Part shown: one piece after another, positions 1-64,000 of the stretch
Numbering within the stretch: the first letter of the stretch is position 1
How the letters are laid out: every line of letters begins with the position of its first letter
NCBI GenBank assembly: GCA_016182915.1
Contig: JACPFP010000002.1
Coordinates: 155,188-219,187, forward strand
Length of the DNA: 64,000 nt
Origin: Candidatus Dojkabacteria bacterium
Lineage (GTDB): Bacteria > Patescibacteriota > Dojkabacteria > SC72
Reading direction: 5' to 3'
The notes under the pieces: generated by a model
Seen by the model: only the letters and a program-made list of their open reading frames with translations
What the model was told of the DNA's origin: nothing
Database searches by the model: none
Translations under genes and position numbers: made by a program

Positions 1-827
1 ACCTCAGTATAGTCCCCTGAGACTTTAGCCTCTGAAAATATAGTTGAGAGTCTTTCAGTTATAAGTTTGAGAAGATTTAGGGAGTGACCTACCCCAGAGA
101 TAGCTTTTGAGTCAGTATAATCTAAGAAGATTCTGTAGTTTGAAGGTATGTACAATCCTACCTTACCCTCCTTTGAGACAGTTACGTTGTAATCTGAACA
201 GCTAGTAGAACAGACCTTTAATAGAACATTCTCCCCTTTTCTCTCTGTCACATACTCTCTAAATTCGTAAGAATACTTTAGTTCTTTCCCGTCAATTGAG
301 ACTATAGTTCCAGAATTTGGTAGCTGAGCCTGCTGAGCCATTCCATCCTTTGCAACCTCTGAGTATTTAACATCCCCTTTCCTTTCGAGTGAAATCTTAC
401 CTACCACTGGCTTAAATGTCCTTGCCTGTTCCCCTAACTCCCATTTATATGAAGAGGATATAATAAACCCGTAGTATATTGATATTGCAAAGATAAGGTT
501 CATTGTTACTCCGGCAAGAAGAATAACCACCTGTTTCCATCTGCCGATATTCTTAAAATTCCTCGGATTTTTCGTTTCGCTACTATCAAGAACCTCATCT
601 CCTTCTCCCAATATCTTTACATAGCCTCCGAGAGGAAACATATTTATTCTATACTCAGTTTCTCCAATTGTTTTTCCAAATATTTTCGGTCCCAAACCTA
701 TTGCAAATGCCTCTACCTTTACCTTGAAATATTTAGCACTGAGAAAATGACCGAGCTCATGAATAGTTACTAGAAAGCCAATAATTAATAGCACTATAAT
801 TATATTCACAAGAATTTCAACCATCAT
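1..827 (-). CDS. rseP: RseP-like site-2 protease (M50 zinc metalloprotease with PDZ), N-terminal part; gene continues beyond window start
   Basis: Reverse-strand translation from ATG at 827 gives MMVEILVNIIIVLLIIGFLVTIHELGHF...NMFPLGGYVK, with the HExxH and LGG motifs of the RseP family. It runs off the window edge and lies downstream of frr as in the conserved frr-uppS-cdsA-rseP neighbourhood. Confidence 0.8.
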   Translation of the reverse strand, partial: MMVEILVNIIIVLLIIGFLVTIHELGHFLSAKYFKVKVEAFAIGLGPKIFGKTIGETEYRINMFPLGGYVKILGEGDEVLDSSETKNPRNFKNIGRWKQVVILLAGVTMNLIFAISIYYGFIISSSYKWELGEQARTFKPVVGKISLERKGDVKYSEVAKDGMAQQAQLPNSGTIVSIDGKELKYSYEFREYVTERKGENVLLKVCSTSCSDYNVTVSKEGKVGLYIPSNYRIFLDYTDSKAISGVGHSLNLLKLITERLSTIFSEAKVSGDYTE

Positions 828-861
828 GATACGCAATTATTTTAATATAAGGGTTTATAGA

Positions 862-1407
862 CTATACAGTCATAAGTTCAGATTCCTTCTTCTCTCTAAT
901 CTCCTCGATTCTCTCATTCGTCTTCTTTACAATCTTCTCCGCCTCTTCTTTAGCTCTTTTTCCCTCATCCTGAGAAACCCCAGACGAAACCATAGCTTCG
1001 GTATTTTGCATAAATTCATGCCTTACATTTCGAACAGCAATTCTTCCTGTTTCAATCTTTTCCTTCATTACACGTACGAACTCCTTCCTTCTCTCTTCAT
1101 TCAACTCAGGAATCCTAACTCGAACATAATCACCTTCAATTGAGGGTTGGAACCCTAGATTAGAGGCACTAACTCCCTTTTCAATACTTTCAACTAAAGA
1201 CTTATCCCATGGCTGTATCAGCAATGATCTGCTGTCTGAGACCGAAATATTAGCAACTGATTTCATATTGGAAATTCCACCGTATGCGTTTACCTTTATA
1301 TCCTCAACAAGTTCAGGAGTTGCACGTCCAGTATGAATCTGGGAGAGATCAGCTTGAAGTTTCTCAATACATTTATCTAGGTTTGTTTGAAATTCATTCA
1401 AATCCAT
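862..1407 (-). CDS. frr: ribosome recycling factor
   Basis: 181 aa with RRF-like sequence throughout (…VRNVRHEFM…KRAKEEAEK…). Positioned downstream of tsf. Confidence 0.9.
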   Translation of the reverse strand: MDLNEFQTNLDKCIEKLQADLSQIHTGRATPELVEDIKVNAYGGISNMKSVANISVSDSRSLLIQPWDKSLVESIEKGVSASNLGFQPSIEGDYVRVRIPELNEERRKEFVRVMKEKIETGRIAVRNVRHEFMQNTEAMVSSGVSQDEGKRAKEEAEKIVKKTNERIEEIREKKESELMTV

Positions 1408-1469
1408 AATGCTAATACATAAACTTATTAGAAAATTATACCATCAATTTTAAGGAATAACAGAGTGTA

Positions 1470-2183
1470 CTACTTACCTAACTCCCAAATCATTATTCTT
1501 CTGATTGTGAGAGGTTCACCAAGTTTCTGGATATTCTCATCCAGAAGAGATTGAATAGTTTTTGATTCATCTTTAAACCACTTCTGTTCAAGAAGGCAAT
1601 GCTCACTATAGAATTTTGCAAATTTTCCTTCAGAGATTTTATCCCACATATTTTCTGGTTTTCCTTCCTCTTTAAGCTCTCGTGCAAAGAGTTCTTTAAG
1701 TTCATCTTTCTTCTCCTGAGGAACCTGATCCTTTGATACATACTGTGGTTTCATCGCTGCAACTTGTAGGGCAACTTCATGTACGAAAGATTTGAACTCG
1801 TCGTTTCTCGCAACAAAATCTGTCTTACATGCAACCTCAACAACAGACATAAGCCTTTTATCTAGTCCATGTACATACGCGTCTATCATTCCTTCAACCT
1901 TTTCTGAAGTATCATTACCTACTGGATCGTTCCAACCTCTCTCATTGATTATTGCGACGGCCTTCTCAAAATCATTACCTGCATCTTCAAGGGCTAATTT
2001 ACAAAGCCCAATCTTTGCTCCTGTGAGGTTCCTTAATCTACTGACAACATCACTCTTGGAGTTTATATATTCAACAGCCTTCTGCATATCTCCTCCTGCA
2101 CTTTCCAAGGCTTCTTTACACAGTCCCATTCCAGCAGAGGTCTTTGCTCTTAGCGCTTTAATATCGTCAAGTGTGTATGACAT
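1470..2183 (-). CDS. tsf: elongation factor Ts with duplicated N-terminal UBA-like module
   Basis: 237 aa. Two consecutive copies of the EF-Ts N-terminal motif (LRAKTSAGMGLCKEALESAGGDMQKAVEYI and LRNLTGAKIGLCKLALEDAGNDFEKAVAII), followed by the EF-Ts core. Sits between rpsB and frr. Confidence 0.9.
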   Translation of the reverse strand: MSYTLDDIKALRAKTSAGMGLCKEALESAGGDMQKAVEYINSKSDVVSRLRNLTGAKIGLCKLALEDAGNDFEKAVAIINERGWNDPVGNDTSEKVEGMIDAYVHGLDKRLMSVVEVACKTDFVARNDEFKSFVHEVALQVAAMKPQYVSKDQVPQEKKDELKELFARELKEEGKPENMWDKISEGKFAKFYSEHCLLEQKWFKDESKTIQSLLDENIQKLGEPLTIRRIMIWELGK

Positions 2184-2217
2184 TAGATGTATATAATAAA
2201 AGTTATGTAAAAGTCTC

Positions 2218-3111
2218 TTACTTAGCCTTGCTTACAACTCTAACGGTTCTTGTTGAAGCTTCGTCTATTGACTTACCCTCTTTAAGAGCCTTAATTCTCT
2301 CTCTCTCCTGTTCTTCCATAAGTCTCTTCTTCTCAACATCTGCGGCATATGCCTCAGCCATTTTAAGAAGTTTGTTCTCTTCTTCCTTTCTTAATGTGAG
2401 GAGTGACTTAGCTCTGATTCCTTCCTTAATAGCAAGACCAAACATCTTTATGAAAAGGGAGATACTCTTGATTGAATCATCATTAGCAGGGACTGGGAAT
2501 GTAACGAGTTTTGGATCACTGTTTGTATCGATAAGAGAAACAATTGGCATTCCAACATTCTTAGCTTCTTTAACTGCATTCTTCTCCAACTTACTGTCAA
2601 TAACAACCATTAATGTTGGAAGTTTATCCATGAATTTGATTCCACTGTAGATCTTGTTTAGTCTTTCAACATCTCTCTTCATAAGTAGCTGCTCTTTCTT
2701 AACTAGCCCTTCTCCACCTGATGCTAATGTTTCTTCCATTGAGACTAGCTTATCGACACTCTTCTTGATTGCTTTAAAGTTTGTAAAAAGTCCACCTGGC
2801 CATCTTTTATTAATGTAGAAAGCTCCACTCTCTTCTGCCATTACCTGTACTAGAGAAGCTGCCTGTCCTTTTGTTCCGACAACTAGAATATTTCCTGTAT
2901 CAGAAGCAGACTTGATTGCAGTTAAAGCTTTCTTTAACTGTGTAAGGGTAGAGATTAGGTCAATGATATGTACCCCATTTCTTTGGGCATATATAAATGG
3001 TTTCATTTTTGGATTCCAGGCACTGGTCTTATGACCGAAGTGTACTCCTGCAGCTAAAAGCTCATCGAGAGATGGGAGTGTAAACTCCACTGTTTTTGTA
3101 GGTTCTTGCAT
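2218..3111 (-). CDS. rpsB: 30S ribosomal protein S2 with K/E-rich C-terminal extension
   Basis: VHFGHKTSAWNPKMKPFIY... is the S2 signature. 297 aa with a ~60 aa charged tail. Confidence 0.95.
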   Translation of the reverse strand: MQEPTKTVEFTLPSLDELLAAGVHFGHKTSAWNPKMKPFIYAQRNGVHIIDLISTLTQLKKALTAIKSASDTGNILVVGTKGQAASLVQVMAEESGAFYINKRWPGGLFTNFKAIKKSVDKLVSMEETLASGGEGLVKKEQLLMKRDVERLNKIYSGIKFMDKLPTLMVVIDSKLEKNAVKEAKNVGMPIVSLIDTNSDPKLVTFPVPANDDSIKSISLFIKMFGLAIKEGIRAKSLLTLRKEEENKLLKMAEAYAADVEKKRLMEEQERERIKALKEGKSIDEASTRTVRVVSKAK

Positions 3112-3341
3112 AATTTTTGTTCCTTTCCTTATACACCTATCTCATAAAGGGAAGATCATTCCCAGGAAAAGGTATGAGATATGTGAGCTAAATAAATATA
3201 TTAATTACAGGGAGGATAATACCAGAAATGGGGCATCGTCACAAGAGTATGGAGATCTAATTGTTAATCTAACACTATACCCGCAATCAGTTATAGGATA
3301 GCATTATATATCTCAATTACGGAAGCTTTTGGCATTAGGTA

Positions 3342-4376
3342 TTAATTCTTAACTACCTTCGCCTCCTCATAGTGTTCACGAATAATCTCTTCTACCTGCT
3401 TCATAGCATCCTCAATGCTCTGGGCTTTAATCGTAAAGCCTGCTCCAGTTACATGCCCGCCACCCTTTAGATACTTGGCTAAGATTGTGCAATCAACGGT
3501 ATCTAACTTTGATCTGAAAGATCCGGTATACGTAACGCCATCACTAAACGTTTCATCTGGAGCTAATGTATAGCAGAAATCAACCCCAAATATGCAGTTA
3601 AGAACCTGATCTACGTAATATCTTCTCGCCTTTTTATAGTTATGTACACTCATCTTACCTTTCATCTCCTGGTTATATTCATCCATTGTTATATATGCCC
3701 GTGCATGCTTTTCTCCGTACGACACATGCTGCCCAAACTTCGACATCACAACCAGATCCATATTTGTAAATCCAAAAAGCCTGTCACTAATATCCCTTAT
3801 GTTATATCCCCTATCCAAAAGATCCGCGAAGACTTCAAAAGTATCTCGGTAACCGTCCATTTTATAGTAGAAACGATAGGTATCACCAATAACCCCAGTC
3901 ATATATGTTTCTTCCCACCCTTCGTAAGTTTTCCAACCCTCCCTCTTAACGAGAACTTCGTAAATTACATCTGCACATGAGAATCTCTCCTCTCTTACAT
4001 AGAAATCAAAGTCCTTATCCCCCATTGAGTGATGATCAAACATTGCTGATTTCCTCCCTTTCAGTAGCTTAATAAGCTCATCAGTGGAGTATGTAAACCT
4101 ATCTAAACGATTACCGTCTACAAGGGCGACTAGTTCTGCTTCGTTCTCCTTAACTTTCTCTAAAATACCTCCATACTGAATCTCACTAAACCCTTTTAAG
4201 TAATTTAGGTTATCAAACGGCTCCTCTGAATCAATAACCATAGTTACTTTTACATTTGGATAGTTTTCTTTGATTAGATTACCCAAAAAAAGAACTGAGG
4301 CATATGCGTCAAAATCTGGGGTTTGATGACCAGCAATAAGAACACTTTTAACTTGGGATACTAAATCCTTAAACAT
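3342..4376 (-). CDS. DHH/DHHA1 family phosphoesterase (NrnA-like)
   Basis: N-terminal DHH motifs (HQTPDFDAYAS, DHH) and C-terminal DHHA1 GGGH motif (GGGHVTGAGF). Confidence 0.8.
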   Translation of the reverse strand: MFKDLVSQVKSVLIAGHQTPDFDAYASVLFLGNLIKENYPNVKVTMVIDSEEPFDNLNYLKGFSEIQYGGILEKVKENEAELVALVDGNRLDRFTYSTDELIKLLKGRKSAMFDHHSMGDKDFDFYVREERFSCADVIYEVLVKREGWKTYEGWEETYMTGVIGDTYRFYYKMDGYRDTFEVFADLLDRGYNIRDISDRLFGFTNMDLVVMSKFGQHVSYGEKHARAYITMDEYNQEMKGKMSVHNYKKARRYYVDQVLNCIFGVDFCYTLAPDETFSDGVTYTGSFRSKLDTVDCTILAKYLKGGGHVTGAGFTIKAQSIEDAMKQVEEIIREHYEEAKVVKN

Positions 4377-4446
4377 TTAATGGCAACGATTTAAGTTATG
4401 ACGGTAAATATACTCTAAAAAGAGGAGAAAAAGAAGTGAGGATACA

Positions 4447-5172
4447 CTAGTATCCCATCTCCTGGATAATTTCTGAGAAGTCATTGATTACGAAGTCCGG
4501 AACAACCCTTATTTGCATATCCTGCCCCATTGGATTACCATCCTCTGGTGGGTCAAACATACCCGCTCTTATACCTACTAACTGGGCTCCTCTGATATCA
4601 TTTTTATAGTTATTCCCCAACATTATAGTTTCTTTAGCCTCAACCTCTAACTTTGATATAGCAAGGGTGAAGAGAGCACCGAAAGGTTTCTCGAAGATTA
4701 CCTCTTCAGAAGCAAATATCTGGTCTAGGTACGGTATTAGACCTGCAGCCTTAACCTTTTTAATTCTCAGCCCCAGAGCACCATCTGAGATAACCGATAT
4801 CTTTACTCCATGTTCCCGAAGGGTCTTTAATGTACTTTTAACGTTATCGTAAACGACAATATGCTCAAGAAAGTACTGCCAATACATATCTTCAACATCA
4901 GGCAGAATTGAAAGATCATATACTTTAACAACCTCATCCAAAGCCATTCTGAATACAAGAATTCTACTGTGTCTTGTATGAACACTTGGAAAACTTCTCT
5001 GAATAATCATCTCTTTATCCATTACTGTATTAAAGAAGGTTTTCTCATCGAGTGAAAATCTTTTGGTTAGATGCTTTGTAACATGCAAAAGCGCCTTGTC
5101 ATAGAGAGTATTACTTTTAATCAGGGTATCGTCTAAATCTAGGAGTAATGCTTTGTATTTCTTGGTTTTCAT
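4447..5172 (-). CDS. HAD superfamily hydrolase
   Basis: Motif I LLDLDDTLI near the N-terminus. 241 aa. Confidence 0.75.
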   Translation of the reverse strand: MKTKKYKALLLDLDDTLIKSNTLYDKALLHVTKHLTKRFSLDEKTFFNTVMDKEMIIQRSFPSVHTRHSRILVFRMALDEVVKVYDLSILPDVEDMYWQYFLEHIVVYDNVKSTLKTLREHGVKISVISDGALGLRIKKVKAAGLIPYLDQIFASEEVIFEKPFGALFTLAISKLEVEAKETIMLGNNYKNDIRGAQLVGIRAGMFDPPEDGNPMGQDMQIRVVPDFVINDFSEIIQEMGY

Positions 5173-5217
5173 AATGGCAGTTTCTGTAAATTATGGGCAA
5201 ATCTGGTATATCATACA

Positions 5218-5850
5218 CTATATTTCCACCCTACTCCAACCGTTTTCGCTAATAACCAGATGATCTAGAAGTACAAGACCCACAATATCGAAACTTTTTT
5301 TGAGGTTTTTTGTAAATTCGATATCCTCATTACTCGGAGTGTGGTCTCCGGAAGGATGATTATGTGCAATAACTATAAACGCACAGTTCTGAGTAAGGGC
5401 TGGGAAGATAATATCCCTGGGTTTAACAGATATCCTGCTTAAACCACCGATCGCAATTGTCTGTTTTTTGAGAATCTCGTATCTCGCATTTAAAAATATG
5501 GCAACGAAGTGTTCCTTCTTGTATTTACTGATGTAACTGAGGATGTTCCACGCTTCCTGAGTGTTGATAACTCTGGTCTTCTTATCCTTATGTAGATTAT
5601 ATATTCTCACACCAAGCTCTATACCTGCCAAGATCTGCATCGCTTTCACCCTACCTACTCCCTTCACACTTTGTATTTCTAGGAAAGGATTTAGTCCTTG
5701 TGAAACAGAATGCTCAAGTGATGCTTCAACCCTCCTTGCAACCGTTCTAAAGTTATACCCTTTAACTCCATTTGACAGTATAATAGCAATCAAATCTTGA
5801 TTACTTAAAGCTCGAACTCCTCTCATTTGAAACTTCTCTCTAGGTTGCAT
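5218..5850 (-). CDS. radC: RadC-like JAB/MPN domain protein
   Basis: C-terminal JAMM motif HNHPSGDHTPSNED, with an N-terminal HhH-like region. Confidence 0.85.
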   Translation of the reverse strand: MQPREKFQMRGVRALSNQDLIAIILSNGVKGYNFRTVARRVEASLEHSVSQGLNPFLEIQSVKGVGRVKAMQILAGIELGVRIYNLHKDKKTRVINTQEAWNILSYISKYKKEHFVAIFLNARYEILKKQTIAIGGLSRISVKPRDIIFPALTQNCAFIVIAHNHPSGDHTPSNEDIEFTKNLKKSFDIVGLVLLDHLVISENGWSRVEI

Positions 5851-5884
5851 AGAGAAATTGTACAGGACGAAGATGAAATATTTC

Positions 5885-7975
5885 TTAACTTTCCTTTTTC
5901 GCCTTCTTTATATACTTACACTTAGGGTATGCACTACACCCGGTAAATGTTTTTCCCCACCTTCCTTTTCTTTCAACCAGATTACTACCACATTCAGGAC
6001 ATTTCTCAAGAAGTCTTAATGGCAAAGCCGTTTTACACTTAGGATAATCGATACATGCCCAATATCTACCAAACTTACCGTTCTTAATAATCATATCCTT
6101 ACCACATGTTGCGCATTTATCCTCTTTAACATACTTATTCTCATCTAGTACAAAGTCATCACTCTCAAGATTCTTCATACCTTTACACTCAGGGAAGTTC
6201 GAGCAGCTAAGGAACTTACCGAATCTACCAAGCTTAACAACCATATCAGATCCACACTCAGGACATTTCTCGTCGGACTTCTCTAAAACGACAATGTCTT
6301 CCTTCTTAACTTCCTTATCAATTCTTTCAATATCGGCCATCAGTGGCTTATACTCTTGATCTATGAATGGCTCATATTTTACCTTACCTAAAGCAATTCC
6401 ATCCAATCCATCTTCAACCTTAGCTGTGTATTTATAGTCAACCATCCTTGTAAAATGGCTTACTAAAAATCCATTCACAATCATACCTATATCTGTAGGA
6501 GCAAGCTTCTTCTCGATCTTAACTACATATCCCCTATCCATGATTGTGCTTATTGTAGTGGCATATGTAGAAGGTCTCCCTACTCCCAATAGTTCAAGCT
6601 GTTTTACAAGAGTCGCCTCTGTATATCTTGATTTCGGTTCTGTAAATTTCTGCAAAGGCGTTACCTCTTTCTTATCAAGTAGATCTCCCTGCTCAATCTT
6701 GCTAATCTCCTGAACATCCTCATCTTCCTTACCGTACTTCACATTCCAAAGCTTTTTGAATCCTTCAAAAGTACAGTTCTGAGCCTTAACATTGAATGTA
6801 TACTTCTCTTTCATCCCCTCAGGAGAGGCATCGATATTGTAGGTGTCGTAGAGGGCTGGTGACATCTGAGAAGCTAATGCTCTATTTCTTATAAGGTCGT
6901 AGAGCTTCTTCTCCTGAGCCTCAGCGTCTCCAAGCGCTGCACTTGATTTACTTATATCTGTAGGTCTAATTGCTTCGTGAGCTTCCTGAGCCAACTTACT
7001 ACTCTTCTTAAAGTAGTTTGGAGTTGCAGGAACGTAGCTATCTCCAAAACTCTTACTTATATAACCTCTAAAGGCATCAATTGCGTCCTTACTTAAGTTC
7101 ACAGAGTCTGTTCTCATGTATGTAATGTGCCCTTTCTGATACAAACCTTGAGCTAGTGCCATAGTTTTCTTTGCTGAGTATCCAAGATGGTTGTTTCCAG
7201 CCTGCTGTAGGGTTGAAGTTGTAAATGGAGGTGGTGCACTAGCGACCCTTTTTCCTTTCTTAACGGCCTCAATTGAATATTTAGGCGAATTAATATCTTG
7301 TAGTATTTCTTCTATTTGAGCTGAGTTATTTGCTTTGAATGTTTTACCGTTTACCTTTACAAGTTTGAACCTCACAACATCCCCATTCTGTGTAATCAGG
7401 TCAACATAAACTTCCCAATACTCCTGGGGAATGAAGGATGTAATTTCACTTTCTCGTTCGGCAATAAGTCTGAGGGCAACTGACTGAACTCTTCCTGCAG
7501 ATAGTCCATAACGGATCTTTTTCCAAAGCAGACCTGATACCTTATATCCTACCAATCTATCTAGTACTCTTCTGGCAAACTGAGCTGTAACGAGATCCAT
7601 ATCGACAACTCTTGGTGAGTTTATAGACTTAAGTACTGCATCTTTTGTAATCTCGTTGAAGGTAATTCTCTTTGGATCTTTAAGCTTTAAAGCCTGTGCA
7701 GCATGGTATGCGATAGCCTCTCCCTCACGGTCAGGGTCCATGGCTAGGTATACCGAACCATCTTTAGGAACTTCTTTCCTTAGCTTTGTAAGTAGGGTTC
7801 CCTTCCCCTTTATAGTTACAAAATCAGGCTTATATCCGTTATCTACATCAACCGCAAGTTTATTTTTAGGCAAATCTATAACATGTCCAAGGGTAGCAAA
7901 TACTTTATATTCTTTCCCAAGATACTTCTCAATTGTTTTTGCTTTTGCAGGTGACTCTACAAGTACTAAGTTCAT
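5885..7975 (-). CDS. topA: DNA topoisomerase I with three C-terminal C4 zinc ribbons
   Basis: Toprim N-terminus (LVLVESPAKAKTIEKYLG) and a Topo IA core. Three CPECG/CATCG...C zinc-ribbon repeats at the C-terminus. Confidence 0.95.
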   Translation of the reverse strand: MNLVLVESPAKAKTIEKYLGKEYKVFATLGHVIDLPKNKLAVDVDNGYKPDFVTIKGKGTLLTKLRKEVPKDGSVYLAMDPDREGEAIAYHAAQALKLKDPKRITFNEITKDAVLKSINSPRVVDMDLVTAQFARRVLDRLVGYKVSGLLWKKIRYGLSAGRVQSVALRLIAERESEITSFIPQEYWEVYVDLITQNGDVVRFKLVKVNGKTFKANNSAQIEEILQDINSPKYSIEAVKKGKRVASAPPPFTTSTLQQAGNNHLGYSAKKTMALAQGLYQKGHITYMRTDSVNLSKDAIDAFRGYISKSFGDSYVPATPNYFKKSSKLAQEAHEAIRPTDISKSSAALGDAEAQEKKLYDLIRNRALASQMSPALYDTYNIDASPEGMKEKYTFNVKAQNCTFEGFKKLWNVKYGKEDEDVQEISKIEQGDLLDKKEVTPLQKFTEPKSRYTEATLVKQLELLGVGRPSTYATTISTIMDRGYVVKIEKKLAPTDIGMIVNGFLVSHFTRMVDYKYTAKVEDGLDGIALGKVKYEPFIDQEYKPLMADIERIDKEVKKEDIVVLEKSDEKCPECGSDMVVKLGRFGKFLSCSNFPECKGMKNLESDDFVLDENKYVKEDKCATCGKDMIIKNGKFGRYWACIDYPKCKTALPLRLLEKCPECGSNLVERKGRWGKTFTGCSAYPKCKYIKKAKKES

Positions 7976-8023
7976 TTAGTTAGGTATAAAAATTAGCCTT
8001 TATCACGATCAAATTGATTTATA

Positions 8024-8731
8024 TTATACACCACGACTACAAATGTCCAATATTTCATATAAATAGTTAATTGAACTATAACCAGATTTCAAGAGTAAAA
8101 CATTACCACCATATCCTCTATCGAGGAGGTTAATTTTATCGTTTACATAGACCCTTCTTCCTAGTTTCCCTGCGTAGTGAACAGTACTCATGGTTCCACT
8201 TCTAATATCACCTTTGAACATAATTAACAGGTGGCACATAGAAGAGATAACCCAGTTTCTCTGTAGGAACATTTTCTTCTGCAATACAATCGTGTCGGGA
8301 TATAACCATAGGTATAAGATATTTGGCTGAGATTCTTCAGTGTTACAAGATCTAAGTTTTTTAAATGGGGTGACAACTACAACCTTCCCCTTATACTTAA
8401 TAATCGAATTTAAAGCTACATTATCTACCCCTCTCGCTCCACCAATAATGAAAATAATCCTATTCCCTGTTCTCTCAATCAATCTTCTAATTGTATCTGT
8501 AACTAACTCTTCCACATGTATATCTAATACCCTAGAACCTGTAATACATATATATAAATCTCTTTCATTGACCAGCAGATCTAAATTACCTGATATATAT
8601 ATTTCATTCGGAGGCTTTGGAATAGCAAGGATTCGTTTAGGATATATGTTGGAGGTCGAGGATATAATTTGGATTCCGTTATTAAAGATAGACGCATCCT
8701 CCCACAGCCCGAAATTGAAAAGATTATTCAT
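8024..8731 (-). CDS. dprA: DNA processing protein DprA/Smf (Rossmann domain only)
   Basis: GGARGVD motif typical of DprA. 235 aa (short form), adjacent to topA as in many bacteria. Confidence 0.8.
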   Translation of the reverse strand: MNNLFNFGLWEDASIFNNGIQIISSTSNIYPKRILAIPKPPNEIYISGNLDLLVNERDLYICITGSRVLDIHVEELVTDTIRRLIERTGNRIIFIIGGARGVDNVALNSIIKYKGKVVVVTPFKKLRSCNTEESQPNILYLWLYPDTIVLQKKMFLQRNWVISSMCHLLIMFKGDIRSGTMSTVHYAGKLGRRVYVNDKINLLDRGYGGNVLLLKSGYSSINYLYEILDICSRGV

Positions 8732-8766
8732 GAGAATAATTATACAGTGGGGAAATGAACTTTTCG

Positions 8767-10770
8767 TTACTTAGCCTGATAGTCCACCCACCAATCTATA
8801 AATTCACGAGCAACTTTTGCCGCATAGAAACTTTCCCCACCATCTTCAAGAAGAACTACAAATGAATACTTAGGTTTTTCGTAAGGGAAGAAACCTGTAA
8901 CCCAAGCATGAGTATGCTCATAGATACCTTTTGAGTTAAGTTTCCCGAATTCCGCCGTTCCCGTTTTTCCTGCGACCTCAACTTTTGCATCGGTAAGGGG
9001 GAAGATAACTCTTCTGGATCCGTTTACCGCTGACCACATACCCTCTCTAACCGTCGCAAGGGCGGTTGCTGATGCAATCTTTGTATGTAGTGGGTTATAC
9101 TGCAATTTACTCTCAATTCCTTCGGAGCTTACCAATTTTGCCCCTACATGAGGAGTTTGTAAAGTCCCACCATTGGCAATTGCGGCAACCCAATTAGACA
9201 TCTGAATTGGAGTCACAGTTGTTATTCCCTGCCCTATAACCGAGTTACATGAATCCCCCTCTGGGTACCATATCGGGTCAAGCCAAGGGCTGGTACTCTT
9301 TGCCAAGGCAATCTTATTTTCCGGAGAGGGTAACATTCCCGCCCCCTCACCCGGGATATCTATATATGTATATTGGCCTATTCCAAACTTCTCTAGGTAT
9401 GGAACCAACTTATTCATATCCCAGTTTCTAATTGTCTCACAGAAAAAAAGGTTGGAAGAGACCGTAAGAGCACCAACAACTGTAAGAGGACCATATGATT
9501 TATCCCGATACTCCTGGAATCTAGCGCCGTTTGAGAATGTATATCCAGGTCGGCTTACGTAAACAGTACTAGTATTTATGGCTCCTGCATCAAGTGCAGC
9601 GGCAGCAACAATTGTTTTGAAAGTTGATCCAGGCGGTATCTGAGCTCCAATAGCCCTATTATTTAAAGGAGTCCTCTTGTCATTAAGCAGTTTATTGTAC
9701 TCTTTAATAGAAATACCCCCTATAAACTTGTTGTTATCATAACTTGGATATGAGGCCAGAACCAGAAGCTCACCTGTATTTACATCCTGGAGAATTCCAA
9801 CTGCACCTGTTGCCTTATAATCTTTAACTCCCTTCTCTAGTATTTTATACATCTGATTCTGGGCTTTAGAATCAAGTGTTAGATATAAACTGTCTCCTGA
9901 TTTTGCCTTCTCTAAAGTAATCTCCGAATCAGAGAGGATATTCCCAACACTATCTACCTCCCTCGCCTTCTTACCATCTTCTCCAAAAAGTTCCTCATCA
10001 TAGGATTTTTCAATCCCGCTTTTCCCTATAACATCATTCAGCTTAACGTAATCTAGATTCTCAAGCTCTTCTTCATATACATCCCCTGTATATCCAAGAA
10101 TGTGACCAAGAGATATCCCAGCTGGATATGATCTTTGAGAAGCATCATCGACTGTAATTCCTGGAAGAGACTCAGAGAGAGATTTAACCTGAATTGCCGT
10201 TTGATTATCTATACCTCTAACAATTACTAACGTTTTGGCCAAGAATTTCTCCGTCTCATTCATCTTATCTATTGTTGTAAAGACTTTTTCAGAAATATCT
10301 TCCGGCCGATGTTTTTCAGGGACAAGGGTCTCTATCTTTTCTAGGGTTTTGGCTATACCATCGTAGTTAAACTCTGCCCCTACTTTGTACTCACGGAGGT
10401 CTATTGAAATATTAATAGAAGGAATATTTTCAGCAAGTTTCTTCCCATTTCTATCAAAAATCACTCCCCTTTTTGCAGGAATGGCAACTATCTCTAGTTT
10501 GTTGTTTACAGATCTGTCATAGAGCTCGTTTCCATTTACAACCTGTAGATTAAAAAGCGACGAGAGAACTGTTACCAGAAAAAGAATAATTATTAGAAAC
10601 GGGACAACATAGTTCCACTTTGATATAACGACATCCTCCTTATGTTTCTTTTTAAGGGAATCAACAGCAGTCTTCTTAATTTTCTCAACATCTCCTAAAT
10701 TGAAATACTGTTTAAAATTAAGGGATGAGCGATTCTCTTTCTCAAGTTTTTTGGAAAGTTTTAAATCCAC
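8767..10770 (-). CDS. mrdA: penicillin-binding protein 2 (elongasome transpeptidase)
   Basis: N-terminal TM anchor, SxxK (STFK), SSN and KTGTA motifs. Follows mreBCD. Confidence 0.9.
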   Translation of the reverse strand: MDLKLSKKLEKENRSSLNFKQYFNLGDVEKIKKTAVDSLKKKHKEDVVISKWNYVVPFLIIILFLVTVLSSLFNLQVVNGNELYDRSVNNKLEIVAIPAKRGVIFDRNGKKLAENIPSINISIDLREYKVGAEFNYDGIAKTLEKIETLVPEKHRPEDISEKVFTTIDKMNETEKFLAKTLVIVRGIDNQTAIQVKSLSESLPGITVDDASQRSYPAGISLGHILGYTGDVYEEELENLDYVKLNDVIGKSGIEKSYDEELFGEDGKKAREVDSVGNILSDSEITLEKAKSGDSLYLTLDSKAQNQMYKILEKGVKDYKATGAVGILQDVNTGELLVLASYPSYDNNKFIGGISIKEYNKLLNDKRTPLNNRAIGAQIPPGSTFKTIVAAAALDAGAINTSTVYVSRPGYTFSNGARFQEYRDKSYGPLTVVGALTVSSNLFFCETIRNWDMNKLVPYLEKFGIGQYTYIDIPGEGAGMLPSPENKIALAKSTSPWLDPIWYPEGDSCNSVIGQGITTVTPIQMSNWVAAIANGGTLQTPHVGAKLVSSEGIESKLQYNPLHTKIASATALATVREGMWSAVNGSRRVIFPLTDAKVEVAGKTGTAEFGKLNSKGIYEHTHAWVTGFFPYEKPKYSFVVLLEDGGESFYAAKVAREFIDWWVDYQAK

Positions 10771-10772
10771 TA

Positions 10773-11270
10773 TTACAGTTTTATTATTTTATGACCTGTT
10801 CCACCGGAAAAGTATGTTCGGAACATGCTGATTAAGAGTAGGACTGAGGACATTATAAAGGAGTATAGTAAAGAAGAAGCTAGTTCTTGAAAGTTCTCAA
10901 ATGCTCTAAATCCACTTCCGCTACTAAGATTCATAAAGATCTCCAATGATACATAGAAAAGAAAGAAAGATATCGTTGTGAAGATTAAATCTAATGTTCT
11001 AGTTTCATTAGGGATAACCCTCTTAATTATTATATCGAAAATATATGAGACGTAGATCGAAATAAAAGTTGAACCGAAAAGAAGATGGAAAGTTACATCA
11101 TTAAGAAGACTCAATATAAAGATTGTAATATAGACCCAAAGATTATGTGAGTATCTTAGAACTAGAAGAGAGAAGAGTGCAGTTACGTTAATACCCAAGA
11201 AACCGTAGAAAAACGGAGAAAGAATAGGCATAAGAAAAATCCCAAAGATTGTAATAATTACTTCGCTCAT
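10773..11270 (-). CDS. mreD: rod shape-determining protein MreD (polytopic membrane protein)
   Basis: 165 aa multi-TM protein located between mreC and mrdA. Assignment is mainly by conserved position. Confidence 0.55.
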   Translation of the reverse strand: MSEVIITIFGIFLMPILSPFFYGFLGINVTALFSLLVLRYSHNLWVYITIFILSLLNDVTFHLLFGSTFISIYVSYIFDIIIKRVIPNETRTLDLIFTTISFFLFYVSLEIFMNLSSGSGFRAFENFQELASSLLYSFIMSSVLLLISMFRTYFSGGTGHKIIKL

Positions 11271-12097
11271 TGTATTTCTATAATATATCTATTTAAATCA
11301 TAGTAGTTAACTGAGATTTCAATACTGGAGGTAATGGATGAGGAAGCAGGATCTCGATCAAGATCCTTAATCCTTCCGAGAACAAGATAGCTCCCTATCT
11401 TAGGGTCATTTGTTATTACAAAATCGCCATCTGCGACCCCTTTATCAGTACTTATATTCTCGACTGATACCCAATCTCCCTTCCCTATCGCAACTGCTTT
11501 GGATTTCGTCTTTTCCGAAACCAGTCTCTTCAGTTGATCAGTATTTAAACCCTCAATATTAGTTGGTTTAATAACTGAGACCTGGATAAAACTGGATCTA
11601 TTATATGGGAGTTTAACTGTTCCTGAAGACCTATCCAAGCTATCAATAAATCCAACATAATACTGACCATATTGAACAACCCCTCCCTTTTTAACTCCGT
11701 TGTCACTACCTAAATCAATATAGCCAATCTCCAATCCCTCTCCCATGAACATATTTACTTCGGAGTATTTTGATTTCTTTGCAAGAAACCTTTCAGACTT
11801 TTTAAGTTGAGTATTCTCTTCTATTAGGAATGATATGGTATCCAGTTGAGATTTAAGCGTTGAGTTTTCGTCACGAAGTTTTTCATTTTCATTCTTTATC
11901 TCAATTATTTCTGAAAAAAGGGTGAAGTAGTTCTTGACCTGCCTACCGTTAACCACTTGATCGTGAGAAGTATTTGTATATACATACGAAATATAATTCC
12001 TTAGCCAGCTCATCTGAGAGCTTAAAAAAAGAAGAATTACGCTTAGGACAAGAAAGAAAAGTATATATAATTTATTTTCATTCTGATTACTCTCCAT
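11267..12097 (-). CDS. mreC: rod shape-determining protein MreC
   Basis: N-terminal TM helix, coiled-coil region and C-terminal beta domain. 4-bp overlap with mreD, directly downstream of mreB. Confidence 0.7.
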   Translation of the reverse strand: MESNQNENKLYILFFLVLSVILLFLSSQMSWLRNYISYVYTNTSHDQVVNGRQVKNYFTLFSEIIEIKNENEKLRDENSTLKSQLDTISFLIEENTQLKKSERFLAKKSKYSEVNMFMGEGLEIGYIDLGSDNGVKKGGVVQYGQYYVGFIDSLDRSSGTVKLPYNRSSFIQVSVIKPTNIEGLNTDQLKRLVSEKTKSKAVAIGKGDWVSVENISTDKGVADGDFVITNDPKIGSYLVLGRIKDLDRDPASSSITSSIEISVNYYDLNRYIIEIQ

Positions 12098-12113
12098 TCA
12101 ATAGTATATTGTG

Positions 12114-13169
12114 CTATATAATTTCATTCCATGATCTTTGAATACGCTCAAGAAGCTCAATGTGATCAAGCATTAACGAGGTACCTCTTGCAACCGTAGA
12201 CATAGGGTCATTTACAATATTTACAGGGACATTCAGTTCACTCTGCCACAATTTGTCGAGTCCGCGAATCAGTGCTCCCCCACCCGCCAAATTAATACCC
12301 GAGGTGAGTAGATCTGTAAGAAGTTCTGGTGGGGTTTCTTCAATAGCATCTTTAACTGCATCTGTAATCTGTTCGATAGAGTTCAGCATTGCCTCTCTTG
12401 CTTCCACACTTGTAAACTCAACAGACTTTGGGAGTCCTGTAATAAGGTCGCGACCCTGTATTATAACAGTCTGCTCTTCTTCTAATGGCGAGGCGGAACC
12501 TATTGCAATTTTAACATCTTCAGCCGTTCGCTCTCCTATTAAAATATTATATTTATCCCTAACATAATCAATTATATCCTGATCCATCTCATCTCCCGCA
12601 ATCCTAATCGTCTTGTCTACAACAATATCTCCTAAGGAGAGAACCGCAATATCTGAAGTCCCCCCTCCGATATCAACAATCATACTTCCTGAAGCCTGTT
12701 CAACAGGTAATCCAGCTCCAATCGCCGCTGCCATTGCCTCTTCAACTATAAAGACCTCACGAGCTCCAGCCGTCTTACACGCATCAATAACAGCCTGACG
12801 TTCAACCTCTGTTACAGAGGATGGTACGCCAACAATAACTCTTGGTTTTGGAATCTTAAATGATTTAGCAACATAGGTATGAGTAAGGCCAATAAAATGA
12901 TGGATCATTGCCTGCGTAGTATCGAAATCTGTAATTACACCATCACGCAAAGGCCTCACAGCAACTACGTTTGCAGGGGTTCTTCCAATCATCTGCCTTG
13001 CATCCTTTCCAACTGCTAGTACCCTGTTGGTCTTCTTATCTATAGCAACAACGGAAGGCTCAGAGACAACAATTCCTTTACCTCTCAGGTATACCATTGT
13101 ATTGGCAGTTCCTAGGTCTATACCGATATAGTATGTAATAAGTTCTAGAAGGGAATTAATAATATTCAT
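12114..13169 (-). CDS. mreB: rod shape-determining actin homolog MreB
   Basis: YIGIDLGTANTMVY..., DIGGGTSD and GGGALIRGL actin-fold motifs. Confidence 0.95.
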   Translation of the reverse strand: MNIINSLLELITYYIGIDLGTANTMVYLRGKGIVVSEPSVVAIDKKTNRVLAVGKDARQMIGRTPANVVAVRPLRDGVITDFDTTQAMIHHFIGLTHTYVAKSFKIPKPRVIVGVPSSVTEVERQAVIDACKTAGAREVFIVEEAMAAAIGAGLPVEQASGSMIVDIGGGTSDIAVLSLGDIVVDKTIRIAGDEMDQDIIDYVRDKYNILIGERTAEDVKIAIGSASPLEEEQTVIIQGRDLITGLPKSVEFTSVEAREAMLNSIEQITDAVKDAIEETPPELLTDLLTSGINLAGGGALIRGLDKLWQSELNVPVNIVNDPMSTVARGTSLMLDHIELLERIQRSWNEII

Positions 13170-13225
13170 TAAATAGCCAATAAAATAACTCTAGCTATTG
13201 TAACATTAAAGGGGGGATATTTCAG

Positions 13226-13441
13226 CTATGCTGTTTGATCTTTTTTCAATCTCTTGTAGCACTTCATACATACCTCTGTGCGTACAACCTGACCATCAAC
13301 CTCAAGATCTAACTTTTTAAGATTAGGTTTGAATACTCTAACAGTCTTTGGTGCTTTAAATCTCCACTGAATGGAGTGATGATGTTGAATTCTTCTTCCC
13401 GCGATTCTTCCTTTACCGCAAATTGCACAGATTTTTGTCAT
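13226..13441 (-). CDS. rpmB: 50S ribosomal protein L28
   Basis: 71 aa (MTKICAICGKGRIAGRRIQHHHSIQWRFKAPK...), an L28 family pattern. Confidence 0.85.
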   Translation of the reverse strand: MTKICAICGKGRIAGRRIQHHHSIQWRFKAPKTVRVFKPNLKKLDLEVDGQVVRTEVCMKCYKRLKKDQTA

Positions 13442-13494
13442 GATATGTATTTGAATACTAAAATGCTAGGTGATATTATCAAAAAGTAACGTTT

Positions 13495-14118
13495 TTGACA
13501 AGCACTATGCATATGGACACATTATATTGGATTATTTTTGCAATTCCCTCAATTGTAGTTGCGTCTACTGTACATGAATATGCTCATGCCTGGACTGCAT
13601 ACAAATTAGGCGATCCTACAGCCAAAGCAGAAGGTAGGCTTACATTAAATCCTCTCGTCCATATAGATCCAATTGGAGCCCTTATGCTTATAATAGCAAG
13701 GATTGGTTGGAGCAAACCAGTACCAATCTACGAAGGAAACTTCAAAAATCCAGTACAGGGAACTGCTCTTACTGCCATAGCAGGACCATTAAGCAACCTC
13801 CTTCTTACCCTTATAACAGCAGTTATATACAACATCTTCCTTACAAACTCTTCACTCTTTGTTCAATCATTCGTTCTAACCTTCGCCCTGATTAACCTCT
13901 CACTTATGGTCTTCAACCTTCTGCCAATTCCTCCATTGGACGGACACAAAATTGTAAGGGCATTCCTTCCGCTAAAACTGAGGTACTCATGGGAGATGTT
14001 AGATAAATATGCTATATGGTTAATAATTATTCTTTTCCTCCCAATCTCACCTTTGCAGACCTACACATCCCGATTTATCTCTACAATACTAGACTTTTTC
14101 CTCAAACTCCTCTTTTAG
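13495..14118 (+). CDS. site-2 protease family (M50) membrane metalloprotease without PDZ
   Basis: HEYAHA (HExxH) in the first TM helix, a LNPLVHIDPIGA motif and multiple TM helices. Confidence 0.8.
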   Translation: MTSTMHMDTLYWIIFAIPSIVVASTVHEYAHAWTAYKLGDPTAKAEGRLTLNPLVHIDPIGALMLIIARIGWSKPVPIYEGNFKNPVQGTALTAIAGPLSNLLLTLITAVIYNIFLTNSSLFVQSFVLTFALINLSLMVFNLLPIPPLDGHKIVRAFLPLKLRYSWEMLDKYAIWLIIILFLPISPLQTYTSRFISTILDFFLKLLF

Positions 14119-14306
14119 TACTACAACCCTAAAGTTATTATTGCCTAGAAAAATTATCTAGGTTAGAATTAATTGCTCTAGTGGAAGTACAAGAGAGTGT
14201 TTGGCTCCGTAACCAACGTTATGGGACTTCAACATTGCTTGGCTCTTTGGAGTCAGGTTGCGAAAACCCACTTTTTTGGAGCAGAGCTCCAAAACCTCTC
14301 TTTCCG

Positions 14307-14327
14307 CTAGAGCGCTTTCTTTCTATG
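14307..14327. repeat. left copy of 21-bp direct repeat CTAGAGCGCTTTCTTTCTATG
   Basis: 20/21 identical to the copy at 14948-14968. Together the copies bracket the hypothetical gene 14397-14951. Confidence 0.8.
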
Positions 14328-14396
14328 ATGTTATGACCAAGTTATCAATTCCCGTACTTTTCTGAAAAACACTTATATAGTGGTATAATATCAACT

Positions 14397-14951
14397 ATGA
14401 GGAGTAATAATAGTTTGCAAGACGCGCTTGATAGTTTTAAACCAGAGCTAGACATTCCAGCGGATCGCCTCTCTCCTGCTCAATTTGCAGAAGTTCTTAG
14501 TGAGCTTGGAGTTGTCTGTAACGAAGATGCAATATTTTCTTACATTACATGTACTAGACCCGATTTCTGTGGTGATAGGTACGATTTAAGGTTTTTCAGA
14601 GAAGATACCGACACCGCCCCTTCAATCGAATTGGCAGTAACAATGGTGAAGGATCTTGAAAAATGGAGAGTACATCAAATCTTCGATCCCCGTGAACCAT
14701 ATAGATTACATGAATGGGAATCCAAACCGACAAAGACCCAATGGCTAAAAAAAATGGATAGCTCATCACCAATTGAATTGCACGAAGTAACCTACAACAC
14801 CGCCGATTCCAAAATGTTTTCAGGTTCAACTGTATATACAATAACAACAGATGAAAAATTAGAGATAGAACTATCCCCCGTCGAACTATTAAATGCAATT
14901 TTAAAAGCAAAGGAAAACGGTCCTTTTAATTTCATAATCCTTCTGGACTAG
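14397..14951 (+). CDS. hypothetical acidic protein (no recognisable domain), GC-richer than neighbours
   Basis: 184-aa ORF. Codon composition is visibly richer in G/C than flanking genes. Flanked by near-identical 21-bp direct repeats. Confidence 0.4.
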   Translation: MRSNNSLQDALDSFKPELDIPADRLSPAQFAEVLSELGVVCNEDAIFSYITCTRPDFCGDRYDLRFFREDTDTAPSIELAVTMVKDLEKWRVHQIFDPREPYRLHEWESKPTKTQWLKKMDSSSPIELHEVTYNTADSKMFSGSTVYTITTDEKLEIELSPVELLNAILKAKENGPFNFIILLD

Positions 14952-14968
14952 AGCGCTTTCTTTTTATG
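14948..14968. repeat. right copy of 21-bp direct repeat CTAGAGCGCTTTCTTTTTATG
   Basis: Overlaps the stop codon of 14397-14951 and the 3' end of the convergent TrmB-like gene. Confidence 0.8.
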
Positions 14969-15799
14969 TAGTTTCTTACGCATTTCTTCAACCTTCTCCT
15001 CCCACTCTTTCTGACTTAGTGGCTTTGCCATTCCCCAAAAAGCTTTGAATATCTGCCTTTGCATCTTTGCAAATTTAGCATCCGTTATTTCAACCCCGTA
15101 TACATCTCCCTTAAGCCAGTTAAATATGACAACAGTATCATTATATATATCCATCTCAATTGTAATATCTAGCTCCTCAGGTTCAATATACCTAATCTCA
15201 TCCCCTACGAAGGGCATTAAATCACCGCTCGCCATCATCTCGCTTTTTAAAAATTCAACAGACCTTAAATCCCTAATTTCAATTCCCCTGACCACACACT
15301 CACTCGACCACTTGTGAAAGAACTTATCCCCTGTAATCTCATTAAGAATTCTGTATGAATACACAAGAATCTCTTTTTCAGCACGAAGTTCATTCCAAAG
15401 TACCTGTTTGATACCTTCAACTCCTTTATAGAACTTTACATTGGTGGGGAGTGAGGACTGCCTATATTCACCAACAATATTAAGAAAGCTTGGGAGGTTC
15501 TTTGATATAAAGGTAGTCTTATTGATAACTTCTTCAGCATGACGTTGTAGGACGGAGAGGTCACAGGCCTGTAGAAACCTCTTATTGAATTCCAATCTCT
15601 CAACTACAATCCCCTTCTCTATAAGTCCTTCAAGAAGTCTATATAGCTTAGTTCTTTCAATACCTGAACTGCGAGAAAGATTGAGAATTGTCATTTCCCC
15701 CTTTATTAGAAGGTTCGTGTATATAGTGATTTCCTCTTCACCATAGCCTAAATCCTTCAGGTATCTATTTAAGAAATCTATATTATCCATGTTGTGCAA
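14948..15799 (-). CDS. TrmB-family transcriptional regulator (N-terminal wHTH plus C-terminal effector domain)
   Basis: N-terminus LNLSRSSGIERTKLYRLLEGLIEKGIV is a TrmB-like winged helix. 283 aa. Confidence 0.7.
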   Translation of the reverse strand: MHNMDNIDFLNRYLKDLGYGEEEITIYTNLLIKGEMTILNLSRSSGIERTKLYRLLEGLIEKGIVVERLEFNKRFLQACDLSVLQRHAEEVINKTTFISKNLPSFLNIVGEYRQSSLPTNVKFYKGVEGIKQVLWNELRAEKEILVYSYRILNEITGDKFFHKWSSECVVRGIEIRDLRSVEFLKSEMMASGDLMPFVGDEIRYIEPEELDITIEMDIYNDTVVIFNWLKGDVYGVEITDAKFAKMQRQIFKAFWGMAKPLSQKEWEEKVEEMRKKLHKKKAL

Positions 15800-15846
15800 A
15801 TTTTACACAGATTTATAAAAGTTAACAAGAGAGAGAAAATGCATGT

Positions 15847-16356
15847 ATGAATACAAAGGAAAAGGCACTCAAAATACTCGAAGAAAATCTGTACATGACC
15901 CTCTCAACCGTTGACCCAGAGGGCAACCCTTGGATATCCAATGCGTACTTCGCCTACGATAAAGATATGAATATATACTGGTATTCCCCAAGAAAGAGTC
16001 AACATTCTACATATATTAGGAATAACCCGAATATTGCAATATCGATATTTAACTCCACCCTTACTGGGGAAGATGTCGATGCAATATACATAAAAGCCAA
16101 AGCAAAGGAGTTAACAAATCCCCTCGAGATCGCTAGAGGCCTAAAGATACTTGGAAAGAAATTACTTAAGACCAAGTTTGTAAATGGAAGAGACGAGATG
16201 AAAAAGTTTATATCATCCGTAAGAGACTTCAGATTAACCTCCCCACTTAGAATGTACATAGCTAAGTCTACAGAGATATTCAAGCTTGCACCCATCATGA
16301 TGTACAAAAAACATTACCTTGACAGCAAAATCAAGGTAGAGTTGGAAGAGAAATAA
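15847..16356 (+). CDS. pyridoxamine 5'-phosphate oxidase-like FMN-binding split-barrel protein
   Basis: MTLSTVDPEGNPWISNAYFAYD... is typical of the PNPOx-like/general stress protein 26 family. Confidence 0.7.
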   Translation: MNTKEKALKILEENLYMTLSTVDPEGNPWISNAYFAYDKDMNIYWYSPRKSQHSTYIRNNPNIAISIFNSTLTGEDVDAIYIKAKAKELTNPLEIARGLKILGKKLLKTKFVNGRDEMKKFISSVRDFRLTSPLRMYIAKSTEIFKLAPIMMYKKHYLDSKIKVELEEK

Positions 16357-16426
16357 CAGAGAAATCAAGAAGAGAATTATAAGAAATATAAGGTGGAGGC
16401 CTTAAACATATTCAGCATAGCTAGAA

Positions 16427-16450
16427 TTGACTATATCTTACTGATATAAT
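16427..16450 (+). promoter_or_regulatory. putative promoter for tRNA-Thr/Tyr (TTGACT ... extended -10 TGaTATAAT)
   Basis: TTGACT at 16427-16432 and tgNtataat at 16442-16450, ~13 nt upstream of the tRNA 5' end. The spacing to the -35 is short, so the call rests mainly on the extended -10. Confidence 0.4.
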
Positions 16451-16463
16451 ATCCTACATGCGC

Positions 16464-16540
16464 GCTGAAGTAGCTCAGTTGGTCAGAGCAGCTGTTTTGT
16501 AAACAGCAGGTCGAGAGTCCGAGTCTCTCCTTCAGCTCCA
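16464..16540 (+). tRNA. tRNA-Thr (anticodon TGT), CCA encoded
   Basis: Manual cloverleaf: acceptor GCTGAAG/CTTCAGC, D-arm GCTC...GAGC, anticodon stem GCTGT/ACAGC with loop TTTGTAA, T-arm GAGAG-TCCGAGT-CTCTC. Confidence 0.8.
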
Positions 16541-16544
16541 GTGA

Positions 16545-16627
16545 GCAAGGGTGGTGGAGTGGTCTAACACATCAGACTGTAAATCTGACGCCTTCGGGCT
16601 TCACAGGTTCAAATCCTGTCCCTTGCA
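16545..16627 (+). tRNA. tRNA-Tyr (anticodon GTA) with long variable arm
   Basis: Acceptor GCAAGGG/CCCTTGC, anticodon stem TCAGA/TCTGA with loop CTGTAAA, long variable arm CGCCTTCGGGCTTCA, T-arm CAGGT-TCAAATC-CTGTC. Confidence 0.8.
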
Positions 16628-16662
16628 CATTGGAAAACTTTAATACCTTATCAAAATAAAAA

Positions 16663-17022
16663 ATGGACTACACCTTAGTAGGTGCAATATCCAACGCAGG
16701 AAATGCATCGGATAAATATAGAGAACAACTACCTCCAGAGCCCTCAACTGACTTACCTGTCAATGTTGAAAGCATAGAGCAAACCCAGCTCTTTGTAATA
16801 ACCAAAATACAACTGAAGGGTTCGGAAGCCCCCCTTACCCTCGACGATCCCGTTCGAGTATTTAGAAATAGTTTTCGTATTGATGGCGTAATCACAGAGT
16901 TCGAGATTGAAAGAGATCCGCTAAAAGGCCATAAAATGTTTGTCCACGTGGAATCCCCAGTTTTTCCCGAAGGACCGATTAGATGTGACACGACTTTATA
17001 TCAAATCGTAAAGAAAAAATAA
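16663..17022 (+). CDS. hypothetical protein, GC-richer than surroundings
   Basis: 119-aa ORF directly after the tRNA pair. No recognisable motif. Confidence 0.35.
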   Translation: MDYTLVGAISNAGNASDKYREQLPPEPSTDLPVNVESIEQTQLFVITKIQLKGSEAPLTLDDPVRVFRNSFRIDGVITEFEIERDPLKGHKMFVHVESPVFPEGPIRCDTTLYQIVKKK

Positions 17023-17142
17023 CACATTAATCCATATATGATATAATGTACACGTACTTGGCGAAATAAGTGGGTGTATATATAAATAAAACATTTCCCC
17101 TATTTACGTAAGTTACGAATTTAATTTATTTTATTTATTTAC

Positions 17143-17487
17143 ATGTCCACAAAGTTATATTTGGGCAATCTCTCATACTCTCTCACAGAAGAGGACCTAA
17201 GGACTTTTCTTGCAGATTACGGCGACCTAGAGGAAGTAGTAATCATCAAGGATAAGTTTTCTGGTAGATCTAAGGGATTCGGTTTCGCAACTCTCGCAAG
17301 TGAAGAGATGGCAAAGAAAGCTATCGAAGAACTAAACGGAAAAGAGTTAGATGGTAGAAATATCGTTGTAAACGAATCTAGACCTATGGAAGATAGACCT
17401 AGAAGAGACAACAGAAGTGGTGGTGGATTCGGCGGTGGAAACCGTGGAGGAAGCAGCTACGGAAATAACAGAGGAGACAGATACTAG
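17143..17487 (+). CDS. RRM-type RNA-binding protein with Gly/Arg-rich tail
   Basis: RNP2 (KLYLGNL) and RNP1 (KGFGFATL) motifs, plus a C-terminal RGG/GGF repeat tail. Confidence 0.85.
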   Translation: MSTKLYLGNLSYSLTEEDLRTFLADYGDLEEVVIIKDKFSGRSKGFGFATLASEEMAKKAIEELNGKELDGRNIVVNESRPMEDRPRRDNRSGGGFGGGNRGGSSYGNNRGDRY

Positions 17488-17509
17488 TCTCACTGGTTGT
17501 TCGAAACTG

Positions 17510-17541
17510 AACAGGGGCAGAAATGCCCCTGTTTGTTTTTT
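17510..17541 (+). terminator. rho-independent terminator after RRM gene
   Basis: AACAGGGGC-agaaat-GCCCCTGTT hairpin followed by TGTTTTTT. Confidence 0.75.
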
Positions 17542-17584
17542 AGGGTTGTGCCAATTTACATTTACTAATATAATAACCACATAT

Positions 17585-17660
17585 GCTGAATTAGCTCAGT
17601 TGGTAGAGCATTCCCATGGTAAGGGAAAGGTCCTGAGTTCGATCCTCAGATTCAGCTCCA
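17585..17660 (+). tRNA. tRNA-Thr (anticodon GGT), CCA encoded
   Basis: Acceptor GCTGAAT/ATTCAGC, anticodon stem TTCCC/GGGAA with loop ATGGTAA, T-arm CTGAG-TTCGATC-CTCAG. Confidence 0.8.
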
Positions 17661-17698
17661 TTTGGTAATTGCTCAATTAATTTTGTTTAAGATTTGAA

Positions 17699-18202
17699 AT
17701 GGCAAAATCAGACTCCTCTATTCCCCCAGAATACAACATAAATTCCTTGGCCACTACAATGGACATGCAGGGAAAAGACGTACTATTAATTCAGAACGTT
17801 GAACAATTTAATAAGTATACAGAAGAACTAAAAGCAGGTGTGCTTGTTCTTACTAGTCAAGTAGCGAGCCCAGAATTAGTTAGAGATGATTTCAACTGCG
17901 CCGTTTTTGAGTATCTAGATGGAAATGATCACTTACCTACGATTTCCTCCCCTAAGTATTTACCTAGTTTCGATTACATTCTTTACGCAAAACATCAGGA
18001 AACTATACAACAGGTCTTTATATCTGTTGACCTCACCAAACTTACGGATCAACAGGTAGTCGCAGTCTTGAGCTTAATCTACGACATGTGCTCAGAAGAT
18101 GAAGGAGGAATAGGTAAAAAATTGAAGTTTATTATGCACGATGAGAGAATACCCACCAAAATCCTTTCAATAACAACAACCTTTGATGACACAGAAGAAT
18201 AA
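17699..18202 (+). CDS. hypothetical acidic protein
   Basis: 167-aa ORF with no recognisable domain. Occupies the position where tuf sits in the canonical thrT-tuf-secE arrangement. Confidence 0.35.
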   Translation: MAKSDSSIPPEYNINSLATTMDMQGKDVLLIQNVEQFNKYTEELKAGVLVLTSQVASPELVRDDFNCAVFEYLDGNDHLPTISSPKYLPSFDYILYAKHQETIQQVFISVDLTKLTDQQVVAVLSLIYDMCSEDEGGIGKKLKFIMHDERIPTKILSITTTFDDTEE

Positions 18203-18290
18203 AGCCAGGAGTAGTTTTTGTATATTTTCAACCTTAAACACCCTCTTTTTAACCCGATAAACATAAATAGATAGGTAGTAAAAATATAAT

Positions 18291-18319
18291 TTGACCCTTT
18301 TCTTCTTTTCTCCTATAAT
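18291..18319 (+). promoter_or_regulatory. consensus sigma-70-like promoter upstream of rpmG (TTGACC-17nt-TATAAT)
   Basis: TTGACC at 18291-18296, a 17-nt spacer and TATAAT at 18314-18319, ~40 nt upstream of the rpmG ATG. Confidence 0.6.
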
Positions 18320-18357
18320 CATTAGACTATAAACTTCTAAATTTAAATCCCTTAGAT

Positions 18358-18522
18358 ATGGCAAAAGTAAAAAGAAATATAATCGCCTTAAAATGTGAAG
18401 TCTGTTCTAATAAGAACTACACAATGTACAAGACGAAAAACGTTAAGGAGAAGATCGTTAAAAGTAAGTTCTGCAGCTTCTGCAAGAAGCATACAGATCA
18501 TAAAGAAACGAAAGCCAATTAG
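18358..18522 (+). CDS. rpmG: 50S ribosomal protein L33
   Basis: Unlisted small ORF MAKVKRNIIALKCEVCSNKNYTMYKTKNVKEKIVKSKFCSFCKKHTDHKETKAN. It has the L33 Cys4 zinc-ribbon pattern and sits in the conserved position before tRNA-Trp/secE. Confidence 0.85.
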   Translation: MAKVKRNIIALKCEVCSNKNYTMYKTKNVKEKIVKSKFCSFCKKHTDHKETKAN

Positions 18523-18531
18523 AAATAACTA

Positions 18532-18607
18532 GGGCCCATAGTTTCAATTGGTAAAACAACGGTCTCCAAAACCGTATTTTCCCGTTCGAGTCGGGATGGG
18601 CCTGCCA
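18532..18607 (+). tRNA. tRNA-Trp (anticodon CCA)
   Basis: Acceptor GGGCCCA/TGGGCCT, anticodon stem ACGGT/ACCGT with loop CTCCAAA, T-arm TCCCG-TTCGAGT-CGGGA, 3' CCA. Confidence 0.9.
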
Positions 18608-18638
18608 AAAAATCAAAATTAATAGTATATTTAATAGT

Positions 18639-18809
18639 ATGGCAAATGTAATAAAAGATATAGGACAGGAGCTTAAGAATACTTCCTGGCCAACAAGAAA
18701 GAACCTGTTTATGCTGGTACTGTACACGGTATTGGTTTGTGGTATAATCAGTCTGCTAATTCTAGGGTTAGACATTTTCCTTTTGAGATTAAGAGATATA
18801 ATTTTGTAG
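18639..18809 (+). CDS. secE: preprotein translocase subunit SecE (single-TM short form)
   Basis: 56-aa ORF MANVIKDIGQELKNTSWPTRKNLFMLVLYTVLVCGIISLLILGLDIFLLRLRDIIL, located between tRNA-Trp and nusG. Confidence 0.8.
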   Translation: MANVIKDIGQELKNTSWPTRKNLFMLVLYTVLVCGIISLLILGLDIFLLRLRDIIL

Positions 18810-18819
18810 AGATATTTAC

Positions 18820-19374
18820 ATGCCTAAGAAAGTTAAAAAAGAGAATTTGAATCTGAAGTGGTACGTACTCAACGTCCAGTCAGGACACGAAAGTAGTATC
18901 GCAAAAGCAATACAGCAAAGAGTTGAAGCGACTGGCAGTGAAGACAAGATGTCTGAAATTCTAATCCCTACACAGAAAAAGATTGTTGTTAAAGGTGGAA
19001 AACAGAGTATCAAGGAAGAGAGAATCTTCCCGGGATATGTACTAATCAAGATGGATTTAAGCGACGAGACATGGAGTTTGATTGCAAATACAGAAGGAGT
19101 GAAGGGATTTGTTAAAGTTGATAAGTTCCCACGACCACTTCCAGAAAACGAAGTAAAAGCAATTATGAAATTCATGGAAGTTGAGCAACCAACATATCAA
19201 ACCTCATTCAGTGTTGGAGAAGCAGTTAAGATCAATGATGGTGCATTTGCAGACTTCATTGGAAGTGTACAGAGAATCGATGAATCGAAGGGGAAGATTA
19301 CAGTTTTGATATCATTTTTGGGCCGAGAAGCACCTGTTGAATTAGAATTCACCCAGGTAAGTAAAATTAAGTAA
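18820..19374 (+). CDS. nusG: transcription termination/antitermination factor NusG
   Basis: NGN domain (KWYVLNVQSGHE) and a C-terminal KOW domain. Confidence 0.95.
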   Translation: MPKKVKKENLNLKWYVLNVQSGHESSIAKAIQQRVEATGSEDKMSEILIPTQKKIVVKGGKQSIKEERIFPGYVLIKMDLSDETWSLIANTEGVKGFVKVDKFPRPLPENEVKAIMKFMEVEQPTYQTSFSVGEAVKINDGAFADFIGSVQRIDESKGKITVLISFLGREAPVELEFTQVSKIK

Positions 19375-19391
19375 GTTTATATTAAATAGTA

Positions 19392-19814
19392 ATGGCAAAA
19401 AAAGTAACAAAAGTTCTAAAACTACTCATCCCAGCAGGTGCAGCAACACCAGCTCCTCCAATTGGACCAACCCTTGCACCATATGGAATCAGTACACAAC
19501 AGTTCTGCCAGGAGTTCAACGAAAAAACAAGAGAAAATAATGGAGTTTTAACACCAGTAGTACTAACAATCTACGAGGATAGAACATTCACATTTATTAC
19601 AAAAACTCCACCTACATCGGAACTAATCAGAAGAGAGATAAAGATACCTAAGGGTTCAGCAAGTCCAAACCTACAGAAAGTTGGTAAGATTACGAAAGAT
19701 CAGGTAAAGAAGATTGCAGAAGCAAAGATGATAGACCTAAACACAACAAACTTAGACCAAGCCGTTAAGATTATAGAAGGAACGGCAAGACAGATGGGTG
19801 TTGAAGTAATTTAA
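19392..19814 (+). CDS. rplK: 50S ribosomal protein L11
   Basis: L11 family sequence (…PAPPIGPTLAPYGI…). Confidence 0.95.
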   Translation: MAKKVTKVLKLLIPAGAATPAPPIGPTLAPYGISTQQFCQEFNEKTRENNGVLTPVVLTIYEDRTFTFITKTPPTSELIRREIKIPKGSASPNLQKVGKITKDQVKKIAEAKMIDLNTTNLDQAVKIIEGTARQMGVEVI

Positions 19815-19835
19815 ATAATATTAGGAAGAATTAAC

Positions 19836-20525
19836 ATGGCACGAAGAGGAAAGAAATATATAAGTATTGCGAAAAAGGTTGAGAGAAAAGAGTACACTCT
19901 TGCCCAGGCAGTAAAGGCGATTAAAGCATCTTCATATTCAACTTTTGTTGGTTCTGCAGAACTACATGTGTCAGTAAACCTTCCTAAAGATAAGGATGCA
20001 AAATCAATTAAAGGAGCAGTCACTCTCCCCCACTCTGTTGCAAAAAAAGTCTCTGTTTATGTATTTACAACTCCTGAGAATGCTAAAGTAGCTTTAGAGG
20101 CAGGTGCAGATAAAGCAGGTCTTGAAGAATTAGTAAAAGAGGTACAAAGCGGAAAGATTAACTTTGATGTTGCAATTGCAACCCCAGATGTTATGGCGAA
20201 AATAGCCGCTTTAGGAAAAGAGTTGGGACCAAAGGGTCTTATGCCTAATCCAAAGACTGGGACCGTTACAACAGATGTAGCAGGAACCGTATCAGCATAT
20301 AAGAAGGGAAAGATGACATTCAAAGCCGACAGTAATGGTGGAATCCATGTTGGAGTAGGAAAGCTTTCCCTTGAAGATGCACAGATTGTTGAAAATATAA
20401 CAACCGCAGTAACTGCAATTGAGGAAGCTCTTGGTAAACAACTTTCAACTATTGTAAAGAGTACATATCTTGCCCCAACAATGGGTAAGGCTGTAAAGTT
20501 CAAGTTTGAGAAAGTGGCAGCTTAA
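19836..20525 (+). CDS. rplA: 50S ribosomal protein L1
   Basis: 229 aa with L1 family sequence. Confidence 0.95.
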   Translation: MARRGKKYISIAKKVERKEYTLAQAVKAIKASSYSTFVGSAELHVSVNLPKDKDAKSIKGAVTLPHSVAKKVSVYVFTTPENAKVALEAGADKAGLEELVKEVQSGKINFDVAIATPDVMAKIAALGKELGPKGLMPNPKTGTVTTDVAGTVSAYKKGKMTFKADSNGGIHVGVGKLSLEDAQIVENITTAVTAIEEALGKQLSTIVKSTYLAPTMGKAVKFKFEKVAA

Positions 20526-20565
20526 GGTTTCCACATATTTGTAATATACCAATTAGATTTCCTAC

Positions 20566-20811
20566 TTAGTCTCCAACTGTTTCAACCGAGGTTGTCATCA
20601 ACTGTACCTGTTTTTTCATTAAATACACTTCGTTTTGAAGATCTACTATATCTTTTTCAATATCTGCAAACTTGAGACTTATTATATACATCATCCTATC
20701 TAGTTTCTTATCCAATTTCTCATCTATCTCTTCCTTAAATGCCCCAAACCGCTTATCCAAGCTCTGATCTAGCATCTCCTGAATTTTCGAAAAGTCTTGA
20801 ATACTTAACAT
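20566..20811 (-). CDS. questionable small coiled-coil ORF antisense within rplA-rplJ intergenic/L10-leader region
   Basis: 81-aa K/E/D-rich ORF. The region is expected to hold the rplJ leader RNA, so the ORF may be spurious. Confidence 0.2.
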   Translation of the reverse strand: MLSIQDFSKIQEMLDQSLDKRFGAFKEEIDEKLDKKLDRMMYIISLKFADIEKDIVDLQNEVYLMKKQVQLMTTSVETVGD

Positions 20812-20938
20812 GTGTAAATGATAATAAATTACTATCTATATTGTACAGAACTGAAATGAAATCTATATGAAGTGAATACTCTTCCCCTACTACTCTACGC
20901 ATATAGATATACATTAGAAATATATATAGGTTAAAAGG

Positions 20939-20968
20939 TTGACATCATAGTTTTAATTGTAGTATCAT
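20939..20968 (+). promoter_or_regulatory. putative rplJL promoter (TTGACA ... TATCAT)
   Basis: TTGACA at 20939-20944 with a -10-like TATCAT at ~20963-20968 (18-nt spacer). Followed by an ~80-nt leader before rplJ. Confidence 0.45.
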
Positions 20969-21047
20969 CCCTACAGCCGAAGAAACATGGTACAAAAATA
21001 AATCCGTGTGAGGCAAAGAAATTTTTCTAAACTAAATCTATAAAAAT

Positions 21048-21572
21048 ATGTCTAAGAATAGAACTCAGAAATCCGAGTTACTTTCGCAGTATACAGACCT
21101 ACTCAAAAATAACGGAGGTTATCTTTTGGTAGACACAAGCGGTCTAGATACTCCAACTGTAACCAAATTTAAGATTGCTTTGAAAGAATCAGGTTCAGAA
21201 TATACAGTTATAAAGAACTCTGTTTTCAAAATTGCTCTCCAAGAAGCAAATCAACCTGTACAAACACAGGATTTTGATGGACAGACAGCACTAATCAGCT
21301 ATAAAGAAGATCCTACAACCGCAGCAAAATTGATAAAGGCACTACAAGCAGAAACTGAGAAGTTTGGAGCAAAGCTGGGAACAATAAATGGTGCCTATAT
21401 TGATGCCTCCCAAGTAATGCAACTTGCAGAGATACCTTCAAGAGAGGTTCTTCTTGCAAAACTACTCGGATCTATGGTCTCCCCACTCTCAGGAGTTATG
21501 AATGCTATAACAGGTAATGTGAGAGGATTCACTATGGTACTTAAGCAGCTTTCTGAAAAAGAAGCTAAGTAA
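21048..21572 (+). CDS. rplJ: 50S ribosomal protein L10
   Basis: 174 aa with L10 family sequence. Located upstream of rplL. Confidence 0.9.
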   Translation: MSKNRTQKSELLSQYTDLLKNNGGYLLVDTSGLDTPTVTKFKIALKESGSEYTVIKNSVFKIALQEANQPVQTQDFDGQTALISYKEDPTTAAKLIKALQAETEKFGAKLGTINGAYIDASQVMQLAEIPSREVLLAKLLGSMVSPLSGVMNAITGNVRGFTMVLKQLSEKEAK

Positions 21573-21602
21573 TAAATATTTAATTTAATTACACAACTAG
21601 CA

Positions 21603-22004
21603 ATGGAAGAGAAAAATTTACCAAAGCTATCAGCAGATGCACAGAAAGTTCTTGAAGCTGTAGAGAAAATGACAGTTTTAGAACTTGCAGATCTTGTCAA
21701 AGTAATGGAAGACAAGTTCGGAGTAAGCGCAGCCGCTCCAGTAGCCGTTGCAGCAGCTCCAGCAGCAGCAGCAGAGGAAGTTGAAGAGAAAACAATGTTT
21801 AACATTGTTCTTCAAGATGCAGGTGCAAACAAGATCAGCGTGATCAAGGTTGTAAGAGAGTTGACAGAACTAGGTCTCAAAGAGGCTAAAGATCTCGTTG
21901 ACGCAGGTGCAGGATCCGTTCTTAAGGAGAATGTACAGAAAGATGCCGCTGAGGAAGCAAAGAAGAAGTTTGAGGAAGCAGGTGCTAAGGTTGAACTTAA
22001 GTAG
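21603..22004 (+). CDS. rplL: 50S ribosomal protein L7/L12
   Basis: Ala-rich hinge ([17 protein letters not shown]) and a C-terminal L12 domain. Confidence 0.95.
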
Positions 22005-22028
22005 TTAGCTTTTCAAATGGAAATTGAA

Positions 22029-22054
22029 AGACCGGAGCAATCCGGTCTTTTTTT
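22029..22054 (+). terminator. rho-independent terminator after rplL
   Basis: AGACCGGA-gcaa-TCCGGTCT hairpin followed by TTTTTT. Confidence 0.8.
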
Positions 22055-22171
22055 ACCTCCTAAAATGATTGAAAATATGCCCCTTAAATGCTATAATTAC
22101 GACATAAATTCCTCACTATGCCCTAGGTACTTTTACCTAGAAAAATCAAATTAAATTAGAATTTTTAAAAT

Positions 22172-22828
22172 ATGACAGAACTAACCCAGTGGCTACTCTC
22201 TCATGGTATTTCTATGGCAGTTTTGGAGATATTAGTATTTGTGCCTATCCTCGCCACCCTTGTAAACCTATCCCGATATTTTATTGGGTTTAAATCCTTT
22301 GGAATCTATGCACCAATAATATTAGGTCTTTCATATAGATATACAGGCCTTAGATACGGTTTAATCATAACTCTTCTTGTGGTACTCTCCTCTCTCATTG
22401 GATACTCCATAATGCGAAGGATACGTATGCACTATCTAGCGAGAGTCGCTATAAACTACTTAATTGTTGCCATTATTCTTCTTTTCGGAATTGCGGGATT
22501 AGACAGTCTTGAAATTTTAGGCTTCACAAACTTTGAAAGCATCAATCCCCTCGCCCTTATCTCCATTGCCGCCCTTTCTGACTTCTTTATAAAAATGTAT
22601 GTAAAAAAGAGCATTGCTGCTACAGTTAGAGTTCTCCTCGAAACCGTTCTAATTTCTGTAATAGGATGGGTGTTGATCTCTTCTGAAACAATAATCGGTT
22701 TTATGTTGAGTAATCTATGGATGTTAGGTGCAATACTTCTCTTCAATCTTCTGATTGGTAGATATACAGGACTACGAATCAAAGAATATTTTAGATTCAG
22801 CTTCGTCGTCAAAAATGACAATAAATGA
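22172..22828 (+). CDS. polytopic (approx. 6-7 TM) membrane protein, partner of RimK-like ATP-grasp
   Basis: 218 aa, almost entirely hydrophobic helices. 14-bp overlap with the downstream ATP-grasp gene suggests translational coupling. Confidence 0.6.
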   Translation: MTELTQWLLSHGISMAVLEILVFVPILATLVNLSRYFIGFKSFGIYAPIILGLSYRYTGLRYGLIITLLVVLSSLIGYSIMRRIRMHYLARVAINYLIVAIILLFGIAGLDSLEILGFTNFESINPLALISIAALSDFFIKMYVKKSIAATVRVLLETVLISVIGWVLISSETIIGFMLSNLWMLGAILLFNLLIGRYTGLRIKEYFRFSFVVKNDNK

Positions 22829-24305
22829 ACTAATCCGTTTAAATAAAGAGGTTCTGGGAATTAATAGACGAAACCAGGCTTTCGTTCGTGAGTTTAATCC
22901 TCTATCTGCGAAAGTAATTGCAGATAACAAGATTATAACCAAAAGGGTTTTAGCGAAGGTTGGGATAAAAAGCGCCGAACTATATAAGGTTATTAGAACG
23001 AAAAAGCAGTTGGAATTCCTTGATTGGGATTCAATACCAAATAGTTTTGTTCTTAAACCAAACCAAGGTACAGGTGGTAATGGAATTGTTGTGTTCTACG
23101 GCAAGAAGAAGGGAAAGTACGAATGGATTAGACCAAACGGTACAACAATGGATCAGAAAGACCTGATCCTACATATTGAAAATATCCTTGATGGGAGATT
23201 TTCAATGGGTAATAGGAACGATCTCGCGATCATCGAAGAAAGAATCAAAACAGACAGCACATTAAAACCCTTCACATATAAGGGAGTCCCTGATGTTAGA
23301 GTCATAGTTTTCAATAAGATTCCACTTCTGGCAATGCTAAGACTTCCAACCAAACGATCAAACGGTACTGCAAACCTTCACTCAGGAGCTATATGTGTAG
23401 GAATCGATATTGCCTCTGGAATTACAAGAGAAGGAATGTACTTAAAAAAGAGCCCTATCATTGAGGATACCTATACAAGCACAGATACCACCCTTGATCT
23501 TGAAGATAATATCCCTCTAATAGGTATTCAAATCCCATATTGGAATGAAATACTTGAGATCGCTGTTAAATCCCAGCAGGCAAGCGGATTAGGTTATATA
23601 GGTGTAGATATCGCTTTAGACAAAGAGAAGGGCCCTATGGTGCTTGAAATCAACGCAAGGCCGGGCTTAGGTATACAGGTAGCAAACAAAATCGGATTAA
23701 GAGCCAGATTAGAACGAGTAAAAGGGATTGAAGTTAAGAGTTTGAGACATGGAGTAAGACTTGCAAAGAATATTTTCGGAGGCGAGGTTGAGGAGGAGAT
23801 TGAAAATATCAGCGGTAAGACAGTTGTTAACCTCATAGAAAAGATTCTCCTTTTCCATAAACCAGAGATAGAGATGTCTAAAAAGAAACAGAAAAAAATC
23901 CTTGCTAAAAAGGAAGTCGTTAAAGCAATGCTTGATACCGGAATAATAACCTCACGTATTGACTGGGGAATAGCATCAAGAATTGGATACTTTAAGGCCT
24001 TGGACTTCTTTAGAAAGCTTGGAATTCCTGAGACCTTCCCAACACTCAAAGATGCACAGGATTATATTGATAAAACTGGAAGTGAAAACATGCTGCATCC
24101 TGAAATTATCAGACTCGCTAAAATCAGTGATGAGACTGGAAACCACATCCTTCCCGTAGTAGAGGTAGAGATAAAAATTGCGGGTGAGGTTAAAAAGGTT
24201 GAAATGGTAGTTAGCAGACAACAAGCCATCATATACCCAGTCCTGATAGGGAGAAAAGAGCTGAATAATTACCTTATAGATACAAGTAAAACATTTACAA
24301 ATTAA
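22815..24305 (+). CDS. RimK-like ATP-grasp amidoligase fused to C-terminal retropepsin-like (DTG) aspartic peptidase domain
   Basis: ATG at 22815 (MTINELIRLNKEVLGINRRNQ...). ATP-grasp core motifs (VLKPNQGTGGNGIVV, VRVIVFNKIPLLAMLRLPT, GVDIALDKEKGPMVLEINARPG). The C-terminal ~150 aa carry a DTG motif (AMLDTGIITSRID) in a retropepsin-like context. Confidence 0.7.
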   Translation: MTINELIRLNKEVLGINRRNQAFVREFNPLSAKVIADNKIITKRVLAKVGIKSAELYKVIRTKKQLEFLDWDSIPNSFVLKPNQGTGGNGIVVFYGKKKGKYEWIRPNGTTMDQKDLILHIENILDGRFSMGNRNDLAIIEERIKTDSTLKPFTYKGVPDVRVIVFNKIPLLAMLRLPTKRSNGTANLHSGAICVGIDIASGITREGMYLKKSPIIEDTYTSTDTTLDLEDNIPLIGIQIPYWNEILEIAVKSQQASGLGYIGVDIALDKEKGPMVLEINARPGLGIQVANKIGLRARLERVKGIEVKSLRHGVRLAKNIFGGEVEEEIENISGKTVVNLIEKILLFHKPEIEMSKKKQKKILAKKEVVKAMLDTGIITSRIDWGIASRIGYFKALDFFRKLGIPETFPTLKDAQDYIDKTGSENMLHPEIIRLAKISDETGNHILPVVEVEIKIAGEVKKVEMVVSRQQAIIYPVLIGRKELNNYLIDTSKTFTN

Positions 24306-24328
24306 CCTTAATACTTTAACCTCAGGAT

Positions 24329-25303
24329 ATGGAAAAAGATTTTTTGAAAATAGCCGGGAATGTACATCTCGCATACTACATTGAAGCTGCTGATATCCTT
24401 GGAATCAAGTATGAAGTTATATTTAGAAACCTAACCGCTCGTTTTGAACATCAAGGTAAACACTGGTTTATAAACAATACCGCCCTACCAGTAAATAACG
24501 CACCCAGCTCAAGATTAGCCAGAGGAAAACACTTTGCAAGTAGAATTCTCGATTTAGCAGGTATCCCAGTACCCCAACAAGCTAGTGTTGAGAATGTAGA
24601 GGAAGCAATCTCTTTCTTTAACGAGCATAATGAGGTTGTAGTTAAGCCTTCTCAAAATCTTGGAGGAAAGGGTATATCAATCCTTCCGGCCAATGCAGAG
24701 GATCTATCCAAGGCATACGAGTATGCTAAAGGCTACGATAAACATGGAAAGGTATTAATTGAGAAGTATATCCACGGAGATAATTATAGACTTCTAGTAG
24801 TCGGAGACACAGTCGTTGGTGTTGTAAGGAGGCTTCCTGCCACTATCACAGGCAGTGGTAGTTCAACTATAAAACAGCTAATTGAAGAGAAAAATATAGA
24901 GAGAAAGGCCCGAATGCTCATGCCAATACCTATAGATGAAGAAACAGTTAAACACCTTCAACATAAAGGGTTTACACTAGACACAGTTCTTCCTGCCGGC
25001 GTGATAACAACAGTCAGATCAAACACAAACCTAACAACAGGTGGTACAACTGAAGAGTGCAGTGAGATTGTCCACCCATACTATAAAGATATTGCAGTAA
25101 AGACAATAAAAGCTCTGGATTTGGAGTTCGCAGGAATAGATTTGATTACCAAAGATATCACTACCCCATCCGAATGTGCCGTTAACGAAGTGAATTACAA
25201 CCCAGGACTAAGACTTCACTATAAAGTAGATAAAGGAGAGATTAAAAAGGTTGCCATTCCTATTATGGAATATATTAGAGATCGCTATGCGAAAACGAAG
25301 TAG
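24329..25303 (+). CDS. stand-alone cyanophycin-synthetase-like (CphA G-domain-like) ATP-grasp ligase
   Basis: YRLLVVGDTVVGVVRRLPATITGSGSSTIKQLIEE..., TNLTTGG and AGIDLITKDITTP resemble CphA ATP-grasp motifs. No Mur-ligase domain is present. Confidence 0.65.
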   Translation: MEKDFLKIAGNVHLAYYIEAADILGIKYEVIFRNLTARFEHQGKHWFINNTALPVNNAPSSRLARGKHFASRILDLAGIPVPQQASVENVEEAISFFNEHNEVVVKPSQNLGGKGISILPANAEDLSKAYEYAKGYDKHGKVLIEKYIHGDNYRLLVVGDTVVGVVRRLPATITGSGSSTIKQLIEEKNIERKARMLMPIPIDEETVKHLQHKGFTLDTVLPAGVITTVRSNTNLTTGGTTEECSEIVHPYYKDIAVKTIKALDLEFAGIDLITKDITTPSECAVNEVNYNPGLRLHYKVDKGEIKKVAIPIMEYIRDRYAKTK

Positions 25304-25362
25304 TTCGATCTATCTTGCTCCGCTCTTTTAACTAAATATTTATAACTCAAACCCGTGTTTAT

Positions 25363-26340
25363 ATGCACAACAACTATTTCGAAGTAAGCGCTGAAAACAA
25401 CTTTGAACTTGGATTACAATTAGGAAAACTGTTTAGAGAAAATTTAAATGAGACCTTAAAGGAGGCTCATCTCAATCCTAACTGGGATCAAGTGGTTGAA
25501 CAATCTTCAATGTATCTCAAGAAGACAAAAGATTTGTTCCCACACCTTATTGAAGAACTCAAAGGATATGCTAAAGGAGCAGACGTCGATTTTATGAATT
25601 TATGGGCGCTTAGCCTTGAGGATGAATTATACTTTGAAGAAAAGTGTTCAACAGTGATTACAAACAATGGCATGTTAGTTGGACACAACGAAGACTATAA
25701 GGATGCAGAAGAAAAAGTCTGTATACTTAAAAAAACGATTAAAGGAAAAACAATCCTCGAACTATACTATCTACATACCCTAGGCGGGAATTCAATCTCT
25801 ATAAACTCAAACGGATATATCCACGCAATTGACTCACTTTCACAATCAGATCGTAAAGTCGGAATTCCCAAGAATGTGATTGCAAGATGGTTCTCTGAAA
25901 CATCATCTCCTTCGGATGATTTTCAAAAATTATCTACTTTAGATAGGTCTTCAGGATTTTGTCATAATATAGTAAACATCACAGGAGAAGTAATAACTAT
26001 TGAATCTACTGCCACAAAACAACTGATTGAGACCATAGAAACTCCTTTCGTACATACAAACCACTATTTAACAGACTTAAAGACTTTTGAAGCCAACGAT
26101 AATTCAACCTGCACATTTGAAAGATTCAAAAGTGCAAGAGAAAATATTAAAGAGCAAATGAAAGTTACAGAGATGCAATCACTCCTTTCATTGAATAATA
26201 ATGGTCCTCAGGCTAGCCTCTTTAACGAAAGAACAGTTGGAAGAATGATTATAGATAATACAGAAAGATTGGCGTATATATGGCTAGGTAGAGAAAAGGA
26301 GAAAGGTTGGATTAAATATAATCTCAATTTTATTGTATGA
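25363..26340 (+). CDS. Ntn-hydrolase-like protein (tentatively peptidase C45/acyltransferase-like)
   Basis: A candidate nucleophile Cys in EEKCSTVITNNGMLVGHNEDY is reminiscent of the C45/linear-amide hydrolase family. The family call is tentative. Confidence 0.4.
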   Translation: MHNNYFEVSAENNFELGLQLGKLFRENLNETLKEAHLNPNWDQVVEQSSMYLKKTKDLFPHLIEELKGYAKGADVDFMNLWALSLEDELYFEEKCSTVITNNGMLVGHNEDYKDAEEKVCILKKTIKGKTILELYYLHTLGGNSISINSNGYIHAIDSLSQSDRKVGIPKNVIARWFSETSSPSDDFQKLSTLDRSSGFCHNIVNITGEVITIESTATKQLIETIETPFVHTNHYLTDLKTFEANDNSTCTFERFKSARENIKEQMKVTEMQSLLSLNNNGPQASLFNERTVGRMIIDNTERLAYIWLGREKEKGWIKYNLNFIV

Positions 26341-28024
26341 TAGATATATGAAAACACAGGTACTCCAAGGTGCAAACCTTATAAATACAGTGACAACTGT
26401 AAATATAACCCTTGATACAACTCCAAAAACAGAGTTTATAGAAGAAATCCAGAAGATTCATCCACTCTTTTTAGATGAGTTTATGGTGGAAGGTAAGACG
26501 ATAAGTATACAAACCAAACTCCCCCATCTATGGAAGGAAGCAGCAGTTGCCCTAAATAACTACTCCAACGGAGAATGGAGCTATGACCTAACAAAGTCAT
26601 TCCTATATGAGACACTAATCAAAAAACAAATTCTCTCTATGTCCACCATTCCAATACTGAGAGCAGCCCACGAACTAGGTTATGAAACAACCCAATATTT
26701 TATAGAGGAGGGCTTCACACCTGAAGGAGTTCTTAAAAAGTATAATAGATACTATGCAATTGGCGTAGGACAGGAAACTGAAACTATGATCTCAATAGCA
26801 AGCAGTGGTGATTCCAACCTTGCAAAGATGATTCAGGAGGATAAGTGGCTCACCAATATTATGCTTGACAGATTAAAACTCCCTATTGCTAAATGGGAAC
26901 TAATCCCAAGCAAGGATAGCCTTAAGGAGCTACACGAGAAGTATAGAAAGCCATATGTAATCAAACCTGTCGGTCTCACAGGCGGACACGGCGTTACAAC
27001 AAACATAGAAAGCCTTGATCAAGCTAAATCTGCCTACGATGTTGCAAATAAATCTATTGAATCAAAGGAGAGAAAAGATTGGCAGAAAAAGATAATGATA
27101 CAGGAACAAGTTTCTGGAGAAGACTACAGGCTTCTCGTTATCAATGGAGTCTTGGAGATTGTAACAAAAAGAATACCTGCCTTCGTAGTCGGTAACGGAA
27201 GCTCAACCATAGAAGAGTTAATAGTAGAAACTAATAAAGACCCACGAAGAGACACTTCCCTCCCAACCCATATCTTAAAACCAATCGTTATAGACGACCA
27301 GCTTAAAAGCTTCCTTAAAGAACAGGATCTCAATCTAAAGCATATCCCTAAAGCAGACGAGAAAGTATATGTAAGAAAGGTAGCAAGTATGAGTCAGGGA
27401 GGAATTACTGAAGACTTCACAGACCAGGTAAGTAAACAGATTAGATATATTGTAGAATCCCTTGCTAAATCCCTGCACGCCTATGCACTAGGGGTAGATA
27501 TCATCTGCCAGGACATATCAAAACCATTAACAATGGAAAACGGGTCAATCATTGAGTGCAACACAATGCCAGAATCATATCTTAATGCCTTCCCTGTAAT
27601 TGGAAAACAGTATCCTAATATAGGAAAAATCGTAGTAGAGGGATTAATCGGAAAGAAACCTAAAACAAAGAAATATGTATATATTGGAAAAAATATGAAG
27701 AAATTTGAGACTTTCCTTGCATTAAATACGGATGAGTCGGAAGATAGAGTTGGAATATATAGAAACGGAGAAGTAATTATTAATAACGAAGTTATAAACA
27801 GGTCGGTAGAAACTTGGAGAGCTATAGAGGCTCTTAAACTTAACTCATCCCTCTCTGTAATAGTCCTCCACTATCTATCGTTTGATGAGGTAGAAGAGTA
27901 TGGACTGGGTTTTGACTATACAGATGCAGTGGTTATCGAAAAAGAGCTTGAATCAACGAAACAATATTCCACAATACAAGGTCTTTCAAACATGGGAGTT
28001 GTTACAAAGGTGGAGACTATTTAG
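26333..28024 (+). CDS. cyanophycin-synthetase-like protein with N-domain plus ATP-grasp G-domain, lacking Mur-ligase M-domain
   Basis: DYRLLVINGVLEIVTKRIPAFVVGNGSSTIEELIVETNKDPRRDTS... matches the CphA G-domain GDGxSTIxELI...DPRRG pattern. An ~200-aa N-terminal domain is also present. The protein is 563 aa against ~900 aa for CphA. The track start is TTG at 26333, with an alternative ATG at 26348. Confidence 0.7.
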   Translation: MYDRYMKTQVLQGANLINTVTTVNITLDTTPKTEFIEEIQKIHPLFLDEFMVEGKTISIQTKLPHLWKEAAVALNNYSNGEWSYDLTKSFLYETLIKKQILSMSTIPILRAAHELGYETTQYFIEEGFTPEGVLKKYNRYYAIGVGQETETMISIASSGDSNLAKMIQEDKWLTNIMLDRLKLPIAKWELIPSKDSLKELHEKYRKPYVIKPVGLTGGHGVTTNIESLDQAKSAYDVANKSIESKERKDWQKKIMIQEQVSGEDYRLLVINGVLEIVTKRIPAFVVGNGSSTIEELIVETNKDPRRDTSLPTHILKPIVIDDQLKSFLKEQDLNLKHIPKADEKVYVRKVASMSQGGITEDFTDQVSKQIRYIVESLAKSLHAYALGVDIICQDISKPLTMENGSIIECNTMPESYLNAFPVIGKQYPNIGKIVVEGLIGKKPKTKKYVYIGKNMKKFETFLALNTDESEDRVGIYRNGEVIINNEVINRSVETWRAIEALKLNSSLSVIVLHYLSFDEVEEYGLGFDYTDAVVIEKELESTKQYSTIQGLSNMGVVTKVETI

Positions 28025-29408
28025 AAACCCTCTTCTTCTTAATCATCCCCGAAACTTTTAAGCTTCCGAATATTAGCGCAGCAAGGCCAACGGTAATTCC
28101 TGCAAACATAAGAGTTTTTTTAGGAACCTTATTTATCATTCCTATAGGATTTTTATTATTTTCCCTTTTGTATTCATCAAACTTCTTCAAAAGATAACTC
28201 TGACCAGGGAAATATGGGAGTCTATTGATCATATCCCTCACTACCCTCCTATTACTTACCCTCTTTCCCTTTACACTCACATACTGTGCATATATATCGT
28301 ATGTGCGTTTTGCAATATCTGACCAGTCCCAGTTGTCAACTTTATGCCTTGCTCTTTTACAAATATCTGTATAATCATTCTGTGAAAGATCGGCAATCTT
28401 TCTAACACTTTTCGCGAACTCTTTTGGAGATGCCTTCCTATCTATCCATATACCCACAGAGCTATCAACAAGCTCGTCAATCGTCTCGTTTGAAAGCCCT
28501 ACGATAGGTTTTCCAGCAGCCAACGCCTCGATAACCGACAAAGCCTGCACCTCAGCAATAGAGGCTGATACGAAAATATGTGATTTTTCCAAATACCCCG
28601 GTATTTTATCCGGGCTAACTCCATCTATAATCTCTACATTTCTATACTTTGAAGCCATCTTCCTGAAACTTTTCTCGTAATCCTCGAAAAGGAAACGTCC
28701 AATTAGAGTCAATCTGAAGTTCTTTGGGAAATATTTCATAACTTTCAAGAGATATTCCTGATTTTTTCTCTTTGAAATTGATCCTACGAAGATGAGATTT
28801 CTTTCCTTTTTTTTCTGAGATTGTAGTTCCAAAGAATTTAATCTTTCAAGAAACCTACCATTCGGAACAATATGCATATTTCCTGTGTATCCATAGTTAC
28901 GAAGTTCATTGGAAGCCACCTGGTTTAAAGCTATGACAGCAGTGCAATTCTTTAGATAATCCTGAAAATACTGCTTAAAGATCATCTCATTCATCATCTT
29001 GTAAACAAAGGAATCTGCTGATACATCAAAGAAACTTGCTATTTTGGTTGGGAGATAGTGAGAGGTATAGAAATATGGGATATTGTTATTGACAGCCCAA
29101 ATCTGCCCAATGAACGGTGCTAACCATCCACTATGCGAATGAACAATATCAGGTTTAAAGCTATCCAGAAAATCAAAGAAGAATTGGACTGTGTTAGGAG
29201 TGAATACTCCTAGCTCTCCACTTTCATAATCTCCACCCTGTAGTGTAACCTTAAGCATCCCATCCTCTTTATATATCCTGTTCTCTGTACCTGTGAAAAC
29301 AAGTGCTGTCTCTGCATATTCTGACATTGCCTGTGAAATTTCCATTGCAACCCTCGTCTCCCCTCCTAGGGTCTCTTCGGTTCCTGCAGCTAAATAGACA
29401 ACTTTCAT
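28017..29408 (-). CDS. GT4 family glycosyltransferase with C-terminal TM anchor
   Basis: GT-B fold motifs (EVQALSVIEALAAGKPIV) and a C-terminal hydrophobic helix LMFAGITVGLAALIFGSL. Confidence 0.85.
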   Translation of the reverse strand: MKVVYLAAGTEETLGGETRVAMEISQAMSEYAETALVFTGTENRIYKEDGMLKVTLQGGDYESGELGVFTPNTVQFFFDFLDSFKPDIVHSHSGWLAPFIGQIWAVNNNIPYFYTSHYLPTKIASFFDVSADSFVYKMMNEMIFKQYFQDYLKNCTAVIALNQVASNELRNYGYTGNMHIVPNGRFLERLNSLELQSQKKKERNLIFVGSISKRKNQEYLLKVMKYFPKNFRLTLIGRFLFEDYEKSFRKMASKYRNVEIIDGVSPDKIPGYLEKSHIFVSASIAEVQALSVIEALAAGKPIVGLSNETIDELVDSSVGIWIDRKASPKEFAKSVRKIADLSQNDYTDICKRARHKVDNWDWSDIAKRTYDIYAQYVSVKGKRVSNRRVVRDMINRLPYFPGQSYLLKKFDEYKRENNKNPIGMINKVPKKTLMFAGITVGLAALIFGSLKVSGMIKKKRVSK

Positions 29409-30235
29409 TACTTAGTATTAATAAACTCTTTAATAACATTGTATGATTTCTCCGGCTCAAAGGAAAGATGTCTGTGATTAAGAGCATTTATAATAACGGG
29501 CTTAACATGGAGCATATCTGCAATCTCCTGGGTAAACTGCTTGAAATACCACGGTTCATTAGCATTATATATAACCAAACTCTCCCCTTTGAAGTTATTA
29601 AGTCCCTTCTGATCTAGATCCTTCAGTGTAAAAACCGGTGTCATACTACTCTCAACGTCCCCATTCATTGCGTCTAAAAATATGAGATTTATATAGTACC
29701 TTGCCTTAGACAGATACAATCTCGAAGTGAGAAGCTCCAAAGCATATATAAGTTTAATATTAAATCTTAAGATAGCCAAAGGTATCCTTAACTTCCTAAA
29801 ACCATCGTAAACAGAAGCATTAAGACTTAATCGGGACTTCGTTTCAAAGATATTCTTCCTGCTGTGAAAACCCGATACAACAATATTCTTGCTTGGATTA
29901 ATATACCCCATTGATATAGCATGCAAGATGAATGTAACACCAAGAGAATACCCTGCTACACCGTAATCCTTAAATTCAAAAGAGTTTATGAATTTGGAGA
30001 TAAAAAGAACATATGAATCAAAATCTTTGACCTTAAGCAACTGTTTTGACTTACTCCCCCATCCAGGAAGATTTGCTCGTATAACTCTAATACCATCATC
30101 TTTCATAAGTTTGGTAATCCCATCAAAAGCAATACTTGATGATCCCCAAGGCGGTATAAAAAAGAGCGGGAATCCCTCCCCCTCATCTAGGTATGTAATC
30201 TCAATTCCATCAATCTTTCTACTTAGGTACTCCAT
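29408..30235 (-). CDS. alpha/beta hydrolase fold protein
   Basis: GxSxG nucleophile elbow (GYSLG). 275 aa, cotranscribed with the GT4 gene. Confidence 0.75.
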   Translation of the reverse strand: MEYLSRKIDGIEITYLDEGEGFPLFFIPPWGSSSIAFDGITKLMKDDGIRVIRANLPGWGSKSKQLLKVKDFDSYVLFISKFINSFEFKDYGVAGYSLGVTFILHAISMGYINPSKNIVVSGFHSRKNIFETKSRLSLNASVYDGFRKLRIPLAILRFNIKLIYALELLTSRLYLSKARYYINLIFLDAMNGDVESSMTPVFTLKDLDQKGLNNFKGESLVIYNANEPWYFKQFTQEIADMLHVKPVIINALNHRHLSFEPEKSYNVIKEFINTK

Positions 30236-30322
30236 ATTCCTCAGTATATCACAACATTAACAGTTCATCAGGATACTGCTATAATGACAATTATAGCTAT
30301 TTAATATAACTAAACATACCTA

Positions 30323-31264
30323 GTGAAATACCTAATCCTTGATAAAAAGCAGAGAATACATATAGAGAATAAGTACTCATATGTACTAACTAGAATAGTC
30401 GAAGAACTGGAAAAGATGGGAGCAGAATATAAAGTGGCATACAATGACGAGATTGAAGTAGCATTTATAGAAGGAAAGACTACAATAAGTGTACAGGGTG
30501 AAAATATAGAGAATTTTTCTCACATAATGTTCAGAGGAATGAGGTTAGACAGGCAGATTGAATATGAAACACGAAAGATCATTGTAGACTATATTGAGCA
30601 ATATAATATCTCAAACCCAAGCAAAGCCATTAAGGTTCAAAATCTTAAAGCCATAAAAAGGACTCATTTCTACGATAAGATATTCATAACCCACCTATGT
30701 GTACAGAATGGAGTTGCAATAATGAACACACTTTATAGGCCTATGGGTAACTACTCCGTGGAACATTCGCCTCTTAAATACCCTATGATTGTAAAACAGT
30801 ACGCAGGAGAGAACGATATAAGAGTGATTGAAGGAAAGGAGACCGTTAAAAAGAATGTCTTTCTCGTAAATAGCCCTGAGGAATTCCAGCAGGAGCACCT
30901 TAGAGATAGAAATCTCTCTGAATACATAATTCAGGAATTCATACCCTCAGGTGAAGACTTCAGAGTATTCGTTTCCAAAGGAAAAGCCCATTCAGGTTTT
31001 GGAAGAAAAGCTACCACCAACTTCATGACTGTAAATGCCGGTGAATATGCCAAACTCGACTTAGAGAAAAGGTCAGATCTCAAAGAATTTGCCCAGAAGG
31101 TTTCCTCAGTTTTCGGAGCAGACTTCATCGCAGTTGATATGATGATGAAAAATGGAAAACCCGTGCTACAAGAAATTAGCTTCAATCCAGGCTTTAAAGC
31201 CTTTGAAACCAAAACCGATGGTGAGTTTATTAATATGGCAAAGGTAATAATCGAATCTCTTTAA
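30323..31264 (+). CDS. ATP-grasp family ligase (RimK/GshB-like)
   Basis: GTG start. ATP-grasp features (DFRVFVSKGK..., ADFIAVDMMMKNGKPVLQEISFNPG). Confidence 0.7.
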   Translation: MKYLILDKKQRIHIENKYSYVLTRIVEELEKMGAEYKVAYNDEIEVAFIEGKTTISVQGENIENFSHIMFRGMRLDRQIEYETRKIIVDYIEQYNISNPSKAIKVQNLKAIKRTHFYDKIFITHLCVQNGVAIMNTLYRPMGNYSVEHSPLKYPMIVKQYAGENDIRVIEGKETVKKNVFLVNSPEEFQQEHLRDRNLSEYIIQEFIPSGEDFRVFVSKGKAHSGFGRKATTNFMTVNAGEYAKLDLEKRSDLKEFAQKVSSVFGADFIAVDMMMKNGKPVLQEISFNPGFKAFETKTDGEFINMAKVIIESL

Positions 31265-32418
31265 ATCCCTAATCTCTTGAAAATCTGGTTAACCTTCTCA
31301 GGATCTAATACTAGTTTTGCCTTTGGAATAAGGCCATCTTCAACCCAGGAGACCTGCTTCATACTAATCTTTCCAGCATACAGCTTTTCGTAGAGGGAGG
31401 AATCCTTCGCAATTGCCTTCCTAACTCTCCTATATCCCCTAAAATACACGACATCCTTATAATATAGTCCTGGTAGTGATGTATCGCCTAACCCCCTTTT
31501 AACGCGGTATGCGAAGTCAAATGCGAGATTCTTAGCAAGAAACGCTGTCATTGCATTATATAGGTCCCTGAAACTTACAGCCTCCCCCCAATACAATAAC
31601 CAACTAAAGGTTGCTTTCCTCTTCAAGGCATCAAAAGTGAGGACTTTCATAAGTTCCTCATTATATGTTGCCAATCCCTCTTCAATATCCTGATATTCCG
31701 GCAAATTGGATTTATATAGAACGGGTACTCCAGAGTGGATTCCGTTATATGACCTTAATACATGCGTCCCAATCTCATGAACAATCGATTTCCTAAGGTC
31801 GATTTTGGAGCGGGAGATATCCCCAGAAAGCAGTACTTCCTTCCTCTTTACCCCTACTTTCATAGCCTCATCTGCAATTCTTCCAGACTTAGCAACGGTC
31901 CAATCAGAAAACCCCAATTCACCTAGAAATTTAGTCATAATCCTCTCTATTTCAGCATATTCATACTCTCTTCCCTCTTTCTTCTGTTCTACAAGGTCGT
32001 AGTTTGAAACTTTTCCCCTTAAAACGAGAGATGCATTTTTGAATAGTCTTGCTGATGGTCTACCAAACCTCTTCCTAGAGATCTCTGTAATTAACCGATT
32101 ATCCCCTACTGCATTAAGCATATCGTTAACCTCTGATTTAGATTCTATGAGTTTCAGATAGAATTCTGAGATTCTTGGATCAACGTCAGAAATACTGGTT
32201 ATATCAGCTAACTCACGAAGGAGAGAGGAATTAACATTCTTAACAGGCTTATATTTAAAGTTAGGACTGTATGTCTCCGATTCAATAAACTTCTGCTTCT
32301 CCTCATCCAAGTTTATAGGCGTAAATACGTATGAAGTTGGGAGTTTAAGAAGATCTAGTTTCGCAACAACCTCTTCCTGTGTAACAACTCTTTTTCCCCT
32401 TCTACTAAATATAAACAC
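31261..32418 (-). CDS. DUF1704/MATCAP-like QEGLA-motif putative metallocarboxypeptidase
   Basis: EEGLATY (a QEGLA-like motif) and an HExxxH-type motif VHEIGTHVL. 4-bp convergent overlap with the ATP-grasp gene. Confidence 0.65.
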   Translation of the reverse strand: MFIFSRRGKRVVTQEEVVAKLDLLKLPTSYVFTPINLDEEKQKFIESETYSPNFKYKPVKNVNSSLLRELADITSISDVDPRISEFYLKLIESKSEVNDMLNAVGDNRLITEISRKRFGRPSARLFKNASLVLRGKVSNYDLVEQKKEGREYEYAEIERIMTKFLGELGFSDWTVAKSGRIADEAMKVGVKRKEVLLSGDISRSKIDLRKSIVHEIGTHVLRSYNGIHSGVPVLYKSNLPEYQDIEEGLATYNEELMKVLTFDALKRKATFSWLLYWGEAVSFRDLYNAMTAFLAKNLAFDFAYRVKRGLGDTSLPGLYYKDVVYFRGYRRVRKAIAKDSSLYEKLYAGKISMKQVSWVEDGLIPKAKLVLDPEKVNQIFKRLGI

Positions 32419-32464
32419 GACTTTATTGCTATAAAATAATTTCTATACGTTATTTTACCATAAT

Positions 32465-33721
32465 CTACCAATCTAAATCAGAGAGGAAGGCTCCAAGAAG
32501 AAACCAAACCCAGGGTGTCATGAAAAAATCGTATGTTATATTTCCGACGACGATGATTGAAAAGAGGCCCAATATAAGCGGAGACTTCCTTTTAAGTAAC
32601 TCAAGACCTAGGGAAATCACTACAAAACCAAAGGATAGAATCCCAATAATTCCCCCTTCTGCAAGCATTTTGGCATATACGGAATGTGGGGTAGCAAACT
32701 GGACCCTACTATCTATATTTTCCCTGTAATATTGAGGGAAATTCCCTATTCCAATTCCTAACACAGGATGTTTAAGAAAGATTTTAATAGATTGAATCCA
32801 GTAGTTTATATGTTCATTCGCTGAAAAATCGGCAAGGGTCAACCTTGTTAAAGCAAGAGGAAGGAATGAGGAATACACACGGCCTTTAACACCATCCTTA
32901 CGCATTATGAATCTATGACCATAGTAGACAATGAATCCTACTATTAATGCTAAATAGCCCGTTCTTGATGCCGTTAGAAGAATCATAGCAAGAGATAAAA
33001 TAAGAACAGATGTCGATAGAAGCATACTCTTTCTCTTATTAATCAGATCTACAGAAAAAACTGAAATCATAGCAAGAAAAACAGCAAATACATTAGTATC
33101 AATCATTAATGAACTAGGCCTGAGAAACAGTCCATTATCGGCAGTCCTAATATTGAATGCTGAGGCAGAAACAAAACCGCCTTTATCAAATACGCTAATA
33201 AACCATCCTAAATCCTGATTCATTCGATAATCCACATACTGCGTTAATCCAACAATAATCAGGATGAGAGCAGAAAAAAGTAATCCTTTCTTAAAAGTAT
33301 CACTGTCGCTCTTTTTAGGTAGTACAATTCCGACAAGGAATAGAGAGATGAGTATAGAATAATATCCTAACCCCATAATACTCTCATTAAGATTGTAAGA
33401 GGTCAGTAAAGATATAGCGGAAGCTAGGAGAAAGACACCTAAAGAGATAAATACAACCTTATACCGGATGAAAGCGGTGACAACAGCATCGAAAAGAGTA
33501 CGGAGACTTTTTCGGCAATATATCAAGTAGATTGCTAATAGAACCAAATATACAACTATCCATAATACTTTAGTCAGAGTTCTTGGACTTATCTCTCCTT
33601 CTGCTAAAATATCAACTATAAATGAGAGCCTTCCGGAAATAAGAATAAATAGAAATACGGATAGTATATATCCCATATTATGATGATATCTCTTTAGTAA
33701 ATACTCTATCTCCACTTGCAA
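32465..33721 (-). CDS. O-antigen ligase/polymerase-like (Wzy_C) polytopic membrane protein
   Basis: >10 TM helices. LTASRTGYLALIVG and HSVYAKMLAEGGIIG match the Wzy_C family R/H motifs. The true start is probably the internal Met near 33676. Confidence 0.6.
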   Translation of the reverse strand: MQVEIEYLLKRYHHNMGYILSVFLFILISGRLSFIVDILAEGEISPRTLTKVLWIVVYLVLLAIYLIYCRKSLRTLFDAVVTAFIRYKVVFISLGVFLLASAISLLTSYNLNESIMGLGYYSILISLFLVGIVLPKKSDSDTFKKGLLFSALILIIVGLTQYVDYRMNQDLGWFISVFDKGGFVSASAFNIRTADNGLFLRPSSLMIDTNVFAVFLAMISVFSVDLINKRKSMLLSTSVLILSLAMILLTASRTGYLALIVGFIVYYGHRFIMRKDGVKGRVYSSFLPLALTRLTLADFSANEHINYWIQSIKIFLKHPVLGIGIGNFPQYYRENIDSRVQFATPHSVYAKMLAEGGIIGILSFGFVVISLGLELLKRKSPLILGLFSIIVVGNITYDFFMTPWVWFLLGAFLSDLDW

Positions 33722-34691
33722 TCAGTTCAAGAGCCATACCAGTACCCTTAGCCACACAGAACATAGGTTCATCTGCAACATGAGCAGGTACACCCGTTGC
33801 CTTGGAGAAGAGCTTATCCAGATTTTTCAAGAGTGACGTTCCTCCGCTCATAACCATCCCTCTATCGATTATATCAGCGGCTAACTCTGGAGGAGTTTTC
33901 TCCAAAACCTCTTTTATAGCGCCAATAATCTTTGATAGTGCAAATTTCAAAGCCTCCGCAATCTCATTTGAATCAATCTTAATTGATTTTGGCATTCCCC
34001 CTGCTACATCCCTACCCTTTATCTCCATCTCCTTAGGATTCTGAACCTTAATTGCGGAACCAATTTTCATCTTAATACTCTCTGCTGTCTGCTCTCCAAT
34101 CAAGATTCCTCTCTTCCTTCTCATGTATGCAATTATGGATTCATTTAGGGCATCTCCAGCAACGCGTAGAGAGTTGAATTCAACAATACCGTCAAGTGAT
34201 ATAACTGCAATCTCTGCTGTACCACCACCAAGGTTAACAATCATATTTCCAGAAGAGGTTTCAATAGGTAGGCCTGCACCAAGGGATGCCAGAAGAGGTT
34301 CAGGAAGAAGACTTACTTTTCTCGCCCCTGCTCCCATAGCAGCCTTTAATACAGCTCTTTCCTCAACAGATGTAATTCCTGCAGGCACACTAATCATTAC
34401 TTCAGGCTTGAAGAACTTTGATGTTCCCAATGCCTTATTTAAAAAGTATTTTAACAACGCCTCTGTTACTCTGGAATCTGCAATTACACCGCTTCTAAGA
34501 GGCCTTTTAGCAACGATATTATCTGGAGTTTTACCTATCATTTCTTTTGCCTGCTGCCCTACCGCTATCACTGTGAACTTATTCACATCGATAGCTACAA
34601 CTGTAGGCTCCATAAGGACAATACCTTCTCCCTCAACAAAAACTATTGAGTTAGCAGTTCCTAGATCTATTCCTACCTTTTTTCCAAACAT
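33678..34691 (-). CDS. second MreB-like actin homolog (paralog)
   Basis: VGIDLGTANSIVFV..., NLGGGTAEIAVISL and MSGGTSLLKNL motifs. Confidence 0.85.
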   Translation of the reverse strand: MFGKKVGIDLGTANSIVFVEGEGIVLMEPTVVAIDVNKFTVIAVGQQAKEMIGKTPDNIVAKRPLRSGVIADSRVTEALLKYFLNKALGTSKFFKPEVMISVPAGITSVEERAVLKAAMGAGARKVSLLPEPLLASLGAGLPIETSSGNMIVNLGGGTAEIAVISLDGIVEFNSLRVAGDALNESIIAYMRRKRGILIGEQTAESIKMKIGSAIKVQNPKEMEIKGRDVAGGMPKSIKIDSNEIAEALKFALSKIIGAIKEVLEKTPPELAADIIDRGMVMSGGTSLLKNLDKLFSKATGVPAHVADEPMFCVAKGTGMALELIASGDRVFTKEISS

Positions 34692-34731
34692 AGTTGATTA
34701 TATGACAAATAACTGAATAGAACCAACCTGC

Positions 34732-36204
34732 TTAGTATTTAATCAACATAGCTTCTTTCATCTGATCAGCCACTCCTCTAGCTATCCCCCTTACCTTCTT
34801 ACTCCCTTCGAGCGCCTTTCTTAGTAATTCTTCCTTCATACCTTCAGCAACCTTTCTCCTCTCTCTTATTGGGGTTAGGAACTCATTCATTACTTTGAAA
34901 AGAATCTCTTTAACCTCAACATCCCCTATCCTCCCTTCTCTATATCTCCTTTTTAACTCTTCTACCTGCTGCTTATCCTCATTAAAAAGGTCGTGGTATG
35001 CAAAGGCGATATTACCTTCGACAGTTCCCTTATCCGTTGCGCTCTTCCTATTTGGATCTGTATATACACTAAAGACCTTCTTTCTAAGGACCTCTTCACT
35101 ATCTGAAAGGTATATAGCATTATTTAAACTCTTCCCCATCTTCGAGTTCCCATCAATACCTGGAACATTGGTTGCAACTCCATACAGTCCTTCAGGCTGG
35201 TGTAAGTACTTCACTTTATATGTACTATTAAACTTCCTTACAATCTCTCTTGTATCTTCAATCATAGGGGCCTGATCCTTTCCTACGGGAACCAAATCCG
35301 CGTTAACACACAATATATCTGCAGCCTGGTGAATAGGATATACAAAGAAACCAAGTGGCGTGGACTCCTCCATATTATTCTGTTTAATCTCAGTTTTAAT
35401 AGTTGGGTTATGCATAATCTGCTGAACAGAGGTGAAGTTTGCCAAATACATAAATATTTCATGTACCTCAGGTACTTCAGACTGAATATACACAGTACTC
35501 TTATCGAAATCTATTCCTACAGCATAGTAGTCACAGAGAAGTTCAAGAATACTTTCTTTAACCATCTGAGGATTATCTGCATTGTCACTAAGGGCATGGA
35601 TATTTGCAATGAGGATAAACTGCTCGTACTCATCTTGTAAGGCAACCCTATTTTTAAGAGTGCCCATATAATGACCTACATGCATCTTTCCAGTTGGCCT
35701 ATCACCAGTTAAGATCCTCTTCTTTCCACTTACAGAACGCTCTGATGGCGCGGTGAATTTTCCAATAGTCCCTCTTGTGATAGTTAAAAGATCCTTTGGA
35801 GCAAGTTGAATATCAGTAAATTCATCTCCAGCACCTCCATTAATTACCTTTCTCTCCAGTAGTGATTCATCCATATAGTATTTTAGTGATGGATGGTAAA
35901 CCCCAACTGCGCCAACGGTAAATCCGAAATTGTTCTTTACCTCTTCAGGGGTTGCCATGTTTAAACTCTTAACTCCCATCAGCTTCTTCAGTTCATTGGA
36001 TAGGATTTTCCTGTCATCCCTTCTATGCACACCAACGAATCCTTTTTCAGTTTTAAAGATAAGGGTAGAGACTCCATCCTCGAATGATATATTTACCGCT
36101 CTAACTCCTTCTTCAACTGTGAATACGGCTCCATGCTTAACAAAGCTTACTTCCTTTAAGCCTAACTCCTTAACCCTATTTTGTAATACCTCTAAGTTAC
36201 TCAT
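34732..36204 (-). CDS. trpS: tryptophanyl-tRNA synthetase with N-terminal YbaK/ProX-like deacylase domain
   Basis: C-terminal class I core (TGDRPTGKMHVGHYMG HIGH region; KMGKS). The N-terminal ~170 aa resemble the YbaK trans-editing domain (TLIFKTEKGFVGV..., GFTVGAVGVY, VINGGAGD). Confidence 0.85.
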   Translation of the reverse strand: MSNLEVLQNRVKELGLKEVSFVKHGAVFTVEEGVRAVNISFEDGVSTLIFKTEKGFVGVHRRDDRKILSNELKKLMGVKSLNMATPEEVKNNFGFTVGAVGVYHPSLKYYMDESLLERKVINGGAGDEFTDIQLAPKDLLTITRGTIGKFTAPSERSVSGKKRILTGDRPTGKMHVGHYMGTLKNRVALQDEYEQFILIANIHALSDNADNPQMVKESILELLCDYYAVGIDFDKSTVYIQSEVPEVHEIFMYLANFTSVQQIMHNPTIKTEIKQNNMEESTPLGFFVYPIHQAADILCVNADLVPVGKDQAPMIEDTREIVRKFNSTYKVKYLHQPEGLYGVATNVPGIDGNSKMGKSLNNAIYLSDSEEVLRKKVFSVYTDPNRKSATDKGTVEGNIAFAYHDLFNEDKQQVEELKRRYREGRIGDVEVKEILFKVMNEFLTPIRERRKVAEGMKEELLRKALEGSKKVRGIARGVADQMKEAMLIKY

Positions 36205-36491
36205 ATTTATTTAGAATAAAATAAAAAATCCCCATATAACTAGACTAACATATTTTCAAAGTTAATCTAACTATATGGGGACGATATGGATAATCGTGGT
36301 ACCACCCCTATTCTCTTAGTATATTATACTAAGACTCATCGACTTTATATAAACATCGATTGAACCTTTACAGTGTTCCTCTGGCGCTCATACTTTCTTT
36401 TCAGATTTCTGTTTGCTGCTCCGGGGCCCATTCTCCCCATCAACGCATTTATTACTCAATTGTATTACATTATACCATACAGAAACGCTTC

Positions 36492-38063
36492 ATGTTATAC
36501 TTTACAACAGTGAAAAAGAAATTAGGAATTATCACAAAGATCATCATTCAGGTTATAGTTGCTCTCCTTGCAACAGCTTTTGTTGTAGCTGGAACCATCT
36601 TCGTCTACTACTATGCCAAAGGATATAGAATTGACCTAAAGTCTCGTGATCTCAGAAAAACAGGCGTTATAAACGTTGAAAGCCGTCCAAGTAAAGCCAA
36701 TATCACTATAAACGGAGAGAAGAACGGAAAAACTCCAAAGACCGTGGCTTCACTTGATGATGGAACCGTTGATGTTAAACTTACACGATCCGGATACCTT
36801 GATTGGAACAAGAAGGTTCCAATACTAAGCGAGAAATCCACCCCAATTATAGCCGAACTCTTTAAAGAAGAGCCTGAAGTTACGCAACAGATAGAGCTAA
36901 GTGCAGATTCACAATTACATACGACAATCAAATCTCTGAATGGTGAGGTTCTTATATATCTCACCAAAAGTCCAAAAAATGTGTATACCCTATGGAGATA
37001 CGATTTAAATAAGAGCTTCTGGAATCTGAGCAATAACCCACATATAGTATCCTCATTCACAGGATCCGACATTAAAAATATTAGAATCCTCCTCTCTCCA
37101 TCCGGCCAGAATCTTGTTGTACTATATGCCAAAACAGAGAAGAAAGTAGTTACAAACATCATAAATCTATATAACACCCAACTTACAGAAACCACAGGCC
37201 ATCCATTGGCTCTAACCAAATTTACGACAGACTATATCCTAACCTGGTCAGAGTCAGAAAACTACATAATATTAGACTCGACAAGTGACATTTTAGCCTT
37301 CAATATAACAAATCAAGCCAAGTATCTTCTTTATAAAAAAGCCCCGGATGAAAAGGTTGTATGGACAACAGATAGTCAAAATAACTTCTACTATACCCAG
37401 AAGTCTCTCGATGAAGCAGGTGGGTACCTAACTCTGGAACAATCCAGTCTTGACGGAACAGGAAGCAAAACCCTAATACCAAGAATATACTACAGTAATG
37501 ATGAAGGGTATATTGAAGCACTTAGACGGGACGATGCGATACATTCACCTTTCACAAACTCACCCCAAAACACTAGATTTGTAGGAGAGATATCCTCAAT
37601 CAAAGTAAACCAGGATACCAAAGGTATATTCCTCTCCACACAGTATAGTTCATACTGGTATGTAACCGAAGTAGATAAATATATTGTCATAAACCCATAC
37701 GAAACAACCTTCCTTTCTTTCTCGCCTAACAACAGATCCCTTCTTTTCACAGATGTAAGTAATAAAAAGGTAGGAGTATTTACGTTTATACAAGAGGTCA
37801 GCAACCCGATTAAGCAGCTAGGATCCAAGATTGTCCTTAGAGATGCAGATGATCTAACAAATATTGATTGGATAAGCAGTACAAATATTTCATATCAGAA
37901 AGGAGATTCGGTAAACTTGATCGATAAAGACGGGGACAATAACTATGAGATTAAAATTACATCATCCCCACATATATTCTCATTCACAGGCGGGGGAAAG
38001 TATGTACATACCATTGAAACGATAGAAGAGAACCTCAAACTAACGAAATATACTATTCAATAG
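36492..38063 (+). CDS. membrane-anchored PEGA-domain protein with beta-rich C-terminal region
   Basis: ATG at 36492 (MLYFTTVKKK...). TM helix, PEGA-like segment (ANITINGEKNGKTPKTV...VDVKLTRSGY), then a repeat-like beta region. Confidence 0.55.
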   Translation: MLYFTTVKKKLGIITKIIIQVIVALLATAFVVAGTIFVYYYAKGYRIDLKSRDLRKTGVINVESRPSKANITINGEKNGKTPKTVASLDDGTVDVKLTRSGYLDWNKKVPILSEKSTPIIAELFKEEPEVTQQIELSADSQLHTTIKSLNGEVLIYLTKSPKNVYTLWRYDLNKSFWNLSNNPHIVSSFTGSDIKNIRILLSPSGQNLVVLYAKTEKKVVTNIINLYNTQLTETTGHPLALTKFTTDYILTWSESENYIILDSTSDILAFNITNQAKYLLYKKAPDEKVVWTTDSQNNFYYTQKSLDEAGGYLTLEQSSLDGTGSKTLIPRIYYSNDEGYIEALRRDDAIHSPFTNSPQNTRFVGEISSIKVNQDTKGIFLSTQYSSYWYVTEVDKYIVINPYETTFLSFSPNNRSLLFTDVSNKKVGVFTFIQEVSNPIKQLGSKIVLRDADDLTNIDWISSTNISYQKGDSVNLIDKDGDNNYEIKITSSPHIFSFTGGGKYVHTIETIEENLKLTKYTIQ

Positions 38064-38068
38064 AAAGT

Positions 38069-38144
38069 TGGCGCACCCGGCCGGAATCGAACCGACAACC
38101 TGCTCGTTAGGAGTGAGCTGCTCTTCCAATTGAGCTACAGGTGC
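38069..38144 (-). tRNA. tRNA-Arg (anticodon CCT), CCA encoded
   Basis: Reverse complement gives GCACCTG...GCTCA-CTCCTAA-CGAGC...TTCGATT...CGGGTGC-G-CCA. Confidence 0.85.
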
Positions 38145-38170
38145 AAATCGGCATATTTTAACATAAAAGA

Positions 38171-38797
38171 CTACTTTAATCCCCTATCCCTATCGATTAA
38201 CTCCCGTAAGTACTCAGACTTATTCATCCCAATACTATCCCCCATTTTTTCCAAATATTTAATCTGAGACTTCGTAAGTAACATATTAAACCTCTCAGAA
38301 TATATCTCTTTCCTATATTTAGTTAGAAACTTCCCCACTATCTCATCAATATTCTCCACATTATATTTTGCACCATGAAAGTACCTATTCTTAATTTTAA
38401 TGCTCATATCTTGGTGGATTGACAGACATAGGACATGCTTTTTATCCTGCATCGCCAATGTTGCCTCATGCCCAAGCTGAAAGCCAGGTAGGCTGATCTC
38501 AATAATTACGATATCCGATAACTCGATACCCTTTCGAATGGCTGAATAATGTATGGATCGCAGATCCCTAATCTTCATCTTCTCCTTGTCTGCAATCAGT
38601 TTCAAGTAGTTACCTAACTCTGGGGATATTACATCTCTTTCAACCTTTAAAATTGCGTTTAACACCGCATCATAGTATTTCTGATAGCTCTTCTTTCCCT
38701 TGTACGAAGCTGTATAAAAGACCTTCATATACATATATACATACCAAATTAGCATTAACACAATAGCACAATTGAGATATAATCTCCATGTATACAT
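38171..38797 (-). CDS. hypothetical membrane-anchored protein with possible C-terminal ribbon-helix-helix
   Basis: N-terminal TM helix. The C-terminus SQIKYLEKMGDSIGMNKSEYLRELIDRD is RHH-like. Confidence 0.35.
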   Translation of the reverse strand: MYTWRLYLNCAIVLMLIWYVYMYMKVFYTASYKGKKSYQKYYDAVLNAILKVERDVISPELGNYLKLIADKEKMKIRDLRSIHYSAIRKGIELSDIVIIEISLPGFQLGHEATLAMQDKKHVLCLSIHQDMSIKIKNRYFHGAKYNVENIDEIVGKFLTKYRKEIYSERFNMLLTKSQIKYLEKMGDSIGMNKSEYLRELIDRDRGLK

Positions 38798-38816
38798 AAA
38801 TTATTAAGTTAAATAT

Positions 38817-39257
38817 ATGAAAATAACTAAATTCGGGATTCATATTAAATCAAAAGACCTCCAATCTTCCTACGATTTCTACAAAGCCTTCAATTTAAAG
38901 GCAATATTCGCATATGGGAATGAAGAATGGACAGAGAAAGTGAAAGGCGATTTCCCTGAAATTGGTACAGCTCCAGAAAAGTACCAGGGTTGTACCTTCG
39001 AGATTGGGAATTCCCTCCTAGAAGTAGCAGATGGGCATATTGCCGTAAAGCCAGAGGTTTTTAAAGAAGAAATACCTTCCTCTAAAGTATCTGCAATGAT
39101 TGATACAGATTCAATAGATGAAATAGTTCAAATCTGTGCAAAAAATAACTTTGAAATAGCTTCAGAACCTAAAGAGTACTACTGGGGAACAAGAGAGGTT
39201 GTTGTAAAAGATCCCGATGGATTTATATTAGTATTCAGGGAACCTTTAAAGAAGTAA
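38817..39257 (+). CDS. VOC/glyoxalase-family protein
   Basis: 146 aa with two beta-alpha-beta-beta-beta modules typical of glyoxalase/bleomycin-resistance folds. Confidence 0.6.
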   Translation: MKITKFGIHIKSKDLQSSYDFYKAFNLKAIFAYGNEEWTEKVKGDFPEIGTAPEKYQGCTFEIGNSLLEVADGHIAVKPEVFKEEIPSSKVSAMIDTDSIDEIVQICAKNNFEIASEPKEYYWGTREVVVKDPDGFILVFREPLKK

Positions 39258-39270
39258 ACTCAATCCTCAA

Positions 39271-42147
39271 TTGCATGATATAATTAATGTCATGCAAGAA
39301 TATATTGAAATTAAAAACGCAAAGGTACACAACCTCAAGAACGTTACAGTTAAAATACCTAAAAATAAATTAGTAGTTATAACTGGTGTATCAGGAAGTG
39401 GTAAGTCATCACTTGCTTTTGACACCCTCTATGCAGAAGGACAGAGAAGATATGTTGAATCCCTCTCCTCCTATGCAAGACAGTTCCTGGGACTTATGGA
39501 GAAGCCAGACGTAGAATCTATAACAGGCCTCTCCCCAGCTATATCCATTGACCAGAAAACCTCAGGGAATAACCCTCGATCAACCGTTGGTACAGTAACA
39601 GAGATATACGACTATATGAGACTCCTTTTCGGTCACGTGGGAATATCTCACTGTCCGAATTGCGGAGATATTATTGAAGCCCAGACAATACAAGAGATAG
39701 TAGATAGTATAAATAAGCTATCAAAGGTTGAAGATAAATTGCAGATTCTCTCCCCTATCGTTCAATCCCAGAAAGGAACCTTCAAGGAGATTCTAAACGG
39801 CCTCCTTTCTAAAGGATATCTAAGGGTGATAATAGATGGGAAGAACTACAACCTGGATGAGATAGAGAACTTGAAGATAGACAAAAATAAGAAACACAGC
39901 ATTGATCTAATCATCGATAGATTGTCAGTTAAGTCTCAGGACGATTCCGACTATCAGAGAAGACTTACAGATGCTGTAGAGCTAGGTAGTAATATGTCAG
40001 AAGGCGAGATAAAGGTAATCCTCAATGACACTCAGCATGTTTTCTCCGAAAATAATACATGTAGAAGATGTAAGATCTCCTTTCCAGCTATCAAACCTGC
40101 AACCTTCTCCTTCAACTCACCGCATGGTGCATGTCTAAAGTGTTCCGGACTGGGTACCCTTAAAGAGATTGATATCTCAAAGATATATAACCCACGCCTT
40201 TCTATAAAAGAAGGAGGCATCTTCCCATGGTCAAATATGACTACAACCGATTCCTGGACCTTAAAGGTACTAGAAGCAGTAGCGATTGAGCATGGCGTTA
40301 AGTTAACCACCCCAATTGGAGAGTATAGTGATGAGATATTCAATCTAATCTTCTATGGAAAGGATGCTAAACCCGTGTACACTCTCGCCTACATTAACAG
40401 AAACGGATATAAGCGCGTTTATGATTCAAAATATGAAGGTGTAATTACCCAATTAGAAAGAAGATATCTAGAAACGGACTCAGAATATATAAGAGAAGAG
40501 ATTGACAAATACATGATCGAGAAAGAATGTTCAGAATGTAAAGGACAGAGGTTACAAGCATACGCCCTAGCTGTCACCATAAATAAGAAAGGTATAAATC
40601 AACTAACCGCCTTACAGATCTCCGAGCTTATCTCCTTCTTCGACAGGCTCAAACTTACAGGTAACAAAGCAGAGATTGCCCGCCCTATAATCAAGGAGAT
40701 AGTAACAAGATTAACCTTCTTAAACGACGTAGGTTTGAACTACCTAACCCTCTCAAGAAAAGCCAACACGCTTTCGGGTGGAGAGTCACAAAGAATTAGA
40801 TTGGCATCTCAAATTGGTACAGGTTTAACAGGCGTTCTATACGTTCTAGACGAGCCTTCAATTGGATTACACTCAAAAGATGTAGACAAGTTAATTAAAT
40901 CGTTAGAGAAGCTAAGAGATTTAGGGAATTCAGTGGTGGTAGTAGAACATGACTACGATACAATTTCAAAGGCGGATTGGATTATTGATGTTGGACCAGA
41001 AGCTGGCAATAACGGAGGCCTAATAGTAGCCGAAGGAACTCTCAAACAAATCAGGCAAGCAAAGACTCTAACTGCTAAGTATATAAACAAATCGCTGAAG
41101 GTCGGACAGGATTTAAAAGTCGGTGCTCAGCCCCCTATACTCCCTAACAAGCTAACCCTTGAAGGCGTAACAACCCATAACCTAAAAGATGTAAACATTA
41201 CCGTTCCTCTTGGAAAGTTCGTTACAGTAACGGGAGCATCCGGAAGTGGGAAATCTTCACTAATAAACGATACTTTAGTCCCCATACTCCTAAAGCATGT
41301 TGGTATGAATGCTCCAACAGAAGGCACCTACAAATCCGTTGACGGATTAGATTACATTAACAAGGTAATTGAGATAGATCAGTCACCAATCGGTAGAACA
41401 CCTAGATCAAATACCGCGACCTACACTGGTATCTTTAACCATATTAGAGAGCTCTATACTCAAACCCAAGAATCAAGAGCACGTGGATATACCGCTTCCA
41501 GATTCAGTTTTAATGTAAAAGGGGGAAGATGTGAGACATGTAAGGGAGACGGTCAGATAAAGATTGAAATGCAGTTCCTTCCTGATATGTACGTCACCTG
41601 TGAGAGCTGTTTAGGTAAGAGATATAACAAGGAGGCCCTTCAAATTGATTATAAAGGCCAGAGTATAGCCGATGTACTAGCAATGACTGTTGCAGATGCA
41701 TCTATCTTCTTTGAAAACTTCACCCCTATAAAGAGAAAGTTAGATATCCTCAACGAGGTTGGTTTAGGATATATCCAGCTTGGACAACCTGCTACTACTC
41801 TTTCTGGGGGAGAATCACAGAGAATCAAGCTTGCAAAAGAACTTTCCAAAGCAACCAGAGGCCATACAATGTACGTTCTTGATGAACCAACCACGGGACT
41901 CCACTTCCATGATGTAGACAAACTCCTTCTACTCCTAAAGAAACTAGTTGAGAAAGGCAATTCAGTACTGGTTATAGAACATAACCTAGATATCATAAAA
42001 CATTCAGACTGGATAATAGATTTAGGGCCTGAAGGGGGAGATAAAGGTGGGGAAATTGTAGGTTTTGGGACCGTAAAGGATATTATTAACAACGAGAAAA
42101 GTTACACAGGGAAATACCTTAAAGAATACCTTGAAGACGGGAGATAA
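39271..42147 (+). CDS. uvrA: excinuclease ABC subunit A
   Basis: Two ABC ATPase modules (GVSGSGKSSL; GASGSGKSSL), LSGGESQRI signatures and zinc-finger Cys clusters. 958 aa. Confidence 0.97.
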   Translation: MHDIINVMQEYIEIKNAKVHNLKNVTVKIPKNKLVVITGVSGSGKSSLAFDTLYAEGQRRYVESLSSYARQFLGLMEKPDVESITGLSPAISIDQKTSGNNPRSTVGTVTEIYDYMRLLFGHVGISHCPNCGDIIEAQTIQEIVDSINKLSKVEDKLQILSPIVQSQKGTFKEILNGLLSKGYLRVIIDGKNYNLDEIENLKIDKNKKHSIDLIIDRLSVKSQDDSDYQRRLTDAVELGSNMSEGEIKVILNDTQHVFSENNTCRRCKISFPAIKPATFSFNSPHGACLKCSGLGTLKEIDISKIYNPRLSIKEGGIFPWSNMTTTDSWTLKVLEAVAIEHGVKLTTPIGEYSDEIFNLIFYGKDAKPVYTLAYINRNGYKRVYDSKYEGVITQLERRYLETDSEYIREEIDKYMIEKECSECKGQRLQAYALAVTINKKGINQLTALQISELISFFDRLKLTGNKAEIARPIIKEIVTRLTFLNDVGLNYLTLSRKANTLSGGESQRIRLASQIGTGLTGVLYVLDEPSIGLHSKDVDKLIKSLEKLRDLGNSVVVVEHDYDTISKADWIIDVGPEAGNNGGLIVAEGTLKQIRQAKTLTAKYINKSLKVGQDLKVGAQPPILPNKLTLEGVTTHNLKDVNITVPLGKFVTVTGASGSGKSSLINDTLVPILLKHVGMNAPTEGTYKSVDGLDYINKVIEIDQSPIGRTPRSNTATYTGIFNHIRELYTQTQESRARGYTASRFSFNVKGGRCETCKGDGQIKIEMQFLPDMYVTCESCLGKRYNKEALQIDYKGQSIADVLAMTVADASIFFENFTPIKRKLDILNEVGLGYIQLGQPATTLSGGESQRIKLAKELSKATRGHTMYVLDEPTTGLHFHDVDKLLLLLKKLVEKGNSVLVIEHNLDIIKHSDWIIDLGPEGGDKGGEIVGFGTVKDIINNEKSYTGKYLKEYLEDGR

Positions 42148-42208
42148 TCGCCACAACCTTTCTTCCTCCTATTGAAATCCCACCTATGTTCCACCGACAC
42201 GACAACCT

Positions 42209-42892
42209 TTATTTACCCCCGAACCTTCTCTGACGATTACCAAATTCATTAACTACCTCTCTGAATTTCTCTTTTGTGAAATCTGGGAAATAGTCATCAA
42301 CAAAAAAGAGTTCAGCATACACTGACTGCCATGGCATAAAACCACTTAGCCTCTTCTCTCCTGATGTTCTAACTATCATATCAGGATCAGCAACATCTGA
42401 AGTATCAAGGAACTTACCAAAATTCTCTTCGGAAAGTTCTTCTCCACTTTCAATAGCCTTCTTAATCCCACGAATAATCTCATTTCTGCCGCCATAATCA
42501 ATCGCGATACAAACTGTTCTTTCGCTATACTCCTTAGTGTCTTCTTCCACTTCGGTAATCATCTCAACCAGCTCTTTAGAGAGTCGATCTTTTCTTCCCA
42601 AATGTATAAACCTGGCTTTATGTTCTTTAAATTTAGGAATAAAGTGACGTCCCTGCTTCAGAAAGATATCCTGCATTAGATATGAGACCTCTCCCTCATC
42701 CCTACTCCAATTCTCAGTGGAAAATCCCCAAAATGTAATGACCTCAATCCCAAGTTCTGCAGCCTCCTCAACTAGTTCAAAGAGCCTTTTAACACCCTCC
42801 ATGTGCCCGTCAAAATCCTTTTTCCCTTTCCCCCTTGCCCATCTCCTATTCCCATCTGGAATTATAACAACGTGTTTAGGTAGATTTCCCAT
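42209..42892 (-). CDS. uppS: undecaprenyl diphosphate synthase
   Basis: IIPDGNRRWA motif and a cis-prenyltransferase fold. Confidence 0.9.
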   Translation of the reverse strand: MGNLPKHVVIIPDGNRRWARGKGKKDFDGHMEGVKRLFELVEEAAELGIEVITFWGFSTENWSRDEGEVSYLMQDIFLKQGRHFIPKFKEHKARFIHLGRKDRLSKELVEMITEVEEDTKEYSERTVCIAIDYGGRNEIIRGIKKAIESGEELSEENFGKFLDTSDVADPDMIVRTSGEKRLSGFMPWQSVYAELFFVDDYFPDFTKEKFREVVNEFGNRQRRFGGK

Positions 42893-42936
42893 TATCTATT
42901 TATTTAGATATAAAATAGTGAATTATGATAACACAG

Positions 42937-44667
42937 TTATAGGGATTTATTAACAACCCCCATTACCTTACCAAGTATATCTCCCTCGTTAACAATCTCT
43001 GCTGTATCTGAATTTCTCTCCTTAAATTCATATCCACCCTTCTCAAGGCTCCTATCACTAACAACTATCCTTATAGGTATACCAATTAAATCAGCATCAG
43101 CAAACTTTGCACCTGCACTCACATCTTCTCTTTCATCCCAAAGGACTTCAACTCCATTTTCTATAAGGTTGTTATATAAGGCGTCACTTTTTGAAACGGC
43201 ATCCTGTGATCCAAGAGTTATTAGATGAACATGATATGGAGAAATACCTATAGGCCAGACTATACCTTTTTCATCACTCATAATCTCAACAACTGCCGCC
43301 ATAGTTCTTCCAATTCCAATGCCATAGCAACCCATATAGTACTTCTTCTTCTTTCCATCTACATCAACAAACTCAGCATTCTTCATAAGGTTAGAATAGT
43401 GATATCCAAGCTGGAAAATATTACCAACTTCAATACCCTTTCTTGCAATCAGCTTAGAACCTGAGATAGATTTAAAACCCTCTCTGGCAAATGCGATATC
43501 ACCCTCTAAATCAGCTTTATAGTCTCTATCAATATTTACGTTTAGACTATCCTTGTTTAAGGCATTTGCCCCACCATATGCATTCTTGATAGTTCTTAAA
43601 GACCTATCTGCAACGATTAGCAGCTCAACAGACGAATCCATATTTTCTTTCATTCCTACTGGGGAGATAAATCCAGGTTCACTCTTAAGAAGAGTTCTAA
43701 TATCCTCTTCGCTTGCATGCTCCAAAGTTATACTACCCGTTAGATGACTTAGTTTTACTTCATTAACATCAAGATCTCCTCTTAACACAGCAAGGATATA
43801 TCTTCCCTTATCATCTTTATACATAACATCCTTTATCTGCATATGCATAGGAAGACCATGAAGCTTAACTCCATCTTCCATTGTTGTTCCTCTTACCGCA
43901 TCTATAACTTGCAAGGGTTTCATCTCTTCATCGACATTGATATCTTCAAGAGCGAATTCTGCAACCTCCTCATGAGCTGCATAACTTCCGTCTTCTGTAA
44001 CAAAGTATGTACTCTCACCTATCTCAGAATCTACAACAAATTCGTGACAATACTCTCCCCCAATATAGCCGTTATCTGCTAATACCATAGTTGTCTTCAA
44101 ACCCATTCTTTCAAAGATTCTTGTATATGTCTCTGCCATTTTCTGATACTCAAGTTTGAAACTTTCCTCATCCCTATCAAAAGAGTATGCATCCTTCATA
44201 ACGAACTCCCTAACTCTCAGGAGTCCTCCACGAGCTCTCATTTCATCTCTAAACTTGGTTGAAAACTGATATATATTACATGGGAGATCCTTATAAGACA
44301 TATTATACTTCCTAAAAACATCAACAAACATCTCTTCTGCTGTACCACCGAGTGCAAATTCCGCCCCTCTTCTATCCTTAACCTTCATTAACTCAAAGCC
44401 TGTTGTATTTGTCCTGTTTGTCTCTTTCCATAGTTCCAATGGATGAAGGATTGGAGAGATCATCTTCTGAGCTCCTGCTCTATCCATCTCCTCTTCAATT
44501 ATCTCCATGATCTTATCCTGAACTCTCATTCCTAAAGGAAGTATGAAGTATCGCCCTGCAACGCTCTCGGCAATGTATCCTGCCTGTAACAACAACTTGT
44601 GGGATACCATAGTTGCATCCTTAGAGATTGTTTTACTTGTCTTTCCAAATAGTTTTGAATATTTCAT
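42937..44667 (-). CDS. proS: prolyl-tRNA synthetase (bacterial type with INS editing domain)
   Basis: Class II motifs with N-terminus MKYSKLFGKTSK...HKLLLQAGYI. 576 aa. Confidence 0.9.
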   Translation of the reverse strand: MKYSKLFGKTSKTISKDATMVSHKLLLQAGYIAESVAGRYFILPLGMRVQDKIMEIIEEEMDRAGAQKMISPILHPLELWKETNRTNTTGFELMKVKDRRGAEFALGGTAEEMFVDVFRKYNMSYKDLPCNIYQFSTKFRDEMRARGGLLRVREFVMKDAYSFDRDEESFKLEYQKMAETYTRIFERMGLKTTMVLADNGYIGGEYCHEFVVDSEIGESTYFVTEDGSYAAHEEVAEFALEDINVDEEMKPLQVIDAVRGTTMEDGVKLHGLPMHMQIKDVMYKDDKGRYILAVLRGDLDVNEVKLSHLTGSITLEHASEEDIRTLLKSEPGFISPVGMKENMDSSVELLIVADRSLRTIKNAYGGANALNKDSLNVNIDRDYKADLEGDIAFAREGFKSISGSKLIARKGIEVGNIFQLGYHYSNLMKNAEFVDVDGKKKKYYMGCYGIGIGRTMAAVVEIMSDEKGIVWPIGISPYHVHLITLGSQDAVSKSDALYNNLIENGVEVLWDEREDVSAGAKFADADLIGIPIRIVVSDRSLEKGGYEFKERNSDTAEIVNEGDILGKVMGVVNKSL

Positions 44668-44965
44668 TCCAATATATTATCTATTAACTTATATAAATGC
44701 AAAACGCCCTTACAACAGAATACCTATAATTTAAGTATATTCTATTGCAAAGGCGTGTAATTTACGCGTTACCACTCTGCTTTTTAGTTATGTCACCATA
44801 ACTAACTTATCTACTGACTAACATCAGTTTATCTGTTTTCTAACTCTACAGATTAGAGAGAGGTTATGAGTAATGATTCTGTCCCTCTTCACTCCCCATT
44901 AGGATGGATCATAGTGATATGGGGGAATTATACATTATGAATTTAGGTTTAACAAGAAAAGGGTA

Positions 44966-45295
44966 CTAACTAGCCGGCTCGAAAGGATCTATATAGTCAA
45001 CTGTGACAGTGCCTAAGGCCTCAGAAAACTTTATATTTGCATGCATAGGCTTTGTTTCTGTGTAGCTATAAAACGCCGCTCTGACTACCTCTCCGTTTCG
45101 AAATGCATGCCTGTCGTTATGCTCTACATGTACACCACAATCCACAGGATTAAAAGAATTAAGTTTTGCATAATTCACAACTGCTTCAAGAAGAAAGAAA
45201 TCTACCATATCTTCACCACTATCGGATAGAGCTAATAATCCAGCTTCAACCGGTACCGTTCCTCTTACATTAAGTGACATACATAACATAAACAA
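44966..45295 (-). CDS. hypothetical small protein
   Basis: 109-aa ORF with no assignable family. Confidence 0.3.
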   Translation of the reverse strand: MFMLCMSLNVRGTVPVEAGLLALSDSGEDMVDFFLLEAVVNYAKLNSFNPVDCGVHVEHNDRHAFRNGEVVRAAFYSYTETKPMHANIKFSEALGTVTVDYIDPFEPAS

Positions 45296-45350
45296 AACTA
45301 AGCTATAGGGTGGACTATACCATTCATTAGTAAAATTTCAAAATAGGTCT

Positions 45351-45968
45351 CTATATATCTTTATATGGGAATAGCTTGAAGATGTAACATAGAAGCAGGG
45401 ATGTAACTATCCCTCCATATATATCTATTAGATAATGCGATCTCCCTATAATTATCAGCATTATAACTATTAGCCAGATGATAAAGAATATATACCCCCA
45501 CCTCCTATTTATATCGTATATAAACAGAGTTAAGAGAAGTGATAGCCCTGTATGTGCAGAGAAAAAGTATCCATTATAGTCGAAAATCATAGAATACAAT
45601 TCCATTTCAGTACGGGTATCATATCCCTCATAAGATGGCCCAACGGGATTAAGAATAATAGTGATAGATCTAAGGAGGTACATTGAAGCTAGAATCCAAA
45701 TATACCTGCTAAAGTTTCTAAAACCATTCTTAAACCCAATGTATATGAACGATATAATCATGAAAATAATTAGAATGTCGTTCAGAACAGGAGCAAAGGA
45801 CCAGTATGGTAACACTGAGAAGCTAATATCATGCATAACTGCTCTATCTGGCGCTAACAAAGGAATTAACACATTGCCAGAGTACATATTAAGAAGGAAA
45901 CCCATAAAGAGAAGAAAAATAGGAAAAAGGAATAGATATCTCTTAAAAAAACTCTGACTTACATTCAA
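45351..45968 (-). CDS. polytopic membrane protein (possibly PAP2-like phosphatase)
   Basis: 6 predicted TM helices. Weak PAP2-like motifs (SAHTG; GRSHYLID). Confidence 0.4.
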   Translation of the reverse strand: MNVSQSFFKRYLFLFPIFLLFMGFLLNMYSGNVLIPLLAPDRAVMHDISFSVLPYWSFAPVLNDILIIFMIISFIYIGFKNGFRNFSRYIWILASMYLLRSITIILNPVGPSYEGYDTRTEMELYSMIFDYNGYFFSAHTGLSLLLTLFIYDINRRWGYIFFIIWLIVIMLIIIGRSHYLIDIYGGIVTSLLLCYIFKLFPYKDI

Positions 45969-46040
45969 AGCATTAATGTTGAAAGCTTAATACTCAAATA
46001 TTACAGTATTTACTCTACCAAGTTAAGCAGGGCCTTTGCA

Positions 46041-46805
46041 CTATTTTAAAGTGAAACCTCCATCCACATATACAACCTGACCTGTCATCGAGTCATTTTT
46101 TGCTAGGAATATAAACGTATCTGCAACCTCATCAAGTGAAACATACCTTCCAGTTACCGTTTGAGCTATAAACCCACTCTTCATTTCTTCTGAAAATTTT
46201 TCATATCTTGGTACATATGTAAACCCTGGAGCTACGGCATTAACTAGAATTTTTGGTCCCCATAATTTAGCGAGTGTTTTTGTCAAAGAATTCACTGCCG
46301 CCTTTGAAGCCGAATATACAACAGCACTACCTCCCCCATATTCACCCCCCCTAATCGAGCTGGTATTTATTATCTTTCCCTTTATATGTTTTTTAGAAAA
46401 AATCTGATAACTCTTCTGGCATACACTCATCATACCGACAAGGTTAACACCTAGAAGTTCTAACATATCTTTCTGACTCTGTTGAAGAAAAGGTTTTGCA
46501 TCACTCCCTACCCCTGCATTGTTAACAACGATATCTAGTATCCCGAACTTGTTGATAACCGTTTTGAAGAGATTAGTGATTTCGGATTCACTCTTGAGGT
46601 CACATTTCACATAGATTACCTCAGCATTTTTCAAAGACTTCATAGTATCCTTCATACCTTGAAGATTGCTATTGTACGTAAGGATAAGACGGCATCCCTC
46701 ATTCGCAAACCTCTTTGCAAGATGTTGGCCAATACCACTAGAGGCCCCAGTTATTAAAACAACTTTTGCTTTAAGTTCCATTATATATCCCTGGATAAGT
46801 TCCAA
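46041..46805 (-). CDS. SDR family oxidoreductase
   Basis: TGASSGIG glycine motif and YSASK catalytic motif. Confidence 0.85.
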   Translation of the reverse strand: MELIQGYIMELKAKVVLITGASSGIGQHLAKRFANEGCRLILTYNSNLQGMKDTMKSLKNAEVIYVKCDLKSESEITNLFKTVINKFGILDIVVNNAGVGSDAKPFLQQSQKDMLELLGVNLVGMMSVCQKSYQIFSKKHIKGKIINTSSIRGGEYGGGSAVVYSASKAAVNSLTKTLAKLWGPKILVNAVAPGFTYVPRYEKFSEEMKSGFIAQTVTGRYVSLDEVADTFIFLAKNDSMTGQVVYVDGGFTLK

Positions 46806-47260
46806 ATCATATCGTAGACCTGATTAGCCATAGCAACAACAGAAGGATCCTTAATAACAACACCCCATGGATGCTCAGAATCGAGTGATGTATAGGTAAC
46901 GGTGTCCCCAAAGATAGCAAACATAACCTCTGCATCGTACCCTTCAGGCATAATTCTAGCCTGCTTAAGCGTCTTAGGATTACTTCTTTCTATTTCCAAA
47001 TCGCTGTCACTACTACAAATCAAATTCTGTATACTTATTCCCTTCTCAACTCGCGTTGAAATGACTTCACGAACCATCATATCCGTCTTCTTATGAAATT
47101 TAGCAACTTTGTGCCCATTAATAATCTGCTTAATGTGCTTTTCACCCGACTGAATTCTAAGGAGTAGAGGAATGGTATATCCATGCATTCCATCGTAGAA
47201 AGTAAAACTACCCTCTGGGAGTTTCTCAACCATATTTCTCAACCGTTCATTTATATCCAT
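46781..47260 (-). CDS. hypothetical protein
   Basis: 159-aa ORF, overlaps the SDR gene by 25 bp. Confidence 0.35.
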   Translation of the reverse strand: MDINERLRNMVEKLPEGSFTFYDGMHGYTIPLLLRIQSGEKHIKQIINGHKVAKFHKKTDMMVREVISTRVEKGISIQNLICSSDSDLEIERSNPKTLKQARIMPEGYDAEVMFAIFGDTVTYTSLDSEHPWGVVIKDPSVVAMANQVYDMIWNLSRDI

Positions 47261-47339
47261 ATTAATAGTATAATTAACATATATTATTTAACTACATAGG
47301 GATTATATTTCCTAAGCAGTAGTAGCTCAATCAACTATC

Positions 47340-48125
47340 ATGAATACTATTCTCCAAAAACTAGGATTAACTGAGAATGAATCTAAGATATATATTGGAT
47401 TTAGTAGAAATCCAAAAAGAAGCGCCGCGCAAATATCCCGAATTCTGCATATGGATAAGTCATCTGCATACAAAGCCGTAGACTCCCTTCTTTCCAAAGG
47501 GCTTCTTATAAGGGAAGGTTGGAAGACTGGAGCAATATACTCAGCTTCCTCTCCTGATGTCTTAAATGATCTATACAAAGCAAAGGAGATAGAGCTAAAG
47601 AATCAGAAGGATCTGCTATACGATTTCATCTTTAAACTTAAGAGTGAGAAAACAGATAAAAGGTCTACATACATATCTATTGAAAAAGGTATAGAAGGGC
47701 TCATGTTAAGAATGACAGAGAGTCTGGAAAGTAAAGAGAAATTAATTCGGGAGAGTTTTAGACATTTTGGGGTGTTTGAAGATCCTAAATATATTAAATT
47801 CGTAAAAGGGTATGCGAAAGAAAGAATAAAAAAGAAGATAAGGATAAAGGAGCTACAATCTTATAAAGATAGAGCCAAAGGAGTTAGGGTCTACGAGTCT
47901 ATAATGACCGATTTGAAGAAGTATATGAAGGAACAGAGAGACTTACCAACGACCTTTAAGGATAAGAATGGGTATAGAATATGGGATAATACAGCTACAA
48001 TATTAAGTTATGATAATAGCGGAGAATTCATTGTCCTTACAATTAAAGATGAGTATATAGTTACCCTCCTAAAAAGTATGTTTGACTACATCTGGGGACA
48101 AAGTACACCTGTGATTAAGAAGTAA
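47340..48125 (+). CDS. TrmB-family transcriptional regulator
   Basis: LGLTENESKIYIGF...ISRILHMDKSSAYKAVDSLLSKGLL winged-HTH. Confidence 0.65.
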   Translation: MNTILQKLGLTENESKIYIGFSRNPKRSAAQISRILHMDKSSAYKAVDSLLSKGLLIREGWKTGAIYSASSPDVLNDLYKAKEIELKNQKDLLYDFIFKLKSEKTDKRSTYISIEKGIEGLMLRMTESLESKEKLIRESFRHFGVFEDPKYIKFVKGYAKERIKKKIRIKELQSYKDRAKGVRVYESIMTDLKKYMKEQRDLPTTFKDKNGYRIWDNTATILSYDNSGEFIVLTIKDEYIVTLLKSMFDYIWGQSTPVIKK

Positions 48126-48191
48126 CAATAGCAATTCTCTTTAAATTATCCTAGAATATTACATCTCTAACTTATTATTTTGGACTAGTTC

Positions 48192-48869
48192 ATGAATAAA
48201 GCAGCAGTTATAACCGGTGGAAGCGATGGGATTGGTAAAGCACTAGCTATTAGACTAGCAAGCAGTGGTTTCAACGTAATTACAATAGGAAGGGATGAGA
48301 AAAAGCTTAAAGAACTCGATAAATACAACATCTCTTACCTCGTCGGAGATATTACAAACGATGACATATTCCAGAATTTCATATCCCTAGTCCGAAGTAA
48401 AACAAACTCCGTAGACTTACTCGTTAATAATGCTGGAGTACAGATTGGAAATGCCCTACTGGTTGAAGCTAGTTACTCAGACATTGAACAAATGCTAGAT
48501 ATTCATGTGAAAGTCCCCTTAAAACTAGTTCAAGAGCTAAAAGCAGATCTCAAAAAATCTCCCTCACCACAGATATTTAATATAGTAAGCGTGGTTGTAA
48601 AAAACTATTTAAAAGAGACATACGGTCCATATACGATTTCTAAATATGCAGAGTATGGACTTGGCAACATGCTCGTAAAGGAACTCGCAAAAGAGGATAT
48701 TAGAGTTACAAATGTCATACTAGGAGGGGCGAATACTAGTATCAGGGAGATGGAACGACCTGAATACCTGAACCCTGATGATGTATCGATAGTTCTTGAA
48801 AAGTTAACCCAAACTCCTGTTAATGTTTTCATGCCAGAACTTTTTATGAGCCCAAAGGTACAACTCTAA
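48192..48869 (+). CDS. SDR family oxidoreductase
   Basis: TGGSDGIG motif and YTISK catalytic motif. Confidence 0.8.
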   Translation: MNKAAVITGGSDGIGKALAIRLASSGFNVITIGRDEKKLKELDKYNISYLVGDITNDDIFQNFISLVRSKTNSVDLLVNNAGVQIGNALLVEASYSDIEQMLDIHVKVPLKLVQELKADLKKSPSPQIFNIVSVVVKNYLKETYGPYTISKYAEYGLGNMLVKELAKEDIRVTNVILGGANTSIREMERPEYLNPDDVSIVLEKLTQTPVNVFMPELFMSPKVQL

Positions 48870-48871
48870 AC

Positions 48872-48946
48872 ATCGGGGTGACCTGACTCGAACAGGCGAC
48901 CTCTACGTCCCGAACGTAGCGTTCTAGCCATCTGAACTACACCCCG
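48872..48946 (-). tRNA. tRNA-Pro (anticodon CGG)
   Basis: Reverse complement gives CGGGGTG...CTACG-TTCGGGA-CGTAG...TTCGAGT...CACCCCG-A. Confidence 0.85.
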
Positions 48947-48949
48947 AAA

Positions 48950-49816
48950 TTAATAAAACTTCTTATTGTATTCCTTAAGAGCCATCTTTCCACTAATATT
49001 TTTAATATCCTTAGGTTCAAAGATCGATACCCCTGCATTTATAGGTGTATTATTCTCATCTTCATACAGAAACTTCTCTCTATCCCAATTCTGTATTATC
49101 GCAAGGATACTCAGGAGACCAAGATGATGACCAATAACCATAACTTTCTTCCCAATATATTTCCTGTAAAGGTGTTTAAAGAAATCACTATGACGGTTTA
49201 TTACATCTAAAAGACTCTCCCCATTTGAATACCTAAAAGCATACCCCGACTCAATAGCTTTAAACAAAGCCTCTTTAGGCATAAATACATGAGCCAATCT
49301 AGCGTTATTGAAAATATCTTGAATTCCATGCTCCTGTTCTCTCAGACGGACATACTCGACAACCTTAACCTTACCTAATTCTGGCCATCCTTTAATCAGA
49401 TATTCAAGAGTTTGTTTCGTTCTTTTATAGGGAGAAACATATATTACATCAGGGAGCTCATAACCCTCCGCTCTCATCCCCATACCCGTCTTCAAGGCCT
49501 GATCTCTACCTGTTTTGGTTATTTCGGTTTCAAATGAACTCCCTTTTGATGGAAACTCCTTTATAACATCGTAAGCTAGGGCTTTAAGCTTCTCACTTGG
49601 ATACTCCTCCTTCAGAATTACAATCATTGCCTCCCCTATCTTTTTGCTATTAACGAGTTTAAGAATCTTTCCCCATTCCGCATCATCTAACTCTCGAAAC
49701 TTTTTGTATACAGGAGATTCCTCTATATCCTTCTTTAACTTATTGTACATAGACTCTCCATGACGAATATATACTATGGAAGAAGGAGAATATTTTGCAG
49801 TCTTAGTTTTAGACAT
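48950..49816 (-). CDS. histidine phosphatase superfamily protein (phosphoglycerate mutase-like)
   Basis: RHG motif (VYIRHGES) near the N-terminus. Confidence 0.75.
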   Translation of the reverse strand: MSKTKTAKYSPSSIVYIRHGESMYNKLKKDIEESPVYKKFRELDDAEWGKILKLVNSKKIGEAMIVILKEEYPSEKLKALAYDVIKEFPSKGSSFETEITKTGRDQALKTGMGMRAEGYELPDVIYVSPYKRTKQTLEYLIKGWPELGKVKVVEYVRLREQEHGIQDIFNNARLAHVFMPKEALFKAIESGYAFRYSNGESLLDVINRHSDFFKHLYRKYIGKKVMVIGHHLGLLSILAIIQNWDREKFLYEDENNTPINAGVSIFEPKDIKNISGKMALKEYNKKFY

Positions 49817-49856
49817 AACCCAAACTATTTAAATTAGTATAAATAGTAACGAGATT

Positions 49857-52463
49857 TTACATCTGCTCTACTGTATCTATCCCTAGAATATAAAGGGCTT
49901 TCTTAAGAATCTCAGTTGTAATATATACAAGCCTTAGTCTACTCTCTTTTACGTTTAAATCTCTCTCATTCTGAATATTGAATTCCCCATAGAATTTATT
50001 AAAGGATTCTGACAACTCATAGATATATCTGCAAAGAAGATGCGGAGATATATTATTTGCCGCATTCTTCACGAGTTCAGGATATTCACCTATCTTCTTT
50101 AATAGCTCTATCTCAACTTCACTATTAAGGACCTTATCCAATTCTAATTCCTTACTTCTAAATTCATACTTACAATTTCTTAGAATACTTAAACCTCTCG
50201 CATATGAATAGAGGATATATGGAGCCGCAAAGCCTGTCATACTCATAAACTTATCTATATCCCAGTTGATATCCTTATGAAGTTCATGTGAAAGTATTGC
50301 GAACTTCAGGGCCCCCATTGCAACAGTATGCGCAATTAAATCCTTCTCCTCATTACTATACCCTTTGTCTACACCTATACTCTTTCGAGCAATCTCCTCT
50401 GCCTCTGCTATAAGGTCAGTATATTTAACATTCTTTCCCGTTTTAGAACTCATCTTCTTGTTCTCGAAAAGCAACCATCCAAAACCAATATGCATATACT
50501 TTCCTTCAAGGTTAGGGAAGATAAGCTCGAGAGCTTTAATCATAGCCTTGAAGTATGCGTTCTGTTCTACTGACGTTGTTACAATGGCAAGATCTAAGGA
50601 AGGATAGTCAGTGAACTTTTTGACTGCTAAACCTAAGTCCTTACCAGAGTACGAAGGGAAACCGGCAGAGGTTAAGAACACCCATCTTTGAAGGCCATAT
50701 TTCTCGCCCTCAAAGATAACCGCTCCAGCATCCTTGGTAAAGACCTTTCCTATGTTCTCAGTTACAATCTCCTTCCCATTTTTCCATACAACAGATTCTG
50801 GATACTGTATATCATACTCAACTCCAAGCTCCTTAAATGCCTTATCCTGATGTTTGATACTAATCTCCCTTGTATATTCATAAAGCTCAATAATATTTTC
50901 ATCTGAGCGATTGTATATCTTCATATTTATATCTTTAACCTCTTCTAAAACATTCTCTTTCTCCGAAGACAGTTTTCTACCGAATACATACGATTGATCA
51001 AGATATCTAGCGGCTTCATCTATCCCCTTTTCCTTAACAATTTGGTCTAAACTCTCTTTAATTTCGGCAACATCCTCCTTTGAAAGCTTGCTATACCACG
51101 TCCCATTTCTGTTTATAACTCCCCATATACAGTTAGAGACCTGAAGACCAATATCCCCAAAGTAGTTAGCTTTGATTACATCGTATCCGAGATTGGCATA
51201 AAGTCTGGCAATTGGAAGACCTGTTACCGCACTTTTGAAGTGTCCTAGTTGTAGGGCTTTATGGGTGTTGGGCTGGCCAAACTCTACCATAACCTGTTTT
51301 CCCCTCCCGATATCTCCTTTTCCGTACTCCTCACTATAGCTATTTACAACGCTTTTAACCTCTTCACTCTTAATAAAGAAGTTTATATATCCTGGATTTA
51401 CGGTTTCAACTCTATCTATGAAATCAAGTTTCTTAATATTTCCGGCTAGTTCCTGCGCAATCTTAATTGGAGCCTTCTTAAGTTTTTCTGCAAGGTTCAT
51501 CGCTACTGTTGTAGAGTAGTCTCCAAACTTATTGTTATTATTTTTTATAATGACAACCCTATTCTTCCCTGCAAGAAGGTCTTTGGAAAGTGTAAGGACA
51601 GAGTCGTATACAATCACTTGTATCTTTTCCTCAATACTTCCTTCGTCATACTCGTAAGTCTTCTCCTCCTTCTTCTGAGCCTGTACTTTAACCTGGTCAA
51701 CTTTCTGAATTACAGGTATAGATACTCCTTCTATATCTTTAGACTTATAGTCGATTTCAACCTCGGGAGTTTCAATATCCAGGGTAATTACAAAACCTTT
51801 TCCTCCAAAGTTAGATGTTACATAATCTATAAATTCATTTGCCGCTTTCAATATATTTTTCTCGTTAATTCCTTTGAAACCATCCATAATGAAATATCCA
51901 TCTTTAGACTCCTCTGTTAGTTTTGTTCTTTCACACTGTCTCCAGTTTAACGAGAGGGTCGAAACATCATAATCATCGGCCCAGATAAGATCACCGATCT
52001 TTGGAGACTTAGCCTTTTCTTCTGAGATACCTAACCAATGTTCATCTCCTTTTGCAAACTTCATCACAAAATCACCGTAGACTTTGCTAAGATCCTCGCC
52101 ACCAAAAGGAGTAATGTACTTAATACTGAAGGAATTATATAGATCAACAATAGGATTAATTCTAGGAAGATTTCCACCCTCTACTACTCTTGATGCTAAA
52201 GCGAAATGTGTTGGTTTAGTTCTCTTAGGATTAGCCCCGAATTTCTCGAAGGCTTCAAAATACGCTTTTATGTATGGGTGGGAGACAATCTCATCACTCC
52301 CCTCTACTTCCTTTATAAGAGTCTTCTGAGCATTCTCTTTAAATTTTGTAAGGAGTTTCTCTTTATCTTCATTCCAACTATTATCAAATCCCTGAATAAT
52401 CGGGATTGCGACAAAAAGATCAGGGAATTTTTCGAATACCTCACTTTCAATTCTAAATTTCAT
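49857..52463 (-). CDS. argS: arginyl-tRNA synthetase fused to N-terminal B3/4 tRNA-binding domain
   Basis: C-terminal class I ArgRS (PNTHKALQLGH HIGH region, Arg_tRNA_synt_N-like segment, anticodon-binding tail). The N-terminal ~225 aa match the stand-alone B3/4 domain protein pattern (MKFRIESEVFEKFPDL..., LPRINPIVDLYNSFSIKYITPFGGEDL, WRQCERTKLTEESKD). 868 aa. Confidence 0.9.
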   Translation of the reverse strand: MKFRIESEVFEKFPDLFVAIPIIQGFDNSWNEDKEKLLTKFKENAQKTLIKEVEGSDEIVSHPYIKAYFEAFEKFGANPKRTKPTHFALASRVVEGGNLPRINPIVDLYNSFSIKYITPFGGEDLSKVYGDFVMKFAKGDEHWLGISEEKAKSPKIGDLIWADDYDVSTLSLNWRQCERTKLTEESKDGYFIMDGFKGINEKNILKAANEFIDYVTSNFGGKGFVITLDIETPEVEIDYKSKDIEGVSIPVIQKVDQVKVQAQKKEEKTYEYDEGSIEEKIQVIVYDSVLTLSKDLLAGKNRVVIIKNNNNKFGDYSTTVAMNLAEKLKKAPIKIAQELAGNIKKLDFIDRVETVNPGYINFFIKSEEVKSVVNSYSEEYGKGDIGRGKQVMVEFGQPNTHKALQLGHFKSAVTGLPIARLYANLGYDVIKANYFGDIGLQVSNCIWGVINRNGTWYSKLSKEDVAEIKESLDQIVKEKGIDEAARYLDQSYVFGRKLSSEKENVLEEVKDINMKIYNRSDENIIELYEYTREISIKHQDKAFKELGVEYDIQYPESVVWKNGKEIVTENIGKVFTKDAGAVIFEGEKYGLQRWVFLTSAGFPSYSGKDLGLAVKKFTDYPSLDLAIVTTSVEQNAYFKAMIKALELIFPNLEGKYMHIGFGWLLFENKKMSSKTGKNVKYTDLIAEAEEIARKSIGVDKGYSNEEKDLIAHTVAMGALKFAILSHELHKDINWDIDKFMSMTGFAAPYILYSYARGLSILRNCKYEFRSKELELDKVLNSEVEIELLKKIGEYPELVKNAANNISPHLLCRYIYELSESFNKFYGEFNIQNERDLNVKESRLRLVYITTEILKKALYILGIDTVEQM

Positions 52464-52485
52464 TTTTATACGACTTATTTATATG

Positions 52486-52559
52486 CGCGCCTGGAAGGAG
52501 TCGAACCCTCAACCCCTAGTTCCGAAGACTAGTGCTCTATCCAGTTGAGCTACAGGCGC
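52486..52559 (-). tRNA. tRNA-Arg (anticodon TCG)
   Basis: Reverse complement gives GCGCCTG...CTAGT-CTTCGGA-ACTAG...TTCGACT...CAGGCGC-G. Confidence 0.8.
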
Positions 52560-52638
52560 ATATTAAAAATACTATCTAATTTTTTAAGAACAATCTCTCT
52601 TTACTTCCATATTACACTACCGATCACATATTCATATG

Positions 52639-52712
52639 CGTACCTGAACGGAATCGAACCGTTAACCTTTGGTTCCGCAAACCAATGCTCTATCCAATTG
52701 AGCTACAGGTAC
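52639..52712 (-). tRNA. tRNA-Arg (anticodon GCG, unusual)
   Basis: Reverse complement gives GTACCTG...TTGGT-TTGCGGA-ACCAA...TTCGATT...CAGGTAC-G. Positions 34-36 read GCG. Confidence 0.7.
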
Positions 52713-52743
52713 ATGGGAAAATATAAGGATGGAAATTTTTAAA

Positions 52744-52820
52744 TGGCGTACCCGGCCGGAATCGAACCGACAACCTACTACTTAGAAGGCAGTTGCTCTA
52801 TCCAATTGAGCTACGGGTAC
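52744..52820 (-). tRNA. tRNA-Arg (anticodon TCT), CCA encoded
   Basis: Reverse complement gives GTACCCG...ACTGC-CTTCTAA-GTAGT (one G-U pair)...TTCGATT...CGGGTAC-G-CCA. Confidence 0.8.
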
Positions 52821-53419
52821 ATGCCATGGGTATTATATAACAAAAAACCCCATCCTTAAACCACATTACCTGTGATCTAGGGACGGAGTTACCGTGGTGC
52901 CACCCTACTTTACAAACTATATTATGATATAGCCTGACTTAATTACCTTCCCTACTTGCATAAATGCTTTCTTCGGGAGAAGACAAAAGCTCTTTTCTAC
53001 ATAACATACTATTAGGTTTACACTCTACCTAACTCACTATAAATATTGGTATGTATACTCTTCTTTATGTTTAGATTATATGAAAATTTTAGATCAATTA
53101 CAATATCTATTATGAATATCCCTAGATAAGGCGATGTATGTGTGAGTTCCACGGCTAATTTTAGGAAGTTTTACTTCGGATAGCGACCTTAGCTAAAGCG
53201 AAAAGTTTAACTCATCTTCCTCTATTCACGGAAGCCCTTCAAAAAAGGTAATTTCGACCTCAAGATGCGTGGAACTTAGCTCCAATTTTTATAGACTAAG
53301 GAGAAAGATACAAGACGAACCTTAGAAAGCTAGAGAGAGAGGATACCGGTATAATAAGAAAAGCCGGCGTTGAATCGTTTTGAACTTCGGCCCCTAATCA
53401 CCATGAAACATAAAGAGAA

Positions 53420-54589
53420 TTACTTCTCATTCAAAATCTTCTTTACGAGGTTGGAAATATCAAAAGCCTGTGCCTTTGAGATGCTCAAACCGGTGGGAAG
53501 ATTGATTATATGCCTTGAAATTTCCTCCGCAGTAGGACACTCACTCCACCTATACCCCATTGCTTCTATATTTGTGGATGCAGGATATACAAGGGGATTA
53601 TACCAGTTACCATAATATACATTTGCCTTATCTAAAGCCTTTTGCACTTTGTTTAGCACTTGATAATCATCAATAACCAGTGGGAAACGAACTGTAGAGA
53701 CTCCTCTTAAATGTGGAACACTCAAAGCACTAGCATATATATCGTTAATATATTCCCTGTGTGAAAGGTTTTCTTCAAGATCCTTCATTTGATCAAGTAT
53801 CACGTGCGAAAGAACATTAGGAAGTTTCCTGGGGTATCCGCTTGGCTTTATCCCTCTAAGTTCAGAACGGTAGAAACCCATATTTAGCAACCCAAGGCTA
53901 TTTAGAAAAAGTGAAACACCGGTTTGAAGACCCCTCAAGCTTCTAAGTCCCCTCCATACTACCGGATTAAGTAGCCAAAGGAACGTATCTATAATTCCAA
54001 GGTTCCTAATCTTTGAATACTCTCTATCTAACATAGGAATTAGCTCAGGATTATTTACAATTAATGCTCCACCCACTCTTGTTGAAAGAATCTTCTCAAT
54101 ACCAAAGCTGATAATAGCCGCATCACCCTTACTCCCCTGCTTATTATTTCCAAGTGAGTGAGCGCAGTCTTCCAACACATAAATCCCCTTAGATTTAGCA
54201 AACTTGAGCATTTCATCACTCAATCCACCAATACCAAAGGTATGCTGAGCAATCAGGACCTTTGTTCTTGTTGAAACCCTCTCCTTTAATGACTTAAAAT
54301 CCATACCGAAACTTTTAGGTGAGATATCAATGTACAGGGGGGTATGTTTTAGCCAAAGAATGGGGTTAACAACTGCATTACAGGTAAAAGCTTGAATTGC
54401 TACCTCTGTATCTAAAGGTAAATCAAGAGCTTTGAGGAAGAGATACTCAGCACTTCTCGCATTAGAAAATAGATATACTCTTTTAGCACCGTACATACTG
54501 CCAAGACTTTTCTCCAAACGACTACTGTAGTCCCCTTTATAGTACCTGGTAAAGCCAAATATCATCTTCAAATACTCGAGGTTCTGCAT
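53420..54589 (-). CDS. DegT/DnrJ/EryC1/StrS family PLP-dependent sugar aminotransferase
   Basis: Fold-type I aminotransferase pattern, including a SFGIEKILSTRVGGALI Lys-containing segment. Confidence 0.85.
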   Translation of the reverse strand: MQNLEYLKMIFGFTRYYKGDYSSRLEKSLGSMYGAKRVYLFSNARSAEYLFLKALDLPLDTEVAIQAFTCNAVVNPILWLKHTPLYIDISPKSFGMDFKSLKERVSTRTKVLIAQHTFGIGGLSDEMLKFAKSKGIYVLEDCAHSLGNNKQGSKGDAAIISFGIEKILSTRVGGALIVNNPELIPMLDREYSKIRNLGIIDTFLWLLNPVVWRGLRSLRGLQTGVSLFLNSLGLLNMGFYRSELRGIKPSGYPRKLPNVLSHVILDQMKDLEENLSHREYINDIYASALSVPHLRGVSTVRFPLVIDDYQVLNKVQKALDKANVYYGNWYNPLVYPASTNIEAMGYRWSECPTAEEISRHIINLPTGLSISKAQAFDISNLVKKILNEK

Positions 54590-54630
54590 CCAATTAATTT
54601 ACAATTTTATATAATACATTATACAACCCT

Positions 54631-55458
54631 TTACTCCAGATTGATAACTATATCCCCTGCTTTAACAGTATCAATATGTTTAATTCCAAGAGTATTAAAC
54701 CTCGATAGAGTTTCATTCCCAGGATGACCGTAACTGTTATCCTTACCATAACTACATATAACTAGTGAGGGAGATAAATATTCCAAAAATCTATATGAGG
54801 AGGAGCTGTTAGAGCAGTGATGACCCGCTTTGAGTATTTCTATGTCACTTGGTATAGCTTTACTGCTAATTAGCGATACCTCTCTCTCCGTTTCAACATC
54901 TCCGACATAGAGAATCCTCCTCCCCTTATCGTCCAACTCCAACACAACAGAGGAATTATTAACATCCTTCTGTGATTCAAAACATTTTTCAACAGTTTCT
55001 CCATAACTTACTGAATATCCATTACTATCTACATTAACCTTAATATAGTCGGAGTATATAACATCAGTCCTCTCACTGAGGTTATCGATAAGGTATCTCA
55101 AGGTATCATTGTTTACACAGGAAGTGGGAAGTACTAGATGTCTTATTCTATATCTCTTCACAACCTCAACTAAACCAAGCATATGATCTTCATGTGGATG
55201 TGTTAGTACTACATAATCTATTTCTTGATTAACATTTAGATACTTTTGAAGCTTTTGGACGAAAAAAGAATCAGGTCCTCCATCAATTAAGATCTCAACC
55301 TCATCAGACAGTTTAATTAATGAGGCATCCCCCTGTCCTACATCAAAAAATATAAGCCTTGGATATATACCTTGATCGTATAACAGTATACTATATAGGA
55401 TAGAGGATATAAGCAAGAGGAACATAAACCTGCTAGTACTGGATGCTAAGCCCATCAT
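54631..55458 (-). CDS. comEC: ComEC C-terminal metallo-beta-lactamase domain (separate ORF)
   Basis: HPHEDH and DVGQGD MBL motifs. The start overlaps the stop of the upstream comEC membrane ORF by ATGA. Confidence 0.75.
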   Translation of the reverse strand: MMGLASSTSRFMFLLLISSILYSILLYDQGIYPRLIFFDVGQGDASLIKLSDEVEILIDGGPDSFFVQKLQKYLNVNQEIDYVVLTHPHEDHMLGLVEVVKRYRIRHLVLPTSCVNNDTLRYLIDNLSERTDVIYSDYIKVNVDSNGYSVSYGETVEKCFESQKDVNNSSVVLELDDKGRRILYVGDVETEREVSLISSKAIPSDIEILKAGHHCSNSSSSYRFLEYLSPSLVICSYGKDNSYGHPGNETLSRFNTLGIKHIDTVKAGDIVINLE

Positions 55459-56945
55459 CGTAACACCACACTAATATCAGTCCTCATTCTAGCGAGAGAT
55501 ACTAGCAAAAGAGCGATTAACAGTATAACCGGTAATAGATAGCCCATATCAATTGCGGCGAGCTTCAGTTTACCACCGAATTCAACAACTATGCCTGTTG
55601 TGACGAATAGAATGCTAATTATTTTTGCAATAATTATACTTATATTCACTGAAATCTCTCTAAGAAACATATACATTATTCCCAGTGGCATCATAAACTC
55701 GAGAGTGCTTAATACTAGAAAATTAGTTATCACAGATATAGTTGAGACACTTCCAAAGTTAATGCTTGAAACAGGCATAACTACAGCTGAGCATACTAAA
55801 GGTATTAATATCGCATCTGTAATATTAACCATCTTTTTTATTGCGGGAACTATAAAAACAATACCAAACGTTGCTAAAAATGATAGCTGAAAGCCAATAT
55901 CAAATAGATATAGGGGGTTGAATATTAGCATTGTAATACAAACTAGGAAAAGATTAAAAAGAGGCGGCAATGGATATCCAGCAAAGTTAGCCAGTATACC
56001 AAATACATTTGAGAGCATTGCTCGAAGTACCGAGGCCGTGTTACCTGCTATAAAACAGTAAAGTAGGACAATTGGTACTGAAAGAAACTTACGTAAACGC
56101 ACATTCAGAAAGAAAAATAGACTCTCTGTAAGAGATTGTACAAAAAGAATATTATAACCAGATGCTGCAACGATATGAGACAGACCTGTAGCCCTTATAG
56201 CGCTTTGAAACTCCTCTGTGTACACACGATCATCCCCAAACATAATACCAATTAACAGCGAGGCATTGGGTTCATCTAATCCCCTTTCTATCCCTCTTAC
56301 AATATGACTTTTGATTATATGTAAGGTAAATATTGAGAGTCCCTCCTTCCTCACACAATCGATATGAAATAATCTTACCTGCAAATAGGTGTTACTGTTA
56401 ATTAAATACTTTGAAAACCCATCATCTCCCATTACGAAAGTTGGATCTCCCTGAAAAACGCACCTACTTCCCTTCTCTACCTCTGGATATCTAGGGACTT
56501 GCATGTAGATATTCGCTCCATTTTTAAGTTTTCCCCATACAATCTGGTACCTTGATTTCTGTTTTACACGATTTCTAACCTCCACATAGTACCTCCCCAC
56601 CCTTAACTCATCCTCTACCACCTCATGCGCCTTCTCAATCTGATTATCTATCTTACCCTTAACTACTAATATCGAGATTCCTGAAACTATAATGGAAACA
56701 AGTAGGATATAACCCAATCTTTTAAAATCCCTTTTTATGACAAAAGGGAGAATCAAAAGAAAGAGAAAGAGTGTATACAATAGATATGGACCTCCTAACA
56801 ACAATTTAAGGCCTAAGGATATAAGCAGAAATATTAGAATAGGAATAACTATCAAAGGGTTTACTATTAAATGGTAGTAGTACCAATCAAACTCTTTTTT
56901 AAAACGAAGTGCTGTGGAGATTAAGAGCCTTCTAACTATAAACAT
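55455..56945 (-). CDS. comEC: ComEC/Rec2 membrane competence channel (DUF4131 plus competence domain)
   Basis: Polytopic protein with a competence-domain signature (LSHIVAASGYNILFV). 496 aa. Confidence 0.8.
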   Translation of the reverse strand: MFIVRRLLISTALRFKKEFDWYYYHLIVNPLIVIPILIFLLISLGLKLLLGGPYLLYTLFLFLLILPFVIKRDFKRLGYILLVSIIVSGISILVVKGKIDNQIEKAHEVVEDELRVGRYYVEVRNRVKQKSRYQIVWGKLKNGANIYMQVPRYPEVEKGSRCVFQGDPTFVMGDDGFSKYLINSNTYLQVRLFHIDCVRKEGLSIFTLHIIKSHIVRGIERGLDEPNASLLIGIMFGDDRVYTEEFQSAIRATGLSHIVAASGYNILFVQSLTESLFFFLNVRLRKFLSVPIVLLYCFIAGNTASVLRAMLSNVFGILANFAGYPLPPLFNLFLVCITMLIFNPLYLFDIGFQLSFLATFGIVFIVPAIKKMVNITDAILIPLVCSAVVMPVSSINFGSVSTISVITNFLVLSTLEFMMPLGIMYMFLREISVNISIIIAKIISILFVTTGIVVEFGGKLKLAAIDMGYLLPVILLIALLLVSLARMRTDISVVLR

Positions 56946-57583
56946 ATTGCATCTTTTATCTGCTCAAATAGTTTATCGCTTATCCCAGCCCTACTTTTTA
57001 CCTCCTCAGCTTTACTGTATGGACGAGAGGCCATAATCTTCTTTGCTGATACTTCTCCAATACCATTTAGATCTTCAAGCTCCTTTTGAGTTGCATTATT
57101 TAGACTCACACAACCCTTTTCTCCTTCAGAATCAATATAATCATCTAGTTTTAAGTCTGCAACAAATGGGACATGCTCACATTTCAAATCATCTTCGAAT
57201 GGAAAGTATAACTTCTGGTTTCCTGTAAGCTTTTCTGCCAGGTTTATTCTCTGTGATACATATCTAGAAGCGGCTAAACGGTTGAGCCCCCCAGAGGCAT
57301 CTAATGCCTCACTGATAATGCTTTGGTCTGTGAAACAATACACTCCCGGCTTGTTAACCGCTCCTGCGACCTCTACCGGAAAGGTGCAGACCTCTTCTTT
57401 AGCTATCCCTTTAACGCTTTCTTCCCCCTCCTGTCCTATATCTGAGATATCCAAAGTTACTTTCTCTTTACGAGTATCAAATATTGAATCTATCGGAAAG
57501 AAATATCCTAATCCATAGCCAAAGGCCACACCAAAGAGGAATACGATTGAATATATGTATATAGGTTTTAATTTGTGAGGCAT
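56936..57583 (-). CDS. comEA: ComEA-like DNA receptor (TM anchor, SLBB and helix-hairpin-helix)
   Basis: C-terminal HhH (SLNNATQKELEDLNGIGEVSAKKIMASRPY). Located upstream of comEC. Confidence 0.8.
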   Translation of the reverse strand: MPHKLKPIYIYSIVFLFGVAFGYGLGYFFPIDSIFDTRKEKVTLDISDIGQEGEESVKGIAKEEVCTFPVEVAGAVNKPGVYCFTDQSIISEALDASGGLNRLAASRYVSQRINLAEKLTGNQKLYFPFEDDLKCEHVPFVADLKLDDYIDSEGEKGCVSLNNATQKELEDLNGIGEVSAKKIMASRPYSKAEEVKSRAGISDKLFEQIKDAICL

Positions 57584-57620
57584 ACTTAATGATACCTCAC
57601 CGTGATGAAATCAAAATGAA

Positions 57621-58463
57621 CTACTGTGCGCTTATTACAATCTCCTGAATCTTCACCTTGGAAGTTGGTTGGGAACTTGAGTTAACGTTTACCGCCTCAA
57701 TCTTATCAACCGTCTCAAAACCAGAAACAACCTTTCCAAAGACAGTATGCTTTCCATTTAGATACTCACCTGTATATCTCTTTGTTGTAATGAAGAACTG
57801 AGAACCGTTTGTATTTGGACCTGAGTTAGCCATTGCAAGAACGTAGGGTTCAAACTTAGCTGCACTCTTCCCTGCTGTATATCTATAACCTAACTTCTCA
57901 TAGAATTCCTTAACGGAGATATTTAGATTGGCATTAATCTCACTACTTGTATAGAAAGAACGAAGGAAGGTAGCATCACTAACCTTCAAACTACCAAGCC
58001 CCATGGCATCAGCATCTATTTCGTCTTCAAAAGTATATCCAGGACCACCAGTTCCATCTCCGACAGGATCTCCTCCTTGTATCACAAAGTCTCTTACAAC
58101 CCTATGGAATGTTAAGCCATCGTAGAACTTCTCATTAGCAAGAAATGCAAAACTACCTACTGTTATAGGAGCTTCATCTTCGAAAAGGTCAACAACAATC
58201 TGTCCGTAATCTGTGTATATTGTAGCGGTATAATCCTTACTTGGATCTATCTGGTCAACCTGACTCAAGGTATACTTCTTCCCATTACCTCCGGTACCAA
58301 CAAGGTCATCAATTCCCCCATTAGTTAAATCGTCACTTATTGTGAAAATATTACCACCACTTGAAAAAACATATCCTAATATAAGTACCATACCTACTAT
58401 TCCTAATGATCCTAAAATTATTTTTTTGTGATCTTTGAATACATCACCAAGATTGAATCCCAT
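57621..58463 (-). CDS. membrane-anchored cyclophilin-type peptidyl-prolyl isomerase
   Basis: HRVVRDFVIQGGDP...GTGGPGYTFEDE cyclophilin core, with an N-terminal TM helix. Confidence 0.9.
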   Translation of the reverse strand: MGFNLGDVFKDHKKIILGSLGIVGMVLILGYVFSSGGNIFTISDDLTNGGIDDLVGTGGNGKKYTLSQVDQIDPSKDYTATIYTDYGQIVVDLFEDEAPITVGSFAFLANEKFYDGLTFHRVVRDFVIQGGDPVGDGTGGPGYTFEDEIDADAMGLGSLKVSDATFLRSFYTSSEINANLNISVKEFYEKLGYRYTAGKSAAKFEPYVLAMANSGPNTNGSQFFITTKRYTGEYLNGKHTVFGKVVSGFETVDKIEAVNVNSSSQPTSKVKIQEIVISAQ

Positions 58464-58485
58464 ATCAAAGTACTAATTAATTTAC

Positions 58486-61400
58486 CTATTTCTCGATTGT
58501 GAGTTTAACATAAATAACCCCACTAGTTTTATTATACACCTGAATAGTATTACTATCATAATATTCAAAGTAGTACTCAGAACCAAGTCCCTTAGAGGTA
58601 AAACCGTATCCTTGAGAGTTATCTGACTTAATTATATTGATAGATGATGGAGTCGCGTTGAAGTTATGATGAACCTTCAGACTTGAGTTTGGAGATATCC
58701 TTACCCATTCACTTCGGTATATTCCCTTCCCCCCTACAGATCCTGTACCATCTACACTAAATACCACCTCTCCCTTAACATTCTTAATAACAAACATGTC
58801 ATTTATACTGCTACCAATCTCAAGAACAAGACTGCCACTCTCAGATTTAAGATGTCCTGCAATCAACAGATCCCCTCCTACAGAGAGATTCCCTCCTGAA
58901 TCAGAAACGAGACTACCATTGCCGATATTTAGAAGATTACCATTTAAGATACCAAAGTTTGCACTTGTTCCTTCAATCCTATTTACAGAAACTTCTTTAT
59001 CTGTCTTCAGCGAGTCCCCTTCAATTGTCCAACCGCTACCTTCACCCCCTAATCTACCACCAGAGTAATCGGAGAGAAGACTTGCCATCTCATCGCTCAC
59101 CCATTGTGGTTGATACCAAACCACATCTACAAATGCCATAACCTTACCTATGTAAATTGAATCTGAAAGGGTCAAGTTATATGTATTCATAAGAGTACCC
59201 CTTAAGGAAGCCTCGAATGAGTCTACAGGGACCTTGAAGCAAGGCTTAGATTCATTCTGCCCTTTATCCGCTGGCCACTTAATATCAGATATTGTGTTAA
59301 CAGTAGTACACGAAGCATCGCTCCAATCAAATGTATCTTCGAGAGCTTTGGCAACTATAATTCCAGAATCATTTCGAGTAACTCCAATACCGTCTAAAGC
59401 AGAAGCTGTTATCACATCACCCTTCTCTACGCTTCTTCCTGCTGTCATTACTTTCACAGGCAATCTACCTATAAGCCCTATAGGCCTCGAGTTATCCTTA
59501 TTGTTATCGTTCATCAGTAATCCTGGTGAGGTTGAGACTACCCCCATAACTGATGCTACATTATCCGGGTTTGCTTTCTGAACTTCACCAATTGCATTAG
59601 GATCCAAACTCACAAGATCCCCTGCCTCAATGGACAGATCGCTTACCTCATACATTTCAGCTAGGTCAGCGCTCTGTACACTAGTATTATTAGCATAGAT
59701 TGTACCTGCAGTGGCTCCAGCACACGCATCGGCATTTGATTTAACACAAAGTGCACCTACAACTTTAAGTTCAACATCGGGAGTTGCATCCCCAATCCCT
59801 ACAAATCCACTTCCTCTATACACATTTCCTCCAACTTCAGTCCATCCAGAACCTAGTGCACTCGCTCCACCTGATGTTGTGACATTGATTCTTAAATCTT
59901 GAGTTTGTCCTGAGTAGTTATACAACCTTGTGGTATTAGCATCAGTATTTACTAGTTTATATCCAGTTTTCCATGTTAACTGTACATTATATAGCGTTGG
60001 CTTATAGCTCTCATTTGTTGTAGTAAATACCGCTCGATACTGAATATAATTATTTACTGTCGACGTAATAGTAGATCCGGAGCTGTTTCTTAATAGCCTT
60101 TCACCTTTCATATTATCCAGCTGAATAGTAGTACTTGTAGGGATAATTGTCATTCTAATCTTGGTGACAGCATTTCTTAATGATTTATCAACATCTCTAA
60201 TATCCCAGTATACTTTTTGCCATGTATTTGCCCTATCTATATTAATAGTTTCTTCGTTTTCTGTGGCAGAACTTTCTCCAAAACCTAGTTTTAGTATATT
60301 TCCTGTAGTACCTGAGTATACCCATGCAGATATATAATCGTAATTTGAAAGATCCGTTGAGGTTATAGTATCTTCAGCATAACCATTAGCAGAAGTTGAA
60401 ACAAACTTCGAAATATTTCCAACAGTCCCTTCATCTTCATCCTCACTATAATCAATATTTCGAGTAGCATCACCGTCGGCCACGACACTCTGATTAGTAA
60501 CCGTCCAGTCACCAACAGTATTCATATTATTCAAGTCGATGTAATTAGTGCCCTGTGTAACCGGTTTCCAAGCTTCCCAAGTTCCATCCGTACTATTATT
60601 TGACGCACCGGATCTAGTTTGGAATTGGATATCTCCATATCCGTTATCGTTGAAGTTCCACGCAAGATTTCCATAATCTGTTGCCTGGTATGTAGGGATT
60701 TCTTCTGAGACAAATACACCATAGTTATATCCCGGTATTGTTGTGGATGTGAAAGTAGGTGTTGTAGTACCTGTTGGGTTAGTAGCTGAATATACAGCAA
60801 TTCTTCCAACGCCTCCAGCTCCACCATTGGCAGCATAAGAACCACCGCCCATATTTCCTGCTCCACCACTTCCTCCTGAGGTAGTACTTGCAGTACCAAG
60901 GGACACACTATTTCCAACAACCTTTATAGATCCACCAGCACCACCACCACCACCTCCTCCTCCCCAACCTCCTGATCCTGCGGCAGTAGTTCCCGCACTT
61001 CCAGCTGAAGTTAGATACCCAGAAACTGAAACTGTACTACCAGCAATAAATACTATACCTCCTCCATCTCCTCCTATCCCTCCATTGTAACTAGTAGTGT
61101 TACTCATTCCTCCACCACCATTTCCTCCAGAAGCACCAAAAAAGAGCTTGGTCAAATCTGAATCTCCATAGGTACCACCACCACCTCCTCCCCCTGCATA
61201 ACCATAAGTACTAGCTATTGAATTACCTCCGGCACCGCTCTGATTAGTAGAACCATTCCATCCTCCATTATTTAGGGCTCCGACTCCACCACTTCCCCCT
61301 CCTCCATAACCACCACCACCTCCTCCTCCTCCAATTCCATAATTACTTGATGAAGACGCACCGCCTGCACCACCCGCTCCACCAACAGCAATACCAGCTC

Positions 61401-63348
61401 CACCCGTTGAGTTTATATATCCAGCCCCACCACCACCACCACACTTATTGTTTGTATACCCAGCATATTGAGTACCATTATTACCTCCAGCACCACCTCC
61501 AGAATCCCCTGGTGGCGCTACGTTACCCGCACAAAAGGCTTCCCCTCCATATGCATATGTTGCATAACCAGTTGCGGTTGTTGATGCGGCGTAACCCCTA
61601 GCCCAAGCTGACACAATTCCTGCAACAGATACAGTTCCCGTCGCTCTAAAGAAGATAACCCCGCCTTCTCCAGCACCATTATTTACTGCTCCTGTTGGTT
61701 GTACCCACTCGTCAGGAGAGAAAATAGTTCCAACTTCAACAGTTACATCTGTATAATTAGGTACTCTTTGCAACATAACAGTTTGATTACCTACACCTAG
61801 CCCTATATTTGTATCATCACTTGTACCATTTCCATAATACTTAGTTTTAGAGGTTGCGAAGTTTACTGTAGTGCCGGAAATACTACTAATACGCAATGTC
61901 TCATAATTACCTACGTTTGCATACTGCGTACCCGTACCTCTTAGATTTATTAACAATACTTCGTCGTTGACACTTAAACATCCTGTTGAAGAAGCACTTT
62001 CTAATACAGCGCTTGTATTATCTGGGAACGATGTGACACTGTAGTTAACAGCGTCACCACCATCGGCACATGATCGACCCGGAGTATTTGATACATTTAT
62101 ATTTACATTTGTACTTATTGTTCTAGCACCATCACTTCCATTTCCAAGGTCATTTACAGTATTTTGAGCTACTTGATTTGGTCCTACTAACGTTCTTAGC
62201 TTTTTGTAATCAACTAAAGGATATTCAGTCAAGGTAAGCCTGTTAGATTGGTAGAAGTCTACATCTACGAGATTTTTCACTCTATTTGCATCAATAGTGT
62301 ACGTTCCCGAAGGGTTAGTATATCCAACTGTAATTGCGGACAAAGTTGGAGTATTGGCAGTATTGGAAGTCGTTAATATTGCCCTATACTGTATGTAATC
62401 GTTAGCTGTAGAGGTTATGGTTGAGCCTCCTGGAGTTGTTAGGTAACTCTCTGCTTTAATACTATCGATATATGCAACTGTTGTATTAGTAGGGAGTGTA
62501 ACTCTGAACTTTGTTACTGCATCCCTTGATGTACCAGTTATTCCAGAAATATCCCAATATACTTTCTGCCATGTATTTATAGAATCAACACTAATTATTT
62601 TTTCCTGTTCTGTACCCGCTGACTCCCCAAATCCTAGCTTAATCGAATTCCCAGCAAAAGAAGATCTAACCCAAGCTGTGATATATGTATACGAAGAAAG
62701 GTCAACAGAAGGCGACAAAGTTGTCTCAGCGTATCCGTTAGCTAATGTTGCAGTTAGTTTTGTTATATTTCCACTAGTAAATTCATCTTCATCTTCGTGG
62801 TAATCAATGTTTCGAGTTATATCACCATCAGCAACAGTTACATTTGTTCCCGTGAAATCCGTATGTGTATTTAGATCGTTAATGACAAGTGAAGAGGTAG
62901 TCGGCTTCCAAGCTTCCCAAGTGCCATCTTTAGAATTTGGTGTTGCACCCGACCTTGTTTGCAATTGAATTTCTGTTCCAGAAGGGAGACTTTCAGTCCA
63001 ACCAATATTGCCATACGAAGTTGCATCTGGAGTGTGTACTTCCTTGCTTATATAAACGGCGTAGCTATTATATGAGAGCGTAAATGTTTGCTGAGCCGGT
63101 GAAGAAGTTCCAGAAATTGAATTGGAATAGTAGACTGCGATTCTTCCACTTCCACCGGTACCACCATTGGATGCTCCAGTACCATTTCCAGCAACACCTG
63201 CCCCTCCTCCAGCACCGTAAGCCGAAGTATTTGCGTTTACTGTAACTGAATTACCGACAAGTTTTATAGATCCACCAGCACCACCACCACCACCACCGCC
63301 TCCCAATATATATGGCACCACCACCATCTCCAGCGACCCCTCCACCAT
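58486..63348 (-). CDS. giant Gly-rich tandem-repeat surface protein, C-terminal 1620 aa
   Basis: Two ~760-aa internal repeats (QTRSGA..DGTWEAWKP... blocks) separated by poly-Gly/GGxGG tracts. C-terminal beta-rich domain with a tail-fibre-like GFVGIGDATPDVELKVVG motif. Confidence 0.7.
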   Translation of the reverse strand: MVEGSLEMVVVPYILGGGGGGGGAGGSIKLVGNSVTVNANTSAYGAGGGAGVAGNGTGASNGGTGGSGRIAVYYSNSISGTSSPAQQTFTLSYNSYAVYISKEVHTPDATSYGNIGWTESLPSGTEIQLQTRSGATPNSKDGTWEAWKPTTSSLVINDLNTHTDFTGTNVTVADGDITRNIDYHEDEDEFTSGNITKLTATLANGYAETTLSPSVDLSSYTYITAWVRSSFAGNSIKLGFGESAGTEQEKIISVDSINTWQKVYWDISGITGTSRDAVTKFRVTLPTNTTVAYIDSIKAESYLTTPGGSTITSTANDYIQYRAILTTSNTANTPTLSAITVGYTNPSGTYTIDANRVKNLVDVDFYQSNRLTLTEYPLVDYKKLRTLVGPNQVAQNTVNDLGNGSDGARTISTNVNINVSNTPGRSCADGGDAVNYSVTSFPDNTSAVLESASSTGCLSVNDEVLLINLRGTGTQYANVGNYETLRISSISGTTVNFATSKTKYYGNGTSDDTNIGLGVGNQTVMLQRVPNYTDVTVEVGTIFSPDEWVQPTGAVNNGAGEGGVIFFRATGTVSVAGIVSAWARGYAASTTATGYATYAYGGEAFCAGNVAPPGDSGGGAGGNNGTQYAGYTNNKCGGGGGAGYINSTGGAGIAVGGAGGAGGASSSSNYGIGGGGGGGGYGGGGSGGVGALNNGGWNGSTNQSGAGGNSIASTYGYAGGGGGGGTYGDSDLTKLFFGASGGNGGGGMSNTTSYNGGIGGDGGGIVFIAGSTVSVSGYLTSAGSAGTTAAGSGGWGGGGGGGGAGGSIKVVGNSVSLGTASTTSGGSGGAGNMGGGSYAANGGAGGVGRIAVYSATNPTGTTTPTFTSTTIPGYNYGVFVSEEIPTYQATDYGNLAWNFNDNGYGDIQFQTRSGASNNSTDGTWEAWKPVTQGTNYIDLNNMNTVGDWTVTNQSVVADGDATRNIDYSEDEDEGTVGNISKFVSTSANGYAEDTITSTDLSNYDYISAWVYSGTTGNILKLGFGESSATENEETINIDRANTWQKVYWDIRDVDKSLRNAVTKIRMTIIPTSTTIQLDNMKGERLLRNSSGSTITSTVNNYIQYRAVFTTTNESYKPTLYNVQLTWKTGYKLVNTDANTTRLYNYSGQTQDLRINVTTSGGASALGSGWTEVGGNVYRGSGFVGIGDATPDVELKVVGALCVKSNADACAGATAGTIYANNTSVQSADLAEMYEVSDLSIEAGDLVSLDPNAIGEVQKANPDNVASVMGVVSTSPGLLMNDNNKDNSRPIGLIGRLPVKVMTAGRSVEKGDVITASALDGIGVTRNDSGIIVAKALEDTFDWSDASCTTVNTISDIKWPADKGQNESKPCFKVPVDSFEASLRGTLMNTYNLTLSDSIYIGKVMAFVDVVWYQPQWVSDEMASLLSDYSGGRLGGEGSGWTIEGDSLKTDKEVSVNRIEGTSANFGILNGNLLNIGNGSLVSDSGGNLSVGGDLLIAGHLKSESGSLVLEIGSSINDMFVIKNVKGEVVFSVDGTGSVGGKGIYRSEWVRISPNSSLKVHHNFNATPSSINIIKSDNSQGYGFTSKGLGSEYYFEYYDSNTIQVYNKTSGVIYVKLTIEK

Positions 63349-63700
63349 AAGTAGTTACTCCACCAACCGTACCACCACCACCACCACCACCTGCAGATCC
63401 GAAATATAATTTAGTAATTGCTGTATCACCATATGTACCGCCACCACCACCACCGCCTCCATAACCATATGTAACTATATTTCCAACCCCACCGTTACCG
63501 CTTTGATTAGTAGAGCCATCTGTTCCAGTGTTATTATACGCACCAATTCCTCCAGTACCACCTCCTCCATAACCACCACCAGCACCACCTCCTCCAACAC
63601 CATAATTGTTTGCAGAACTACCACCACCAGCCCCACCAGCGCCACCTAGAGCTGTTCCACTACTGCCAGTTCCACTATATCCACCACCAGCACCTCCACC
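58700..63700. repeat. approx. 2.3-kb coding tandem repeats plus Gly-codon (GGN/CCACC) microrepeat tracts inside giant gene
   Basis: Protein-level duplication of ~760-aa units. Long runs of ccacc/ggtgg in 60.9-61.5 kb and 63.25-63.7 kb. Confidence 0.7.
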
Positions 63701-64000
63701 ACACTTGTTGTTTGTATAACCATTCCATGACGTTCCGTTGTTACCTCCAGCAGCACCTCCTGAATCCGAACCAGGAGCTCCATTTCCTGCACAGAATGCC
63801 TCTCCACCATATGCATATGAAGAATATAAAGCATTAGTTGTTGTGCCTAGATAACCTTTACCTGTAGCATGAATACTTCCAGCAATTGAGACTGATCCGG
63901 TTGCTCTAAAGAACATTATTCCTCCTTCGCCGGCCCCATTATTTACTGCTCCAGTTGGTTGGACCCAATCAGCTGGATAGAAAGTCGCCCCGGAATTAAC
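63251..64000 (-). CDS. upstream continuation of the same Gly-rich giant protein (different frame; extends beyond window end)
   Basis: Translation continues upstream of the annotated Met (…FYPADWVQPTGAVNNGAGEGGIMFFRATGS…) and reproduces a third copy of the repeat unit. It is frame-shifted relative to 58486-63348 within a CCACC/GGN homopolymeric tract. Confidence 0.6.
   Translation of the reverse strand, partial: VNSGATFYPADWVQPTGAVNNGAGEGGIMFFRATGSVSIAGSIHATGKGYLGTTTNALYSSYAYGGEAFCAGNGAPGSDSGGAAGGNNGTSWNGYTNNKCGGGAGGGYSGTGSSGTALGGAGGAGGGSSANNYGVGGGGAGGGYGGGGTGGIGAYNNTGTDGSTNQSGNGGVGNIVTYGYGGGGGGGGTYGDTAITKLYFGSAGGGGGGGTVGGVTTYGGGVAGDGGGAIYIGRRWWWWWCWWIYKTCR

What the first reader, a model, noticed from the sequence alone, without database searches (positions are those of the whole stretch)
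58486..64000. Giant (>1,850 aa) glycine-rich tandem-repeat protein with tail-fibre-like C-terminus, frame-disrupted in a CCACC homopolymeric tract
The protein consists of at least 2.5 copies of a ~760-aa unit. Each unit is a beta-rich module followed by ~180 aa of GGxGG/poly-Gly. It ends in a unique ~440-aa domain containing a G.VGIG..P..L.V.G motif reminiscent of phage tail-fibre/β-helix proteins. Around 63.25-63.35 kb the reading frame shifts by one nucleotide inside ggtggtggtgg repeats, producing the out-of-frame W-run RRWWWWWCWW, and ~25 residues present in the other repeat copy are missing. This could be phase variation by slipped-strand mispairing, a pseudogene, or assembly collapse of the repeats.
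Basis: seen in the sequence. Interest (0 to 1): 0.55.

Follow-up and report, generated by a model that had tools for sequence, protein, structure and literature searches.

The report
Giant phage-spike-like surface fibre gene, broken
This is the 3' two-thirds of a roughly 2,800-residue cell-surface fibre gene from an ultrasmall Dojkabacteria (CPR) bacterium; its end resembles a phage tail spike, it probably grips host-cell sugars, and in this assembly an ordinary 80-base deletion, not a switchable repeat, breaks it.

Summary
On the minus strand, one reading frame runs from the window edge to a stop at 63251. A 1,620-aa ORF (58486-63348, NCBI MBI2356687.1, Candidatus Dojkabacteria) continues in the +1 frame. 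The break is an exact 80-nt deletion at 63304/63305. It removes a 26-27-residue beta-rung that is kept by the paralogous copy, by the intact 2,821-aa ortholog and by 20 of 20 relatives checked.

The (GGT)6 tract is a triplet repeat and cannot change frame, so slipped-strand phase variation there is not supported. The two copies are only 71% identical, so repeat collapse is unlikely.

The gene has two units, not at least 2.5. Each unit has a ~475-aa glycine-rich solenoid-like domain, with no Pfam family and distant homology to the Myxococcus AgmC N-terminal domain. This is followed by a ~270-aa module containing a CBM-like jelly roll.

The C-terminus is tail-spike-like. Residues 97-285 match the phi29 gp12 ("preneck appendage") C-terminal auto-chaperone by sequence profile and by fold.

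The family is widespread in Patescibacteria and sits in conserved order: giant gene, cyclophilin, ComEA, ComEC. Most likely it is a host-adhesion fibre captured here as an inactivated allele. An assembly or strain-consensus artefact cannot be excluded without reads.

The parts
63251..64000 (-). Upstream reading frame, cut by the window edge. It holds 233 aa of the first Gly-rich solenoid domain (YG1), then 16 out-of-frame codons (RRWWWWWCWWIYKTCR) and a TAA at 63251-63253.
63302..63307 (-). Junction of the 80-nt deletion (between 63305 and 63304, +/-3 nt because of TTG microhomology). It causes a net +1 frame change.
   Evidence: Pairwise alignment with copy 2. The rung is present in the ortholog and in 20/20 relatives.
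63306..63313 (-). (AT)4 dinucleotide run directly 5' of the junction. It is the only non-triplet simple repeat at the site. One extra AT would restore the frame but not the missing rung.
   Evidence: sequence; the frame restoration is inference
63280..63297 (-). (GGT)6, read as (ACC)6 on the plus strand. It encodes poly-Gly in frame and the W-run out of frame. It is part of a 32-nt stretch identical in both copies.
   Evidence: The Logan contig L001 ends 2 nt inside the copy-2 occurrence of this stretch, overlapping it by k-1 = 30 nt (k=31 recalled from memory).
58486..63348 (-). 1,620-aa ORF as annotated in NCBI (MBI2356687.1, hypothetical protein HYV12_01360, Candidatus Dojkabacteria). Its first 15 residues are out-of-frame overlap, and it has no signal peptide.
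63133..63303 (-). Last two rungs of YG1 (GGGGGGGGAGGSIKLVGNSV...GRIAV), read in the ORF frame.
62317..63132 (-). X1: a 272-aa beta-sandwich module containing a CBM-like jelly roll.
   Evidence: Paralog of X2. The structural model was built for X2.
60733..62160 (-). YG2: a complete ~476-aa Gly-rich solenoid-like domain (LGNGSDG...GRIAVY). The beta-rich N-part lies at 61741-62160 and the 36%-Gly part at 60793-61740.
   Evidence: Model pLDDT 79.6, pTM 0.71. 1,073 library representatives at E<=1e-3. Distant AgmC_N homology.
59968..60792 (-). X2: a 275-aa module with a CBM-like beta-jelly roll.
   Evidence: Foldseek: CBM11 6r31, E=2.3e-6, TMt 0.63, plus CBM30, CBM16, CBM4 and CBM8.
59680..59967 (-). 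C-terminal connector (GYKLVNTDANTTRLYNYSG...) plus an optional insert carrying the motif GFVGIGDATPDVELKVVG (59755-59808).
59113..59679 (-). Domain resembling the phi29 gp12 ('preneck appendage') C-terminal auto-chaperone. It starts at ...VQSA/DLAEMYEV.
   Evidence: pLDDT about 90. PDB profile hits 3gqh, E=5e-4, and 28nb, E=0.016. Foldseek against PDB and BFVD. tblastn to phage structural, tail and fibre genes.
58489..59112 (-). Last 208 aa. It is beta-rich and lineage-specific (conserved only in close orthologs). The model has low confidence and the role is unknown; it may be a distal tip.
57621..58463 (-). Downstream neighbour: a cyclophilin PPIase with an N-terminal hydrophobic segment. ComEA, ComEC and MBL follow. 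The order is conserved next to the giant gene in at least 12 divergent loci.

Best explanation
The region is the 3' two-thirds of one gene for a secreted cell-surface fibre or adhesin of a Candidatus Dojkabacteria (Patescibacteria/CPR) bacterium.

By orthology, the full protein is about 2,800 aa. It has a Sec-type signal peptide and an ~830-aa N-terminal stalk with tail-fibre-like segments. Two tandem units follow. Each unit is a ~475-aa glycine-rich solenoid-like domain plus a ~270-aa module with a CBM-like jelly roll, which is a putative glycan binder. The 493-aa C-terminus has a core homologous to the phi29 gp12 tail-spike auto-chaperone.

Inferred mechanism: as in phage tail spikes and Bdellovibrio MAT fibres, the C-terminal chaperone domain nucleates folding, probably trimerisation, of the long beta-rich shaft after export. 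The CBM-like modules and the tip then bind host-cell surface polymers. The membrane-anchored cyclophilin that is always encoded next door may assist folding.

In this assembly the gene is inactivated by a single 80-nt deletion in the first Gly-rich domain. The deletion removes a universally conserved beta-rung and shifts the frame by +1. This would leave a truncated exported fragment and a 1,620-aa ORF with no export signal. It is a recent pseudogene or a strain-level null allele, not a reversible switch.

Shown: the anatomy, the deletion, the homologies and the synteny. Inferred: surface location, trimerisation, glycan binding and loss of function.
For: Deletion:
- Copy 1 lacks exactly 80 nt compared with copy 2.
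- The ortholog L020 and 20/20 relatives keep the rung GGGIVYIAxxSVTVSGxLxxxG.
- In the model of copy 2, that rung forms strands 384-394 and 397-399 at pLDDT 92-96.
- The rest of the gene is open, with 1,620 and at least 233 codons and no other lesion.

One gene by orthology:
- L020 (Dojkabacteria UBA2022) carries an intact 2,821-aa ORF with 66-71% identical modules.
- It shares the synteny LeuRS, giant gene, cyclophilin, ComEA, ComEC, MBL, DegT.
- It has an N-terminal hydrophobic signal sequence.

Family:
- 86 related loci were recovered, mostly with intact ORFs of 2,000-4,700 aa carrying 2-4 units.
- The YG domain has 1,073 representatives at E<=1e-3 and 670 at E<=1e-10, with up to 10 copies per protein.
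- Some family members carry prepilin N-termini.

C-terminus:
- gp12 auto-chaperone by profile and by fold.
- tblastn hits to phage genes annotated as tail fibre, minor tail, virion structural or baseplate proteins.
- The role of the gp12 C-domain in folding, and its removal afterwards, is described in PMC3357383 and PMC4690869.

X module: CBM-like fold.

Ortholog N-region: PHROG 'tail fiber protein', E=4.6e-10, and a weak hit to Bdello_MAT_N.

Context: adhesins are required for epibiotic growth in Saccharibacteria (PMC10633639).
Against: - No reads and no second assembly of the same species were found. The best relatives are 67-69% identical. The Logan contig from SRR12113422 stops 2.3 kb before the junction. 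The deletion could therefore be a minority allele or a local assembly error.
- The N-terminus of this genome's own gene lies outside the window.
- The gp12-like domain is not at the extreme C-terminus; 208 aa follow it. The residue before the conserved Asp is Ala here and varies among homologs, so cleavage is unproven.
- The hit to the MAT N-domain is weak (18 bits against a cutoff of 60) and is on the ortholog only.
- The Foldseek alignments of the Gly-rich domain to tail-spike beta-helices have rmsd above 20 A, and DSSP finds little regular structure in about 180 residues of it.
- Oligomeric state and ligand are untested.
Confidence: 0.6

Rival explanations
1. Assembly or consensus artefact. 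The real genome carries an intact, in-frame gene, and the 80-nt gap was introduced when a strain-variable, low-complexity region was assembled or polished.
For: - The lesion is the only defect in more than 5.5 kb of open frame.
- It lies 7 nt from a 32-nt stretch shared exactly by both copies, and a k=31 assembly of the same sample breaks there.
- About 5% of related MAG loci also show isolated frame breaks.
- Homolog P0022 ends in a similar W-rich out-of-frame tail.
Against: - The copies are only 71% identical, so they cannot collapse onto each other.
- The junction shows only 3 nt of microhomology and no shared k-mer that would let a de Bruijn graph skip 80 nt.
- The Logan contig is 100% identical to the window over 8,440 nt, so the base-level quality of the contig is good.
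Confidence: 0.28
2. Phase variation. A simple-sequence repeat at the site slips and switches the fibre on and off. The candidate is (AT)4 going to (AT)5, because the GGT tract cannot change frame.
For: An (AT)4 run abuts the junction. Adding one AT unit would rejoin the two frames, giving ...GGGAIYILGGGGGGGG... (inference). Surface adhesins are typical contingency genes (general knowledge).
Against: - (GGT)6 is a triplet repeat.
- (AT)4 is very short for a contingency tract, and copy 2 has no such run at this position.
- Even the 'on' form would lack a rung that is conserved in every relative.
- Frame breaks in relatives fall at other positions and are small deletions.
Confidence: 0.05
3. Programmed +1 ribosomal frameshift at GGG-AGG-C. 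This would produce a full-length protein lacking one rung.
For: The heptamer GGG AGG C formally allows tRNA-Gly to re-pair from GGG to GGA, as at Ty1-type +1 sites (from memory; inference only).
Against: - AGG is the second most used Arg codon in the window, at 11 per 1,000.
- A tRNA-Arg(CCT) gene is present, so there is no hungry codon.
- The ortholog and all relatives are in frame at this position.
- The site was created by a deletion.
Confidence: 0.02
4. Two separate functional genes: an N-terminal exported protein and an independent 1,620-aa protein.
For: NCBI annotates the 1,620-aa ORF as an ordinary CDS. An ATG at 63348 is preceded by GGAG-like sequence.
Against: - The split falls inside a single conserved domain.
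- The downstream ORF starts with 15 out-of-frame residues and has no signal peptide.
- The GGAG-like sequence is an expected by-product of Gly codons.
- Orthologs are single ORFs.
Confidence: 0.05

Closest known systems
Bacillus phage phi29 gp12 pre-neck appendage (tail spike) and its C-terminal auto-chaperone domain (PDB 3GQH, 3GQK, 3SUC)
   Same: - A long beta-rich shaft is followed by a ~165-190-aa beta domain that begins D-[FL]-A-E-x-[YF].
- The match holds by profile (E=5e-4) and by fold.
- In phi29 this domain is needed for folding and trimerisation and is then cut off (PMC3357383, PMC4690869).
   Different: - The protein here is chromosomal in a CPR bacterium and about 3 times longer.
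- The domain is followed by a further 208 aa.
- The Ser that precedes the cleavage-site Asp in gp12 (from memory) is Ala here and is not conserved in homologs.
- Cleavage, ATP dependence and trimerisation are untested.
Bdellovibrio bacteriovorus MAT (mosaic adhesive trimer) fibres (Caulton et al. 2024, PMC10769870)
   Same: - These are bacterial, not viral, cell-surface fibres built from phage tail-fibre-like parts.
- Their layout is a signal peptide, a conserved N-terminal beta-rich domain, a long shaft, variable binding modules and often a C-terminal intramolecular chaperone.
- They are used by a bacterium that lives off other bacteria to recognise surface glycans.
   Different: - The chaperone here is gp12-type, not S74; there is no PF13884 hit.
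- The shaft here is made of Gly-rich AgmC_N-like domains and CBM-like modules rather than beta-prisms.
- The similarity to MAT_N is weak (E=1.4e-3, 18 bits against a 60-bit cutoff) and is seen only in the ortholog's N-terminus, outside the window.
N-terminal domain of Myxococcus xanthus adventurous-gliding protein AgmC (NCBIfam NF047640)
   Same: The Gly-rich YG domain is homologous at domain level. The window unit scores E=2.3e-6. Eight of eight family members score E=1e-10 to 5e-28 across profile positions 23-403 of 412.
   Different: All scores (27-98 bits) are far below the 275-bit equivalog cutoff, so these proteins are not AgmC. No paper on AgmC was found in the library, so its mechanism is not available for comparison.
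Carbohydrate-binding modules with beta-jelly-roll fold (CBM11, CBM30, CBM16, CBM4, CBM8)
   Same: The X module model superposes on these (6r31, E=2.3e-6, TMt 0.63, rmsd 4.4 A).
   Different: Sequence identity is 10-16% with no Pfam hit. The jelly roll is nested in a second beta-sandwich. Sugar binding is untested.

Membership tests
phi29 gp12-type tail-spike C-terminal auto-chaperone | Sequence similarity to the solved domain | tested here: met
   Profile A4 against PDB: 3gqh 'Preneck appendage protein', E=5e-4, with DFAEYFE aligned to DLAEMYE. A tailspike chaperone domain D4 (28nb) scores E=0.016.
phi29 gp12-type tail-spike C-terminal auto-chaperone | Same fold | tested here: met
phi29 gp12-type tail-spike C-terminal auto-chaperone | Domain forms the extreme C-terminus | tested here: not met
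   208 further residues (58489-59112) follow the domain.
phi29 gp12-type tail-spike C-terminal auto-chaperone | Autocleavage at the Ser-Asp boundary after trimer assembly | tested here: inconclusive
   The Asp is nearly invariant (D101). The preceding residue is Ala here and varies in homologs (G, A, T, L, I or Q). Cleavage itself cannot be tested with these tools.
Peptidase S74 intramolecular chaperone (endosialidase / T5 pb1 type) | Match to PF13884 with the SDxxxK motif | tested here: not met
   No Pfam hit on the C-terminus even at E<=10. One distant homolog (P0099) carries PF13884 in addition to the gp12-like domain.
Bdellovibrio MAT fibre family | Signal peptide followed by the conserved ~130-aa N-terminal beta-rich domain | tested here: inconclusive
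   The N-terminus lies outside the window. Ortholog L020 has a hydrophobic N-terminal signal sequence and a hit to NF053851 at E=1.4e-3, 18.4 bits against a 60-bit cutoff.
Bdellovibrio MAT fibre family | Intertwined trimeric fibre on the cell surface | not testable with these tools
   Only monomer models could be built.
AgmC (NCBIfam NF047640, equivalog domain) | Score above the curated cutoff (275 bits) | tested here: not met
   The window unit scores 26.8 bits. Homologs score 41-98 bits. The relationship is domain-level homology only.
Pfam Gly_rich_2 (PF21722) | Match of the Gly-rich segment to the family profile | tested here: not met
   No hit at E<=10. In P0045 and P0052, PF21722 covers a different, N-terminal Gly-rich region, not the YG domain.
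Carbohydrate-binding module (beta-jelly roll) | Fold | tested here: met
   Foldseek hits to CBM11, CBM30, CBM16, CBM4 and CBM8, E=2e-6 to 3e-4, TMt 0.5-0.63.
Carbohydrate-binding module (beta-jelly roll) | Binds a glycan | not testable with these tools
   No sequence family match.
SSR-mediated phase-variable (contingency) gene | A frame-changing simple repeat (unit not a multiple of 3) of substantial length at the switch point | tested here: not met
   (GGT)6 has a 3-nt unit and (AT)4 has only 4 units. The lesion is an 80-nt deletion.
SSR-mediated phase-variable (contingency) gene | Repeat-length heterogeneity among reads or strains | not testable with these tools
   No reads are available and no near-identical second assembly was found.
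T9SS-secreted protein | C-terminal T9SS sorting domain | tested here: not met
   No Pfam or NCBIfam hit on the C-terminus.

The most novel reading that the evidence does not exclude
The gene represents a Patescibacteria-wide, undescribed class of giant host-recognition fibres. They would be phage-tail-spike-like cell-surface organelles assembled from three parts:
- an uncharacterised glycine-rich solenoid domain, distantly related to the AgmC gliding protein and present in at least 670 sequence clusters;
- CBM-like modules;
- a gp12-type intramolecular chaperone.

These genes are co-inherited with an exported cyclophilin and the ComEA/ComEC DNA-uptake genes. The fibres would determine which host cells CPR episymbionts attach to. 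Their frequent strain-level breakage (this window; WS6 GWF2_39_15) would reflect selection on host range.
Probability: 0.3. Interest if true: 0.7.

Novelty: new variant of a known kind. Interest (0 to 1): 0.45.

Why it matters
How CPR/Patescibacteria episymbionts recognise and hold on to their hosts is largely unknown beyond type IV pili. In the one genetically tractable lineage, adhesins are required for growth on the host (PMC10633639).

This family offers a concrete, widespread candidate with testable parts:
- a predicted glycan-binding module;
- a chaperone domain whose deletion should abolish folding;
- a conserved neighbouring PPIase.

It also defines a large glycine-rich domain family with at least 1,000 cluster representatives, no Pfam model and no solved structure.

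The frameshift itself matters mainly as an annotation caution. NCBI lists the 3' fragment as a normal 1,620-aa protein.

Tried and rejected
- **Exact look-up of the 1,620-aa ORF in the contig index:** not on record. The neighbouring cyclophilin gave only an 8.4-kb Logan contig that stops before the junction.
- **Genome and metagenome scans for the same species:** none was closer than 69%, so there is no independent check of the junction.
- **P0111:** it looked like a second genome with the same 1,620-aa ORF, but it is the window's own protein.
- **Family libraries:** Pfam gave nothing for any module of the giant; PHROGs gave nothing for the repeat unit and only weak hits (best E=0.003, function unknown) on the C-terminus. 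PF21722 Gly_rich_2 was rejected. S74 and T9SS were rejected.
- **PDB profile search with the unit alignment:** no hit.
- **Programmed +1 frameshift at GGG-AGG-C:** rejected because AGG is common and tRNA-Arg(CCT) is present.
- **Deletion between flanking GGT direct repeats:** rejected because the sequence between them is retained.
- **Prophage origin:** rejected because of housekeeping neighbours and conserved synteny.
- **Literature on AgmC:** none in the library.
Full report
**Observation**

The feature lies on the minus strand. A frame open from the window edge (64000) ends ...GGGAIYIGRRWWWWWCWWIYKTCR* at a TAA at 63251-63253. A 1,620-aa ORF (58486-63348) overlaps it in the +1 frame and begins MVEGSLEMVVVPYILGGGGGGGGAGGSIKL.

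Self-comparison of the DNA shows two diverged copies, 71% identical in the best segment. The offset is 2,260 nt before the break and 2,340 nt after it. A pairwise alignment shows that copy 1 lacks exactly 80 nt, between ...GCCATATATATT and GGGAGGCGGTGG.... That places the junction between window positions 63305 and 63304, +/-3 nt because of TTG microhomology.

The W-run is (GGT)6 (63280-63297) read out of frame. The tract is a triplet repeat, not a homopolymer, and the frame change occurs about 7 nt upstream of it, next to an (AT)4 run.

Joining the two frames gives 1,838 aa. Glycine is 18.5% overall and 36-38% in the two Gly-rich segments.

**Architecture**

In order, the window holds:
- G1, the C-terminal ~290 aa of a Gly-rich domain;
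- X1, 272 aa;
- a 55-aa linker;
- YG2, a complete ~476-aa domain made of a beta-rich part plus the Gly-rich part;
- X2, 275 aa;
- a 493-aa unique C-terminus.

That is about 1.7 repeat units in the window, not at least 2.5.

**Source and orthologs**

The ORF is identical to NCBI MBI2356687.1, hypothetical protein HYV12_01360 from Candidatus Dojkabacteria, on a 315,585-bp contig. Housekeeping genes and nine tRNAs surround it. A Logan contig from SRR12113422 is 100% identical to window 52513-60952. It ends inside the 32-nt stretch that the two copies share exactly, as expected for a k=31 graph (k recalled from memory, not from a tool).

A scan of one genome per species returned 34 related loci, all Patescibacteria-type MAGs. 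A metagenome scan returned 52 more. None is closer than 69%.

The best relative is L020 (Dojkabacteria UBA2022).
- It has one intact 2,821-aa ORF with the same neighbours: LeuRS, giant gene, cyclophilin, ComEA, ComEC, MBL, DegT.
- Its layout is a hydrophobic N-terminal signal sequence, an ~830-aa N-region, then YG-X-YG-X-C, so exactly two units.
- Most relatives are intact ORFs of 2,000-4,700 aa with 2-4 units.

**The lesion**

The missing 26-27 residues correspond to the rung ...IAGSTVSVSGYLTSAGSAGTTAAGSGGW of copy 2. L020 keeps this rung in both of its copies, and 20 of 20 relatives keep it in the equivalent first-unit position. In the structure model of copy 2 it forms strands 384-394 and 397-399 at pLDDT 92-96.

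So copy 1 carries a lineage-specific or assembly-specific deletion of a conserved core element plus a +1 shift. Four further points bear on how to read it:
- **No other defect.** Nothing else is broken in more than 5.5 kb.
- **Breaks in relatives.** Frame breaks occur in 6 of 86 related loci, about four of them independent. They fall at other positions, and in the one relative examined at sequence level (L011) both are small deletions. The WS6 GW2011_GWF2_39_15 ortholog has two.
- **Phase variation.** (GGT)n cannot change frame. One extra AT in (AT)4 would restore the frame but not the rung, and copy 2 has no such run at this position.
- **Programmed +1 shift at GGG-AGG-C.** This is disfavoured because AGG is common (11 per 1,000) and a tRNA-Arg(CCT) gene is present.

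Repeat collapse is unlikely at 71% identity with no shared k-mer at the deletion ends. A local assembly or consensus error in a strain-variable region cannot be excluded without reads.

**What the modules are**

No module of the giant gives a Pfam hit, and PHROGs gives nothing for the repeat unit and only weak hits (best E=0.003, function unknown) on the C-terminus.

The YG domain:
- An exhaustive search of 1.84 billion cluster representatives with one YG domain found 1,073 proteins at E<=1e-3, 670 at E<=1e-10 and 251 at E<=1e-30. Some are up to 7,697 aa long with up to 10 matched stretches.
- In shorter proteins the domain stands alone behind varied N-termini, including prepilin-type ones.
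- NCBIfam's AgmC N-terminal domain model matches the window unit weakly (E=2.3e-6). It matches 8 of 8 tested family members at E=1e-10 to 5e-28. All scores are far below the equivalog cutoff.

The AlphaFold model of YG2 plus X2 has pLDDT 79.6 and pTM 0.71. The Gly-rich stretch is partly very confident yet shows almost no DSSP-regular structure, apart from three terminal beta-rungs. In Foldseek, X matches CBM-type jelly rolls (CBM11 6r31, E=2.3e-6, TMt 0.63). YG aligns over 380-460 columns with phage tail-spike beta-helices such as CBA120 TSP4 and K2-2 TSP, but at rmsd above 20 A. I therefore call YG solenoid-like and leave its exact fold open.

**The C-terminus**

Only residues 100-285 were modelled with confidence, at pLDDT about 90. 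A profile of this region matches the phi29 gp12 'preneck appendage' C-terminal fragment (3gqh, E=5e-4), with gp12's DFAEYFE aligned to DLAEMYE. It also matches a tail-spike chaperone domain (28nb, E=0.016).

Fold and sequence searches agree:
- Foldseek against viral models gives 25 hits at E<=1e-3. They include 'Preneck appendage protein' (E=1.4e-9, TMt 0.66), tail proteins and tail spikes.
- Against PDB, the pre-mature gp12 structure 3suc appears at probability 0.90, among phage beta-tulip-like decoration proteins (fold name from memory).
- tblastn finds the domain in structural, tail or fibre genes of Pseudomonas PA5oct-like, Campylobacter, Agrobacterium and Sinorhizobium phages, at 34-39% identity.

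In phi29 this domain is required for folding and trimerisation and is then cleaved off (PMC3357383, PMC4690869). About 20 of the 34 genome loci place the same domain directly after the last X module.

The case here differs from gp12 in three ways:
- 208 further residues follow the domain.
- The residue before the conserved Asp is not Ser.
- No S74 domain is present.

It recurs in the N-region of orthologs.

**Ortholog N-region**

The N-region of L020, which lies outside the window, matches a PHROG annotated as tail fibre protein (E=4.6e-10). Residues 28-154 match weakly the N-domain model of Bdellovibrio MAT fibres (E=1.4e-3, below cutoff). MAT fibres are cell-surface, phage-like trimeric adhesins that bind prey glycans (PMC10769870).

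**Interpretation**

The gene most likely encodes an exported, tail-spike-like adhesion fibre of an episymbiotic CPR bacterium. As assembled here, it is a null allele caused by an 80-nt deletion.

The order giant gene, membrane-anchored cyclophilin, ComEA, ComEC, MBL is conserved in at least 12 loci whose neighbour proteins are only 30-74% identical. This suggests, but does not prove, functional coupling, for example PPIase-assisted folding.

Surface location, trimerisation, cleavage and glycan binding are inferences. The general kind, phage-like surface fibres with intramolecular chaperones, is known. The domain composition and the CPR setting appear undescribed in the papers I could search.

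Noticed in passing
window 49857-52463 (-) and 52485-52820: An 868-aa arginyl-tRNA synthetase carries an extra N-terminal B3_4 domain (PF03483, residues 70-198) ahead of the normal ArgRS domains. It sits directly beside three tRNA-Arg genes (anticodons TCG, GCG, TCT).
   Followed up: no
window 53420-58463 (-); L020 14645-19645: The order giant gene, TM-anchored cyclophilin, ComEA, ComEC (Competence domain) and a separate MBL ORF (4-nt overlap) is conserved in at least 12 divergent Patescibacteria loci, with neighbour proteins only 30-74% identical; a DegT aminotransferase follows in the five closest. ComEC is split into two ORFs in both the window and the ortholog.
   Followed up: partly
L011 / L061 (candidate division WS6 GW2011_GWF2_39_15), about 8792-8798 and 11311-11349: The ortholog in this published WS6 genome is broken twice by small frame-shifting deletions in non-repetitive parts of the Y domain. 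The gene is therefore disrupted independently in a second Dojkabacteria assembly.
   Followed up: partly
P0022 (840 aa, on a 35.6-kb ENA contig): This homolog has an N-terminus like the ortholog's. It ends in a W/C/R-rich out-of-frame tail (NDTCEWNWVSRWCWRYPRCLW) right at the start of its Gly-rich segment, which is another frame break in a Gly-codon region.
   Followed up: no
P0020, P0021, P0024, P0038 (PF07963); P0045, P0052: Stand-alone YG domains are fused to prepilin-type N-terminal methylation motifs. In Saccharibacteria proteins they are fused to a different Gly-rich domain (PF21722). This hints that the domain can also be displayed on type IV pilus-like filaments.
   Followed up: no
P0099 (535 aa): A distant homolog combines the gp12-like domain (residues 3-171) with a DUF5011 Ig-like domain and a Peptidase_S74 chaperone, so two different tail-spike chaperone types occur in one protein.
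   Followed up: no
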